From Macrostomum lignano (taxonomy: Eukaryota): a stretch of DNA of 64,000 nucleotides. The position numbers and the translations under genes were made by a program. Under the pieces are notes generated by a model, which saw only the letters and a program-made list of their open reading frames with translations, did no database searches and had not been told where the DNA came from. The stretch covers positions 310,001 through 374,000 of the forward strand of contig NIVC01000862.1 in assembly GCA_002269645.1 (NCBI GenBank), read 5' to 3'. Shown here one piece after another: positions 1 through 64,000 of the stretch. Numbering within the stretch: the stretch's first letter is position 1; each line of letters opens with the position of its first letter.

Positions 1-1465
1 TCCTGAGCTGTCAATCAGCGCGACGAACAAATTCACACAATGGTGGTACACAATCCAGTTGTGCGCCAGCTGCAGCAGAAAGTGGATGCCCAGCTTCTGA
101 TGCCAGCGGTACATTTTCCTGTTCGGATGGTAGGGCTGAAGTGCAGAGTCCAGTCTATCGACCCCTCCCATACACTTTAAATAGTCCATGACGGAAACCG
201 GCTTGCTGACGACGTCCACCTGACCACCTCGACGAATTCTCTGTCGCTGGACACTGCCTGCTGTACCGAACGAGTCGATGAGGTACAGCGTCTTCACACC
301 ACTGGCTTTGCGTTCCGTAACCTTGATAGCCGCCAGTACATCGCCAAATCGCATGCAGCGATGCCATGGAGCTGGCATCCGCATCTGCTGGAGCTCAGGT
401 GGAGTTCCACGATTGCAGCGAATTGTGCTCCAAGTCACCAAGGTGTTGTGCTCCAGCAGAAACTTTGCAAGGCGGTGTGAGCAAAAATAGCTGTCAATAG
501 AAATTTGGTAGCCGAGATTGAACAAGTTCTTTGACAACTCGACCACAATTCGCTCGCTGATGGAGAGATGGTTTGCAGCCATGTCGGTCCCGAATTTGAT
601 GTTTTCGTCTGTTGTGGAATGCACCAGATTATTCCAAAGGTAGCCGGTCTTTGAATCGCATAGGCAGTAGGTTTTTATGCCGTACCTGGCCCGTTTGGTC
701 GGGATATGTTGCTTGAAAGCCAGTCTGCCTTTGTGCTGGACCAGCTCTTCATCCACGGCCAGGTCTTTATCGGGCATAAACTTTCTTTGGCAGATCTGCT
801 GAACGTAACTCAAAAATGGCCGGATTTTGCGCAATGGGTCAGCTGCATCAGCTGTGCGGCAATCGTAAAACCGAAAAAACGACAGAATCTGCTGGAAAGA
901 TTGCGAGATAAGCAGCTCTCACTTTGAAAATATTGATTGTCGTGAAACTTGCTGGTAGCCCAATAGCTCTGGATTTCGGGCTTTTTCACTATTCCCATGT
1001 AAAAAATGATGGCTATAACTTGATCTCGTTGGCAGAGCAGTCCTTCCAGTCGGAAAGAACCGGAGGCAATCGCTGATTTCCTTCTTCCTGATCTTCTTCA
1101 AGTATTCTCTGCTCCTCCCATGCTCGAGCATTGGTAAACTCAACCAATAGGTTGATCGCCTCATCGGGTAGAAACTGGCCAAAGTAATCAAGCGGGCTAT
1201 CGCCTGGAACTCCTGGCTCCAGATGCACTCTAGGAACACCAAGTAACTCCGGCAACAGTCCAGCTCTCTCGTCGGTGGTTTCGTCAACTACCATCCAAGC
1301 CTCATTCTGAACAGTTTCGCCCGCCTCTTCGAGTACTTCGTCAGGAAATTCTTCACTTGATAAGAAATCGTCCGAGTCAAAGACTCGTCGCTGGTAAGCA
1401 GCTGATCCATCAGTCACTTTGTTTGGTTGCAAAACAATCCAGGAGAAATGCTTACTGTACTGCAC
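1..1465 (-). pseudogene. Degenerate piggyBac (PGBD4-like) transposase
   Basis: Minus-strand fragments LDYFGQFLPDEAINLLVEFTNARA, IAIIFYMGIVKKPEIQSYW and, near 190-60, MDYLKCMGGVDRLDSALQPYHPNRKMYRWHQKLGIHF (the piggyBac MGGVDxxD motif). Frameshifts near 1015 and 895. The element runs off the window start, and no TIR or TTAA end was located. Confidence 0.85.
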
Positions 1466-2299
1466 AGACTTGTTTATCTTAAAAGGAAGGGACTGGCCAT
1501 AGACAATTAATGAAAAAGCCCCAGTATAGACGTACAGTGAAGCTTTTATCTACAGATACTCTGCATAGTTAGGTTAAGTTCTTTATCGGATTTTGGGGGA
1601 GTGTAGCAGACCCGCTCATTTAGGCCCAGTTGTCTATGGTCAGCGCTGCTGTCTATTCGGAGTTTAGCTCAGTGCACACAAAATAAAGGCATAGAAGAAG
1701 TTAAATAAAATAAGTAGAATTGATTATTTAGACCGTAGAGCCTTTGTGCGAAATTTCAAAATGATTTAGTTGAGTTGGTTGAAAAATATCACTATCTTAT
1801 TTTCTTCATAAGATGTGTTTCCATAAGCTATAAATATAAAGGAATGAAAAATAACAATTTAGGAGATAAATAGTTAAAATAAAAGCAATTGCCCTTTACC
1901 CCTCCCCAGGCCTACCATTTCGGCCCAAAAAGGATGGGTAACAATAGCATAAGCCAAGGCAATAACACTAAGATCATTCAATAATGATGTAAATAAAGAC
2001 TTTAACTAGGTAGGTCCTATTATACTATAAAAGATCTAGATCATATTTGTTTGATTTATGAGACTATTTACAATAGGCTTAATCGGCTTGCAATTAACAG
2101 TCGCACGAGTGACCGTTTTGCGACTGTCATTATTAAATGATGGTATTTAACAACGGTCACAAAAATGGTGAGTACTGTTAAACAAAATAGCGAAATTCCA
2201 TTCGTTCTAATGGTTATCGGTGAAACTGTCACGCCACGAGTGCGAGTGGCTCTCTCCCTTGCTCTCTCCTCCGACTACATAACCTGGCGATGGACCTAA

Positions 2300-2620
2300 G
2301 CTTGCAACTCTTGAGCTCAAACAGGGGGTTGGAGGCATGCGACATACAAGACCGAGAGCTAGAGATTGCTCTTCGTTGCAGATGCACCAGTGTACAACAC
2401 TCCCGTATATCTGAATACGATATTGTCCAAAGCGCCATCCTCATCTGCCAGTTGCTCATCAAGTCCGCATCCTTTAGATCCATCTGGTGCAGGCGGGCTG
2501 TAGCTGCGTACTTTCTTAGCTTAGTCTCTGTGATTCGTTTTGACTCCCTAAAATCCGGAATAAGTTGCCGAATTTTCGTTCGCGTCCTGAGTCAGGCTGC
2601 CAGATACTTGACTTCAATAG
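2300..2620 (-). pseudogene. Possible tyrosine-recombinase-like fragment
   Basis: Minus frame reads ITETKLRKYAATARLHQMDL, resembling the T-x-T-K/R-L-R-K-x-x-A-T segment of animal YR-like mobile-element proteins. The downstream MGH..H..Y motif is not preserved. Confidence 0.3.
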
Positions 2621-3526
2621 AAATATTTGCGTTTACATACAGTATTACATCTTGCTGATGAGAAGTGAGTCTTCTGTGTATCGCAGGTCTGTGTAGTAAA
2701 TTGTAAGCATAAAATGCGCAGAGTACAAAGCAATTACAGCAAAAATTACGCAAATTAGTACAGGAACATTAGTCGTTAAATATAAAATTCAAAGTGGTTT
2801 ATTGCATACAATGGATCTAAACTTTATTTACTGAAGAAAGAGAAGTATTTTTGTCGCATGAATTGGCAAATTGAGCAAGAGAAATATTCCTTTCCAATAA
2901 GTTGTACTTTTGTAGCAATTCTGAGTGAGCCAGTCAATGAGTCTAGCATATCAACCCAAAACTCAGCCACGCATTAGTGTTAATGCATGTATCGAATATC
3001 TATCACACATACAGCGTAGCAATCTAGCCACAAAGTCTAAATTTAAAGCCTTCTATTCATACTCACATACAGGTCTTCACTTCTTGCTACCAGAGCCCGT
3101 CAGTTTCTTGAGCTTCCGTTGAAGAGCAGCTGTGGCATCAACCTGATTGATCTGCTTGGTCATGCTCTTAGCCATGCAGTTGAAGAAGCGGTTTGTCACT
3201 TCGCATCAATTCGTGGCCATTGGTACAGTGGGTGCGGCCGAATAGGATCTGGTAGTTGTCGACAAGCACCAGGTCCATCACGTGGTAGAACAGGGCTCTC
3301 TGGTTAGCAGCTGATAGGAATTTGTCCCTTAGTTAAGGAGTGCTCTTAGCTTCCATTAATGTGCGCCAGCACAGGATGCCCAGCTGAAATAGGTGCTCCT
3401 GTGGCCAGAGGAGGCCCCCCTCTGTCAACTTCGGCCAGGAAATCGGGTGCATCCTTTACTTGCTGAGGTTCCTCGAAGTCAAAGACAGCTGACGGAGTGT
3501 CGCAGACCACACACTGTAAATCATAA

Positions 3527-3770
3527 AGGTCCGAATAAAGGTCCGTAAGAGGTCCAAACTTAAAGGTCCGGAGCGTCGATATAGCGGACCATAATAGGTC
3601 CGTATTTTTGAAGGTCCGAATAAAGGTCCGGAGGAGGTCCAAACTTGAAGGTCCGGAGCGTCAAAATAGCGGACCATAATAGGTCCGTATTTTTGAAGGT
3701 CCGAATTATAAGGTCCGAATCATTGGTCCGAAAGTGGTCCATATATACTTTTAAAGGGTCCGAATTTGTA
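3527..3770. repeat. GGTCCG-rich direct repeat (about 95-bp unit, 2-2.5 copies); possible transposon subterminal array
   Basis: Repeated aaggtccgaataaaggtccg...agcggaccataataggtccgtatttttgaaggtccgaat blocks. Confidence 0.7.
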
Positions 3771-4769
3771 GGGGGGTGTTAATATTTTGAGACTTGTCAT
3801 GCATGCAAAATGCTGTCTCGCGTTTCTACACAAATAGTGTCCCGCTCATGACCGAAATACGAAAGTAAGCAATTAAGTATTTCAAACACGGCATCGAATA
3901 TCATAGTCGGTTATTTTTACGCCTCGCATTGAATTTTTTAGTATATAGCCCAATATATGATCAGACCAAAGCAGTATATTTTTTACTTTCGATTATAAAT
4001 TCAAGAATATACATCCCATGAATACAATTTACAGTGCATAACATACGAGCCGTAGCTTACATAAAAAGGTCGCAAGCAAATTAGATACACGAGGGCAATC
4101 GATTAGTGTGCCATATATTGTTAAAAGAATAGCATGGAAATTATAGTAATTGTTTTTTAACTGAAAATAGCAATATAAAATTGTTAAATGATAATAAAAA
4201 AGGTTACAAGACATGCAAAATATGCCAAACATGCCAAATACTAGACAAATATGCTTGACTGAGTCGCTTATTGGCCGAGGCGATAAAACAAAGCGATTTT
4301 GAAAAAGTGAAAAAAATATTAAGGAAAATAGTAATACTTGAAAATATGGAAATCAAAGTTTTAATTGTAATATGTAAGTGTCCGCGCATTTTCACATGTA
4401 AGATTCCATGCTTTTAGTTTTTCCAGGATATTGCAGGCATTTCCAGCTTTCTTCTAGGACATCAATAGACCAGTGCAGATAGTAATGGTAAAAGGCGAGA
4501 GTAAGTGTGACTGCATTTTTAAGGGTCAATGCCGCGTCATCTTATAAGTGGTTGGCAAAAACGAATTAGAGAAACTAAAATTTTTCTTTTTGGCCTACTT
4601 TGCTGTGTAGATGCACTTGGCATGTTGGACACAATCCACTTCGTATAAAACCAGGTCGCGGACACCCTGAATATGGAAATAAACCCAGAGGGCACAACAT
4701 ACTGCAACTCACAACTTGCCATGAAAAATGAAATTCGAAAATAAGATTCGTAAAGAACAGCGAGCAACT

Positions 4770-6760
4770 TAATGTAGAGCGTCGAGAACAGTAACTGCGG
4801 CCCTGCGAGAAGCCTTCTTGCGAAGCCCTGACAGGACCTCAACCACCTCGAGGAATGCCTCGATGACAGGGAGGTGCTGAAGATTGAACGCAATAAAGCT
4901 GATGATCAACGCGATAACAGCATCGGTTGAGTTGTTGAATTGGAGGCTTGCACCGTTAACGAAAATTCCGCACATTTTCCGTCCTCCATCAGCACCCTAA
5001 CTGGCAAGACATCACGGAAGATGATTGTTGGATCGACTCGCAAGCGGCCAAGCAAAAGAGACACAGCGACGGGCAACTTCTCATCGTCCGAATTGACAGG
5101 GACATTCAAGTAATCTTGGCAAAGCTTAAATTTTAGGAATACATTCTTCTTTAATTAACTTACGAGCCTAAATTGCATATTTATAAAGTCAATACTAATA
5201 TTATACTTTTGTATTGCACTTAAAAGAATGGTGCAAATAACTAAATGAGAAAAGCCTTCAAAGACATCATGCATTATATCAGGAGGAAAGAAATATTGGA
5301 AGTCAACATATGATAGCTTTTCAAAAACTGAAGGAATAATAACACCATTAGTTAAGGATTGAAAATCATTTATATAAGACAAATGGTGTCTATACTCAAA
5401 TTTAAATAATGTACTTAATGCTTCTAAGTCAATGCTACAAAGGTCTTTATATTCTTTCAAACAAAAACTGCAAACAAAGCCACTTGAAAACCATGTTTGA
5501 AGGCCTAACATTCGATGCATTGACAAATTGTCCCCAGTCATAAAAGCTGCAACAACTGGCACTTTTGTTGAACTACTAATTTGAAATTCTTACAAATAGA
5601 GCTCATTTAGCTCTGAAATCAATAGAGACAAGCAAAAATTTAAACCTACTCTTTTGACACTTGAATCATAGAATGTTGTGACAAGAAGCTGTAAATCTAA
5701 TGAAGAGTTAAGGTGATCTGGAAAGTTAAGAATTGTGAAATAAACTACACAACTGATGTTTTGTCTTTGCAGACCCAATAGGATTACATACCTCAATTTC
5801 ATCTGAATAAAGCTTTAGAAATATGCTATTCATATTTATTACCAAAGAACTAATATGATCATGAAAATACTTTGATTTGAAAAAAATTTCATTTTGATGT
5901 GTACTAGGACATGCAACTAAATATCTAAGCAATTTTCCATTTTTTGTAATAGAACTAAGTGTTTCTCTAATCGGAATATAGTGTACTTAAACATTTGAAT
6001 TAGTATCAACCAATTGAATAGGTTCTATACAATTGAAATTATTTTTCAAGATTTCAAAAATATTTTTATTTTTTAATAAGCATTCCAAGACAAGGTCAAT
6101 CATTTCTTGTACATCTAATTCATTTTTATGAGAATTGAAGCTATTAGCTAATGAGGGATATTCTTCTACTAAGAATTGCTGAAAGAGAAAAAGATAGTCT
6201 TCAGCAAATTTTAATACAATTTATTTAACTAATTCACAAAACTGGCTTGATTTGTCTTTTGGAACAAGAAAGAAATTCCTAGACTTTAGATAAAAATAGA
6301 CATAATTCTTAGCAAGATTTTCTTTTATTTTTTCTCTAAGCACCTCTAATGATATAGAAGTATTTTCTTGTTTGCTACAAATATCTTCTTGGTATACTTT
6401 TAAAAGATCTTCAAAATTATTTGGTCGACAGTCTTCATTTTTTTAATATCAATCTTCTACTACAGTACTATTTTCGAAAACTGATTCAATATTACTAGCA
6501 TTTCTATCACTACTTTCTTCTGCAAGTTGGATTTCATTTGCATTAAAAGTGCTTTTGTGATTACGGTATGCATGAGCTCTTAATCCTTCTATAGTAATAC
6601 TAGTATGAAAGCAATCTTCTACTGGACATGAAAAACTTTTATTCCCAAAAGAGTGATAAAGCTTAATACTCGTATGGTCAATAAGCTTAAATAAGTCTTT
6701 ATTTGTAAATTGATATAAAGTGCATTTGAATACATTTTCTTCACTGGCTAGCATTCACCA
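4770..6760 (-). mobile_element. Degenerate animal CACTA/EnSpm(Mirage)-like DNA transposon
   Basis: N-terminal C2H2-like CPVEDC..LRAHAYRNH; LYSDEIEVCNPIGSAKTKHQL; GDNLSMHRMLGLQTWFSSGFVCSFC; PPDIMHDVFEG. A second-gene-like fragment AVIALIISFIAFNLQH lies at 4770-5109. Stop codons are present and there is a compositional break near 5110. Confidence 0.65.
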
Positions 6761-7529
6761 AGCAGGCAACTATGTTGGAAACTAGGCTAGAAGGTCTAGA
6801 TCTATTAGCATTAGGCCTATAATAACTCAAGTTTAAAAGCAGGTCAAAACAAGCAAAAAATGTCAATAGTTAGTGATTGACACAATAATATAGGCGGTAT
6901 GCCTAACACATGGAAGATACATGGGGGATACAAATTGCAATGACTTTGTAGTTTTATAAAATTGTAATGCTAATGAATATAGTAATACTAATAGTATATT
7001 GACAAATTTTGCTTAATAAAGTTGTCGAAGAGTCTAGTAATGATTCAGTAAGCTAATGATTCTTTGACATGCATGATGAATACATGTGTTGTGCTTGTGC
7101 AGTAAAAAGACACCGAATTCATTGAATGATCTGAGCAATGTGTATGCAGCATATTAAACACCCAAATTGAGTGCCGTACAACAAAATTTCACAAAAACAT
7201 TTCTGCGCTCTTTATTCAAAAAAGATATTTTCTCTCTGATGTCTTAAAAGTGTAAACATATTTATATATCCAAGCCAAACTATTTTTTTATTGAAAATAT
7301 AAATTAAAAAGCGTTAAACTATCTGCAGCATATTACGGAGGATTACCACGCCAAAATGAAAAGTAAAAAATAATGTTACTTTTTACCAATTAGCAGCATG
7401 TCAAATGTTCCTTAGCTGTTGTGGAAGTCCAAATGAGTCCTAAAAATTAAATATGTGAACCTTTTCTGTAAAAAATAGTCGGACCTTAAACCACAAAGGT
7501 CCAAAATGTCGCATACAGACCTTGTCTGG

Positions 7530-8960
7530 ACCAATAGAATTTACAGTGCAGTCTGCACAACTCGCATTTCTTCGTCCTCATCAGCTGGCACATGGAAATG
7601 AAGACATTTCCGCAACTGAGCTGACGAATTCAGCCGAATCTTGCTTCGATGTTGTCGGACTGGATCTTCCCCATCAGGACGTAGCTAAATCCACAGCGAT
7701 CCAGCAGGTACTGAACCAGTGCGGCCATGGCTCGGCGGGTTTGACGGACAGTCCCGAATGTGTACGCTGTCCTATATTGCATCTGTCACAAAAAGTTCAG
7801 GTTTTAATAATAAATAAAAGTAAAGTGAAAAATCTATTTCAAATAATAAAAGAGGCAATAACCTTTGAGTTCTCCCACGCATCCAAGGAAGATCGGACAG
7901 GATCGCGGGTGAGATCTATCTTGTGCTTTCCGATTGTGGTTGTTCGGACATTCAGCACATTCCACAACTTGTGACAAACATCCAGAACGAACGTTGTCTG
8001 TCGAAAGCCGTAGTGCTTGAGTGCGTTAATGGTGGACTCGTCGAAGAGAGCTACGGCAAGCTGGACATAGACTTTCTCTAGGCTTGTTGGGTGCAGAACG
8101 ACGTTGGTAAGCTTGTGTGCCATTTTCACTGGCTTGTCCTCTTCCAAATGATGATCCTCTTTGGCGATGATCGGCGGAAACTTCGGGCACACGAACTCCC
8201 TCTTGAACAGAAAATTGTTGTAGAGATTATTCATATTGTGCGTGGGATCGAAGATCAAAAACAACTTTTGTCTGTTGAATTGATTCGTCACGCTAAAGTC
8301 GAGTCTACTGGAGCACAAGAAGTGCGTATAAAAACGCCTGTTCGCCGCTGCATTGTCAACCCATATGGCCACGACGTTGAATCCAATGTTAAGCAACATC
8401 GGCGTGGCTCTCAGGTAGCACTGATGCAGTGTCTCAGCCTTCAGGTTGTTCATTTGGAAAATTCCGACCAAGTCGCGGTACTTTGTCATTGCCGATGAAG
8501 CACAGAGCAGTCTGGGCAACATTTCCCTCTTCTGTGAGACCATGCAATTCTCAACCGCTGTTCTCGACCCGCTTGCTGAGATAAATCTCATCCATCAGCA
8601 GAATTACGTTGGTCTCATAGGCCTGGAGTGTATCGTAGCGCAACTTTAGCTATTCGCAGTTGCCCAGTCCTGTAGTCGAGGTCATCCTACGCGTCACACG
8701 CCTCAGCGTTTTGATTGAAGGTAGAACTAAGGAATTTGTCCCAGAACACACTGACAAGCAGCTGAACTCACGGAGAACATAATATAGGAGAATGCCAGCA
8801 GTTCTGGTGAATATCGCCGAGCATGCTTGTCCAAATCCAGCAATTTCAGCTGCTCAATCAGAAAAGTGAGGCAAGCTGAGACTGCATCAGTCACGTGGTC
8901 TTGCTGTTGGAGCACTAGTAAACTGGACCGGAAAACAGAGCGGCTTCCCAAAAATCAAAA
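7530..8960 (-). pseudogene. P-element/THAP9-like transposase pseudogene with one intron (about 7784-7862)
   Basis: RRYSPELLAFSYIMF, VILLMDEIYL, VVAIWVDNAAANRRF, IFDPTHNMNNLYNN, KVYVQLAVALFDESTINAL, and after a GT..AG intron YVLMGKIQSDNIEARFG*IRQ (the catalytic Glu motif followed by a stop). Confidence 0.85.
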
Positions 8961-10139
8961 GCGTCGCACAAAGACGGAAACTAGAGCAGGTCAGACCAGG
9001 CTGTCTGGGCACTGCAAAAGAGAGCACAAGAGACAAAGGAGCAAATGAGGACAGCAGAAGGGCAACAATGGAAAAGGGCGGACACAGGCAACTGCCCAGC
9101 GGCAGACAAAAGCCCAGGGCGAGGGAAACTGCGGACTTTTTTGCGATGCGACGCCTAAAACATTAAACTAGCGGCGCACTACATATTGAAGAGGTTATAA
9201 ATATACTCAGCAACACCAAAAAGTCGCCAACCTTTGCTCCAGTAAAGCAAAGGTTATAACTTCTCTCGGACCTTATTTGCAAGTTTTCTACTCACACTCT
9301 ACACTGCGCGGGTCATACATTATGTAATCACTACCATGAGCGATTAGGGTGTAAAAGTAGTGGTAACATCGTTTATTTAGTTAAGTCAAGTCAGATTTTA
9401 AGTAACCATGGAATAGTCGAGTTTAACGCTGAACATTTGAACATGTTTAACATCATAACATCAGTGCATGCGTTGGACAATTGGACAATTGGAAGATGGT
9501 CTTTGATTGCTTGCCTTCTTGCAGTGTGTCTATCCGTCTTACCGATGTTAAGAGAACTTATTAAGAGAAGCCTGCTGCTCGCCTTGAAGAATGTCCAGCG
9601 CTTTGGCAACCGGGGCCACCACAGTCGTATACTCCTTTTTAATAGAAAGTAGTGCGTCCTCGGCTGTAACTGATTTGTCATTCCGTCCATCACACGATTG
9701 GTGGCAGGCCGCATTATAGACACGAATATGTCGCTTAGGTTGAATTCCACCGCGTCGCGTTCGGAACGACGACTTTTCGGCAAAGTTCTTTGTTAATGAG
9801 GTCTGACACCTTGAGGCTCTGCCCTTGCGCGTTTTATAGAGTCTGTGCCTATCTGCGTCTAATCTGTGTCTGTGCCTTATTAACCTTTCATAATAATTTA
9901 TTGTAAAATGTGTATTTATTTATTCACCAAAGAGCTCATAGAAAAATATAAGCATCGTACTATCGGACTTGGAAAAAGTATAGTGCGATGATACCGTGGT
10001 CCGTTACTCCGATACTAAAAAGGTATCGGGGATAGTATCGGAGTATCAGACCGGTGTCCAACACTGAAACTTGATGCTTGGCATTCCTATGAAAGGTATA
10101 TTGATGACTGGTTTCTTTCGGTCGAGTTAAAATCAATAA

Positions 10140-10300
10140 CAATATTTTCTTTAATGGCGTCTTTTTATTAACTAAGGTATTTATATCTAAATTGACCAGG
10201 TTGTTCGGGTATTGGTTTCTGGTCAGAATCTCTGATTCGAAGCATTTCATGGTGTAGGTTAGACCAGTGCCGCAGATGTTGTATGCACGACGCAGCATTC
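10140..10300 (-). mobile_element. Penelope-like retroelement fragment (region C-terminal to RT)
   Basis: LRRAYNIC...EILTRNQYPNNLV matches the RAxxIC...LxxNGYP pattern of Penelope-like elements. Short and degraded. Confidence 0.5.
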
Positions 10301-11201
10301 TTCGAATAAAAACTAAGCTTCATTACTACACTAAAAATGTGCACAAAAAAGAATCATAACAAACCTTAACTGCCAAACTGATTTGCGTGGACTTGCAAAA
10401 TCGCATTACAGCAAGTGAAAAGTAAATAAACGATTAAACACAATCGGTTAAAAAAACAAGTTTTCAGAATATTTTCACCTTGTTGCTGCATTCATAACAT
10501 AAAATCATCAGAGATCTGGACAATAACCTATGAGACAAGAACCTGGATATATATTATAACTTGTCAGTTGCCAGCTGGTTGATTGTCCTAAAGGGCCGAA
10601 ACCGGTACTGCAGTCAGTGCTGTGCCGGTTGATTGTCCATATGCGGCCGAACCCGATACTGAAGTACCGATAGGAACAGCAATTTTTCATTGGGCAGGTG
10701 ATGCAGGACAGTGTTTGGTATGTTCGCACCTTCTTTGGTGGCACTGCTGGCATCGGCTGTCCTGTCCGCAACGACAGTCCTATTGTTCAGAGGCAGGGCT
10801 ACCTGCTAAGCAGCATTCCTGACTTCAAGCCAGACAGTATTGTAGTTGGCAGCATTGTTGTATCAGCATAGCTGTAGTACACACTTGGTACGATCTAGAC
10901 TCTTCATCCATTCTATATCACAGTGAGCTTGGTATAGGCTGACCATAATGACACCAGTGCGCTCCCCATAGCACAACCATCAAGTTGCTCGTACAAACTG
11001 CCGTTGTTAGTAAAAATCTGGCTCGTAACTAAGTTTTAGAAGCTTCTTGAATTTCTTGCTATCGACCTGAAGGCTGATTCACATTGTCATCAAATTAGTC
11101 ATGAATCACACGACTGAAAATTGTTGTTGAAGTGCGCCACCACTCGATTTAAACATGGGTAGACAGATCGACACTCAAGTCACTCGCTCACCCATCCTCA
11201 G

Positions 11202-12460
11202 GCCTATGAGCAGAGCTTCTCGGACGCTTCCGACGACACGACCCCAGCTGGCTGTCGCGACGTCAACAACCTGGTGAACTCGTCCGGCTTTATCGTGAAG
11301 AAGCTGATTCTATTCGCTAAAAAGCTACCAGATTTTGTTAGCCTCAGTCAGCCCTGTCAGATTGCGCTGCTCAAGGGTGTTGTTATCTGCACCCTGTTCC
11401 TGCGCTCGGCTGTTCACTACCATCGCGACCGGGACGTCTGGCTGACGCCCAAAGGCGAAGTGCCGACGGCTATTTTGAAAGAAATACCCGGATTTGCCGA
11501 ATTATACGACGATCATCTTCGATTTTGCCGGCAATTCAAATTGCTATTCCAAGATCCCTACCTGGTACCTATAGTGCAGGTGCTGCTGTTGTTCACTCCC
11601 GATAGGCCTAGCGTTGGCGATCGAACTCTTGTGTCCAATGTGCAGGATAGGTGCGTTTCTCATTTTTTGACCTTCTTTATGATTTAAATGGTCATTTATC
11701 TGTTTGTAATCGATATCTCTTTATTTATTTGACGTTTATCTATCTTTTCTGGTGTTTCTTAATATCTAAATGCCCATTTTTCGCCTTCTGACCTCTAAAT
11801 GACCAATTTATGATCTTTTGATCTCAAAATGACCAATTATGGTCTTATGACCTCTTAATGTACATTTTTACTATCTGGATTATTTGATTCTTACGTGACT
11901 TCTTTTTGTCCCACCTGTGGTGTTCGAAAATCGTTACCCCGAAGTATTTCTTAATTTGTCCTTCTAGCGTTTCTTAAGGTTCATTTTACGTAAACCATTT
12001 TACATGGGCCTCTTCTCTTTTATGTGCTCTTAAAAGATCCTCTATTCGACCTTCATATATGTTCTTTCGTTTGCTTCAATTATAATTTTACACTATTTAT
12101 TTTATCTAGCTAATTCGATCATTGTCCAACACAATACAATTCAGGTACATCTGCCTATTAAAGCACTACTTGGAAGGTCGCACAAGCTTCACCGAGGCTA
12201 GGCGAAAATTGCCTAAAATTCTGCTTCTACTGGAAGATCTTCAAGACTTGGCGGAGCGTCACGGCCGATTGCTTTTGCACGTGAATCCCGCCGAGGTTGA
12301 CCCGTTACTACTGGAGGTGTTCGACATCGCCGTCAAATCTTCGTCAGCGGCTCCGGTTGCAACGTCGACGTCGACCGCTGTCAATATCGGTGGCGTCGAC
12401 TCGTTGGCCGGACTACCGGGCGCTGCAATGTTCAGCCTAAGGCGGATGGGTCAAATGTGA
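11202..12460 (+). CDS. Nuclear receptor ligand-binding domain, HR96/DAF-12 (NR1J)-like; last two exons 11202-11650 and 12145-12460
   Basis: IVKKLILFAKKLPDFVSLSQPCQIALLKG signature, LLLFTPDRP, RYICLLKHYLE and AF-2 helix VDPLLLEVFD. The phase-2 GT/AG intron joins the exons in frame. The 5' exon boundary (cctcag at 11201) is tentative. Confidence 0.85.
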
Positions 12461-12689
12461 CTGCGTCTTGCCGTCTAACTGAAGATTGATTTATTGATTG
12501 ATTTATAGTTTGGTTTATTCATTGACTGACACGAGATATTTTTACTTTCCTGATAGGTTTTTTGCGTCCAAAAATATGTACATTGTAGAGTGCTGTCTTA
12601 ACTGCTCTGTGTTAATCCTTTTTTGTCATGTCACGAGGCTTGTTTTTTCTTTGTTGATTTCTCAATTTCATTTTGTCACTCCCAAATCC

Positions 12690-13040
12690 ACCCTGTCACT
12701 CCCTAATCTACCATGTCACTCCCTAATCTACCATGTCACTCCCTAATCCACTCTGTCGCTCCCTTACCTACCATGTCACTCCCAAATCCACCCTGTCACT
12801 CCCTAATCTACCATGTCACTCCCTAATCCACTCTGTCACTCCCTAACCTACCATGTCACTCCCAAATCCACCCTGTCACTCCCTAATCTACGATGTCACT
12901 CCCTTAATTCACTACCACTATGTCACTCCCTAATCCACTTTGTCACTTCCTAATCTACAATGTCACTCCCTAATCTACTATTTTACTCCCTTATTCACTA
13001 CCAATCTATCATGTCTCTCCCGTAATCCACTGCCACTGTC
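12690..13040. repeat. 20-bp minisatellite (ccatgtcactccctaatcta)
   Basis: Degenerate tandem copies visible directly. Confidence 0.9.
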
Positions 13041-13740
13041 ACTCCCTTTATTCACTCCGTAACTTCTCACCCTCCAGTTCATTCATTAATCTTTTAATCC
13101 TTAATCCTCTTGTCTGTCTTATTTTCACAATTTCTCTTCCAAAGTCACAATGGCACTCTCTTATTCATTCTGGAAATCACTAATTTTTGTTGCTGTCAAT
13201 CACTAAATAATTCATCACTTGCCACTAACATGTACGTCATTCCCTAAGTGTACAAATGTTAGATGTAGCATTGTGTACTTCTGGCAAAGTATATGGTCCT
13301 CATTATTTTTTCTGATATTTTCATGTAAAGTTTGGTATGTCTCTGTTCGAATAGTTGCACTAATTTAATACTTAATACTTACTACAGATACTACAGATAC
13401 TACAAATCCATGGCTAAATGATTATTTAAGATTTTTTTGTGCCTTTGTTTTTATGCGCACCTTGTGTCTTCAATTTGTGTTTGTACAAATATTTGTCAAA
13501 TAGAATTATGTCCTAAGTATCTAATTTGGATTGTCAATTCGTCATGCAGGTGTGAAAGTTACATATTGTTATTTTGCGTACTTCCACTATCTATCAAGAT
13601 GGATTTATTGCAACAACTTCCCAAATTTTTCCCGTTTTTCATTGCGTTTGTTTACATTTATCATCATTATAATTACTTAATTTTGCCGTCAATATTGGCA
13701 TTTGTTTTGAACTGATCATGGCTTACCAATAAGCCAAGTT

Positions 13741-14040
13741 TTCTAGCGCGGCGCTCTCATGTGCCAGCGGCCCAGGCTCGATTCCAAGTGCAGTCACATT
13801 AATTTGGGGCTGAATTGGAATCTCGGCTTGGCTCTGCCAACCCCCAAGGCACAATGAAGTGTACATGCCTAACGATAAATACAGTTAGGGCCGCTGTACA
13901 CTCCTGGGTGAGTGTGTGCCTGTGCGTATGACTCCGGGGAGTCGGCGGAATGGGCAGCAATGCCTCTCGCCGGTTGTGTGACAATGTCGGTTAAAGTGCG
14001 CCAGGGTGCACACAGCCCCCTGCTGCTAATATAAATAAAT
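13741..14040 (+). mobile_element. Putative tRNA-derived SINE
   Basis: A-box-like tagcgcggcg, B-box-like ggctcgattcc, a unique body and an AT-rich tail (aatataaataaat). Confidence 0.45.
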
Positions 14041-16447
14041 GCTTAGTTGTACGTAGAATGGTTGTTGACCCATTACCGAAACACGTCAGCAATTTTTTCA
14101 ACTGTCGGATGACGTCACAGGCAGATGCTGTCTCTCTTTTTCAACTCTCAACTTCAGTCTATGCTCACGAGCTATATATACGAGCGTAGCTCCTGAGTCC
14201 TGTATTTAATTTACACAGCCGATTACACAATAAAAATAAAGTTCTTTAAGACGTTTGTTATATTTCAACTGCGCATTGCTTACTACGCTACTAGTCTGTG
14301 AGTAGCAGTTTGCCGAGAGAATATCTAAATACATAGAATTAACATAATATTTCTGACTAAAACTACCGCTAAGTACGATATAGAACTTGGTTTGTGTATG
14401 TTAAAAGTTATTTTAAAATTTGCCCTGCATCTTTTGATGCAGTCGAGATATGTGTAACCTAAATAAAATGTTATTTTTTGTTTCGACAAAAGACAAGAGA
14501 AATGGATATTTTTCTTGTTTCTATGTTTTAGTTGTGGCTATCGATTGGGGTCTTGTGATGCTCTTTGGCTGCTTAAATCCGGTATATTAACATGTGTTTC
14601 ATCATACATACATACCAGTCTACGGAATCTACAGTCGGTAGACTCAATATAGATGGATAGATATAGGTATGACTCATCCTTGCTATTTTAATGGTTGATC
14701 AAACCAACTTGAACCTTTGCTTGCATTACCATTACGACTTGCGATTACGTATACTTGTGAAGTAAAAACTGATTGAATATGTGTCTACTACCGCAGCAGG
14801 GTTTTATTGCGTCGCAACTCGCAACTGGGCGTTCTATCTATCTAAATATCTAATATCGTAAAAATTTGTGCTATAATAGTCGCATTAATTACGTTTACGA
14901 TTGTTGAGTCCGCTTAATCAGCAAAACTCTCCAGTGCGTTTTACTAGGGGACTGCAGACCAGTACAGTATAGAACGGGTGTAGTAGAGGGGAACACAATT
15001 TTGTTTGGTTGACGCTATCTCTTGGGGAAGGGAGGCAAGGCAGACTTTTCAAATTTCGATCTGAAAGTTCCTGCCTATTCCCTACTATGATTTCTGATAA
15101 GCAGCTTAGGTCAGGTTGTTTTGGTGACACTGTAGGCCTGAAGGATGGGCAACTCTGTTTAGATTAGGTTTATTAGCAGTTGGACCTTTTCCCAGACCCC
15201 CTTTGTCGCAGCAGCACTTAGGCCAGTTCTATTTTTAGATCAGACCATAAGGGGCAAGAGGAGAGAAATCTTTTAAGTTCAATGGTCAATCTACACTAGA
15301 TGTACATGGTTCGGGGTGTCACGTCCCTTCTACCTCCTTGCCCCTCTCTGTACAAACTTATTATTTCGGCCCGTCCGATCCTGCCGCTACAAAAGTCAAA
15401 CCCCCACAAGCCCCAGCCAGCCAGTTAAGACTAGTAGCTCATTACATATTGTCCCTCCTGAGGATTCTGTACTTTAATATCGATTCTTATTCAATTTGCT
15501 TATCGAAGTTTAATCCTAATTAAATTTCAAGCTAATTGGTCTGACTCTAAGCAAGATTCTTACTAGAGCCCTCCTTAGAATCTGAGACACTGTAAGTTTC
15601 AACTATCTTATTCTTATCGATTTTACAGTCAATTTTTATTTTACTTGCGTTTACTATAAGTAGCTCGTAATGGCAGAAATAAAATCCTCACTGCAGTGTA
15701 CGGCGTACTAGTACAATATAGTGCACAACTGTACATGTATGACTTTGTAATTTGGTTGCTCTCCAAAGGAATGACCGGCGATCCCTGACTCTCGTGCAAT
15801 ATCATCTCGATTTACGAACGATGATCTGATCTCATTAATTGTATTCCTTAATTAGGTTTTTCCTCTCCACAAAATCTCATTTACTAAAAAGTGTCATATA
15901 TTTCTCGTGTACTGTACATGTCACGCAGTTCTCGCTTTGGTGCGTAGTTTAAACAAGCCCGTCCAGTCTGCTTTGATGGCGAGACTCTTCTCTACTGTCG
16001 GCAGTGTCGGGTCGAAATCGGAACGGAGAGAGGCTCGTTAATTCTGTCTTTTCTGTGTTAAATGGCATGCACTGGAATTTCCCATGTACATGTAATTGCA
16101 CTGCGTCGCAACTTAATCATGGGGCGCCAATTAAGCCATACATGCGCAACTGCTGGCCGACCTGGCCGATCTGGCCACCGTAAATTGTGGTGGACCAGGG
16201 GTAAGTCGCAAAAATGCCCAGCCTAAAGAATTCAGACGTATTACTAATTAGATGACGAGTAATTTAGCCCTTATTAGATAATATATAAAGACAGTTATAG
16301 ATACTCCTGCCGTTTACCCAAAATTGCGTTAGGGTTTCTTTTACAGGTAAGTCGCATTTTTGGTCAAAAGGTAAGTCGCATGGCTAGTGTAAATCAGGGG
16401 GGTTGCGCATGCATGAATTAAGCGCCCCCTAGCACATACCGGCACAG

Positions 16448-16995
16448 TAGATTGGCTGTCTCTTGGTGGGCGCCTGTCTCTTGGTTGGCGCCTGTCTCTT
16501 GGTTGGCGCCTGTCTCTTTATGCGCCTCTCTCGGTTGGCCCCCATGTCTCTTGGTGGGCGCCCCTGTCTCTTGGTATGCGCCCCTGACTCTTGGTTGGCG
16601 CCCCTGTCTCTTGGTATGCGCCCCTGACTCTTGGTTGGCGCCCCTGTCTCTTGGTGGGCGCCCCTGTCTCTTGGTATGCGCCCCTGACTCTTGTTTGGCG
16701 CCCCTGTCTCTTGGTTGGCGCCCCTGTCTCTTGGTATGCGCCCCTGACTCTTGGTTGGCGCCCCTGTCTCTTGGTATGCGCCCCTGACTCTTGGTTGGCG
16801 CCCCTGTCTCTTGGTGGGCGCCCCTGTCTCTTGGTATGCGCCCCTGACTCTTGTTTGGCGCCCCTGTCTCTTGGTTGGCGCCCCTGTCTCTTGGTGGGCG
16901 CCCCTGTCTCTTGGTATGCACCCCTGTCTCATGGTATTCACTCCTGTCTCTAAGTGAGCGCCCCTGTCTCTTGGTTGGCACCCCTACCCCTGTCT
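16448..16995. repeat. 20-bp minisatellite (cccctgtctcttggttggcg)
   Basis: About 25 tandem copies. The same family occurs in the opposite orientation at 31025-31315. Confidence 0.92.
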
Positions 16996-17269
16996 CTTAG
17001 GCCCGATGGATGCCACGTCCAAGAGGGTTGAGCCCTTAACGTTGAGCGTCCATCTTGTTGCCTCTTTCGACTTTTGTTCAGTTTTTGGTGGAGTGAAATT
17101 TCGGTGTGGTCGAGGGGAGACGGGGGCGGACCCCTTCCCCCACCCCCCATTTACATTCGCTACTGAGTATCAGTAGTAGGAAAGTGGTACCCTCTACCGC
17201 CATCGCACGGGATTGGCCGGGGCACCCGGCCAATGAGGGGAGAGGGCGCCCCGAAGACGCCCACCCCGA

Positions 17270-17650
17270 CGCCAAACCCACCCCGACCCCCAAACCCACC
17301 CCGACCCCAAACCCACCACCCTCCACGCACCCAATCCCGACCCCAAACCCACGCACCCACCCCGACCCCAAACCAGGCCCCCTCCTGTCCTACACCCCTC
17401 CTGTCCTGCACCCCGTGCATCCCATACCAAGACCCCCTCCTGTCCTGCACCCCGTGCATCCCATACCAAGACCCCCTCCTGTCCTGCACCCCATGCATCC
17501 CATACCAAGACCCCCTCCTGTCCTACACCCCTCCTGTCCTGCACCCCGTGCATCCCATACCAAGACCCCCTCCTGTCCTGCACCCCATGCATCCCATACC
17601 AAGGCCCCCTCCTATCCTACGCCTTGCCCCATCCCATGTAGCAAGGTCCT
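17270..17650. repeat. C-rich subterminal tandem repeats (cccgaccccaaaccca and a 39-bp unit accccctcctgtcctgcaccccgtgcatcccataccaag); mirrored at 29645-30030
   Basis: Directly visible. The complementary strand is G-run rich and could form G-quadruplexes. Confidence 0.9.
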
Positions 17651-17904
17651 TCTATCCTGTACCCTAACCAAAACCAATTCCCCCTCCTAATTCCTAAACC
17701 CAAGTCTTATTACCTGTCTCACTTACCGCCTTTAAAGCTAGCCAAGGCAAAACCCTCATTCCATGCTTTGGTTGTACTGTATCTTGCTGTGGCGGGTACA
17801 GCGTGAGGTCGTTAGACCTAGAACGCTACTTCTTGGCGGCCAGAGGGCCGCAAGAAGGTCCCGCCACCTCCTGTTACGTTGATGGCTGAGACTTTGTTAA
17901 GGCC

Positions 17905-18170
17905 CGAGTTCCTGCGAAAGGGCTGCTGTGTGGGGGTTGGATTTGGGGTTCGGATTAGTTATTGCTATGGAACAGGAGCTGGTTTCTAAATGGCTGAGTG
18001 GTCCCCGGAAGGGCTCCTGATTTGCCGAGAGTTCCTGCGAGAGGGCTGTTGTGTGGGGTTGGATTCGGGGTTCGGATTGGTTATTGCTATGGAGCGGGGA
18101 TCTGGTGTTACTTACCAACTCTCGTCGTATATAATCTCGCACACAGCCGGAAGGAAAGCTCACAGTGAAC
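17905..18170 (+). promoter_or_regulatory. Putative promoter of the PC4-like gene
   Basis: Two roughly 70-bp direct repeats (about 17905-17980 and 18028-18102), the second containing an inverted CCAAT (ggattggtt). TATATAA at 18128-18134, Inr-like tcacagt at 18160-18166, and AAAATG start context at 18171-18176. Confidence 0.5.
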
Positions 18171-18173
18171 AAA

Positions 18174-18884
18174 ATGAACTTCAAGACATTATCGAACAGA
18201 TTTCGAATCGGCGTCAGGTCGCACTCGAAGTGCATCAGCATCAGAAAGTGGTACAAATTTGATGAAGAGTATCGACCAGGTCTGCCTGGCATGGAGCTCA
18301 CCGTCCACCAGTTTTGCCACTTGGGCAGCCTGAAGGAACGACTGGAAGAGTTTGCAAGAAAGTGTATCGATGCGCAATGCCTTCTGGGTGGCAACAGGCA
18401 AGTGGTTGTGCAAAATGGCGTAATCACACTCTGGCGCCTTCCAACTGTACTCGGACCGCCGGTGCACCTAAGGCACGCCTTACCGCTTCCTACAAAACTT
18501 TGGCGCGAAGTCTGGGCTCAAAAGCATTGGGTCCTAGACAAAATTGACAAGCGAGAACCTCCAGTCAAGCCACCGATCGGCGATCCATGGTGGATGGGAT
18601 ACCACCCTACGGAGCCTGAAGAGTGTGCAGCATGGGCAGCAAGGCTTACACTCGACCAACTTATACAAGTACCTGACAGGCAGCCGGCAGAGTGGGACGA
18701 CCACTGGGAGGCTTTCCAGGCAGTTCAGGCTGAATTTAGAAAGAGATTTGCATCCGAAACTCTGGAAGAGCCATCAACAGCTGAGAAGAACCAACAGCCT
18801 TCATGCCACCAGCCACCAATGAAGCGACGCGCAATGCGTGAAGCGAAACTGGTCATTTCGTCAAGTAACTTTTTTTTAATATAG
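18174..18884 (+). CDS. PC4/Sub1 (transcriptional coactivator p15)-like ssDNA-binding domain protein carried by the Maverick
   Basis: LSNRFRIGVRSHSKCISIRKWYKFDEEYRPGLPGMELTVHQFCHLGSLKERLEEFARK aligns by eye to the PC4 core ([58 protein letters not shown]), followed by a Trp/Pro-rich C-terminal region. ATG at 18174; the ORF track starts at GTG 18165. Confidence 0.75.
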   Translation: MNFKTLSNRFRIGVRSHSKCISIRKWYKFDEEYRPGLPGMELTVHQFCHLGSLKERLEEFARKCIDAQCLLGGNRQVVVQNGVITLWRLPTVLGPPVHLRHALPLPTKLWREVWAQKHWVLDKIDKREPPVKPPIGDPWWMGYHPTEPEECAAWAARLTLDQLIQVPDRQPAEWDDHWEAFQAVQAEFRKRFASETLEEPSTAEKNQQPSCHQPPMKRRAMREAKLVISSSNFFLI

Positions 18885-19300
18885 TTTTGAACCATAGTAC
18901 TGATCATGCACTGTTGTATATACTGCTTTGTCAATACTGGCTATAATATTGCCCCATGATGCTTTAATTTCTTGCGATAATACCTGTTTTGTAAATACAC
19001 GTGACGGGCCTTAATACTGCCCTTCCATTCTTCATAAACTTTTTTTGTGCTAATAGGAGCTTTTAACATGTAATTTTATGCTTTGCAATCCATGGACCTG
19101 CCAATAAAATAAACAAAAAAAACGTTTCATTTTTGTAAGCATTGTTGCACAAACATTGTTGCATTCGCGTTTATTTTTTCTTATCTTTTGTACACAAAAA
19201 ATACAGAAGTAAAGTTATAGGAAAAATATTATTATTATTATTATTATTATTACTCTGTGCATAGGCAGATCTCACTACTACTGTTATGCCGTAGAGGAGC

Positions 19301-19899
19301 TCAGTCAGAGTCCAGCAAAGTAGGTTCGGATGCTTGGTCTGCATGCAAAATGCGGGAGAGGGCATCAGCTGCAGTCTGAGCCTCAACCACGCTGCGAGCA
19401 CCAGCTATTATACAGCGATATGAATGAAACAAAATCAACTTTACAGAAGCAGTAAACTCGAGCACAAGTCCGTTAAACATTTCCGGCTCGTAGGTGGCCC
19501 GATGCGGCCATTTAGACTTGACTTCCCCCAACCGGAGTGGATGCCGACCCGCGGGAAAGGCGTCACAGAGGTAATAGTCTTGATGCGAATCTGGGGCAGA
19601 CTGGTCAATCGCAAGAAGTCTGCACACAGCTTCACAATCTTCTCTGTCTCTGCGAGAGCTTCCTCCATGCTTTTGGCTCCACAGACAGACACTTGTCCGG
19701 TCGGATACACCAGCGCGGTTACTCGATGCTGCCCGCTCTTCATCACCACAGCCAGTGTTCGAGGATGAACCAGGCGATGGCGGATTGTGTGATACTGAGG
19801 CAGATGAAGAGTCAGGAAATTCGCTAGTTGAGGCAGACCCACCCGGGTCGCCAGGTCGGCTCCTGTCACGATGTTTGTCACGCGAATTGTTGCGACCAT
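19301..19899 (-). CDS. Divergent TATA-binding protein (TBP)-like gene; 199 aa once a 1-nt deletion at about 19561 is restored from the right arm
   Basis: Both TBP repeats are recognisable: IRVTNIVTGADL, TALVYPTGQVSVCGAKSMEEA, HPLRL, ATYEPEMFNGLVLEF, VKLILFHSYRCIIAGARS. The right-arm copy reads through the site in frame. Confidence 0.9.
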
Positions 19900-20392
19900 C
19901 TTTAGACAATCGAGAGAAACGCCAGTGCCTGCTGCAGATCGCTACTTTTATAGACCCGTAGCCGCGAGGCCGCAGCCAATCAGCGTACAGCGCCACCTTG
20001 GCCAGGGCGCAGGGTAGCACGTACTTCGAGGCACTCGGAAAGGCCAGGTGTGCGAGGTCGTAGACAGGCTGTAGCAGCAGACGCGACAGGAACTGGCACT
20101 TGACATCCCCCTTGCTGAATATCGGGCCTTGCAAGTGGGAGATATCGCTCCAGAGACAAGAGTAGGGTCGGAACCCACTCCTGTCCCAGTCTAGACCGTG
20201 CCGCTTATTGGTGAGCCAGTAGCAGGTTCGTCGCTGTCCTCGATCAAAGAGCTCAAAGCTGTGCGGCGGTCGGTAGCAATAGTAATGAGCCGTCGTTTGA
20301 CCGCATGCAAACTCAACCCATGCAATTTCCTTAATCACAAAGTCCTCTGTTTTGTAGAGGTGCGGAAATCCTTCAAAATCAATGACAATCAT
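19512..20392 (-). CDS. DEDD/RNase H-fold exonuclease-like Maverick protein
   Basis: MIVIDFEGF..FVIKEIA..YRPP..WLT..HGLDW..SKGDVK..CALAKV..DW. The ATG overlaps the upstream stop (ATGA). The 3' end is uncertain because the frame runs on over the TBP N-terminal half to a stop at 19512, inferred from the right arm. Confidence 0.7.
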
Positions 20393-20985
20393 CTTGGCCA
20401 CTTGATCCACTTGCCGTATCCTTTCTGAGACTGAGTCTTCTTATAGCCTTGCAGTCGAGGTTTTTTAGGACTGGACTTTTCTTCCCGAGGCTTTTCCAGC
20501 AATTTTGTAGTGTTCAGACCAACTGCAGACAGAGGCACGTGGTTTTCTTGAAGACACGTAACAAACTCATTAATCCCATTCGGTGGCTGAAGGTACTTAG
20601 AGTACGTATCTTTAACTATGAAATTCAGCAGGTCCACGATATTTGAGTTGTACAACGGTTTACCATTGACAGAAACTTCATACGTATCATCTATGCTAAT
20701 CGACTTGCACTTTACGGTTATGAAGCTAATCAATGCCTGCAGACGATGATGCCATTTCTGATTCACCGTCAGATATAAAACCTCCTTCCACTGCGGTTCT
20801 TTGTGAATTACTGGAGGCTGTTCTTGGGTCGCACTTGCCTGCAGCTGCTGCACGCAACGCTCGTCCCTAATCTTGCGCAACTGTTTTTCCGCCTCTAGCT
20901 CGGGTTCACAGACTGTCTCCATGCCCCTCTGATTCACAAGTGCCTCATACTGCAACCGGGGTACCAGTATCATTTCCTTGTACAT
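20389..20985 (-). CDS. Conserved Maverick hypothetical protein
   Basis: KEMILVP...EVSVNGKPLYNSNIVDLL..PPNGINEFVTCLQENHVPLSAVG, a pattern I recognise from Maverick core blocks. Intact 198-aa ORF. Confidence 0.7.
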   Translation of the reverse strand: MYKEMILVPRLQYEALVNQRGMETVCEPELEAEKQLRKIRDERCVQQLQASATQEQPPVIHKEPQWKEVLYLTVNQKWHHRLQALISFITVKCKSISIDDTYEVSVNGKPLYNSNIVDLLNFIVKDTYSKYLQPPNGINEFVTCLQENHVPLSAVGLNTTKLLEKPREEKSSPKKPRLQGYKKTQSQKGYGKWIKWPR

Positions 20986-21277
20986 GTCTTTTTATATAGG
21001 TGAGAATCAGAGGAAGACAACGAAGGATATGCGGGTGTGAGAGATTACGCCGAGCCTCTTTCACACTTTTGCTTTGTGCAACAAGCCGGAGAGTATTTCG
21101 ATATCGCCTGAGTCTCCGCTTCAAGCTATCTTCACAGCCAACTTTTCCTGCTAGTAAGTTGATAATACACTCGACCAAAAAGCAAATGGTGCTTTTATTT
21201 GCATAGGTAAGTATGCAGCGACGCAAGGATATAGTGCCCTCACAAAAGACAGTTATTAGTGCAATGTGTTTATCCAT
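20945..21277 (-). CDS. Small basic conserved Maverick protein
   Basis: RRCIL..A....ICFLVECIINLLAGKV..LKRRLRRYRNTLR; located directly downstream of the ATPase. Confidence 0.7.
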   Translation of the reverse strand: MDKHIALITVFCEGTISLRRCILTYANKSTICFLVECIINLLAGKVGCEDSLKRRLRRYRNTLRLVAQSKSVKEARRNLSHPHILRCLPLILTYIKRHVQGNDTGTPVAV

Positions 21278-21307
21278 GTTTAACTCAGTGCAGATACTGA
21301 GCCATTC

Positions 21308-21966
21308 TTATAGATAAACTCGCTGCGGGGCCTCATCGGGGAGAAAATTGGCTCTCAGGCGCAGTTCATGGGGTGAAGCGGGGTGAAAATCAAGCAGCAG
21401 ATAGCGCTGATCTCCATCTCGCACCAATCGATCCATCAGTTCTACTAGCAGAGTGCGCCGTTTGGGAAAGCATTGCTGACTTAAAGCTTGGACCGCAGAG
21501 GTGTCTCTGGGGTTGTTGAACAACACATGTAGGTGCAATTTATGCTAATTGTGCGCCACTCTCTGCCTTTGAAAAATAGATTTTGCGTGATGAGAATGAC
21601 AAAGCAGGGCTTGTGGTGGGCCTCACGGGTGAACAGATGTCGTAGCTCTCGACTTGCAGCTGCTTCATCCAGTAAATCGTCAATCACAATCAGGTCATGG
21701 GGCTGCAGATCCAAATTCGATAATCCTTCACATACTTGCACTCCTAGCCGCCGCAGAGTCGCGTGGAGTTCCGGCTGCGGGCATCCGTGATACCAAATCA
21801 TCCGCTTGGGAGGTTGGTCGAACAGAAGCAGTCGTTGGGACAGCAACCGCAAACAGAATGTTGATTTTCCCGCTCGAGAAGGGCCCGAAACCATCATGCA
21901 GCCTCCCATCCGCAGTCTGGAATCAAACACCTTGCAACTGATTTTTGAGTCTGAGTATGATTGCAT
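21308..21966 (-). CDS. A32/FtsK-like genome-packaging ATPase (1-nt frameshift near 21526)
   Basis: Walker A GPSRAGKST, Walker B LIVIDD, VILITQNLF, and after the shift VLFNNPRD and YLLLDFHP. Confidence 0.93.
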
Positions 21967-22396
21967 CGTTTTGAGCCACAGCTGCCGGGTGCAAAACCTT
22001 GATGAACAAGGCATTATATGACATTCTCTTATGTAGTCGATGGATCAAGTAAAAAATGCAATACCAGCCGCATAGAGTTGACGAACTGGGCTGAACAGGG
22101 ACCGTATTCCATTGCAGCACCATCCGCGTCGGTTTAGTTTTCTTTAACCAGCTCTTCATATTTTTACTCAAGCCTCCCAAAGAGTTGAAAATTTCACAAT
22201 GCACTTTACTTGTTACTACTCCAGCAATCCAGTGACCGCACTCATCATTCCATGGCTCATACAAAATGAAACAGCAGGGTCGGCAGGTTGAATCGAAAAA
22301 TGGTGTCACTGTTCCAACTGTAAAAATTCCGCAATAGGCATCCCACACAGCTGTGGGGCAGCGAGAAATGAACGCTTCCAACTCTTCGGAATTCAT
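21923..22396 (-). CDS. Adenain-like cysteine protease
   Basis: GHWIA, EIFNSLG, PVQPSSSTLCGWYCIFYL. Confidence 0.9.
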   Translation of the reverse strand: MNSEELEAFISRCPTAVWDAYCGIFTVGTVTPFFDSTCRPCCFILYEPWNDECGHWIAGVVTSKVHCEIFNSLGGLSKNMKSWLKKTKPTRMVLQWNTVPVQPSSSTLCGWYCIFYLIHRLHKRMSYNALFIKVLHPAAVAQNDAIILRLKNQLQGV

Positions 22397-23663
22397 GCTC
22401 TGCGATAATCCAGCAGCACATCCCTCTCTTTAGTGATTTCCATGCATGAATCATACACGCACAAGCAGATGAGTGTGACTGGCTGTGCGAGAGCGTTGGA
22501 AAAGCGAATATCCAGTCGTAGTTGACCCTGCCTATGACCAAACCAGCTGCCTACTTCATCGCCACTTGGACTAAGGTCAAACGCAAGCAGATAGGCACTA
22601 TCTCGATATTCATCAAAGCTCATGCAATAGTTTCCACCGAGACTGCGGGCAAACTGCAAAAATTCGGATGAGTGCTGCTGCTGTGGTTCTATGGGCTGCC
22701 CAGTAATTGGCTGTCCATTGACAAACAGGCTTAAACTATTCAATCCAAATGCTTGGAACCAAAACGGGTTGTGGTGCAGAGATCCATTGAAAGCTGTCTG
22801 GCTGACCATGCCAAGGAGCACAAATTTTGGCAGCTGACCATGCGTGATTGAATCGAGACTCTTGTTTCTTGTCCCAACAGAAAATGTGAATGTCTGAAGC
22901 TCTCTTCTATCAAAGTGGTAGAGAGCATTACGCTGTGAGAGCCCCTGTTCATGTGCGAAGCCACTGTTGGGTTTACTCGGAGACGCCTCAAAAGCAGAAT
23001 AGCATTGTCGACTTCAATACGATATTGAACTCCATTATTGGGTACCATCAACGAAAAAGCGCTGCAATGCCGGGTCAATTTGACCTGCAGGCTGATTTGG
23101 TTTAGCAGATACTGCCGGATTGAGAAAATGTCTGAAAACAACGGGCCGGCATATTGCACAACAGCAGAAGCCTCATGCAATCTCGCACGATTTGTGAATC
23201 CATGATTTTGCTCCCCAATGGTGTCACTCTCTCCAGCGGTGTCTGGATAATAACCTGCGGCCGCCAGTTCTTGAAGCTGGTTGGCATTGCTGCTGGTCAG
23301 CACTTGAAGCATTGCTCGATATGGGTAGAGCTGGTCCCCACCACTCACAACCCGCTGGTTGAGTTTTACAGTGACATCACGAAACAGGCTGGCAAGCGGG
23401 AGATTCGATAGTCCGACATGGGCATCATCTTCATTAGTCAGCTCTGCATTGTTTATCACACGAGTTATCCGGCAAGTGACTTGCAGCACTGTGGCGTGCA
23501 GATCGGTGTAGTCCTCAGAGGAGGCATGGCAGTCGAATTCAATCGGTGCATCAGGAGTCGTGAGACTGCCGATGGGATGAAAGTCCATGAAGTGAGACCT
23601 ATCCACTCCAATTTCATGCGTCATTGGCTCAAACAGGTTGAGCCGTGGATTTGTCCGATACAT
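22393..23663 (-). CDS. Double jelly-roll major capsid protein (1-nt frameshift near 22943)
   Basis: LNLFEP..PIEF..DYTDL..LASLFRDVTVKLN..YPYRA..YYPDTAG..GQLPK..AFNGSLHHNPF..AFDLSP..GQLRLDIRFSNAL..DVLLDY. Restoring one G in the GGGG run gives RGLSQRNALYHFDRRE in frame. Confidence 0.92.
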
Positions 23664-23933
23664 TATGAGAGTGAATCGAGCACTCGGTTGACTGTTTTTA
23701 ACGGTATCTTGCGCTTTTTTTTTGGGCACTGGCTTGCTCTTCTTTGGTTTGATTTTTGGCGTCTTCTTATGTTTTCTTTTTTTCTGCGATGGAGGTGGTA
23801 TGCGGGAAAGGAGAACTGCATTTTCATGAGTCTCAGGGGGCAGTCGAGATAGCAGCGATGTGGGATATCCGTGCCCATGAGGAAGTTTGAAGCAACTGCC
23901 TCGATAAAACTCGGTCACTTGTCGAATGTCCAT
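23664..23933 (-). CDS. Lys-rich putative core (DNA-condensing) protein, in frame with the major capsid protein
   Basis: YRGSCFKLPHGHG motif and a QKKRKHKKTPKIKPKKSKPVPKKK tail. No stop before the MCP start. Confidence 0.45.
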
Positions 23934-24697
23934 GACTCACGCAGCTCAAAAGTCAAGACTGTGGGCCCAAAGAGTAATCGAATGGATTCGATGCAGTTGA
24001 TCGGTCGTAGCCGTATTTGCATGTGTGTTAAGCGGTGGTTTGCTGCTATTTGGAAGAACAGCTTATTCTTATAGATGAGTTCCGACCGGTGACCCTGCAA
24101 AAGACCACCAATATTCAAAGTCTGCAGTGCTGGAGTAAACTGATTTCCAATACAGCGCGGGCTAATCTGATCGCACTCAACAAGCAGCAAATCTGTATTC
24201 CAGGCCGGGTTCATGCCAGGTCGTTCAAAGCAACCTGCCTGCTCGCTATAGGTTGTCTGCTCAGCACCAAAAATTTTCCCCAGCTGGCTGTTTTCTGGAA
24301 AGATAAATCTCCCACAGATCCCAGCCATTTGATAGTATACATAATGGCTAACTGAATCAAGGGTAAATTTAATTAGATGCACATTTATAGGTGTTTCGCC
24401 AATTCCAGACTCATCAAAATCTTTTACAATCAGTAAAGCATTTACTGCATCAATCAGCTCATTCAAGTCATTGTAGCGCCCAGCTGGAATTTCAGCACAT
24501 TGCATTGAACCCTCAAGCTGATAAAATAGCGACAACGGATGAGGGATGGTGTAGATGCAGTTGATAAAACTGATTCCAAGCAGACCCAACTCATAATCCA
24601 AAGCAAAATCCAGCAGCACAGGATGCAGCAGCTCAGCAGTAAAGTTGGCCGGGTCATCATCGGGGCCGGACATTACCTGAAATCTTTGCCTTTTCAT
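23915..24697 (-). CDS. Minor capsid (penton-like) protein
   Basis: NFTAELLHPVLL..YELGL..EIPAGRY..LNELIDAVN..LLVECDQI..GPTVLTFELR; lies between the integrase and MCP. Confidence 0.8.
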   Translation of the reverse strand: MKRQRFQVMSGPDDDPANFTAELLHPVLLDFALDYELGLLGISFINCIYTIPHPLSLFYQLEGSMQCAEIPAGRYNDLNELIDAVNALLIVKDFDESGIGETPINVHLIKFTLDSVSHYVYYQMAGICGRFIFPENSQLGKIFGAEQTTYSEQAGCFERPGMNPAWNTDLLLVECDQISPRCIGNQFTPALQTLNIGGLLQGHRSELIYKNKLFFQIAANHRLTHMQIRLRPINCIESIRLLFGPTVLTFELRESWTFDK

Positions 24698-25670
24698 ATT
24701 TTTCTTAAGTCTTTTTCGTCAATCCAACTGGGTTTTTCTGAATCGCGCCACTGAACCAAATACCGAATCTTTCCACTCTTCAGCTTCTTAATGTTGAGAA
24801 CCTTGTCGATGATCCACAGCTTCTTGTTTCCAGTCACTTGCTGCATTTCCGGCTCGTAAAACTTGCCTTCCAACTCTTCTCCTCGGGCATCGATCAGAGT
24901 GTACATGTATGGATAATGCTTGGGGTGGAGGGACTTGACTTCAAATACTTCCTCACTCCATCCCCTTGTGTATCCCTTGGTGAATGGGTTGGTCGGATTG
25001 CGAAGAGAGATTCGCACCATCATTCCTGCCTTGAACTTTGGTCTGGAGACCTTTTCACGAGTCTCAGGAAGCTTCCCATCGTAGAGCCGGTGCCAAATTT
25101 CCATCTCGTTTGACTTGTCGACATCAACTGGTCGGCTTTGAATACTCCGATGAATACTATGGTTGAAGGCCTTCACTAGGGCTGAAGCACATCGGTCCAG
25201 GTTAATGTTGACTTGTGACGGAAGTACCGCCACATTCGGGATTTCAGTGTGCGGTTCCATCTCTCAATGACTGCGCATTTCTGGTCACTACTTGATGTGA
25301 ATGCATGAATTTTGTGGTTTACGCAGAGGGCTCGGAACTGGGTGTTGCAAAACTCTTTTCCGCGGTCGGTCCGAACTGCTCGTGGGCATCCAGGGTGAGC
25401 TCGATTTAGGATCGCTTCGAATCCGGCTGCAACCTCCTCGGCTGTCTTGCGGCGCACCGGCTGAGCCCAGGCAAACTTGCTGAGCACATCGATGCAGCAT
25501 AAAATGTATCGCATGCCGCCATTGTACTTGGCGAACGGCAGCATTTCAACCAGGTCCAGTTCCCACTGGTCATCCATGCCCCGCACCACAATCGGTGCTC
25601 GACGAAAGTTTTTGCGTTTATCTCTATGCAGTGTGTAGACATCTTGGTCTTGTAGCCACGTTTTTACCTT
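24694..25670 (-). CDS. Retroviral-type (rve) integrase with C-terminal chromodomain-like region; N-terminus truncated; 1-nt frameshift near 25180
   Basis: KVKTWLQDQDVYTLH, DQWELDL, RYILCCIDVLSKFAWA, RTDRGKEF, AVIERWNRTLK, YNHSIHRSI and IDKVL..RYLVQW..SW. An in-frame TAG lies just upstream of KVKTW. Confidence 0.92.
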
Positions 25671-25724
25671 TAGTGTGAAAACTGGAAATTGCTAGCAACT
25701 AAAAACCTAAGCTGGAATTTTCTA

Positions 25725-26766
25725 GAAAATCATTGGTTTAGGAGTATATCGTATATACATACCTGCCCTACACTAAACTTGGGCCCGTGCTGTTTGTGCA
25801 ACTCTCGATTTAATGCCTGATAGCCGCCATAGCTGCCCGGCCTACTGCAGTCAAAATAAATACCTGGCAGAATTTTGGAAATTGCCTTTTTCTTTTTCAT
25901 TTTACCAAATTTCTAGTACCTATCATTTTCTTATGCCAAACACCTGGCTTGAAAAAAAACTACCCACCCCGACCCATTTCTGCGGATTTAGCGTTTCTAG
26001 CCTCTGTTGTGCACGAAAAATCATGCATTTTTGCATAAAATACATACATTTCAATGGGAATTTTTACCCGAATGTGTGCACGAAAAACCTCGACACTTTG
26101 CATACTTTTTAACACTGTGCACGAAAACTTGCATACTTGTGCACAAAATAAATGTTGTTCAATAGGGATTTTTACTCGAACCTGTGCATGAAAATTGACG
26201 CATGTTGTCAAAAAAGTCACGTCATATTGCGCACTTTTAATCACTGTGCACGAAAACTTACATACTCGTGTACAAAATACAAACATTTCAATGAGAATTT
26301 TAACCCAGAGATGTGCACAAAAATGACTCATTATGGTAAAAATATTAATGTGAAAGAACAATTTTCTCTCCTGCAGTGTATCAAATATCATTAAGTAAAG
26401 GATGGATTTATTATTATTCAAAATATAGTATATTCGCATTAAATTCACATGCACATAGTTAAAAATTAAAGATATGTGAAAAGAATGTTATTGTGAGAAA
26501 AAGAGCTTGCTAGTGTCCAGATCGCACTGGCCGACACTGGCTTGTCATCTTGAGAACGTGCACCAGAACTAAATCCCGGTTGAAAATCTTCTGGTCGCGG
26601 AATGCTGACTTGGCCACAGGCTTTGAATTGACCAGTCGGTAGCTCACTTGCTTGCGAACATTCTCTAGGGTCTACAGGGAGTTGTTTAGCGGCCCGTTGT
26701 CTTTCTTGAACTCATTCTTGGCCTTTTGCACGACGCTCCATGCGGTAGATAATAAACAGCGGTCGA
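25725..26766. other. Unique AT-rich spacer at the centre of the palindrome; probably foreign transposon-derived DNA
   Basis: About three degenerate repeats of roughly 135 bp rich in tgtgcacgaaaa (25995-26330), plus a stop-containing coding-like fragment on the minus strand (26520-26760). No pPolB motifs. Confidence 0.55.
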
Positions 26767-26820
26767 TAGAAAATTCCAGCTTAGGTTTTTAGTTGCTAGC
26801 AATTTCCAGTTTTCACACTA

Positions 26821-27448
26821 AAGGTAAAAACGTGGCTACAAGACCAAGATGTCTACACACTGCATAGAGATAAACGCAAAAACTTTCGTCGAGCACCGAT
26901 TGTGGTGCGGGGCATGGATGACCAGTGGGAACTGGACCTGGTTGAAATGCTGCCGTTCGCCAAGTACAATGGCGGCATGCGATACATTTTATGCTGCATC
27001 GATGTGCTCAGCAAGTTTGCCTGGGCTCAGCCGGTGCGCCGCAAGACAGCCGAGGAGGTTGCAGCCGGATTCGAAGCGATCCTAAATCGAGCTCACCCTG
27101 GATGCCCACGAGCAGTTCGGACCGACCGCGGAAAAGAGTTTTGCAACACCCAGTTCCGAGCCCTCTGCGTAAACCACAAAATTCATGCATTCACATCAAG
27201 TAGTGACCAGAAATGCGCAGTCATTGAGAGATGGAACCGCACACTGAAATCCCGAATGTGGCGGTACTTCCGTCACAAGTCAACATTAACCTGGACCGAT
27301 GTGCTTCAGCCCCTAGTGAAGGCCTACAACCATAGTATTCATCGGAGTATTCAAAGCCGACCAGTTGATGTCGACAAGTCAAACGAGATGGAAATTTGGC
27401 ACCGGCTTTACGATGGGAAGCTTCCTGAGACTCGTGAAAAGGTCTCCA
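26821..27448 (+). pseudogene. Second, inverted, 3'-truncated integrase copy
   Basis: 26767-27448 is the reverse complement of 25044-25724. It reads through the left-copy frameshift (DVLQPLVKAYNH) and breaks after EKVS. Confidence 0.92.
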
Positions 27449-27452
27449 CCGG

Positions 27453-27995
27453 GTGGGTCTGCCACAACTAGCGAATTTCCTGACTCTTCATCTGCCTCAG
27501 TATCACACAATCCGCCATCGCCTGGTTCATCCTCGAACACTGGCTGTGGTGATGAAGAGCGGGCAGCATCGAGTAACCGCGCTGGTGTATCCGACCGGGC
27601 AAGTGTCTGTCTGTGGAGCCAAAAGCATGGAGGAAGCTCTCGCAGAGACAGAGAAGATTGTGAAGCTGTGTACAGACTTCTTGCGATTGACCAGTCTGCC
27701 CCAGATTCGCATCAAGACTATTACCTCTGTGACGACCTTTCCCGCGGGTCGGCATCCACTCCGGTTGGGGGAAGTCAAGTCTAAATGGCCGCATCGGGCC
27801 ACCTACGAGCCGGAAATGTTTAACGGACTTGTGCTCGAGTTTACTGCTTCTGTAAAGTTGATTTTGTTTCATTCATATCGCTGTATAATAGCTGGTGCTC
27901 GCAGCGTGGTTGAGGCTCAGACTGCAGCTGATGCCCTCTCCCGCATTTTGCATGCAGACCAAGCATCCGAACCTACTTTGCTGGACTCTGACTGA
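27453..27995 (+). CDS. TBP-like gene, second copy (frame intact, first 18 or so codons missing)
   Basis: Continuous 180-aa frame from GLPQLANF to EPTLLDSD containing both TBP repeats except the first strand. Confidence 0.85.
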   Translation: MGLPQLANFLTLHLPQYHTIRHRLVHPRTLAVVMKSGQHRVTALVYPTGQVSVCGAKSMEEALAETEKIVKLCTDFLRLTSLPQIRIKTITSVTTFPAGRHPLRLGEVKSKWPHRATYEPEMFNGLVLEFTASVKLILFHSYRCIIAGARSVVEAQTAADALSRILHADQASEPTLLDSD

Positions 27996-28427
27996 GCTCC
28001 TCTACGGCATAACAGTAGTAGTGAGATCTGCCTATGCACAGAGTAATAATAATAATAATAATAATAATATTTTTCCTATAACTTTACTTCTGTATTTTTT
28101 GTGTACAAAAGATAAGAAAAAATAAACGCGAATGCAACAATGTTTGTGCAACAATGCTTACAAAAATGAAACGTTTTTTTTGTTTATTTTATTGGCAGGT
28201 CCATGGATTGCAAAGCATAAAATTACATGTTAAAAGCTCCTATTAGCACAAAAAAAGTTTATGAAGAATGGAAGGGCAGTATTAAGGCCCGTCACGTGTA
28301 TTTACAAAACAGGTATTATCGCAAGAAATTAAAGCATCATGGGGCAATATTATAGCCAGTATTGACAAAGCAGTATATACAACAGTGCATGATCAGTACT
28401 ATGGTTCAAAACTATATTAAAAAAAAG

Positions 28428-29123
28428 TTACTTGACGAAATGACCAGTTGTCGCTTCACGCATTGCGCGTCGCTTCATTGGTGGCTGGTGGCATGAAGGC
28501 TGTTGGTTCTTCTCAGCTGTTGATGGCTCTTCCAGAGTTTCGGATGCAAATCTCTTTCTAAATTCAGCCTGAACTGCCTGGAAAGCCTCCCAGTGGTCGT
28601 CCCACTCTGCCGGCTGCCTGTCAGGTACTTGTATAAGTTGGTCGAGTGTAAGCCTTGCTGCCCATGCTGCACACTCTTCAGGCTCCGTAGGGTGGTATCC
28701 CATCCACCATGGATCGCCGATCGGTGGCTTGACTGGAGGTTCTCGCTTGTCAATTTTGTCTAGGACCCAATGCTTTTGAGCCCAGACTTCGCGCCAAAGT
28801 TTTGTAGGAAGCGGTAAGGCGTGCCTTAGGTGCACCGGCGGTCCGAGTACAGTTGGAAGGCGCCAGAGTGTGATTACGCCATTTTGCACAACCACTTGCC
28901 TGTTGCCACCCAGAAGGCATTGCGCATCGATACACTTTCTTGCAAACTCTTCCAGTCGTTCCTTCAGGCTGCCCAAGTGGCAAAACTGGTGGACGGTGAG
29001 CTCCATGCCAGGCAGACCTGGTCGATACTCTTCATCAAATTTGTACCACTTTCTGATGCTGATGCACTTCGAGTGCGACCTGACGCCGATTCGAAATCTG
29101 TTCGATAATGTCTTGAAGTTCAT
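28428..29123 (-). CDS. PC4-like gene, second copy
   Basis: Identical to the left copy except for the extreme C-terminus (ATTGHFVK* versus AKLVISSSNFFLI*), caused by a 1-nt indel. Confidence 0.75.
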   Translation of the reverse strand: MNFKTLSNRFRIGVRSHSKCISIRKWYKFDEEYRPGLPGMELTVHQFCHLGSLKERLEEFARKCIDAQCLLGGNRQVVVQNGVITLWRLPTVLGPPVHLRHALPLPTKLWREVWAQKHWVLDKIDKREPPVKPPIGDPWWMGYHPTEPEECAAWAARLTLDQLIQVPDRQPAEWDDHWEAFQAVQAEFRKRFASETLEEPSTAEKNQQPSCHQPPMKRRAMREATTGHFVK

Positions 29124-30360
29124 TTTGTTCACTGTGAGCTTTCCTTCCGGCTGTGTGCGAGATTATATACGACGAGAGTTGGTAAGTAACACCAGATCCC
29201 GCTCCATAGCAATAACCAATCCGAACCCCGAATCCAACCCCACACAACAGCCCTCTCGCAGGAACTCTCGGCAAATCAGGAGCCCTTCCGGGGACCACTC
29301 AGCCATTTAGAAACCAGCTCCTGTTCCATAGCAATAACTAATCCGAACCCCAAATCCAACCCCCACACAGCAGCCCTTTCGCAGGAACTCGGGCCTTAAC
29401 AAAGTCTCAGCCATCAACGTAACAGGAGGTGGCGGGACCTTCTTGCAGCCCTCTGGCCGCCAAGAAGTAGCGTTCTAGGTCTAACGACCTCACGCTGTAC
29501 CCGCCACAGCAAGATACAGTACAACCAAAGCATGGAATGAGGGTTTTGCCTTGGCTAGCTTTAAAGGCGGTAAGTGAGACAGGTAATAAGACTTGGGTTT
29601 AGGAATTAGGAGGGGGAATTGGTTTTGGTTAGGGTACAGGATAGAAAGACCTTGCTACATGGAATGGGGCAAGGCGTAGGATAGGAGGGGGCCTTGGTAT
29701 GGGATGCATGGGGTGCAGGACAGGAGGGGGTCTTGGTATGGGATGCACGGGGTGCAGGACAGGAGGGGTGTAGGACAGGAGGGGGTCTTGGTATGGGATG
29801 CATGGGGTGCAGGACAGGAGGGGGTCTTGGTATGGGATGCACGGGGTGCAGGACAGGAGGGGGTCTTGGTATGGGATGCACGGGGTGCAGGACAGGAGGG
29901 GTGTAGGACAGGAGGGGGCCTGGTTTGGGGTCGGGGGTGGGTGCGTGGGTTTGGGGTCGGGATTGGGTGCGTGGAGGGTGGTGGGTTTGGGGTCGGGGTG
30001 GGTTTGGGGGTCGGGGTGGGTTTGGCGTCGGGGTGGGCGTCTTCGGGGCGCCCTCTCCCCTCATTGGCCGGGTGCCCCGGCCAATCCCGTGCGATGGCGG
30101 TAGAGGGTACCACTTTCCTACTACTAGTATCTTACCATTAGCGTTTGATTCATTTGATGTCTGTCTGCAGATTCTCTTCTATTAACTTTCGTAAGAAATC
30201 TCAGAACTTTTTTTTTTTTCCATTGTTTTTCTCCCTGTATAAGTCTAGTTTATTTCCGAATATCAAACTTTGTACTTTTCCTGGTCTTCAAATGGTTTAC
30301 TTACCTTATTATTTGAACTCTGCTCCATTTTGTGCTTTTACTTATTGTAGATAACATCTC

Positions 30361-32650
30361 ATGATGGACCTGACATCATCATCGTGGCTGCAGAACAAAA
30401 GTGAGTAATTGATTATGGTTATTTATGCCTTTCTACTCAGCATACCATTCAGCCCCTAATTCGATTTAATTGGTGAATTGGTCTAAAATTTGCCCTGACA
30501 CACAGTAAGAAGCGATTCCCCCCCATAAAACTGGTTTATACGATCTCCGATAGTCCACCTCTAGAATCTCCCATAATCCACATCTAGAAACTCTCATAAT
30601 CCGTCTCTAGAATCTCCCATAATCCGCCTCTAGAATCTCTCATAATCCACCTCTAGAATCTCCCATAATCCACCTGTAGAATCTCCTATAATCCGCCTCT
30701 AGAATCTCCATAATCCACCTCTAGAATCTCCCATAATCCACCTCTAGAATCTCCCATAATCCACCTCTAGAATCTCCCATAATGCACCCGTAGAATCTCC
30801 CATAACCAAGCCACATTCGTTGACATAGCCATTTCCATGCTAATCGCGGTTGTAATTGTTCAATCTGTCAATCAAGGCGATACAGATCTGCCGTTTCCCG
30901 TCATGTCTTCTGATCCGAAGGCTCAACAAGAACTGCTTGATTGCAACTACGCAAAACGATTTAGCCTTGACGAGGCCAGATCTGGTCGAAGTAAGTTGCT
31001 AAACACTTTGATACACCAAGGGATAGGGGCACCCACCAAAGAGACAGTGGCGCCCACCAAGAGACAGGAGCGCCAACCAAGAGACAGTGGCGCCCACCAA
31101 GAGGCAGGGGCGCCAACCAAGAGACAGGGGCGCCAACAAAGAGACAGTAGCGCCAACAAAGAGACAGGAGCGCCAACAAAGAGACAGGAGCGCCAACAAA
31201 GGGACAGGAGCGCCAACAAAGAGACAGGAGCGCCAACAAAGAGACAGGAGCGCCAACAAAGAGACAGGAGCGCCAACAAAGAGACAGGGGGGCCAACAAA
31301 GAGACAGGGGGGCGTATAGATGTGTATCTTAAAAAATTTTGATAAACTGATAACTTTTCAAAGACATTGTTTACAATTTTTTAGCCGACAGAAAAATCCG
31401 TGTTTACTGCGACGGCTGTTTCGATTTGTTTCACTTCGGTCACATGAGAGTGCTGCTGCAAGCCAAGTACCTGCTGCCCAATGCCTATCTTATTGCCGGA
31501 GGTCAGTACAAAATCTGTGCTCAAACCTTAGAAAATTTTAACATTTTTTCAACATCTCTATAAAAGTGTCCTAACTACTCTACTACAAGTAGAAATATAA
31601 AAGTATCTGTAAATATTCGTTTTACGGCTCCGTTCTATGTAAATTTGTTTTCAGTAGCAACCGACAGCCAGGTGCGGCAGTGCAAGGGTGTCAGCCCAAT
31701 TATGACAAGGCAAGAACGGCTGGCCTCCGTGGCCATGCTGTCCTTCGTCGATGAGCTGCTTGACGACCCGCCCATGCTGCCAACTCCAGAGTTTTGCAAC
31801 GGGTATAAGGTGAGACAGGCTGACAGATTACTAGCTAAGAGGTGTATTGAAATGACCTCTAATTCAGTGACAATATCTAACCCTATTTCCTGTTCATAAT
31901 CGACACTAGGCACCCTGATGATAATGCAATTCTTATCCACTAAATAGGAAAATAGCCTAGCTAATTCCCCTGAAGAGAATGCCCTAATCCCCTAAAGATA
32001 ATCCCCTAATCCCTGAAAAGAATCCCCTAATCATCTGAAGAGAATCCCCCTAATTCCCGAGGAGAATCCCCTTAATCCCCCAAAAATTTCTCTTATACCC
32101 GAAGATAATCCCCTAATCCCCGAAAAGAATTCCCCTAATAATCTGAAAATAATCCCCTCTAATCCCCCTAATCCCCGAAGAGAATTCCCCTCATCTCCTG
32201 AAGAGAATTCCCCTAATACCCTGAAGATAATTTCTCTAACCACTTTAAGAGAATTAGCCTCCTAATCCTGCGAAGAGAATCCCCCTAATCCCCTGAGGTG
32301 AATTTCTCTAATCCCTGAAAAGAATTCTCCTAATCCGACTAATAGAATTCCCCTAGTCCTCTGAAGAGAATTCCCCTAATTCTCCAGAGCGAGAATATCA
32401 CGCAGCCGCCTTCAAGGGTCTAGATCATAGATAAATGCGCTCGTACATTTTTCAGATCGACTTCGTGGCTCACGACGCCATCCCGTACATCTCATGCCTG
32501 CCACCTGAAGAGACCTACGAGTGGGCCAAACGGGCCGGAATGTTCCTGGAAACGAAACGAACCGACAGCATTTCGACAACGAACCTGATTGATCGAATAG
32601 TTCGTCGGCGCGACGAAATCGCTAATTGTCGTCCTCAAAAGCACCAGTAG
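30361..32650 (+). CDS. PCYT1: Choline-phosphate cytidylyltransferase (CCT)-like; exons 30361-30400, 30886-30990, 31385-31501, 31655-31809, 32456-32650
   Basis: Spliced product contains [16 protein letters not shown] (HxGH), IDFVAHD and [17 protein letters not shown]. All four introns are GT-AG with compatible phases (1,1,1,0). Confidence 0.9.
30555..30805. repeat. 23-bp minisatellite (ctagaatctcccataatccacct) in PCYT1 intron 1
   Basis: About 11 tandem copies. Confidence 0.9.
31025..31315. repeat. 20-bp minisatellite (gcgccaacaaagagacagga) in PCYT1 intron 2
   Basis: Reverse-complement relative of the 16448-16995 array. Confidence 0.9.
31965..32390. repeat. Degenerate gaagagaattcccctaat repeats in PCYT1 intron 4
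   Basis: Directly visible. Confidence 0.8.
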
Positions 32651-33815
32651 AGTTGCTCAAGCTGATAAAAAAATTGAAATAACTTTTTTGGTATCCAGAA
32701 TTTGTTCTTTATGTTTCTGTCATAAATATATCGATTGTTTAAATCTTGAATTGTATACATATTAGATATGTACACTATGTGCTGGCCATTTCTTTGATTG
32801 CGATTTTTTCTGGCTATGTGAAAGGTATAATTTAAATAAAAAATCTGTTCTTTTAATTAATTTAATTTGTCTACTTTTCGTGTAATCAAACCTGGATCTC
32901 TCACGCATGTGTACTGTATATGTGTATCAACATATTATGCACGAGCGTACGGTATTTGTAGATGGCGAGTGAACTTGAATCCTTTAATCTTCTTTCTAAC
33001 TAAAAGACTTAAGAGTGGTAAAAAAATTCCGTACCTGCGCAACACTTCTATATGTACTCGTACATGTAACTGTCTTTATTTTCCTAAATAATCAAACCAA
33101 TTTTGAAACTACGGAAAGGGGCTTAGCGCTTTATCAAAATAGACCACGAACGTGACATAACATATAGTTGCACTGTACATAACACTCAAGACCGTGCTTC
33201 ATATGCATATTTGTAATGCAACAGAAGCGCGAAAGTACAAGTACATAAAATCAAAGTGCTAGAAATTATTATTTATGGTTATAGCGCAATTGCAAAATCA
33301 AGCAGAAAACAACGTGGGTTCTTTCATGATAGACTTTTAATTGAAAGACTTTTATTAATAAATCACAGGCTAAAAATTATTCCATTAATTTTTTAAATGA
33401 CCTAAAAAATTTTCAACTCTTTCAATTAACTGTTTCGATGCGTTTTCATTGAGCTCACTTGAAGCGGTATTTTTCATACTAACCTACAGTATATGTTGTC
33501 TTGCTTGTTATGAACGATAAAATATTAAAGGCTAAAAATCAATAAAGGATAGGTTTTAAAAAACTTCCGTCATTTATTTACTAAAACAAAGCGAATAATA
33601 TTTATTTATCTTTTTTTATACTAATAGGCTGTTGCCTCTTTGAAAGAACATGACAGCAAAAGAATAAAGCAATTTAATAAAAACTGCTGGTGAGTTTCTT
33701 TATAAACCTTGTATCCACGACTAACTATGGAATTTTTAAACTAATTTTCACCCACAGATTTTTGCCGTTACTGGACATTGTTAATCTTGTCAGCAATACC
33801 GACTAGGCAATCATA

Positions 33816-35345
33816 ATGGCACTGCCATTTCTGCCAGGAAACTCCTTCAACAAGAATGTAAGTACGAATTTTCATAGCTAATTTTCATAATTTTATATCT
33901 ATGCCTCGATGGAACAAACTTTTCGTTTACATTTTACATGCACAGCTGCATCAACTTTGCTTATTAACGAAATTAGAAGAAAACCTTTGGCATACGATTC
34001 AGGAAATAGTTCAAATTGAACGAGACAGTGAAAATCACTAGCTAAAAATTATTCCATCAATTTTTTAAATGACTTAAAAAATTTCAACTCTGAAAAAAAT
34101 TTGGCAACTTTATATTAAAAAATTAAAAATATGCCTTAAAACACAGTGCATTTCAACCCAACTCGTTTAACAACAAAACAAAACGCAGACCAAACCTGCA
34201 TATTTTTACTTTGCAATGTTATAAGAAGCTATCTAGTGTTACTTTAGCTACATGTGCTGCATTCATTTAGTGTTTATGTTTTTGTTTATTAATTTTAAAT
34301 TTTTAAAATGAAAAAATCTAAGATACAAATATAGACTGAACAGAGAACATTTTAAAATAATTTTTAAAAAACTTATGAAAAAACTTCTCTATTCAAAAGT
34401 TTACTTTACCTTTAATTATCATGAGTAGTTTCAGAATAAAATGAATTGTTATAGTGTTTGAATATCATGAAATTTCTTTCTAGCAGATCTCGTATAATCT
34501 ATGAAATCGGATTGTAGAACAATGCATGTTTTCTATTTTTTATCTTTTAATATAATAACAAACAATTGCCATTCCATCCCACAGTTGGGTAAGGACAAAT
34601 ACCACAAGAGCCACTACTTCGACCACAAGAATGAGACTCCGTTCTTGTTTGGCGACAACAAGCCGGGCATCGGCGGCGACCCCCTCCCGGGGCAGCGCGT
34701 CGATCCGCCGAACAGCAAAATTCCACCAGGAGAAGGCAGCCGCTCACCCGCTTGGGTGGCCTTCGACAAGCAGGTGCTGTCCTTCGATGCCTATTTCCAG
34801 GAGAGCGTGCAGGAGCGGCGTGAAGAGCAGTACAGGGTGCGCCACTGCAAGATCTACTTCTACCTGGAGGACGACTCCATTCAGGTATGAATGCATTCAT
34901 TAGGTCATTGATAACTCCCTCCCTAACTAATCAGTAGATCACTGCTAACAACATTATAATGACATATTTCTTATTTTAAAGCCTTCTTCAGTAGATCTTC
35001 ACCTCCGCCTTCTTCAGGTGATCGAGGCCCGCCTGAAGAACAGCGGCCTGCCGCAGGGCACGCTGGTCCGTCGCCATCGGATCCCGAAGCCGGCGCCCAA
35101 CGACAATCGCTTCTTCACCGTGGAAGACTTCAACGTCGGGCAGAACATCACTTTCTACGGCAAGACCTTCCGCATTACCGGCTGCGACCAGTTTACGGAG
35201 AACTTCTTGCGAAAACTTGGCGTTCGTATTGGCCTACCGGAGACTCAGCCAGGCGATCCTTATGCCGATCATCGCAAAGCTGTAATTCTTATTATATAGA
35301 GTTTTCCCCTAGTTAGTTGTCAGTTAGTTTGTTAGTTAGTTGTTT

Positions 35346-35389
<44 letters not shown>

Positions 35390-38300
35390 ATTAGTTAGTC
35401 ACTGCAGACTTCCCTAAGTAAAACAACCGTATTAAGCATTTCACTTCAACTTCCCTTGTCAGCTCGATGAGTCTATGCAGCCGCTGCGCCCCTACGAGCG
35501 CCACGACACGTTGCGCCAATTCCTGGATCACGATCGTCACGTGCTTCGTTTCTTCTGTTGCTGGGACGACACCGACTCGCTCTACGGCGAAAATCGCGAG
35601 ATGGTGCTGCACTACTTCCTGTCCGACGACACGGTCGAAATTCGCGAGGTTGTCAAGGCCAACAGCGGCCGGGACGCGGCGCCCTGCTTCCTGCGTCGTC
35701 AGCCGTTGCCGAAGAATATGGAGGATCTCCGTCAGCCAGGAGAGCTCTGCGATCGCACTGTGCTGAATGTGTTCGGCGAGATCCAGGGTGGGCGGTACAT
35801 CCTGGACAACCTCAAGGTCTGCTGGTTTGCAGTATAAGACTCTTAGAAGCTTTGTTCTCAAGTATGAGATTCTTAGAAGCTTGATTCTCAAGTATGAGAT
35901 TCTTAACAGCTTGATTCTCAATAGTAAAGAATTTTTTTAAGTTTGATTTTCAGTACGACTCTGATCTTATCAGTACGATACATGTACTTACGACTCAATA
36001 AGTTTCATCTTGTTTGCGATGTTCAACCTTACAATTCACAACCCGTGGTCCCACATTTCACTCCACCGCACACAGACTGGCACAGTTAAGGTGGAATTCT
36101 ACACCGACAAAGACCTGACCGTCGGCAGCTGCATCAACGTTTTCGGTCGCAAATTCCTTCTGTGCGACTGCGACGAATTCACCCGGGAATATTACTCGAC
36201 TAAATACGGAATCAGTGAGTGCTACTATTGACCATCGGGGTAGAGTTTGCTAAAGCCTAGAATGAATTTACATTCGCCAGTCAGGAGAGAGGCTCCAACC
36301 AATCAGAGGCAGGATGATCGGGGTAGAGTTTGCTAAAGCCTAGAATGAATGTACATTCGCCAGTCAGGAGAGAGGCTCCAACCAATCAGAGGCAGGATGA
36401 TCGGGGTAGACTTTGCTAAAGCCTAGAATGAATGTACATTCGCCAGTCAGGAGAGGCTCCAACCAATCAGAGGCAGGATGATCGGGGTAGAGTTTGCTAA
36501 AGCCTAGAATGAATGTACATTCGCCAGTCAGGAGAGAGGCTCCAACCAATCAGAGGCAGGATGATCAGGGTAGACTTTGCTAAAGCCTAGAATGAATGTA
36601 CATTCGCCAGTCAGGAGAGGCTCCAACCAATCAGAGGCAGGATGATCGGGGTAGAGTTTTCTAAAGCCTAGAATGAATGTACATTCGCCAGTCAGGAGAG
36701 AGGCTCCAACCAATCAGAGGCAGGATGATCGGGTAGAGTTTGCTAAAGCCTAGAATGAATGTACATTCGTCAGTCGAGGACAGGGGCGCCAACCAATCAG
36801 AGCTTATTTAATTTAACATCGCAACTTTTCCTGCAGCCGAGTTCCACCCGGTGACCTGCAAGAAGCCCACTGGCGGCGCTTGCGCCTCTGGTGGTAAGTA
36901 GTTACTAAATATGCCGTTTTTATTGCGCAGCTATTTTGTTCCACTGATAAACAGCTTGAATTCAGAAAATTCTAATTTGTCCCCTTGCAGACAGCGGAGC
37001 TCCCTACAACGGTTTCGGCTCCGAGGAGGACTCCATGGCCAACACCAAGGGCCTGATCCCTGCGCCGCCGCGCAAGAACATTGTCCAGCTCATCGACAAG
37101 GACAAGAAGGGCCTCGAGTCGAATGTTCTCCGTTTCCTAGCCCGCCTAGTAACTGACAAAGCCATCGACAAGGATCGTCAGTTCATTGTGAACTTCTTTC
37201 TGAGCGACGACAGCATTCTGGTGTTTGAACCGCCGCAGCGGAACTCCGGCTTTCAGGGTGGCAAATTTCTGGAACGAATCAAACTGCCCAAGCCGGGCCA
37301 CGAGCGCTTCAGCACGAAGGCGCCCGAGTATTACCAGGCCTACGACTTCTACGTTGGCGCCGTGCTGGAGATCAACAAGTTCAAGATGGAGATTCTCGAC
37401 GCCGACGAGTACGCCTACAAGTACATGGAGTCCAACCCTGACTATGTGAGTTCTTGCTGTTTTTTTTTAAATAGCAAACCAGTGTCACTATTTTGCCTCT
37501 TTTTTACTTACTTTATCGCTACAGTGAATTTCCGGATTTTTGGCGCGAATTCGAATGAGAACAATTTGAAATGGAAATTTGTCTGTAAATATATCCGGAG
37601 ATTGAATATTTGAATTCGTTGATTAAATTCCTGAGCTGAACTGTACTTTTAAGTTCTCAAAACGTTTTAACTAATAAGGAATCGATGGGTGCTGACTTAA
37701 CAATAAGATGTTAACGCGATGACTTGAGACAGTCAGGCAGCTGTACACCCTGCGTGCTTGCGTATGTACGTGCTCAAGATACGTACGCACTTTCTCAAGC
37801 TTGCTCAACCCTCTCCTCCAGTTCCTCGTAGCGAACGTCAACCGGGTCATGGAGAAGCTGCGCCGCGCCGCACAGGGCCACTGCCAGGAGCTGCAGTCGG
37901 CCTTCGCCGCCAAAGATCCCAACGATTCGAAGCGGGTGTCTTACCAGGACTTCCGCTGCGTGCTTGATAAACTGGCCAAGTGTGGAAATTTTGTTGAGCA
38001 CGAGCTCATCACTGTGGCTCGATTCTATGGCTACCAGTAAGTTGATCATCTTTATCTTATCGTATTCCAGTGATCGATTGACTAATTGATTAATTTAACT
38101 GACACTGTACAATGTTCGAACGTACGTCGGATTTTTTACACTGCAGAGATAGGAGATAAGAACGATCTTATCTTACGATGGCTTTCTTTATGGAACGGGC
38201 TCATTAAGACTGTACACCGCTCGTTAATTAGATTGCACCTACACTTAAATAAAATAGACCTGTGTACGCTAAACGTAACTTAATTGCTGTCTTATCAGTC

Positions 38301-41300
38301 AATCCACGATGGAATTTCACCACCCTTAAATACCTGACCACGCAGTTAATTATAGCTTAACCAACATGCATGCAATAATAGTAATAGTAATAATTAATTA
38401 CACCTGCCCTGATTGGGCTAGATGTGCAACCGACAGCTCAGCCGCAGCGAATCTGAAGGCTGCGTACGGCTGTTCAATCCAAGGACTGGAGGGTAGCTAC
38501 ACACCCTCAATTACCCCAGCTAATTCTGGTACCCATTTTACATCTTGGGTACCAGATCTTGCTATGCAGATTAAAATGTCTTTCTAAAGGACACTAATTG
38601 TTCCAGTGGAGTCGGGAATCGAACCTCCGACCTTCGAGTCGTGAGTCCGAAGCTCTGGCCACTAGGCTACAACCAACCAAACGTATTTGAAACCCGCAGC
38701 CCGCCAGAGGAAGTGGACGCGATCGTCCTGCTTGGCTCAGTGCAGGCCCATCTGCGTAAGCACAATTTTGAGTTGTTCAATCGGCTTAAAGAGGCCGCCC
38801 AGCACTACGACACTGAGTCTAGCGGCAGCCTGCCATCTGCCACGCTGGTCACCGTGTGCCGCACAGTCGGCCTCCCTGTACCGGCCGACCTGCTCAGGGC
38901 GACGCTCGGAGCGTAAGTTTTTGGTCTCTGAGAATTAATTTAGCAACAGAGCGGAATCAAATTTGAATTCGCTCGAAAACAGCTCAAGTTATATTCCTCA
39001 GAGGTGTAGCCGGGACTTCTTATCAGAAGGGGAAATCAATGGGGGCTTTAGCACCAGGGGCTTTAGCACCAGGGGCTTTAGCACCAGGGGCTTTAGCACC
39101 AGGGGCTTTAGCACCAGGGGCTTTAGCACAGGGGGCTTTAGCACCAGGGGCTTTAACATCAGGGGCTTTAGCACCAGGGGCTTTAACATCAGGGGCTTTA
39201 GCACCAGGGGCTTTAACATCAGGGGCTTTAGCACCAGGGGCTTTAACATCAGGGGCTTTAGCACCAGGAGCTTTAACATCAGGGGCTTTAGCACCAGGGG
39301 CTTTAGCACCAGAGGCTTTAGCACCAGGAGCGCTAGCACCAGGGGCGCCAGCACCAGGGCCATTCTTAAGCCACTTTTAGCACTCTTTGCAAGCTACTAT
39401 TAGTAGAGTCAAACATGATCATCTTTCGAAGTTAAATTTACGAGGACACTGATACTTTTGGCTATAAGCCAAGCCTTGAGATGAATATACATTGTATTTA
39501 ATAAATCACGTTTTGTTTTTCTATACAGTTTCTAAATTTAGCAAGCTCAGTGGAGACAACAGGAAAAGGAAGGGCAGATTGGTGATGCAGTCAGCTGTTG
39601 ATTGTATCGGGACGTCAGCTTGTTTCATATTGTCTCAGTGGCGTCTTATCAAACACAATCCACAGCAGCTCGCTATCCTAGTGCATCTTTGATCATCCTA
39701 TTTTTAGAATGGAAAATCATAAACCAACACCATCTCTCGCATTTCATCTTCTTCTGCTCTCCTAAAAGTCTGCATGTGTTTGAATGAATAAATGAATATT
39801 TCCCCACATCAATGAGCCCAAATGAATTTCTGTCTTATACCTATCCCATCATAATCTGTGTCTGCCTCTGAGGTGACAACAGCTCGGCGAAGCTTTTAGG
39901 AATTCAGATGAGCCTAGCAGATTTGATGGGATGGAATGAGGGCTTTAGATATAGGCTATATTTTACAGAGGCCTCTCATCTTGCAGTGATGGTCCGTTGA
40001 TAACTCTTATCTCTCTCGGGGTAAATCCGTTTGCTCATTCTTTTCCTCATCTTGACAAAGATTCTGATAAGGAGGCTGCTCGTGTAAGGGGTGAAGATAT
40101 AGGGCGAGTTGAGGGCGAGGGCGAGTCTACCTGGTGCATGTATTGCAAAAAAACTATTAACAGTTTATCTTATGGCTTATTATTATATATAGTAATATAT
40201 CTATGTAAATCAAAGAAACTTAAATTCTGTTTTTGTTTGAAGAACAATGATTTCAAATAACACTCTGTTTATGCAGTTAAGAGAGATTCCATCAATCCTA
40301 AACCAGCCAGCCCGGTAGGGATGTCGACCCCGGGGAGTGCTTAATTTTTGCCATTTAAATAAGAAAATCATTCACAGAAAGCTGATTGAAACTCTGTTTC
40401 TGCCTTTTTTACGGCAAAACTGCTTATTTCAATGTGTTATTTCAAACGCAACACACGTTTGAATTAACTCCCTATTAGACAAGGACAAAATGGTGATTTA
40501 TCTGTAAGAAATTAAAATTCAGATTATAAAAACAGTCTCATTCATTAATTATCCTCCCACGAGTGCAGCTGCTGAGTATGCATTTTCCGCCTCCGGAGTG
40601 TGGACTCTTTCTGACAAAGGTGCGCGCAAGATTTGGTGATGCCACGTTGTCAAATTAAATACAGTTTTAAACAAACATTGCTTTAAGTTTTTACCCTTGC
40701 GCCTTGAACATGTAGTCCAAAGCTTTAATCAAAGTTTTAAAAATGCCACTTAATGACTTAAGATCTAAGTTATCCGCCGTTTTTTACTTATTTTTTCTTT
40801 TCCCAGGGGTCCCCGTAAAGAAAATTACCCGGGGAATCGACATCCCTACGAGCCCGGATCGAAGGTTTCGGGGGTTAGAAAGACAGGAGATTGAAAGTTA
40901 TTAGAATGTACAGCCGCTCTGTCCCGCGTCGCAGTGGGGGTAGAGAGTTAAGAGGCTCGCTCTGTCCCGCGTCGCAGTGGGGTAGAGAGTTAAGAGGCTC
41001 GCTCTGTCCCGCGTCGCAGTGGGGGTAGAGAGTTAAGAGGCTCGCTCTGTCCCGCGTCGCAGTGGGGGTAGAGAGTTTAGAGGCTCGCTCTGTCCCGCGT
41101 CGCAGTGGGGGGTAGAGAGTTAAGAGGCTCGCTCTGTCCCGCGTCGCAGTGGGGGTAGAGAGTTAAGAGGCTCGCTCTGTCCTGCGTCGCAGTGGGGGTA
41201 GAGAGTTAAGAGGCTCGCTCTGTCCCGCGTCGCAGTGGGGGATGGGGGTAGAGAAACAATGAATTCGCTCTGTCCTGCGACGCAACGAGGGTAGAGAGAT

Positions 41301-41719
41301 AAAACTGGTCAAGTTCTGTCCCAAGCGACAAGGGTTACAGAGAGGGTTAGAGAGCTTCATGAACCAATCAGCGCAGACCTTGCACAAGTAGACCGTAGTC
41401 CGTACAGTGCATTGGTCTTCTTAGGAGTTAAAAAGAGCGATAATTTTCAGCCAATCAGCTCGCATTCTAACAACTAATCAATATGTATCACCACAGTCTC
41501 GCTGAGTCGACCAGCCCCGACGGCGACAGCTGCGTGAACTACTGCGAGTTCGTTGACCGGATCAACTGGCGCGACCGGCCGCTGCCGCCGCCGCCAGACG
41601 CCGTGGCCCAGTCGGCCAAAGCCGAGGACTCGTGGGCCCCGGGCAGCGGGCGGCAGCCAGTCCAGTTTGTACAGTGCTGCGCCTTCCTGTCCGACTTGTC
41701 TGGCGGTGCCGCCTGCTGA
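33816..41719 (+). CDS. EFHC2: EF-hand domain-containing family member C2 (DM10 repeats; ciliary microtubule inner protein); exons 33816-33857, 34585-34884, 35018-35281, 35463-35816, 36076-36214, 36837-36893, 36991-37445, 37822-38036, 38700-38912, 41497-41719
   Basis: N-terminus MALPFLPGNSFNKN; DM10 motifs PAWVAFDKQVLSFDAYF, VLRFFCCWDD, PYNGFGSEEDS, VLRFLARL; C-terminal INWRD. GT-AG introns are in phase. Confidence 0.95.
35305..35400. repeat. (GTTA)n microsatellite
   Basis: Directly visible. Confidence 0.9.
36232..36780. repeat. 87-89-bp tandem repeat, about 6 copies, EFHC2 intron 5
   Basis: Unit atcggggtagagtttgctaaagcctagaatgaatgtacattcgccagtcaggagagaggctccaaccaatcagaggcaggatg. Confidence 0.92.
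38375..38674 (-). mobile_element. tRNA-derived SINE
   Basis: Minus strand has A box tagcctagtgg, B box ggttcgattcc, a body containing gtaaatgggtacc, and a (tattac)n tail. Confidence 0.7.
39043..39390. repeat. 15-bp minisatellite (aggggctttagcacc)
   Basis: More than 20 tandem copies. Confidence 0.92.
40915..41290. repeat. 41-bp minisatellite (ggctcgctctgtcccgcgtcgcagtgggggtagagagttaaga)
   Basis: About 8 copies. Confidence 0.9.
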
Positions 41720-42782
41720 TGATTGAAGTTTTTTTGTTTATTTTAAAATTTTTAAATTTAAAACATACATGAAAAAACGAAAAAAACTTATCACACAATG
41801 TCCTCTCTATATTTCTCTACTAAGACTGCTACAAATTCAATTTAACTGTATGCTTTTTTTTCTCAAGTGCCTGAGTAGATTTTCAACGGGAGTTTGACTT
41901 GTTCGCTATTAAAGTAGCTAAAGCACTTCTTTTATTGTTTAATTCCCTGCCCTGCCCAATCTCTTAATTTACTGTTCAATAAATACGGCTTGTACTTCCC
42001 ACATACACGGGCGTGTTTTTCAATGATTTCGCGGAAAATTCCTGAAGTCAAAAATTATTAGAAGGTTAATTTTAGTTTGCTTGTTTAAAAACTGTTTGTT
42101 TCATTTTGCAGCGCAAATTTTAAATTCTGATTTGAATTGGCGCGCAACTTGAACATACGATCGGAACGAGTTTAAAGTGTTCTCTTGTGCAAATTAGAAG
42201 TTTTAACGTTTTGTTTGACTCAAGCTCTGCTAATGTTATAACAAAAGCACCACTATTTTGTTTTAAACTTTTTGCTGAGTCATAATTGTTGTCAATTAAA
42301 CATTAGAAGATCGGTTAAAAATAAACTGATAACACCGGAAAAAGTTATTGCAAGATTGTGCCTAATATAATTTACTCTGCGAATTTCAACTAAAATAGAG
42401 TTTAAAAACTAAGAATTTCTTTGATAACAAACTACTTGGTTTAATTATATTCTTGGTTAAAGTTGCTGTGGAAAAGGCAAAAAAAATTGATTTTAATTGA
42501 TTTCGATGGCAGCTATATAGATCGCGCTTTTAGGACCGTGACTTCGGTGTACTTTTAATCAGATTTCCACTGGACATTGATAGAGGTTATTAGAAGCGCA
42601 TTGTCAGTTATTTTGAAGTGTTGTTGACGAGTCAGAGAAGCGAAATCGCATTTGATTGGAGGGCTCAGAAATGCGTGCAATCGGGGTTGGATCAGTGACC
42701 CGCGATTTGCGAGAGAACATGGCAAGGTTGTCCATTGACATGATCTTGTGCAGGGATCATTGATGAAATAGAGGGGAAGACA

Positions 42783-43335
42783 GGTTGGGACAGAGGGGAA
42801 AAAGAGGGTAGGGCCTGGAAGAGAGGGGGGGACAGAGGGTAGGACAGAGGGGAGGAGAGGGTAGGACAGAGGGAAAGGAGAGGTAGGACAGAGGGGAGGA
42901 GAGGGTAGGACAGAGGGAAAGGAGAGGGTAGGACAGAGGGGAGGAGAGGGTAGGACAGAGGGAAAGGAGAGGGTAGGACAGAGGGGAGGAGAGGGTAGGA
43001 CAGAGGGTAGGACAGGTGGAAAGAACAGGGTAGGACAGAGGGGAAGGAGAGCGTAGGACAGAGGGGAGGAGAGGGTAGGACAGAGGGTAGGACAGGTGGA
43101 AAGAACAGGGTAGGACAGAGGGGAAGGAGAGCGTAGGACAGAGGGGAGGAGAGGGTAGGACAGAGGGTAGGACAGGTGGAAAGAACAGGGTAGGACAGAG
43201 GGGAAGGAGAGCGTAGGACAGAGGGGAGGAGAGGGTAGGACAGAGGGGAGGAGAGGGTAGGACAGAGGGGAGGAGAGGGTAGGACAGAGGGTAGGACAGG
43301 AGGAAAGAACAGGGTAGGGCATAGGGGAAGGAGAC
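42783..43335. repeat. Purine-rich minisatellite (ggtaggacagaggggaggagag)
   Basis: Directly visible. Confidence 0.9.
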
Positions 43336-43989
43336 GGTAAAAACATAGGAGACGAAGACTACTAGGCAAATGAATTTCCTCGCTACAAGTTGAAGGTTTC
43401 GAAAGTAAGTCTTCAATTCTCGTAAAAATTCAAATGACAAGTATTTCAAGTTTCTAACACTGGAGCAGCAAAATGTTCATAAAAAATAACAATTACACTT
43501 TCAAGAGGCTTGCAGCTGAGTAAAACGCAAAATCTCCCTTTTTTCAGTTCCCTGCTTTTAAGAAGCAGCAAAAGTCTTTAATTAACTGAGACAGACAGGC
43601 TCTGGTCGCAGGATTTCCTCTCATCCAGTGTCTCCTTCAGCTGCATCCGAGTATTCGAATATCGATTTGAGAAATATAATTAAAAACCAAGGAAATACCT
43701 TCGTAGCTGAAAAAAAAATTGTAATTACAGATTGACTTTACTTGGACTGGCGTATGCCTTAGCAACCAAATAGGACGAGGGGCTTCAAAGGGAAAATGTG
43801 ATCTAGACAGGAACTTCATCAACCATAGGAGTAACTCTCGCTCAAGCCTAGGCAGTGGATTTTAAAAATTCGAGTTAATTTTTTTGATAAAACTGCTGCT
43901 TTTTCACGAGTTGGTCAACTGCAGTTGAATTTCTCTGCAGTTCTATCTGAGAGATCAAAATCTCACGTTTTGAGATTTCTTTCCTTATC

Positions 43990-45010
43990 TCTCCCTGTCA
44001 CTCTCTTGTCTCTACCTGTCACTATCTCGTCTCTCCCTGTCACTCTCTGGTCTCTACCTGTCACTCTCTGGTCTCTACCTGTCACTCTCTTGTCTCTACC
44101 TGTCACTCTCTCGTCTCTACCTGTCACTCTCTTGTCTCTACCTGTCACTCTCCTGTCTCTACCTGTCACTCTCTTGTCTCTACCTGTCACTCTCTTGTCT
44201 CTTCCTGTCACTCTCTGTCACTCTCTCGTCTCTACCTGTCACTCTCTTGTCTCTCCCTGTCACTCTCTTGTCTCTACCTGTCACTCTCTTGTCTCTACCT
44301 GTCACTCTCTTGTCTCTACCTGTCACTCTCTTGTCTCTACCTGTCACTCTCTTGTCTCTTCCTGTCACTCTCTGTCACTCTCTCGTCTCTACCTGTCACT
44401 CTCTTGTCTCTCCCTGTCACTCTCTTGTCTCTACCTGTCACTCTCTGGTCTCTACCTGTCACTCTCTCGTCTCTACCTGTCACTCTCTCGTCTCTCCCTG
44501 TCACTCTCTTGTCTCTACCTGTCACTCTCTTGTCTCTACCTGTCACTCTCTTGTCTCTACCTGTCACTCTCTTGTCTCTTCCTGTCACTCTCTGTCACTC
44601 TCTCGTCTCTCTCGTCTCTCCATGTCATTCTCTCTTCTCTCCCTGTCACTCTCTGTCACTCTCTCGTCTCTCCCTGTCACTCCCTGTCACTCTCTCGTCT
44701 CTCCCTGTCACTCCCTGTCACTCTCTCGTCTCTCCCTGTCACTCCCTGTCACTCTCTCGTCTCTCCCTGTCACTCCCTGTCACTCTCTCGTCTCTCCCTG
44801 TCACTCCCTGTCACTCTCTCGTCTCTCCCTGTCACTCCCTGTCACTCTCTCGTCTCTCCCTGTCACTCCCTGTCACTCTCTCGTCTCTCCCTGTCACTCC
44901 CTGTCACTCTCTTGTCTCTCCCTGTCACTCCCTGTCACTCTCTCGTCTCTCCCTGTCACTCCCTGTCACTCTCTCGTCTCTCCCTGTCACTCCCTGTCAC
45001 TCTCTTGTCT
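43990..45010. repeat. Pyrimidine-rich 21-bp minisatellite (tctctacctgtcactctcttg) and variants
   Basis: Directly visible. Confidence 0.9.
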
Positions 45011-45409
45011 ATCATTGTCTTTCTTTTCTCTCCGCAACAACTCGCATCGCTTATTCTAACACTCAAATCATGGCGAATCATTTGCAGTTGAAAACCCTAA
45101 AATACACCCTACGCTTTAATTAAAATTTAGACGCATAAACAAAAATATTTGTCCAAAGCCGACGGCCATGTTTGGGACCCCGACAGGGACCCGGTCCACT
45201 CGAATCTTCAAGCCTGCCTCACGCGATTTCCTTGCCCCAGCGCACCTGCTAATTAGAATTTACTGTACAGTTGCAGGAGGCAGCTGCATGGTCACTAATT
45301 AAACAGGCCACTGCGGATCTGGCTCAGTTTGAGAGTGGAAAATAGAAATTATATCAATCAGCTTCCTGCACCTACTCTCCAGTCTCTACCCTCCATTCTC
45401 TACCCTCAA

Positions 45410-45790
45410 CTCACTTCTCTCCACTCTCTACTCTCCACTCTCCACCCTCCACTCTCCACCCTCCACTCTCCACCCTCCACTCTCCACCCTCCACTCTCCA
45501 CCCTCCACTCTCCACCCTCCACTCTCCACCCTCCACTCTCCACCCTCCACTCTCCACTCTCCACTCTCCACCCTCCACTCTCCACCCTCCACTCTCCACC
45601 CTCCACTCTCCACCCTCCACTCTCCACCCTCCACTCTCCACCCTCCACTCTCCACCCTCCACTCTCCACCCTCCACTCTCCACCCTCCACTCTCCACCCT
45701 CCACTCTCCACCCTCCACTCTCCACCCTCCACTCTCCACCCTCCACTCTCCACCCTCCACTCTCCACCCTCCACTCTCCACCCTCCACTC
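45410..45790. repeat. (ctccaccctccact)n 14-bp array on the left flank of the LINE
   Basis: Directly visible; same array and orientation as 49420-49860. Confidence 0.92.
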
Positions 45791-45791
45791 T

Positions 45792-47310
45792 AGGGCGGTA
45801 AGCTTTGGCGGAGTGATAGTCTCCCTTTCCTGGCTTGGGTATGAAGACTACCGTAGCCTCTTGCCAGGCTTTTGGCACATACCCGAGGGTAATGCTGGCC
45901 TTGAAGAGGTTGCAGAGGAGGCCGAGAAACCTGTCATTTTTAACTGCCTCATGAAGGAAGGCAGGATAAATGTTGTCAGGAACAGGAGACTTGAAAGGAG
46001 AGAAGGATTTTGCGGCGCGAGCCGTCCTCTCTCTAGTAATGATGGTCGAAGCCAGGATCTGTCCGCCCGGAGAGTGGTCCGGTGGGCCTAGCTGCGGTGC
46101 GGCACGGGGGAAAGAGCTGGTGAGCATAATGTCCAGCGATTCCCCAGGGTTCTCAGCGAGCCGGCCGTCCGGTCTTTTAATAACTGAGAGCTTTGACATT
46201 TTGTCGAGGGTGAGAGCCTTAACTACGCGCGAAGTAGGGCGGGTGCCTTCTAACTCCGCGCAGTATTGGCGCCATTTTTCGGACTTGGCTTTCCTGGTTT
46301 CACGCCTAAAGTCGCGGATCGCTTCTTGATAGGCGGCCAGGTCGGCTGGGTCCTTGCTCTTGCGAGCTTTCCGTTGGAGGCACTTTGCCTTGCGCCGGAG
46401 GGATCCAAGCGCCGGGTACCACCAGGGGGCGGATTTCTTGCCTTTGTAGGCTTTAAGAGGACAGGAAGCCTCATGGGCTGTCAGGACGGTCTTGCTGAGC
46501 AAGTCTGCAAGGTCATCCACTTCCTGACAGGTGGTTGGAGCAGCGGTAGTCAGCTGATCTGTCTGGCATTTCAGGGTTTCCGTGAAAGCCGTCCTATCAG
46601 TGTTCCGGACGTTCCTTTTCCACAGAATGTGAGGCTTGGGGCAAGAGGATTGCAATCGAAAACGAACGAAGCGATGGTCAGACAGAGACTCCTCTTCGTC
46701 CCACACCTCCCAGTCCTTGACTCAAGGAGCCAAGCCATGGGAGACGAGGGTAACGTCGAGGGCCTCCGTCCATCGCCCGTTGTCAAAGGTGAGGGTTCCA
46801 CCAATGTTGCAAAACTCAGTGTTGGTGGTGCAGATGTAAGCAAGGAGTTCCTCGCCTCTGCCATTGGAAGTATTACTGCCCCAGTGGGTGTGGTGAGCGT
46901 TGATGTCGCCCGCCACCAGCAGCTCGAACCTACGGTTAGAGCAGTAGTCCACGAGGGAGATGAGGTTGGGTGGAACCGGGCCATCGCCAGGGATATAAAT
47001 CGAGGCGATTATGACCGTGCGGTTGGTGATAATGTGGTTGCACTGAAAGACACAGAGATCTCTGTCAGAGAGGTCCGGTCTGTGCCAAGCTTTGAGATGG
47101 GTAGACACGAACACGGTTCCTCTGGGGTTGTGAGGGTCCTGAAAACAGTCAAAACCAGCAGGAATATTCGGAATCTTACCTTTCTTTGTCCAGGGTTCCT
47201 GGAGTAGGATGATGCCCGGTTTCGCAAAGTTTGCCACCCGCATCAGGTTGGTCGAGGCCGCGATGCAGTGGTGTAGGTTTAGCTGCAGGATGTCCACTCC
47301 GGGGATTCCA
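45792..47310 (-). pseudogene. LINE ORF2 (AP endonuclease plus pre-RT region); in-frame TGA at 46722-46724; truncated
   Basis: ILQLNLHH..LLQEPW, SIYIP, VAGDINAHHTHWGS..NGRGE, LDVTL, SLSDHRF, PWW, GYVPKAWQEATVVFIPKPGK..YRP. Confidence 0.9.
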
Positions 47311-47338
47311 CGAGTGGTCCGCGCAGCTTCCTGCTGGT

Positions 47339-61218: not shown

Positions 61219-63344
61219 TTAAATCGTTTCTGGAAGACGCCAAGAAAGACTTCCAGGACAAATGGGACCGGCCGGCCCAGAACACGGCTCATCTGGACGA
61301 TTTTGACCGAGTTCGAACCCTCGGCACCGGCAGCTTCGGTCGGGTGATGCTGGTGCAGCACAAACAGTCCAAGAACTTCTACGCTATGAAGATACTGGAC
61401 AAGCAGAAGGTGAGTATTATTAATTAATTAATCATGTAGTTGAAAATTAACTCACTTAACTTGTTAAAATATTCTCGCAGGTTGTAAAGCTGAAGCAGGT
61501 TGAGCACACTCTCAATGAGAAACGAATTCTTCAGGCTATCAACTTTCCGTTCCTTGTACGACTTGACTACAATTTCAAGGTGCGAAACTCTTATTTAAAG
61601 TGAAAGTAAATGAAATACTTTATATAGAGATGCGCTACTTCATGCGCAACGTTCTTTACCCAAGGTACACACCTCACACAAGCCAGTCTCTCTTACTCCA
61701 ATGTACCCACCCCACCCAAGCCAGTCTCTCTTACCCCAATGTACACACACACACACCCCAAGCCAGTCTTTCTTACTCCAATGTTCACACACGCACCCCA
61801 AGCCAGTCTTTCTAATCCAATGTACACACACGCACCCCAAGCCAGTCTTTCTTACTCCAATGTACACACCCCACCCCAAGCCAGTCTCTCTTACTCCAAT
61901 GTACACACACACCCCAAGCCAGTCTTTCTTACTCCAATGTACACACCCCACCCCAAGCCAGTCTCTCTTACTCCAATGTACACACACACCCCAAGCCAGT
62001 CTTTCTTACTCCAATGTACACACCCCACCCCAAGCCAGTCTCTCTTACTCCAATGTACACACACACCCCAAGCCAGTCTTTCTTACTCCAATGTACACAC
62101 CCCACCCCAAGCCAGTCTCTCTTACCCCAATGTACACGCACCCCAAGCCAATCTCTCTTACCCCAATGTACACGCACCCCAAGCCAGTCTCTCTTACCCC
62201 AATGTACACGCACCCCAAGCCAGTCTCTCTTACCCCAATGTACACGCACCCCAAGCCAGTCTCTCTTACCCCAATGTACACACACCCCAAGCCAGTCTCT
62301 CTTACTCCAATGTACCCACCCCACCCAAGCCAGTCTCTCTTACCCCAATGTACACACACACACACCCCAAGGCAGTCTCTCTTACCCCAATGTACACACA
62401 CCCCAAGCCAGTCTCTCTTACTCCAATGTACCCACCCCACCCAAGCCAGTCTCTCTTACCCCAATGTACACACACACACACCCCAAGCCAGTCTTTCTTA
62501 CTCCAATGTTCACACACGCACCCCAAGCCAGTCTTTCTAATCCAATGTACACACACGCACCCCAAGCCAGTCTTTCTTACTCCAATGTACACACCCCACC
62601 CCAAGCCAGTCTCTCTTACCCCAATGTACACACACACACACCCCAAGCCAGTCTTTCTTACTCCAATGTTCACACACGCACCCCAAGCCAGTCTTTCTAA
62701 TCCAATGTACACACACGCACCCCAAGCCAGTCTTTCTTACTCCAATGTACACACCCCACCCCAAGCCAGTCTCTCTTACTCCAATGTACACACACACCCC
62801 AAGCCAGTCTTTCTTACTCCAATGTACACACCCCACCCCAAGCCAGTCTCTCTTACTCCAATGTACACACACACCCCAAGCCAGTCTTTCTTACTCCAAT
62901 GTACACACCCCACCCCAAGCCAGTCTCTCTTACTCCAATGTACACACACACCCCAAGCCAGTCTTTCTTACTCCAATGTACACACCCCACCCCAAGCCAG
63001 TCTCTCTTACCCCAATGTACACGCACCCCAAGCCAATCTCTCTTACCCCAATGTACACGCACCCCAAGCCAGTCTCTCTTACCCCAATGTACACGCACCC
63101 CGAGCCAGTCTCTCTTACCCCAATGTACACGCACCCCAAGCCAGTCTCTCTTACCCCAATGTACACACACCCCAAGCCAGTCTCTCTTACCCCAATGTGC
63201 ACATCCCATTCCAAGCCAGTTTTCATTGTATGAATGACTTCTAAAACTCCCCAACGAACAGGACAACAGCAATCTGTACATGGTACTCGAATTTGTGAAT
63301 GGTGGAGAAATGTTTTCACACCTGCGACGTATCGGCCGATTTAG
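61219..63344 (+). CDS. PRKACA: cAMP-dependent protein kinase catalytic subunit; exons 61219-61409, 61481-61579, 63262-63344; gene continues beyond the window
   Basis: [34 protein letters not shown]|[28 protein letters not shown]|[27 protein letters not shown], with GT-AG introns in phase. Paralogue assignment (alpha versus beta) is not meaningful here. Confidence 0.96.
61665..63215. repeat. Minisatellite of about 38-40 bp (ccccaagccagtctctcttactccaatgtacacacaca) in a PKA intron
   Basis: Directly visible, with higher-order blocks. Confidence 0.93.
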
Positions 63345-63859
63345 GTAAGCGATATGGTTTAGCATTATATGAAAATTAGCTTTAATTACTTTACCACGAA
63401 TTATAGTGACTGTCCTTGTGATGTAGTTAAGACACAGTTTTAAATGGTTAAACTACATTGCGAGTAAGAAGCTCGATTGCGGAGCTAAATACATGTAACT
63501 CCTACAATTATATGGTCAGAACTCAGTTATAAATAATTTTGAAACTTTGCGCAAAAAATAATATCTTATCAGTTAAAGAGACTCCTAGAAATTCTAGTGG
63601 CTATCGTAGATTCCTACAGTGTGAAAGAAATGTAGGCATGAAATCTATATCGCTGCCCGCCAGTACACCCGCCAGTTTTATAGTTGTTTTAATCAACCAT
63701 TGCAGCTTTTGAGATTGCTTAGTTGCTTTTTCTGTGCCTGATTTTTTGTAGGCAATAATTTGAGCGCTATAGTTTGGATTTTTTTCAAGTTTTACTGTAT
63801 GTTTTTTATTTCAGAATTACAGCTGTGATTTTTCATGAGGAAAAGAGACCTAATGAGGT

Positions 63860-64000
63860 GTAGAACTCCTAATTGCATAGGTGGTAGAAAATCTAATTAC
63901 AGGTGGTAAGAAGATCTAATTACAGGTGGTAAGGAGATCTAATTACAGGTGGTAAGAAAAGATATAATTACAGGTGGTAAAAAGATCTAATTACAGGTGG
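63860..64000. repeat. 23-24-bp tandem repeat (ctaattacaggtggtaagaagat)
   Basis: Directly visible; runs off the window end. Confidence 0.85.

Follow-up and report, generated by a model that had tools for sequence, protein, structure and literature searches.

Among the closest described counterparts to the locus considered here is the late transcription system of beta- and gammaherpesviruses, whose viral TATA-binding proteins (TBPs), BcRF1 of EBV, ORF24 of KSHV and UL87 of HCMV, go with TATT boxes (PMC4893493, accessible sections). As far as those sections describe it, that system shares with the Maverick element analyzed below the lack of a viral RNA polymerase, the possession of a TBP-like protein, and a division between variant and canonical TATA boxes, which in herpesviruses separates late from early genes and in the element separates core from terminal genes, that is, by gene class and not by timing. 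The herpesvirus TBP is far more divergent (~10% identity) and belongs to a six-protein complex, whereas the element encodes a bare TBP core of 190-200 aa; it binds the Pol II CTD (PMC7498053, in the portion available), whereas the element protein keeps the TFIIB-docking glutamates; and its box is TATT, whereas that of the element is of a TAAG type. No homologue of the other five vPIC proteins was recognised among the element ORFs scanned against Pfam. By analogy the element may work like the herpesvirus vPIC, but with neither the TATT sequence nor the six-protein complex it is not a member of that class.

The TBP/TFIIB pairs of Nucleocytoviricota, including poxvirus VITF-3, are viral TBP-fold transcription factors like that of the element (PMC7221094 and PMC12917281, available parts). 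According to the available part of PMC7221094, their TBPs act together with a viral RNA polymerase and, in most cases, a viral TFIIB, and have diverged at the TFIIB-docking positions, whereas the element has neither viral protein.

Mavericks/Polintons (adintoviruses, MELD viruses) share with the element their termini, 6-bp target-site duplication (TSD), polymerase and integrase and, as putative genes of the element, ATPase, protease and capsid block. Vertebrate members have eight core genes, of which pz and pw are uncharacterised, and the accessible text of the paper that describes them gives no promoter motif (PMC8097293). One MELD virus is labeled as carrying a TBP-like gene (PMC8502044, 10.1101/697771, parts of both), a search of one PMC8502044 supplement gave no hits, and VLTF3 has been reported in some coral polintoviruses, in a source available in part. 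TBP is absent by term from PMC11161782, PMC10748475, PMC11131425, PMC12220804, 10.64898/2026.10.13.758929 and 10.64898/2026.06.19.733378, and PC4 from the four of these in which that term was sought; the 'PC4' of PMC11662393 is a cluster label. Nothing in the literature searched ties a Maverick TBP to a promoter motif or describes a Maverick PC4-like gene, although subscription papers, Repbase notes, figures and bioRxiv supplements may hold such annotation.

A sequence-only reading of the present locus had proposed that neighboring PC4-like and TBP-like genes form one self-contained module able to switch an element from early to late expression of its capsid genes. In our analysis that module was over-read, and a better lead is the combination of an element TBP and a variant promoter box.

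A rearranged Maverick insertion and its PC4-like and TBP-like genes

The window is a stretch of 64,000 nucleotides from Macrostomum lignano. At 17172..30125 it holds a Maverick/Polinton insertion, a rearranged and polymerase-deleted copy recognized by its AGTAGT...ACTACT ends and its integrase, ATPase and protease matches. Terminal inverted repeats with AGT ends are accompanied by a 6-bp TSD (17166-17171 and 30126-30131), a retroviral-like integrase (Pfam rve, E 1e-12) and a protein-primed polymerase of the B type (DNA_pol_B_2, E 7e-14 in element family B and 0.0026 in family A), of which the window keeps a remnant. The core genes all lie on the minus strand: ORF-D (19910..20392); two conserved ORFs of 198 and 110 aa (20389..21277); packaging-type ATPase and adenain-like protease genes (21481..22396), both weak Pfam matches; a broken major capsid gene, a small ORF and a minor capsid gene (22393..24697); and a broken integrase with a chromodomain (24694..25691, Pfam rve and Chromo). 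The polymerase remnant (26503..26725, also minus) was found by tblastn with a query that itself matches DNA_pol_B_2 weakly. The capsid genes have no Pfam match and are named by size and order, labels that lean besides on what we take to be the usual Maverick gene order. None of nine element proteins matched in PHROGs.

The right arm (26767-30125) is a fold-back derivative with the TSD intact. In it the left 2.7 kb recurs in inverted form (27449..30125, 99.6% identical to 17172-19846), joined to an inverted integrase piece (26767-27448), and it carries a second PC4-like gene (28428-29123, minus strand) and a second TBP-like gene without its 5' end (27450-27995, plus strand). Related 20-nt minisatellites lie in inverted orientation on both sides of the element (16456-16985 and 31033-31308), many further tandem arrays occupy 43900-58900, and a 250-aa ORF outside the element (7839-8591) has a weak transposase RNase H N-terminal match.

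Both homologues of basal transcription factors are indeed neighbors within this one virus-like transposon, and the promoter features previously described for the PC4-like gene are in place. The gene (18174..18884, plus strand, 236 aa) is preceded by a TATATAA at 18128-18134, the sole one in 17800-18174, and by an Inr-like TCACAGT at 18160-18166; upstream of these on the same strand, a 78-nt element is duplicated (17906-17983 versus 18029-18106, 88.6% identity over 79 columns). Among 27 family A loci examined, the TATA box is identical in all 19 copies with the start located. In copy C110 the PC4-like promoter is duplicated in front of the polymerase gene too. Four contig sets guessed to be RNA give thin, patchy cover across the element, with one contig beginning at 18167; none of the source records of the listed matches is on record as RNA.

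The PC4-like ORF is borne out by a predicted model, fold matches and alignment. Its Pfam PC4 match (E 5.9e-5) scores 22.9 bits, below the gathering cut-off of 25 bits that its family B relatives, 27-36% identical to family A, exceed. In the predicted model two PC4-fold repeats, each of four strands plus a helix, occupy residues 1-125 and are followed by a small helical acidic region and a basic C-terminal motif; alignment shows these last two conserved in families A and B. The best fold match is Pur-alpha (Z 10.5, rmsd 4.0 over 118 residues), and the human PC4 ssDNA-binding domain superimposes on the model with an rmsd of 1.4 over 63 residues. As modeled, the protein is a tandem PC4 pseudo-dimer in one chain. 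It has the fold common to the ssDNA-binding family of PC4/Sub1, the phage T5 homologue, Pur-alpha, Whirly and MRP1/2; like Pur-alpha it has two repeats per chain, but its sequence is nearer PC4 (first repeat ~25% identical to PC4/Sub1), and it lacks the long low-complexity N-terminus of host PC4. Among family B pairs of the PC4-like gene, dN is 0.10-0.37 and synonymous sites are saturated in 9 of 10. As a lead only, the ESM Atlas has Mollusca clusters with PC4 that are 116-120 aa long and a 74-aa cluster in Preplasmiviricota (score 0.87).

The TBP-like gene converges on the PC4-like gene and starts at 19899 as previously reported; its coding sequence, however, runs from 19899 to 19301 on the minus strand with a broken frame. 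The frame changes near 19555-19560, so the two TBP lobes give two Pfam matches in two frames, and in 18 of 26 other family A copies examined both lobes lie in a single open frame. A TATAAAA box at 19946..19952 (minus strand), missing from the earlier account, is found in 24 of the 25 family A copies with the start located. The spacer between the two genes (18885..19300, 32% GC) is AT-rich and has the AATAAA signals claimed on both strands (19103 on plus, 19170 on minus), but chance put them on both strands in 24% of 2000 Markov-simulated spacers, so the pair is weak on its own.

The model of the TBP-like protein (pLDDT 89) matches solved TBPs in Foldseek at E 3e-12 and ~22% identity, and in this prediction it folds as a full two-lobe TBP with the saddle shape. 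Family B proteins are 35-40% identical to those of family A. Across 10 family B pairs, pairwise dN/dS is 0.14-0.34, and at the level of sequence the gene is under purifying selection. Host TBP is a separate gene, ~25% identical. Capture of a host gene in the window copy was rejected, host TBP, TRF2-like and PC4 being separate loci that are ~25% identical to the element TBP; each of these three host genes is present as three near-identical loci (L081-L092, L111-L113). A quick IQ-TREE search set 12 element-type TBP-like rows apart from 43 others with support of 90, on branches so long that the donor cannot be named.

At the DNA-contacting surface the protein departs from canonical TBPs, in which we take four intercalating phenylalanines and two central asparagines to be the relevant positions. 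The C-lobe phenylalanine pair is kept, the N-lobe pair is replaced (by Tyr, and by Trp, Thr or Ile), and Thr or Ser takes the place of the C-lobe asparagine. The change from Phe to Tyr at N-lobe position L5.1 is found in families A, B and E, and change at this residue is reported to affect TATA binding (PMC7221094, available part). The same part of that paper gives two glutamates of the YEPE loop, an acidic loop of the C-lobe, as TFIIB contacts; viral TBPs, several of them accompanied by a viral TFIIB, have typically diverged at these positions. Both glutamates are invariant across 24 alignment rows, 14 of them element-type, and do not vary within families A and B. Family E has mostly lost the first and has the second constant. 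No TFIIB family match was found among the element ORFs scanned against Pfam.

ORF-D is the constant upstream neighbor of the TBP-like gene in families A and B, overlapping or abutting it, and frame changes fuse the two in some copies. Searches of Pfam, PHROGs and the PDB gave no match that belongs to it, and the description 'DEDD-like' is our assumption from an N-terminal motif only. ORF-D may be the real partner of the TBP-like gene.

Gene order across Maverick families

The co-occurrence and synteny across Maverick families on which a two-gene module would depend are found in part. Both genes occur in families A and B, but they are adjacent in A only, and no PC4-like gene was detected in family E and no TBP-like gene in family F beyond the single neighboring places counted below; with adjacency confined to one family and each gene occurring in a family where the other was not detected, a single self-contained module is not supported. 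Counts of places per family come from match lists, hand-collapsed to one start per place, and the gene orders of families A and B from nine regions plus one degraded. In family A, to which the window copy belongs, the convergent pair is found at 34 of 37 TBP-like places among the matches listed, and the order runs from the terminus through the polymerase and a core block ending in ORF-D and the TBP-like gene to a PC4-like gene facing back. In family B the order is terminus, PC4-like gene, the same core block, and then the polymerase facing back. The adjacency in A therefore reflects a central core block flipped relative to the two terminal genes, and convergence is a family trait. In family B the two genes are ~7.5 kb apart; among the matches listed, the PC4-like gene is 4-17 kb upstream of the TBP-like gene at 57 of 106 places and within 3 kb at none. 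An assembly artefact as the source of the gene pair is ruled out by its recurrence at the 34 listed family A places.

The TBP-like protein of family E is very divergent (HH probability 87%), with relatives that have Pfam TBP. Among the matches listed its gene is upstream of an E-type capsid gene at 34 of 69 places and near a listed PC4-like gene at one of the 69; the PC4 profile found no match in three fetched copies, and two leading family E ORFs considered as PC4-like were rejected by profile comparison. One family E element (L167:2315-9336) has deoxynucleoside kinase and dUTPase genes (Pfam) beside its TBP-like and polymerase genes, and five identical copies have no ATG near the 5' end of the TBP-like frame (an intron or a lesion). 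Family F (L153-L158; G000 C173, C491) is abundant; its elements measure 9-10 kb and have 1-kb inverted repeats, a PC4-like gene and a fragmented polymerase. Among the matches listed, the PC4-like gene is divergent from the polymerase at 27 of 53 places, and one of the 53 has a listed TBP-like gene nearby. No integrase gene was seen in L153-L158 and no capsid genes in the two copies read, which may be deletion derivatives. Family C (L144-L146; G000 C506) has neither gene by profile; one of its ORFs has a weak adenovirus protein X match, and TATAAA stands 6-20 nt before several of its ATGs. A further capsid family (30-31% identity) is present, and family F also has long forms.

Relatives outside the Macrostomum genome are few and on short contigs. 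IMG/VR scanned with TBP-like, PC4-like, ATPase and capsid sequences yielded none, nor did JGI metagenomes with the TBP alignment; the ATPase alignment found 6 JGI contigs, too short to judge TBP presence.

These gene orders bear on whether the PC4-like protein is an early coactivator working with the element TBP at late promoters, which would make the two parts of one switch whatever their order. Such a role would fit the co-occurrence in families A and B, the canonical TATA box of the PC4-like gene, the acidic helical region and basic tail conserved in both families, and the function of host PC4 as a transcription cofactor (PMC7549692, part available); it fits poorly with adjacency in A only, with the single listed PC4-like neighbor and lack of profile matches in family E, with a family F gene that travels with the polymerase, and with a one-chain tandem fold unlike host PC4, and we consider it unlikely. 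A complex prediction for the two proteins scored 0.00 in two runs made without alignments, a result that speaks neither for nor against such a pairing. The PC4 homologue of phage T5 serves replication (same part of PMC7549692), and together with the fold matches and the divergent PC4-like and polymerase genes of family F this suggests that the PC4-like protein is more likely a DNA-replication helper than a partner of the TBP-like protein.

A TAAG-type box upstream of most core genes

Comparison of the regions upstream of every gene separates two promoter types: most core genes have a TAAG-type box, and a canonical TATA box precedes the PC4-like gene and the polymerase gene. TAAGAA is the top hexamer, present in 20 of 29 core upstream intervals from two family B copies and the window copy, and on the coding strand only (strand counts 9/0, 9/0, 6/0, 6/0); the five PC4-like and polymerase starts have TATAWA and lack TAAGAA. 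The motif was identified post hoc, and against synonymous-codon randomisation, in which every protein sequence was held constant, its presence in 8/10 and 7/10 family B intervals gave p<=0.0005 and in 5/9 family A intervals p=0.008. Some boxes are intergenic, and across the others every one of the three reading frames is represented. In the window, all on the minus strand, TAAGAA lies 51 nt before ORF-D (20438..20443), 33 nt before the 110-aa ORF (21305..21310) and at 23764, 24066, 24702 and 24785 in the capsid gene region, and a variant box, CATAAGAG, lies inside the ATPase/protease gene region (22026-22033). The two core genes that have no TAAG box in families A and B, the protease and the ORF of 198-230 aa, either overlap the preceding gene or lie close behind it, which suggests coupled translation.

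The consensus has TAAG as its core and reads C/T-T/A-TAAGAA in families A and B and TAAGCA in family E, where TAAGCA is found in 7/8 intervals and TAAGAA in 0/8. In family C, the sole TBP-less, capsid-bearing control and a distant, AT-rich one, TAAGAA, TATAAG and CTTAAG are each found in 0/10. TBP-less family F has TAAGAA with strand bias (7/0 and 8/1) inside a repeated GATAAGAAATT unit, which lies between the PC4-like and polymerase genes.

It is important to consider whether the TAAG boxes are ordinary TATA boxes that have drifted and are read by host TBP, in which case the TBP-like protein would act otherwise, by sequestering TFIIB or TBP regulators and so dampening host transcription, or by bending terminal DNA. 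Family A boxes (CTATAAGAA) differ little from a normal TATA box, and among related metagenome Mavericks three contigs (L180, L182, L183) have canonical TATAAATAC at equivalent places and one has TAAGAA forms, so host TBP may read the boxes; moreover, the several altered DNA-contact positions of the TBP-like protein could mean that binding has been lost. However, family B boxes (CTTAAGAA) are far from TATAWAWR in elements that have perfect TATA boxes at their terminal genes, each TBP-like family goes with its own box variant, and both C-lobe phenylalanines are kept; we judge this reading improbable. The TBP-like gene of family B itself sits behind CTTAAGAA in 15/15, which under a switch driven by the element TBP would need priming by another route.

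TAAG is also recognized in late promoters by the baculovirus polymerase (PMC4893493, accessible sections) and is the core of all element boxes, which raises the idea of a baculovirus-type late start motif for the RNA polymerase of a large helper virus, with the element as its satellite and the TBP-like protein as an accessory. Because the boxes grade into TATA-like forms (TATAAGAA, TATAAGC, TATAAATAC) and track a TBP-fold gene, we give this idea very little weight.

A candidate early-to-late switch

The TAAG promoter motif and the conserved TFIIB-docking residues strengthen the idea of an element TBP in an early-to-late switch for capsid genes, the part of the sequence-only reading that outlives the joint PC4 module. 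In the mechanism we favor, the terminal, inward-facing PC4-like and polymerase genes, with their canonical TATA boxes, would be transcribed first through host TBP. The element TBP-like protein would then bind the TAAG box before individual core genes (integrase, capsid, ATPase and others) and dock host TFIIB through its retained acidic loop, whereupon host Pol II would transcribe them. The tandem PC4-like protein would be a one-chain ssDNA-binding or unwinding factor, made early with the protein-primed polymerase and serving strand-displacement replication. We hold with moderate confidence that the element TBP redirects host Pol II to late promoters and that the PC4-like protein has a separate, early role in replication. 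This two-function reading is built on observed folds, residues, selection, gene orders and motif enrichment, from which we infer DNA binding, TFIIB docking, timing and the two functions themselves. A bolder version is possible but doubtful. In it a one-protein orthogonal TBP, co-evolved with its own box (TAAGAA or TAAGCA by family) and using host TFIIB, would run an early-to-late transcription cascade smaller than any other known to be self-encoded by a eukaryotic DNA element, and the tandem PC4 protein, made early, would couple displaced-strand replication to the onset of capsid-gene transcription.

Maverick virions have not been observed, according to the accessible text of PMC8097293. The present locus bears on the timing of gene expression in Mavericks, which have no RNA polymerase, and a TBP with its matching box provides a direct test. 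If the favored mechanism is true, it would be evidence for a staged viral programme, herpesviruses and Mavericks would have converged on a 'private TATA box', and Maverick families would offer natural altered-specificity TBP-promoter pairs.

What the first reader, a model, noticed from the sequence alone, without database searches (positions are those of the whole stretch)
18174..18884. PC4/Sub1-like ssDNA-binding coactivator domain in the Maverick arm
Seen: the first 60 or so residues match the PC4 core pattern (ISIRKWY versus IDIREYW; RPGLPGMEL versus [15 protein letters not shown] versus EQWSQL; LEEFARK versus IDDAVRK). An aromatic pair sits at the PC4 Trp89 region, and an unknown Trp/Pro-rich domain of about 170 aa follows. 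Known: PC4 binds melted or single-stranded DNA and coactivates Pol II through the basal machinery, and Mavericks have no universally recognised SSB. Inference: it may serve as the SSB for strand-displacement replication (the adenovirus DBP role), as a transcription cofactor, or both.
Basis: partly seen in the sequence, partly recalled or inferred. Interest (0 to 1): 0.78.

Follow-up and report, generated by a model that had tools for sequence, protein, structure and literature searches.

The report
Maverick's double PC4 DNA-binding protein
A virus-like Maverick transposon in an animal genome carries a real, conserved gene for a protein with two PC4-type single-stranded-DNA-binding folds fused in one chain, a gene type already labelled on some related viruses, which probably helps the element copy its DNA.

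Summary
The ORF is real and residues 1-64 are PC4/Sub1 (Pfam, profile, AlphaFold plus Foldseek). The 'unknown 170-aa domain' is partly wrong: residues 65-127 are a second, diverged PC4 repeat, giving a single-chain pseudo-dimer (Pur-alpha-like topology); a small Trp-rich helical domain of no known fold and a basic tail follow. The canonical DNA contacts are split between the repeats. The gene is first inside a 12,954-bp Maverick (AGTAGT ends, 6-bp target duplication) that lacks pPolB and carries a second copy in a duplicated arm. Relatives occur in two Maverick families of this genome, under purifying selection and usually with a TBP-like gene. In full-length copies of this family the same terminal-repeat TATA region precedes this gene at one end and pPolB at the other; the second family lacks that arrangement. 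The gene type is not new: 'MOSUB' is labelled beside an ITR on a published adintovirus map and is the top viral fold match. I found no paper discussing it. Best reading: an early ssDNA/melted-DNA-binding replication helper (0.5); transcription cofactor (0.25). Binding is untested. Earlier scan notes report TBP in Mavericks on other DNA, none a Maverick PC4.

The parts
17172..30125 (.). Maverick/Polinton element, 12,954 bp, AGTAGT...ACTACT ends; non-autonomous rearranged copy with no pPolB
17166..17171 (.). 6-bp target-site duplication AGTATC, left
30126..30131 (.). 6-bp target-site duplication AGTATC, right
17172..18166 (+). Stretch equal to the ~1,040-bp terminal inverted repeat of full-length copies; ends 8 nt before the PC4 ATG
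18128..18134 (+). TATA box (TATATAA) inside the terminal repeat, 46 nt before the ATG; the same box precedes pPolB at the other end of full-length copy C114
18174..18884 (+). Tandem-PC4 (MOSUB-like) gene, 236 aa (the finding)
18174..18365 (+). PC4 repeat 1 (aa 1-64): keeps the R86 (R24) and W89 (Y27) equivalents; R100/K101 replaced by L37/P38
18366..18554 (+). PC4 repeat 2 (aa 65-127): keeps the R70 (R75) and R100 (R100) equivalents; short hairpin, no F77 or W89 aromatic
18579..18761 (+). Acidic Trp/Pro-rich three-helix domain (aa ~136-196), conserved in the closest relatives, no fold match
18822..18830 (+). KRR basic cluster, NLS-like (inference); a basic cluster lies near the C-terminus in most relatives
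19103..19108 (+). AATAAA polyadenylation signal after the gene; an opposite-strand one at 19170 for the convergent TBP-like gene
19253..19899 (-). TBP-like gene, convergent with the PC4 gene; frame broken in this arm
19877..20392 (-). Small gene with a DEDD-nuclease-like start (name recalled from the motif; no Pfam match); possibly the 'MAEL' of adintovirus maps
20389..25577 (-). Core Maverick genes: two unassigned ORFs, packaging ATPase, cysteine protease, putative major and minor capsid genes (no clear Pfam match; named by position), rve integrase with chromodomain; several frames broken
26767..27448 (+). Inverted duplicate of 25044-25724 (integrase 5' part), 99.6% identical
27449..30125 (-). 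Inverted duplicate of the left arm 17172-19846, 99.6% identical; replaces the pPolB end
28428..29123 (-). Second copy of the tandem-PC4 gene, 231 aa; no mismatch over the first 672 nt, different last residues

Best explanation
The gene encodes an element-borne PC4-family protein in which two beta4-alpha repeats fold in one chain into the saddle that cellular PC4 builds as a homodimer. It is transcribed early from a TATA promoter at the element's end and enters the nucleus through its basic tail. It binds single-stranded or melted DNA, and its most likely main job is in protein-primed replication by pPolB: holding the terminal origin open and covering the displaced strand, the role DBP plays for adenovirus. 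The acidic Trp-rich domain is a likely protein-docking site. Shown computationally: ORF, fold, two repeats, conservation, position, shared upstream region with pPolB in this family. Inferred: transcription timing, nuclear import, DNA binding, the replication step. The window's copy sits in a pPolB-less derivative and could act only with an autonomous copy in trans.
For: Fold: model pLDDT 83.7 with elements E4-H-H / E3-E-H-H over residues 1-125. The top 10 Foldseek PDB rows are all PC4 or MoSub1 (best E 7.6e-3, probability 1.0, rmsd 1.6 A, 64 columns). VIA-align best is Pur-alpha repeats I-II over 1-127 (Z 11.0, rmsd 3.9, 118 aligned), with PC4 at Z 6.7, rmsd 1.2 over 2-64. Repeat 2 against cellular PC4 gives probability 86.5, score 28.9, against a best of 16.8 in 60 column shuffles. 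DNA-face residues are near-invariant in the 30-row alignment: R24 in 28, Y/F27 in 29, K/R75 in 29, K/R88 in 29, R100 in 27; both repeats are net basic. dN/dS is 0.11-0.15 against 4 distant family-A copies and 0.07-0.25 for repeat 2 in the 7 of 10 family-B pairs where dS could be computed. The upstream region is shared with pPolB in 8 of 10 loci; the ORF there is the pPolB N-terminus, in a 1,239-aa open frame in C254. PC4-fold proteins bind ssDNA and unwind duplex without ATP, and phage T5 has a PC4 homologue tied to replication (PMC7549692, parts 1-3 of 6 read).
Against: No binding was measured. Repeat 1 has lost the R70, R100 and K101 equivalents (PG[VILF]PG in place of PGRKG in 26 of 30 rows), and this family also lacks the F77 aromatic (H17; F or Y in 17 of 30 rows). 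F77 or W89 to alanine abolishes ssDNA binding in human PC4 (PMC4350104, passages). Repeat 2 has neither aromatic. The shared promoter is not general: 0 of 7 family-B elements share upstream DNA between the PC4 gene and pPolB within the ~1.8-2 kb fetched, and 2 of 10 family-A pPolB ends share only the outer tip. Cellular PC4 is best known as a transcription cofactor, and these elements carry TBP. No Foldseek PDB match reached E 0.001.
Confidence: 0.5

Rival explanations
1. It is mainly a transcription cofactor: it works with the element's TBP-like protein and host Pol II at viral promoters, stabilising the open complex, with the acidic Trp-rich domain as an activation or docking surface. This can coexist with the replication role.
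For: A TBP-like gene is the convergent neighbour here and is present in both families (Pfam TBP E 6e-19 to 8e-25). 66 of 114 family-B PC4 places have a TBP-like match within 17 kb, 51 of them at 7.3-7.7 kb on the same strand; both lists were capped, so this is a lower bound. Residues 128-200 are acidic (15 D/E against 6 K/R) with 5 Trp. PC4/Sub1 are Pol II cofactors.
Against: The two genes are adjacent only in family A; in family B they are about 7.5 kb apart and TBP sits next to pPolB. The Ser/Lys-rich N-terminal regulatory region of cellular PC4 (visible in the host's own PC4) is absent. The Bos-associated insect adintovirus map shows MOSUB but no TBP label. Co-occurrence inside one element family is expected for any two core genes.
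Confidence: 0.25
2. The pseudo-dimer has changed ligand or role: it binds RNA or structured DNA, as other single-chain PC4-fold proteins do (Pur-alpha, MRP1/2), or serves as an adaptor or decoy against host PC4/RPA or DNA-damage sensing.
For: Canonical contacts are lost or moved. The best whole-domain fold matches are single-chain proteins, including the RNA binders Pur-alpha (Z 11.0) and MRP1/2 (Z 7.6). MRP1/2 binds RNA through one of its two sheets (PMC7549692).
Against: By sequence both repeats derive from PC4 and not from PUR (26 of 30 rows match PF02229, none a PUR family). The Pur-alpha match reflects shared topology. R86 and W89 equivalents are kept in repeat 1.
Confidence: 0.17
3. The gene is a passenger: a captured host PC4 that persists only because it lies next to the terminus, with no function for the element.
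For: The window's copy is in a pPolB-less derivative; of 27 family-A copies read, 8 give a 228-236-aa frame and the rest are shorter or shifted. Near copies show dN/dS of 0.3-0.7.
Against: There is strong purifying selection between subfamilies. The two-repeat design is kept in two families with different gene order and in proteins from other public assemblies. Each repeat forms its own branch apart from the host PC4 (repeat 2 support 100/100; repeat 1 97/79, rough). Decay of integrated copies is expected.
Confidence: 0.05

Closest known systems
Adintovirus 'MOSUB' proteins (UniProt A0A5H3CIS2, Branchiostoma lancelet adintovirus; A0A5H3CT48, Bos-associated insect adintovirus; map label in Starrett et al. 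2021, PMC8502044, Suppl. Fig. S2)
   Same: PC4/MoSub1-like gene of about 200 aa in a Polinton-type virus. On the Bos-associated insect 1 map it is the last gene before an ITR, beside 'MAEL', like the order here. A0A5H3CIS2 is the best BFVD match (E 5e-4, 173 columns); A0A5H3CT48 ranks 46 (E 0.085).
   Different: Only 16% and 9% identity; rmsd 9.4 A and TM 0.32 for the best. I could not fetch these sequences, so orthology and a two-repeat design in them are not shown. The paper's main text never mentions MOSUB or PC4; the tandem fold, split contacts, TBP neighbour and shared terminal promoter are not in the parts I read.
Cellular PC4/Sub1 (PF02229; PDB 1PCF, 6YCS, 4BHM)
   Same: Repeat 1 superposes at rmsd 1.2-1.6 A and keeps the IR.[WFY]Y and PG..G..L...Q motifs; repeat 2 is a diverged homologue.
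   Different: One chain of two unequal repeats and not a homodimer; no Ser/Lys-rich N-terminal region; PGRKG replaced by PG[VILF]PG; extra C-terminal helical domain.
Type I (single-chain) PC4-like domains: Pur-alpha repeats I-II, Whirly, MRP1/2 (classification in PMC7549692)
   Same: beta4-alpha-linker-beta4-alpha topology in one chain; Pur-alpha 3K44 is the best whole-domain match (Z 11.0).
   Different: 12% identity or less and no PUR or Whirly Pfam match; this protein reached the type I design by duplicating PC4 itself (inference).
Cellular multi-PC4 proteins of green algae and other eukaryotes (e.g. DBA81025.1, BDA42711.1)
   Same: Several PC4 repeats in one chain.
   Different: Their repeats keep the canonical PG[KR]KG motif and group with cellular PC4 in the tree.
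Adenovirus DBP and phage T5 PC4 homologue (PDB 4BG7)
   Same: Proposed working analogues: a virus-encoded ssDNA binder for replication. 4BG7 matches at Z 5.5.
   Different: DBP has an unrelated fold (own knowledge); the T5 protein is a homodimer tied to recombination-dependent replication.

Membership tests
PC4/Sub1 family (PF02229) | Profile match to PF02229 | tested here: met
   26.1 bits (cut-off 25) for aa 1-67; 22.9 for the whole protein; 26 of 30 alignment rows match at E 0.01 or better
PC4/Sub1 family (PF02229) | beta4-alpha fold | tested here: met
   AlphaFold model; Foldseek and VIA-align to 6YCS/1PCF/4BHM
PC4/Sub1 family (PF02229) | Symmetric homodimer of one-repeat chains (type II) | tested here: not met
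   Two repeats in one chain; whole-domain match is to type I proteins. Predicted, not solved.
PC4/Sub1 family (PF02229) | Full set of ssDNA contacts R70, F77, R86, W89, R100, K101 in one repeat | tested here: not met
   Repeat 1 keeps R86 and W89(Y); repeat 2 keeps R70 and R100; F77 is His here
PC4/Sub1 family (PF02229) | Ser/Lys-rich N-terminal regulatory region | tested here: not met
   The protein starts at the first beta-strand; the host PC4 has such a region
PC4/Sub1 family (PF02229) | Binds ssDNA or melted DNA; coactivates Pol II | not testable with these tools
   Needs binding and transcription assays
Type I PC4-like domain (PMC7549692) | beta4-alpha-linker-beta4-alpha in one chain | tested here: met
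   Model elements over 1-125; Z 11.0 to Pur-alpha over 1-127; the first hairpin of repeat 2 is short
Adintovirus MOSUB genes | PC4-like gene next to an ITR in a Polinton-type genome | tested here: met
   First gene from the terminus in both families; same position on the published map
Adintovirus MOSUB genes | Orthology by sequence or tree | tested here: inconclusive
   Only a structure-based match (E 5e-4, 16% identity); the named proteins did not appear and could not be fetched
Maverick/Polinton element | AG...CT termini, terminal inverted repeats, 6-bp target duplication | tested here: met
   matching 6-bp flanks in 3 of 3 other copies with both ends seen
Maverick/Polinton element | rve integrase, packaging ATPase, cysteine protease | tested here: met
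   Pfam rve E 1e-12; AAA and Peptidase_C48/C5 matches weak, below cut-off
Maverick/Polinton element | Protein-primed DNA polymerase B | tested here: not met
   Absent from the window's copy; present in sister copies of the same family such as C114 and C254, so this copy is a non-autonomous derivative
Maverick/Polinton element | Jelly-roll capsid proteins | tested here: inconclusive
   Two conserved ORFs at the expected place in both families, no clear Pfam match; not folded

The most novel reading that the evidence does not exclude
A widespread lineage of animal Mavericks (polintoviruses) has turned cellular PC4 into a dedicated asymmetric single-chain ssDNA-binding protein that fills the missing adenovirus-DBP slot. 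It is switched on together with pPolB from twin promoters in the terminal repeats, and then doubles as a cofactor for the element's own TBP, linking replication to late transcription.
Probability: 0.25. Interest if true: 0.7.

Novelty: new variant of a known kind. Interest (0 to 1): 0.45.

Why it matters
How Mavericks handle the displaced strand during protein-primed replication is untested, and the core papers I searched name no ssDNA-binding factor in their main text. This gives a small, soluble, well-modelled candidate with a clear first assay. It attaches a structure and a mechanism to a label ('MOSUB') that sits on maps and database records without discussion. It also shows PC4 being duplicated into a single-chain pseudo-dimer with its DNA contacts divided between the halves. 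Interest is moderate, because the gene type was already labelled in adintoviruses, the fold is well known and function rests on inference.

Tried and rejected
Complex prediction of the PC4-like protein (1-200) with the TBP-like protein (1-195): no verdict, score 0.00, alignments not used; not counted either way. Expression: no RNA holder listed; the runs are only guessed to be RNA and their contigs cover genes and non-coding parts alike, so inconclusive. Genomic context outside this genome: IMG/VR gave 1 weak locus, L081, a 59-aa match inside an unrelated ORF of a phage-like contig, rejected as chance; a second IMG/VR scan and both metagenome scans found none; two alignments had no usable pattern. 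So the Maverick context of the relatives P0002-P0014 and the more distant tandem proteins is not shown. C-terminal domain: no Pfam match, best Z 4.1 in PDB and best E 0.74 in BFVD; it is not a third PC4 repeat (probability 1.6). Direct repeat 1 versus repeat 2 comparison was weak (probability 5.7, within the shuffle range); repeat 2 is tied to PC4 through the cellular profile, the model and the Atlas leads (0.85-0.88, leads only). Idea that the PC4 and pPolB genes always share a promoter: rejected for family B (0 of 7). Assembly artefact as the source of the duplicated arm: unlikely, since the arms differ slightly, the target duplication is intact and other copies show other rearrangements, but not tested with reads. 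Literature: searches for Polinton+PC4, Maverick/Polinton+TBP, adintovirus/PLV+PC4/Sub1, Maverick+PC4+ssDNA-binding, Preplasmiviricota+PC4, MOSUB and adintovirus/Maverick+SSB listed no paper that treats a Polinton PC4; the one co-occurrence (PMC11662393) uses PC4 as a cluster label. Subscription papers are mostly outside this library. Starrett's Suppl. Figs S1 and S3 (slides) could not be read, the archive was cut so Table S1 was not seen, and bioRxiv supplements were closed; these may describe MOSUB further.

Full report
Observation. Window 18174-18884(+) is a 236-aa ORF with a TATATAA box 46 nt upstream and an AATAAA signal at 19103. Pfam PC4 matches residues 6-50 at E 5.9e-5, 22.9 bits, just below the cut-off of 25; the first 67 residues alone pass at 26.1 bits. 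The best PDB sequence match is fungal MoSub1 at E 0.015. These scores are modest, but relatives in the same genome reach 35.7 bits, 26 of 30 aligned relatives match PF02229, and a profile of repeat 1 matches 82 cellular PC4 domains at probability 99.2. The PC4 call is sound.

The element. The ORF lies 1,002 bp inside an element running 17172-30125, with AGTAGT ends and the 6-bp target duplication AGTATC. It encodes an rve integrase with a chromodomain, a packaging ATPase, a cysteine protease, two ORFs at the capsid positions (no clear Pfam match), a small gene with a DEDD-like start (name recalled) and a TBP-like gene convergent with the PC4 gene. It has no pPolB. Its right end is an inverted 99.6% copy of the left arm (27449-30125) behind an inverted piece of the integrase (26767-27448), so it holds a second PC4 gene of 231 aa at 28428-29123. 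The last 11 residues of the 236-aa form are private to that arm: 1 of 27 copies read ends so, and 7 of 27 end like the 231-aa form.

Anatomy of the protein. AlphaFold2 on a 30-row alignment gave mean pLDDT 83.7 and two successive strand-sheet-plus-helix units, 1-62 and 67-125. The top 10 Foldseek PDB rows are PC4 or MoSub1 (best E 7.6e-3, probability 1.0, rmsd 1.6 A); none reaches E 0.001. VIA-align against 48,161 chains ranks Pur-alpha repeats I-II first over residues 1-127 (Z 11.0, rmsd 3.9, 118 aligned), followed by other single-chain members of the fold and PC4 itself (Z 6.7, rmsd 1.2 over 2-64). Repeat 2 has no Pfam match alone but matches the cellular PC4 profile at probability 86.5, score 28.9, against at most 16.8 for 60 column shuffles. 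The Atlas's top three clusters for repeat 2 of a relative carry PF02229 (leads only). A direct repeat 1 versus repeat 2 comparison was not significant. In the terms of PMC7549692 (parts 1-3 of 6 read) this is a type I, single-chain PC4-like domain. Residues 136-196 form three helices, conserved in 4 close relatives, with no fold match; a KRR cluster follows.

DNA-contact residues. Human PC4 uses R70, R86, R100, K101, F77 and W89 (PMC4350104, passages). I mapped these through the MoSub1 alignment and the host PC4. Repeat 1 keeps R86 (R24, 28 of 30 rows) and W89 (Y27; Y or F in 29 of 30) but has F/Y/I/V at R70 and PG[VILF]PG in place of PGRKG (26 of 30). F77 is F or Y in 17 of 30 rows and His here. 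Repeat 2 keeps R70 (K/R in 29 of 30) and R100 (27 of 30), has a near-invariant K/R88, and lacks both aromatics. The register in the third strand of repeat 2 is uncertain. The contacts are therefore divided between unequal halves, which fits one composite site or an altered ligand; it weakens any claim of PC4-identical binding.

Conservation. A search of the window's genome (G000, 764 Mb) gave 150 matches of 267 candidates, 150 scored, in two families: A (the window's) and B (27-36% identical over residues ~6-126). In both, the gene is first from the terminus, though gene order differs. dN/dS is 0.11-0.15 against the 4 distant family-A copies among 14 compared, 0.3-0.7 against near copies, and in family B 0.07-0.25 for repeat 2 (7 of 10 pairs computable), 0.10-0.19 for repeat 1 (2 of 10; the rest saturated) and 0.24-0.62 for the C-terminal part. 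Relatives with the same design come from other public assemblies (259 hits at E 0.001 or better, of the 150 listed most are cellular one- to four-repeat PC4 proteins), on short contigs whose context I could not read. In a rough tree of 87 domains (68 columns; bootstrap not settled; only every fourth multi-PC4 repeat included) repeat 1 and repeat 2 each form one branch apart from the host and other cellular PC4s. This is consistent with one old capture and duplication, but the tree is unrooted.

Hints at function. In full-length family-A copy C114 the ~1,040-bp terminal repeat ends 8 nt before the PC4 ATG, and the same TATA box and leader stand about 58 nt before the first ORF at the other end. 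That ORF is the pPolB N-terminus (1,239-aa open frame in C254). The same held for 8 of 10 pPolB-end loci tested (6 over about 1 kb, 2 with a 180-bp innermost match); 2 of a second type share only the outer tip. Family B differs: a TATA box lies 76-92 nt before the PC4 ATG in 6 of 7 (the seventh was anchored at a wrong codon), but 0 of 7 share upstream DNA with pPolB, and another ORF lies upstream of pPolB in the two examined. A TBP-like gene accompanies 66 of 114 family-B PC4 places within 17 kb, a lower bound because both lists were capped; cellular genes and second-half TBP rows were dropped before counting.

What is known. The best match among predicted viral structures is 'MOSUB' of Branchiostoma lancelet adintovirus (E 5e-4); a Drosophila adintovirus protein ranks 8 and a second MOSUB ranks 46. 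Suppl. Fig. S2 of Starrett et al. 2021 (PMC8502044; passages, part 2 of 5 and the text of that figure read) labels 'MAEL MOSUB ITR' on one map and 'SSDBP' near two others. The main text and the preprint do not mention MOSUB or PC4, and mention TBP only in legends for non-animal MELD viruses. An Atlas cluster of viral PC4 proteins has one member recorded as Preplasmiviricota. Term searches inside PMC11161782, PMC10748475, PMC8097293, PMC3671162 and the coral polintovirus preprint (passages only) found no PC4 or Sub1 where those terms were asked, and no element-encoded SSB. So a PC4-like gene at a Polinton end is on record as a label, and I found no analysis of it.

Verdict. Real gene, PC4 fold confirmed, architecture corrected to a tandem pseudo-dimer. 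It works like PC4 in fold and probably in ssDNA binding, but is not a canonical PC4/Sub1 member (single chain, contacts split, no regulatory N-terminus). It is probably of the same kind as adintovirus MOSUB, with orthology unproven. Most likely an early replication helper (0.5), next a transcription cofactor with the element's TBP (0.25). New variant of a known kind; interest 0.45.

Noticed in passing
window 19253-19899 (-) and 27450-28043 (+); L039:8595-9245, L034:5519-6085: Both Maverick families in this genome encode a two-repeat TBP-like protein (Pfam E down to 8e-25); well over 100 places in G000 against 6 cellular TBP-family loci. No TFIIB match appeared among the element ORFs scanned, but this was not searched systematically.
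   Followed up: partly
window 17172-30125: Double-left-arm derivative: the pPolB end is replaced by a fold-back of the integrase start and a jump to an inverted copy of the left 2.7 kb, yet it has a clean target duplication. This suggests template switching during strand-displacement replication followed by integration in trans.
   Followed up: partly
L039/L040/L048 (C494), L041/L042 (C255), L045/L046 (C1277), L085/L086 (C1184): Several 10.5-12 kb family-A copies lack most of pPolB, and their remaining pPolB N-terminus is only about 50% identical to that of full-length C114/C254 copies. They look like a mobile non-autonomous subfamily with ends of two origins; TIR similarity is only about 200 bp.
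   Followed up: partly
L108:1765-2400 (-), L118:1970-2401 (-): Family-B elements carry a further low-complexity acidic/Gln-rich ORF upstream of pPolB, ending in a short shared-looking motif (LQ..LP......Y......I.....).
   Followed up: no
P0036 (public protein, 104 aa): Holds only the Trp-rich C-terminal domain and basic tail, without PC4 repeats; either a separate gene or a fragment.
   Followed up: no
PMC9223095 (passages) and Atlas clusters: Bivalves are reported to have 5-18 PC4 genes, some with two PC4 domains, with no mention of transposons or Mavericks in that paper's main text. Some of this expansion may be Maverick-borne; untested.
   Followed up: no
window 16456-16985 and 31015-31316: The host DNA on both sides of the element has related 20-bp tandem arrays in inverted orientation (about 84% alike).
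   Followed up: no
window 7839-8591 (-): 250-aa ORF with a weak match to a TNP-like RNase H domain (E 0.0012), probably a separate DNA-transposon remnant.
   Followed up: no
L051-L053: The host's own PC4 occurs in 3 near-identical copies on different contigs, as do its TBP genes (3 and 3), which suggests a partly duplicated genome or unmerged haplotypes; copy counts here should be read with that in mind.
   Followed up: no

Follow-up and report, generated by a model that had tools for sequence, protein, structure and literature searches.

A conserved TATA-binding protein in Maverick/Polinton elements of Macrostomum lignano and a candidate cognate promoter box

In the genome of Macrostomum lignano, two Maverick clades have a gene for a TATA-binding protein (TBP) as a regular part of their elements. 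The protein is real and conserved, it comes with a candidate cognate promoter box, YWTAAGAA, and a mechanism that would connect the two is plausible. Together, the TBP and this unusual TATA-like box suggest that a Maverick turns on its genes with the RNA polymerase of the host. The gene was found in a stretch of 64,000 nucleotides of contig NIVC01000862.1, which we refer to as the window, where a sequence-only reading had proposed a TBP encoded by a Maverick/Polinton (Table 1).

Table 1. Features of the Maverick/Polinton derivative in the window (positions are those of the window unless a locus is named)
Feature	Position	Strand	Remarks
Rearranged Maverick/Polinton derivative, 12,954 bp	17172..30125		AGTAGT ends; 6-bp TSD AGTATC at 17166-17171 and 30126-30131
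Left arm	17172..19846		inverted copy of 27449-30125, 99.6% identical; contains terminal repeat, PC4 gene and most of TBP
PC4-domain gene	18174..18884	+	convergent with TBP; preceded by TATATAAT (18128-18135); a further copy lies in the right arm
TBP-like gene, left copy	19301..19899	-	ATG at 19899, stop ending at 19301; frame broken near 19557-19560
DEDD-motif/Maelstrom-like gene	19304..20392	-	frame continues over TBP N-lobe and, via the break, into C-lobe
DEDD/N-lobe overlap	19515-19899	-	also L027:4731-5059 and in L030, L033, L035, L047-L052
Canonical TATAAAAG box	19945..19952	-	53 nt before TBP ATG; 19/19 sister copies
Box TATAAGAA	20438..20445	-	53 nt upstream of the DEDD-like gene
Conserved 198-aa ORF, no family	20389..20985	-
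Conserved 110-aa ORF	20945..21277	-	behind TATAAGAA (21305-21312)
P-loop packaging-type ATPase	21481..21966	-	frame shorter than in sister copies; behind CATAAGAG (22026-22033)
Cysteine protease	21923..22396	-	C48 E 0.009; homologue matches adenovirus protease C5 above cut-off
Major capsid protein, two frames	22393..23663	-	behind CATAAGAA (23764-23771)
Probable minor capsid protein	23915..24697	-	assigned by position and resemblance; behind CTTAAGAA (24702-24709)
rve integrase with chromodomain, two frames	24694..25691	-	Pfam rve E 4e-13, Chromo E 6e-4
Type B DNA polymerase (PolB) remnant, short	26609..26728	-	profile match E 1e-4; E 9e-14 in sister copy L022
Integrase fragment, inverted duplicate	26767-27448
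TBP-like gene, right-arm copy	27449..27995	+	single open frame; promoter and first ~17 codons missing

The TBP gene and the elements that carry it

The gene product is a two-lobed TBP, and its identity stands far above chance. The TBP motifs quoted by the sequence-only reading are all present on the minus strand from 19899 to 19301, and the assignment holds by profile as well as by structure prediction. Pfam PF00352 matches both repeats of the right-arm copy with E 3e-17 and 62.6 bits, against a curated cut-off of 22.9, and scores five natural copies at 68-92 bits. Among the PDB sequence matches of the right-arm copy 35 of 36 are TBPs (best E 1.7e-10), and the AlphaFold model of a natural full-length sister copy (pLDDT 86.3) returns TBPs as all of its best Foldseek matches, with E 1e-12 and TM 0.68-0.70 to solved TBPs. 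The element protein has 187-199 aa and is TBP core throughout.

The sequence-only reading obtained an intact 199-aa frame by combining the two arms. At 19301..19899 the left copy is split between two ORFs (TNIV..YPTG in 19441-19941, YEPE..LFH in 19301-20440); natural 199-aa frames were found elsewhere, and 16 of the 19 sister copies that were fetched are full and open. The right-arm copy is fused to an integrase fragment. Both TBP copies in the window are thus broken, inside a 13-kb Maverick derivative, and the window's own copy, being broken, performs none of the promoter-recognition role proposed below. Because the two arms differ so little (over 2.68 kb, by six substitutions and four gaps of one base), the break in the TBP frame is possibly a change after insertion or an assembly error.

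The element itself has the terminal inverted repeats ending in AGTAGT and the 6-bp TSD that characterize Mavericks according to the available part of PMC8097293. Since its integrase, capsid, ATPase and TBP genes are broken or short and its PolB is a remnant, the copy in the window is a defective derivative and was inserted in that form. The assignments of its genes differ in strength: a homologue of the major capsid protein matches DJR-like Atlas clusters (score 0.98, PF21738 on 24% of members), the ATPase has a P-loop and AAA-type Pfam matches that all lie below cut-off, and the probable minor capsid protein has no profile match. The Pox_A32 profile has no match anywhere in the genome. The PC4 gene matches PF02229 with E 6.5e-5, which is below cut-off in the window, and above cut-off in family E. 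The DEDD-like gene has no Pfam match, and its protein (19882-20392, minus strand) weakly resembles Maelstrom, a piRNA-pathway domain, with an Atlas PF13017 score of 0.87 that we regard as a lead only. PolB is reduced to a remnant in the window's element and in sister L022, and full PF03175 frames stand beside TBP in the second clade. Sister element L021 carries a tyrosine-phosphatase-family gene (6794-7933, PF13350 E 6e-8), which is missing from the window's element, and an internal inversion. Mutually inverted arrays of a 20-nt tandem repeat flank the element in the window (16430-16990 and 31015-31316), and further along, between 42000 and 64000, about half of the sequence (10,825 bases) is tandem repeat.

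With the Mavericks, Polintons and adintoviruses of the literature (PMC8097293, PMC8502044) these elements share the AGTAGT ends, the 6-bp TSD, an rve-chromo integrase, ATPase, protease, DJR-like capsid and intronless genes, furthermore PolB, which is intact in the second clade, and the swapping of modules between PolB and the virion genes. TBP, PC4 and the Maelstrom-like gene lie outside the eight genes that make up the core in vertebrate Mavericks. The proposal that TBP is undescribed in animal Mavericks held in so far as no description was found in the literature searched; subscription papers and Repbase reports lay outside that search, and an earlier mention is possible. The main texts of PMC8097293, PMC10748475, PMC11131425 and PMC10120064 contain neither TBP nor TATA, and the same applies to one supplement file each of PMC10748475 and PMC11131425. 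However, TBP is already labelled on maps of non-animal relatives: in the accessible part of Starrett et al. 2021, it occurs only as a legend label on maps of non-animal MELD viruses (Fig. 5, in the preprint also Fig. 6), with no analysis.

TBP recurs in the genome as a Maverick gene, adjoining capsid, ATPase and integrase genes across copies, a point that the sequence-only reading had named as a check. At least 150 matches were obtained (150 of 197 candidates were scored), and among those listed about 44 rows are 72-100% identical to the query and about 106 are 35-41% identical. The order of DEDD-like gene, TBP and convergent PC4 is the same in 19/19 sister loci. In the second clade, ATPase, DEDD-like gene and TBP follow each other as in the window in all four families fetched, and three of the four have PC4 and integrase upstream and a convergent PolB. 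In the family of L027 (G000), TBP matches are accompanied by 18 PolB matches that are full-length and 100% identical, which points to recent amplification.

The copies are under purifying selection. Pooled dN/dS over ten families is 0.16 in each lobe at saturated dS (45 pairs for the N-lobe, of which 32 were usable for the C-lobe), and pN/pS among nine sister copies is 0.39. In a tree of 45 rows that were picked by hand, and with a bootstrap that had not settled, the nine element-type rows are united in a single clade with 100/98 support; its branch is long, and host TBP and TRF2 lie outside it. The host's TRF2-like protein branches apart from the element TBPs at 100/99. An earlier tree was a quick tree only, for which 24 partial rows of 160 were dropped and the remaining 136 thinned to 105. 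Identity of the element TBP is 25% to host TBP and 20% to the host TRF2-like protein, and it neither groups with TRF2/TBPL1 nor has the YEPE-HP stirrup. In the AU test, a clade with host TBP was not rejected (p 0.129), and an ancient origin from the TBP of the host lineage is compatible with this result. The host genes for TBP and the TRF2-like protein are each present in three near-identical copies with intronless cores (L037-L039, L043-L045).

Beyond the M. lignano genome the family has few members: a single-sequence query gave two matches and an alignment eleven, eight of them close. Among 1.84 billion representatives, eight matches reached E < 1e-30; several of these are chimeric gene models and one is a tandem cellular TBP. 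The named relatives are M. lignano proteins, one of them almost letter for letter the TBP of family L027; further relatives are P0002 and P0003, at 60-63% identity, and P0009. Phage records gave no match, nor did metagenomes with the element TBP alignment as query. Viral contigs gave none with four of five queries, and the fifth found one weak locus (E 4e-4) that carries no Maverick gene. With other short TBPs as queries, 41 metagenome loci were obtained, mostly cellular TBPs, with no Maverick gene nearby. At two loci, L053 and L054, the short TBP has as neighbors a DEDD-looking ORF and one that looks like PC4, which neither pairwise (E 0.78) nor profile tests linked to the element genes. These two and P0040, P0049, P0064, P0091, P0102 and P0142 are short TBPs that have a His after the C-lobe aromatic residue in common with the element TBPs. 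In the 45-row tree, these short TBPs group with the element clade with no more than 59/53 support. The element TBP might be part of a wider family of short TBPs in other elements that bear F/Y-P-x-G and F-H-x-G signatures.

Residues of the protein and the TATA-like box

The two-lobed saddle fold is common to the element protein, cellular TBP (PF00352) and TRF2, and so are the first Asn, the Phe pair of the C-lobe and the EPE stirrup, residues that are invariant in 17/17 sequences. Of the canonical four Phe and two Asn, the element proteins have two Phe, one Tyr and one Asn; the remaining Phe position, the first of the N-lobe, carries Trp in the second clade and has lost its aromatic residue in the window's clade. 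For the window's clade this is the pattern that had been read from the letters: the C-lobe retains its Phe pair and EPE, the N-lobe has lost its first Phe and has Tyr in place of its second, and the second Asn is replaced by Thr. The element protein differs from its cellular counterparts by the lack of an N-terminal extension and by five replacements that occur in all 17 sequences, for which we assume the yeast numbering as mapped through host TBP: Phe116 to Tyr, Thr124 to Cys, Asn159 to Thr, Pro191 to Asn, Ser or Thr, and Val203 to Lys. N9, Y65, T108, F142, K154 and F158 are new invariant residues at DNA-facing positions. In the part of PMC1636458 that was available, the C-lobe contacts the TATA box in its 5′ half, Pro191 limits position 1 to T and V203 lies near position 2. 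The residues expected to read TATA positions 1-2 are hence replaced in every element TBP (17/17).

The two stirrup glutamates are described in the accessible sections of PMC7221094 as the TFIIB contacts, which most viral TBPs have lost, pairing with a viral TFIIB instead. By sequence, the element proteins keep both glutamates in 17/17 cases. None of the scanned element ORFs matches TFIIB, and neither a TFIIB nor an RNA polymerase gene was seen in the 13-20 kb elements. TBPs of giant DNA viruses are likewise virus-encoded and two-lobed (PMC7221094, in part), and the best fold match of the element TBP in BFVD has E 3e-12 at 17% identity; according to the same sections, however, the giant-virus proteins mostly lack the TFIIB glutamates that are invariant here, and come with a viral TFIIB.

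In four families, 24 of 40 gene starts have the box YWTAAGAA 35-110 nt upstream. This placement matches that of a TATA box, and the motif is the top 7-mer and 8-mer in an unbiased ranking. The upstream intervals, 3.9% of positions, hold 24 of its 29 matches, with a binomial P of 1.5e-29 that is inflated because the motif was picked post hoc, the families are related and the second Met was taken for two genes; counted independently, the box precedes 7 of 11 gene kinds. Density is 7.0/kb in the upstream intervals versus 0.07/kb in flanking DNA (18 matches in 243,000 positions), and four of the five matches outside the intervals fall at a single homologous place, 140-150 nt before a small ORF. 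Relative to the coding sequence of the upstream genes, the box occurs in two different frames, and it is therefore a signal at the level of DNA. It has a G at position 6, and according to the part of PMC1636458 available, G at positions 6-7 is never selected by wild-type TBP. Positions 1-2 are mostly CT, which holds for 17/20 strict sites of the second clade versus 1/4 in the window's clade, where the box is mostly TATAAGAA or CATAAGA. In none of the four families does a box precede the protease gene or the 198-aa ORF. Because the box also precedes the integrase, the DEDD-like gene and, in the other clade, TBP, no clear division into early and late genes is apparent. In 4/4 families a canonical TATATAA stands upstream of PC4, and the TBP promoter carries TATAAAAG in the window's clade and the variant box in the other. 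Contigs from four runs, which are RNA by our guess, cover genes and some intergenic DNA alike and carry no information on strand or start.

L095-L097 (G000:C4948) represent a separate Maverick family with a dUTPase and a different gene order. No TBP match was found in the 12 kb from the end of its PolB to the terminus, and its contigs are not among the matches listed in four TBP searches. Six of eight genes of the L095 family have TATAAGCA/TAAGCA 28-95 nt upstream; five of ten TAAGCA matches fall in upstream intervals (P 4e-5), and YWTAAGA was not found in the central 8 kb. Since this family has a related box but no detectable TBP, the TAAG box does not require the element TBP. The 5′ half of the L095 box is TATA in 4/7 sites, as opposed to CTTA in 17/20 sites of the TBP-carrying second clade. 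From these sequences we infer that a host factor may read the box in the L095 family, and the element protein where CTTA prevails.

Possible roles of the element TBP

With a probability of roughly 0.55, we favor the reading that the element TBP is the Maverick's own TATA-reading factor, which would recognize YWTAAGAA and recruit host TFIIB and Pol II. Host TBP would start the genes with a canonical TATA box, that is PC4 in all families and TBP itself in the window's clade. The element TBP would then bind the minor groove of the variant box, and the EPE stirrup that it has kept would recruit host TFIIB and hence Pol II, such that the integrase, capsid, ATPase and other genes would be driven from promoters lying within upstream coding sequence. 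Purifying selection, the fixed position after the DEDD-like gene, the residue pattern and the box with its placement all argue in favor of this. The related box in a family without detectable TBP argues against it, as do, in the window's clade, CT in only 1/4 sites and the missing aromatic residue at the first N-lobe Phe.

The TAAG box might instead be a general Maverick promoter that is read otherwise, by host TBP or TRF2 or, as an initiator, by the machinery of a helper virus, and the element TBP would then boost expression without selectivity while evading host regulators such as Mot1, NC2 or TAF1. The L095 box speaks for this, and so does WTAAG, which we take to be the late initiator of baculoviruses. 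Furthermore, the basic patch of N-lobe helix 2, a surface assigned to host regulators in the portion of PMC7221094 at hand, is partly acidic in the window's clade. We nevertheless consider a general promoter rather unlikely, given that in 4/7 sites the L095 box starts with a TATA that would be legible to host TBP, unlike the CTTA of the second clade, and that homologous starts are never closer than 35 nt to the box. Less probable still is a decoy role, which the sequence-only reading had also suggested: the protein would sequester host TFIIB (or Brf1) and so damp host transcription or antiviral genes. Invariant TFIIB glutamates next to several changed DNA-facing residues would suit a decoy, as would the absence of the first N-lobe Phe in the window's clade; yet the DNA-facing positions hold new invariant residues and do not drift, dN/dS is the same in both lobes, and the TBP-TFIIB contact is normally formed on DNA.

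Finally, the gene could be a neutral, recently captured retrocopy of host TBP that rides in the element. It is intronless, though the host TBP core is so likewise, the copy in the window is broken, and the AU test does not reject a clade with host TBP. Nevertheless, we regard such a retrocopy as highly improbable: identity to host TBP is low, the element TBPs share a long, well supported branch, synteny is the same in clades that are only about 35% identical, and dN/dS is 0.16 at saturated dS. The ratio and the 45-row tree refute both "recent" and "neutral", so that the case which the sequence-only reading had named as fatal to its proposal is ruled out.

The favored reading of the element TBP as a promoter-reading factor has a parallel in herpesviruses. 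The TBP mimics of beta- and gammaherpesviruses (KSHV ORF24, EBV BcRF1, HCMV UL87) read TATTWAA about 30 bp before the start, according to the available part of PMC6541308, and the element would share with them the proposed logic of a viral TBP acting on a variant TATA box of viral genes with host Pol II. The mimics differ in being large proteins that bind Pol II directly in a six-protein viral complex, whereas the element TBP is a bare core of 190 aa that keeps the contact residues for host TFIIB. At 187-199 aa, it thus lacks the hallmarks of a herpesvirus-type pre-initiation complex (large mimic, Pol II-binding domain, five partners).

An overlapping frame, exchanged C-lobes and implications

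The DEDD-like frame is open across the whole TBP N-lobe in 11/11 families, over 106-128 codons; under synonymous redraw, the chance of this is 0.001-0.02 in the four families tested. The peptide of the overlapping frame is of low complexity and unconserved.

The TBP genes of L027, L033, L047, L048, L051 and L052 are mosaics, with an N-lobe dS of 0.03-0.15 and a C-lobe dS that is above 1 or saturated. The switch point is the lobe junction, and the frames are open in all mosaics examined. In the second clade, pairs with a dS of only about 0.1 across the DEDD core and the N-lobe reach saturation in the C-lobe, so that C-lobes have been swapped between families. PolB is only 47-52% identical where the capsids are 85-91% identical, and the C-lobes were probably exchanged together with the PolB side. 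We had also considered that a near-invariant N-lobe in the second clade mirrors the invariant 3′ half of the box, and dropped this idea, since the two lobes have the same dN/dS and differ in dS. We tentatively entertain the broader idea that in some animal Polintoviruses a one-gene TBP might act as a minimal orthogonal transcription switch, whose DNA face would be rewired to a non-host TATA box (CTTAAGAA) while the socket for host TFIIB is kept, and whose C-lobes would be exchanged between families along with the polymerase side.

According to the available text of PMC8097293, Mavericks encode no RNA polymerase and their particles have not been seen. With a conserved TBP and a defined box, the activation of Maverick virion genes can be tested by means of a single small protein and a handful of oligonucleotides. 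Provided that the protein is selective, it would rank as the smallest viral switch of basal transcription, in parallel to herpesvirus late transcription, and a natural TBP of altered specificity that is compatible with host TFIIB. Whichever factor reads it, the box is a usable promoter signature for the annotation of Mavericks.
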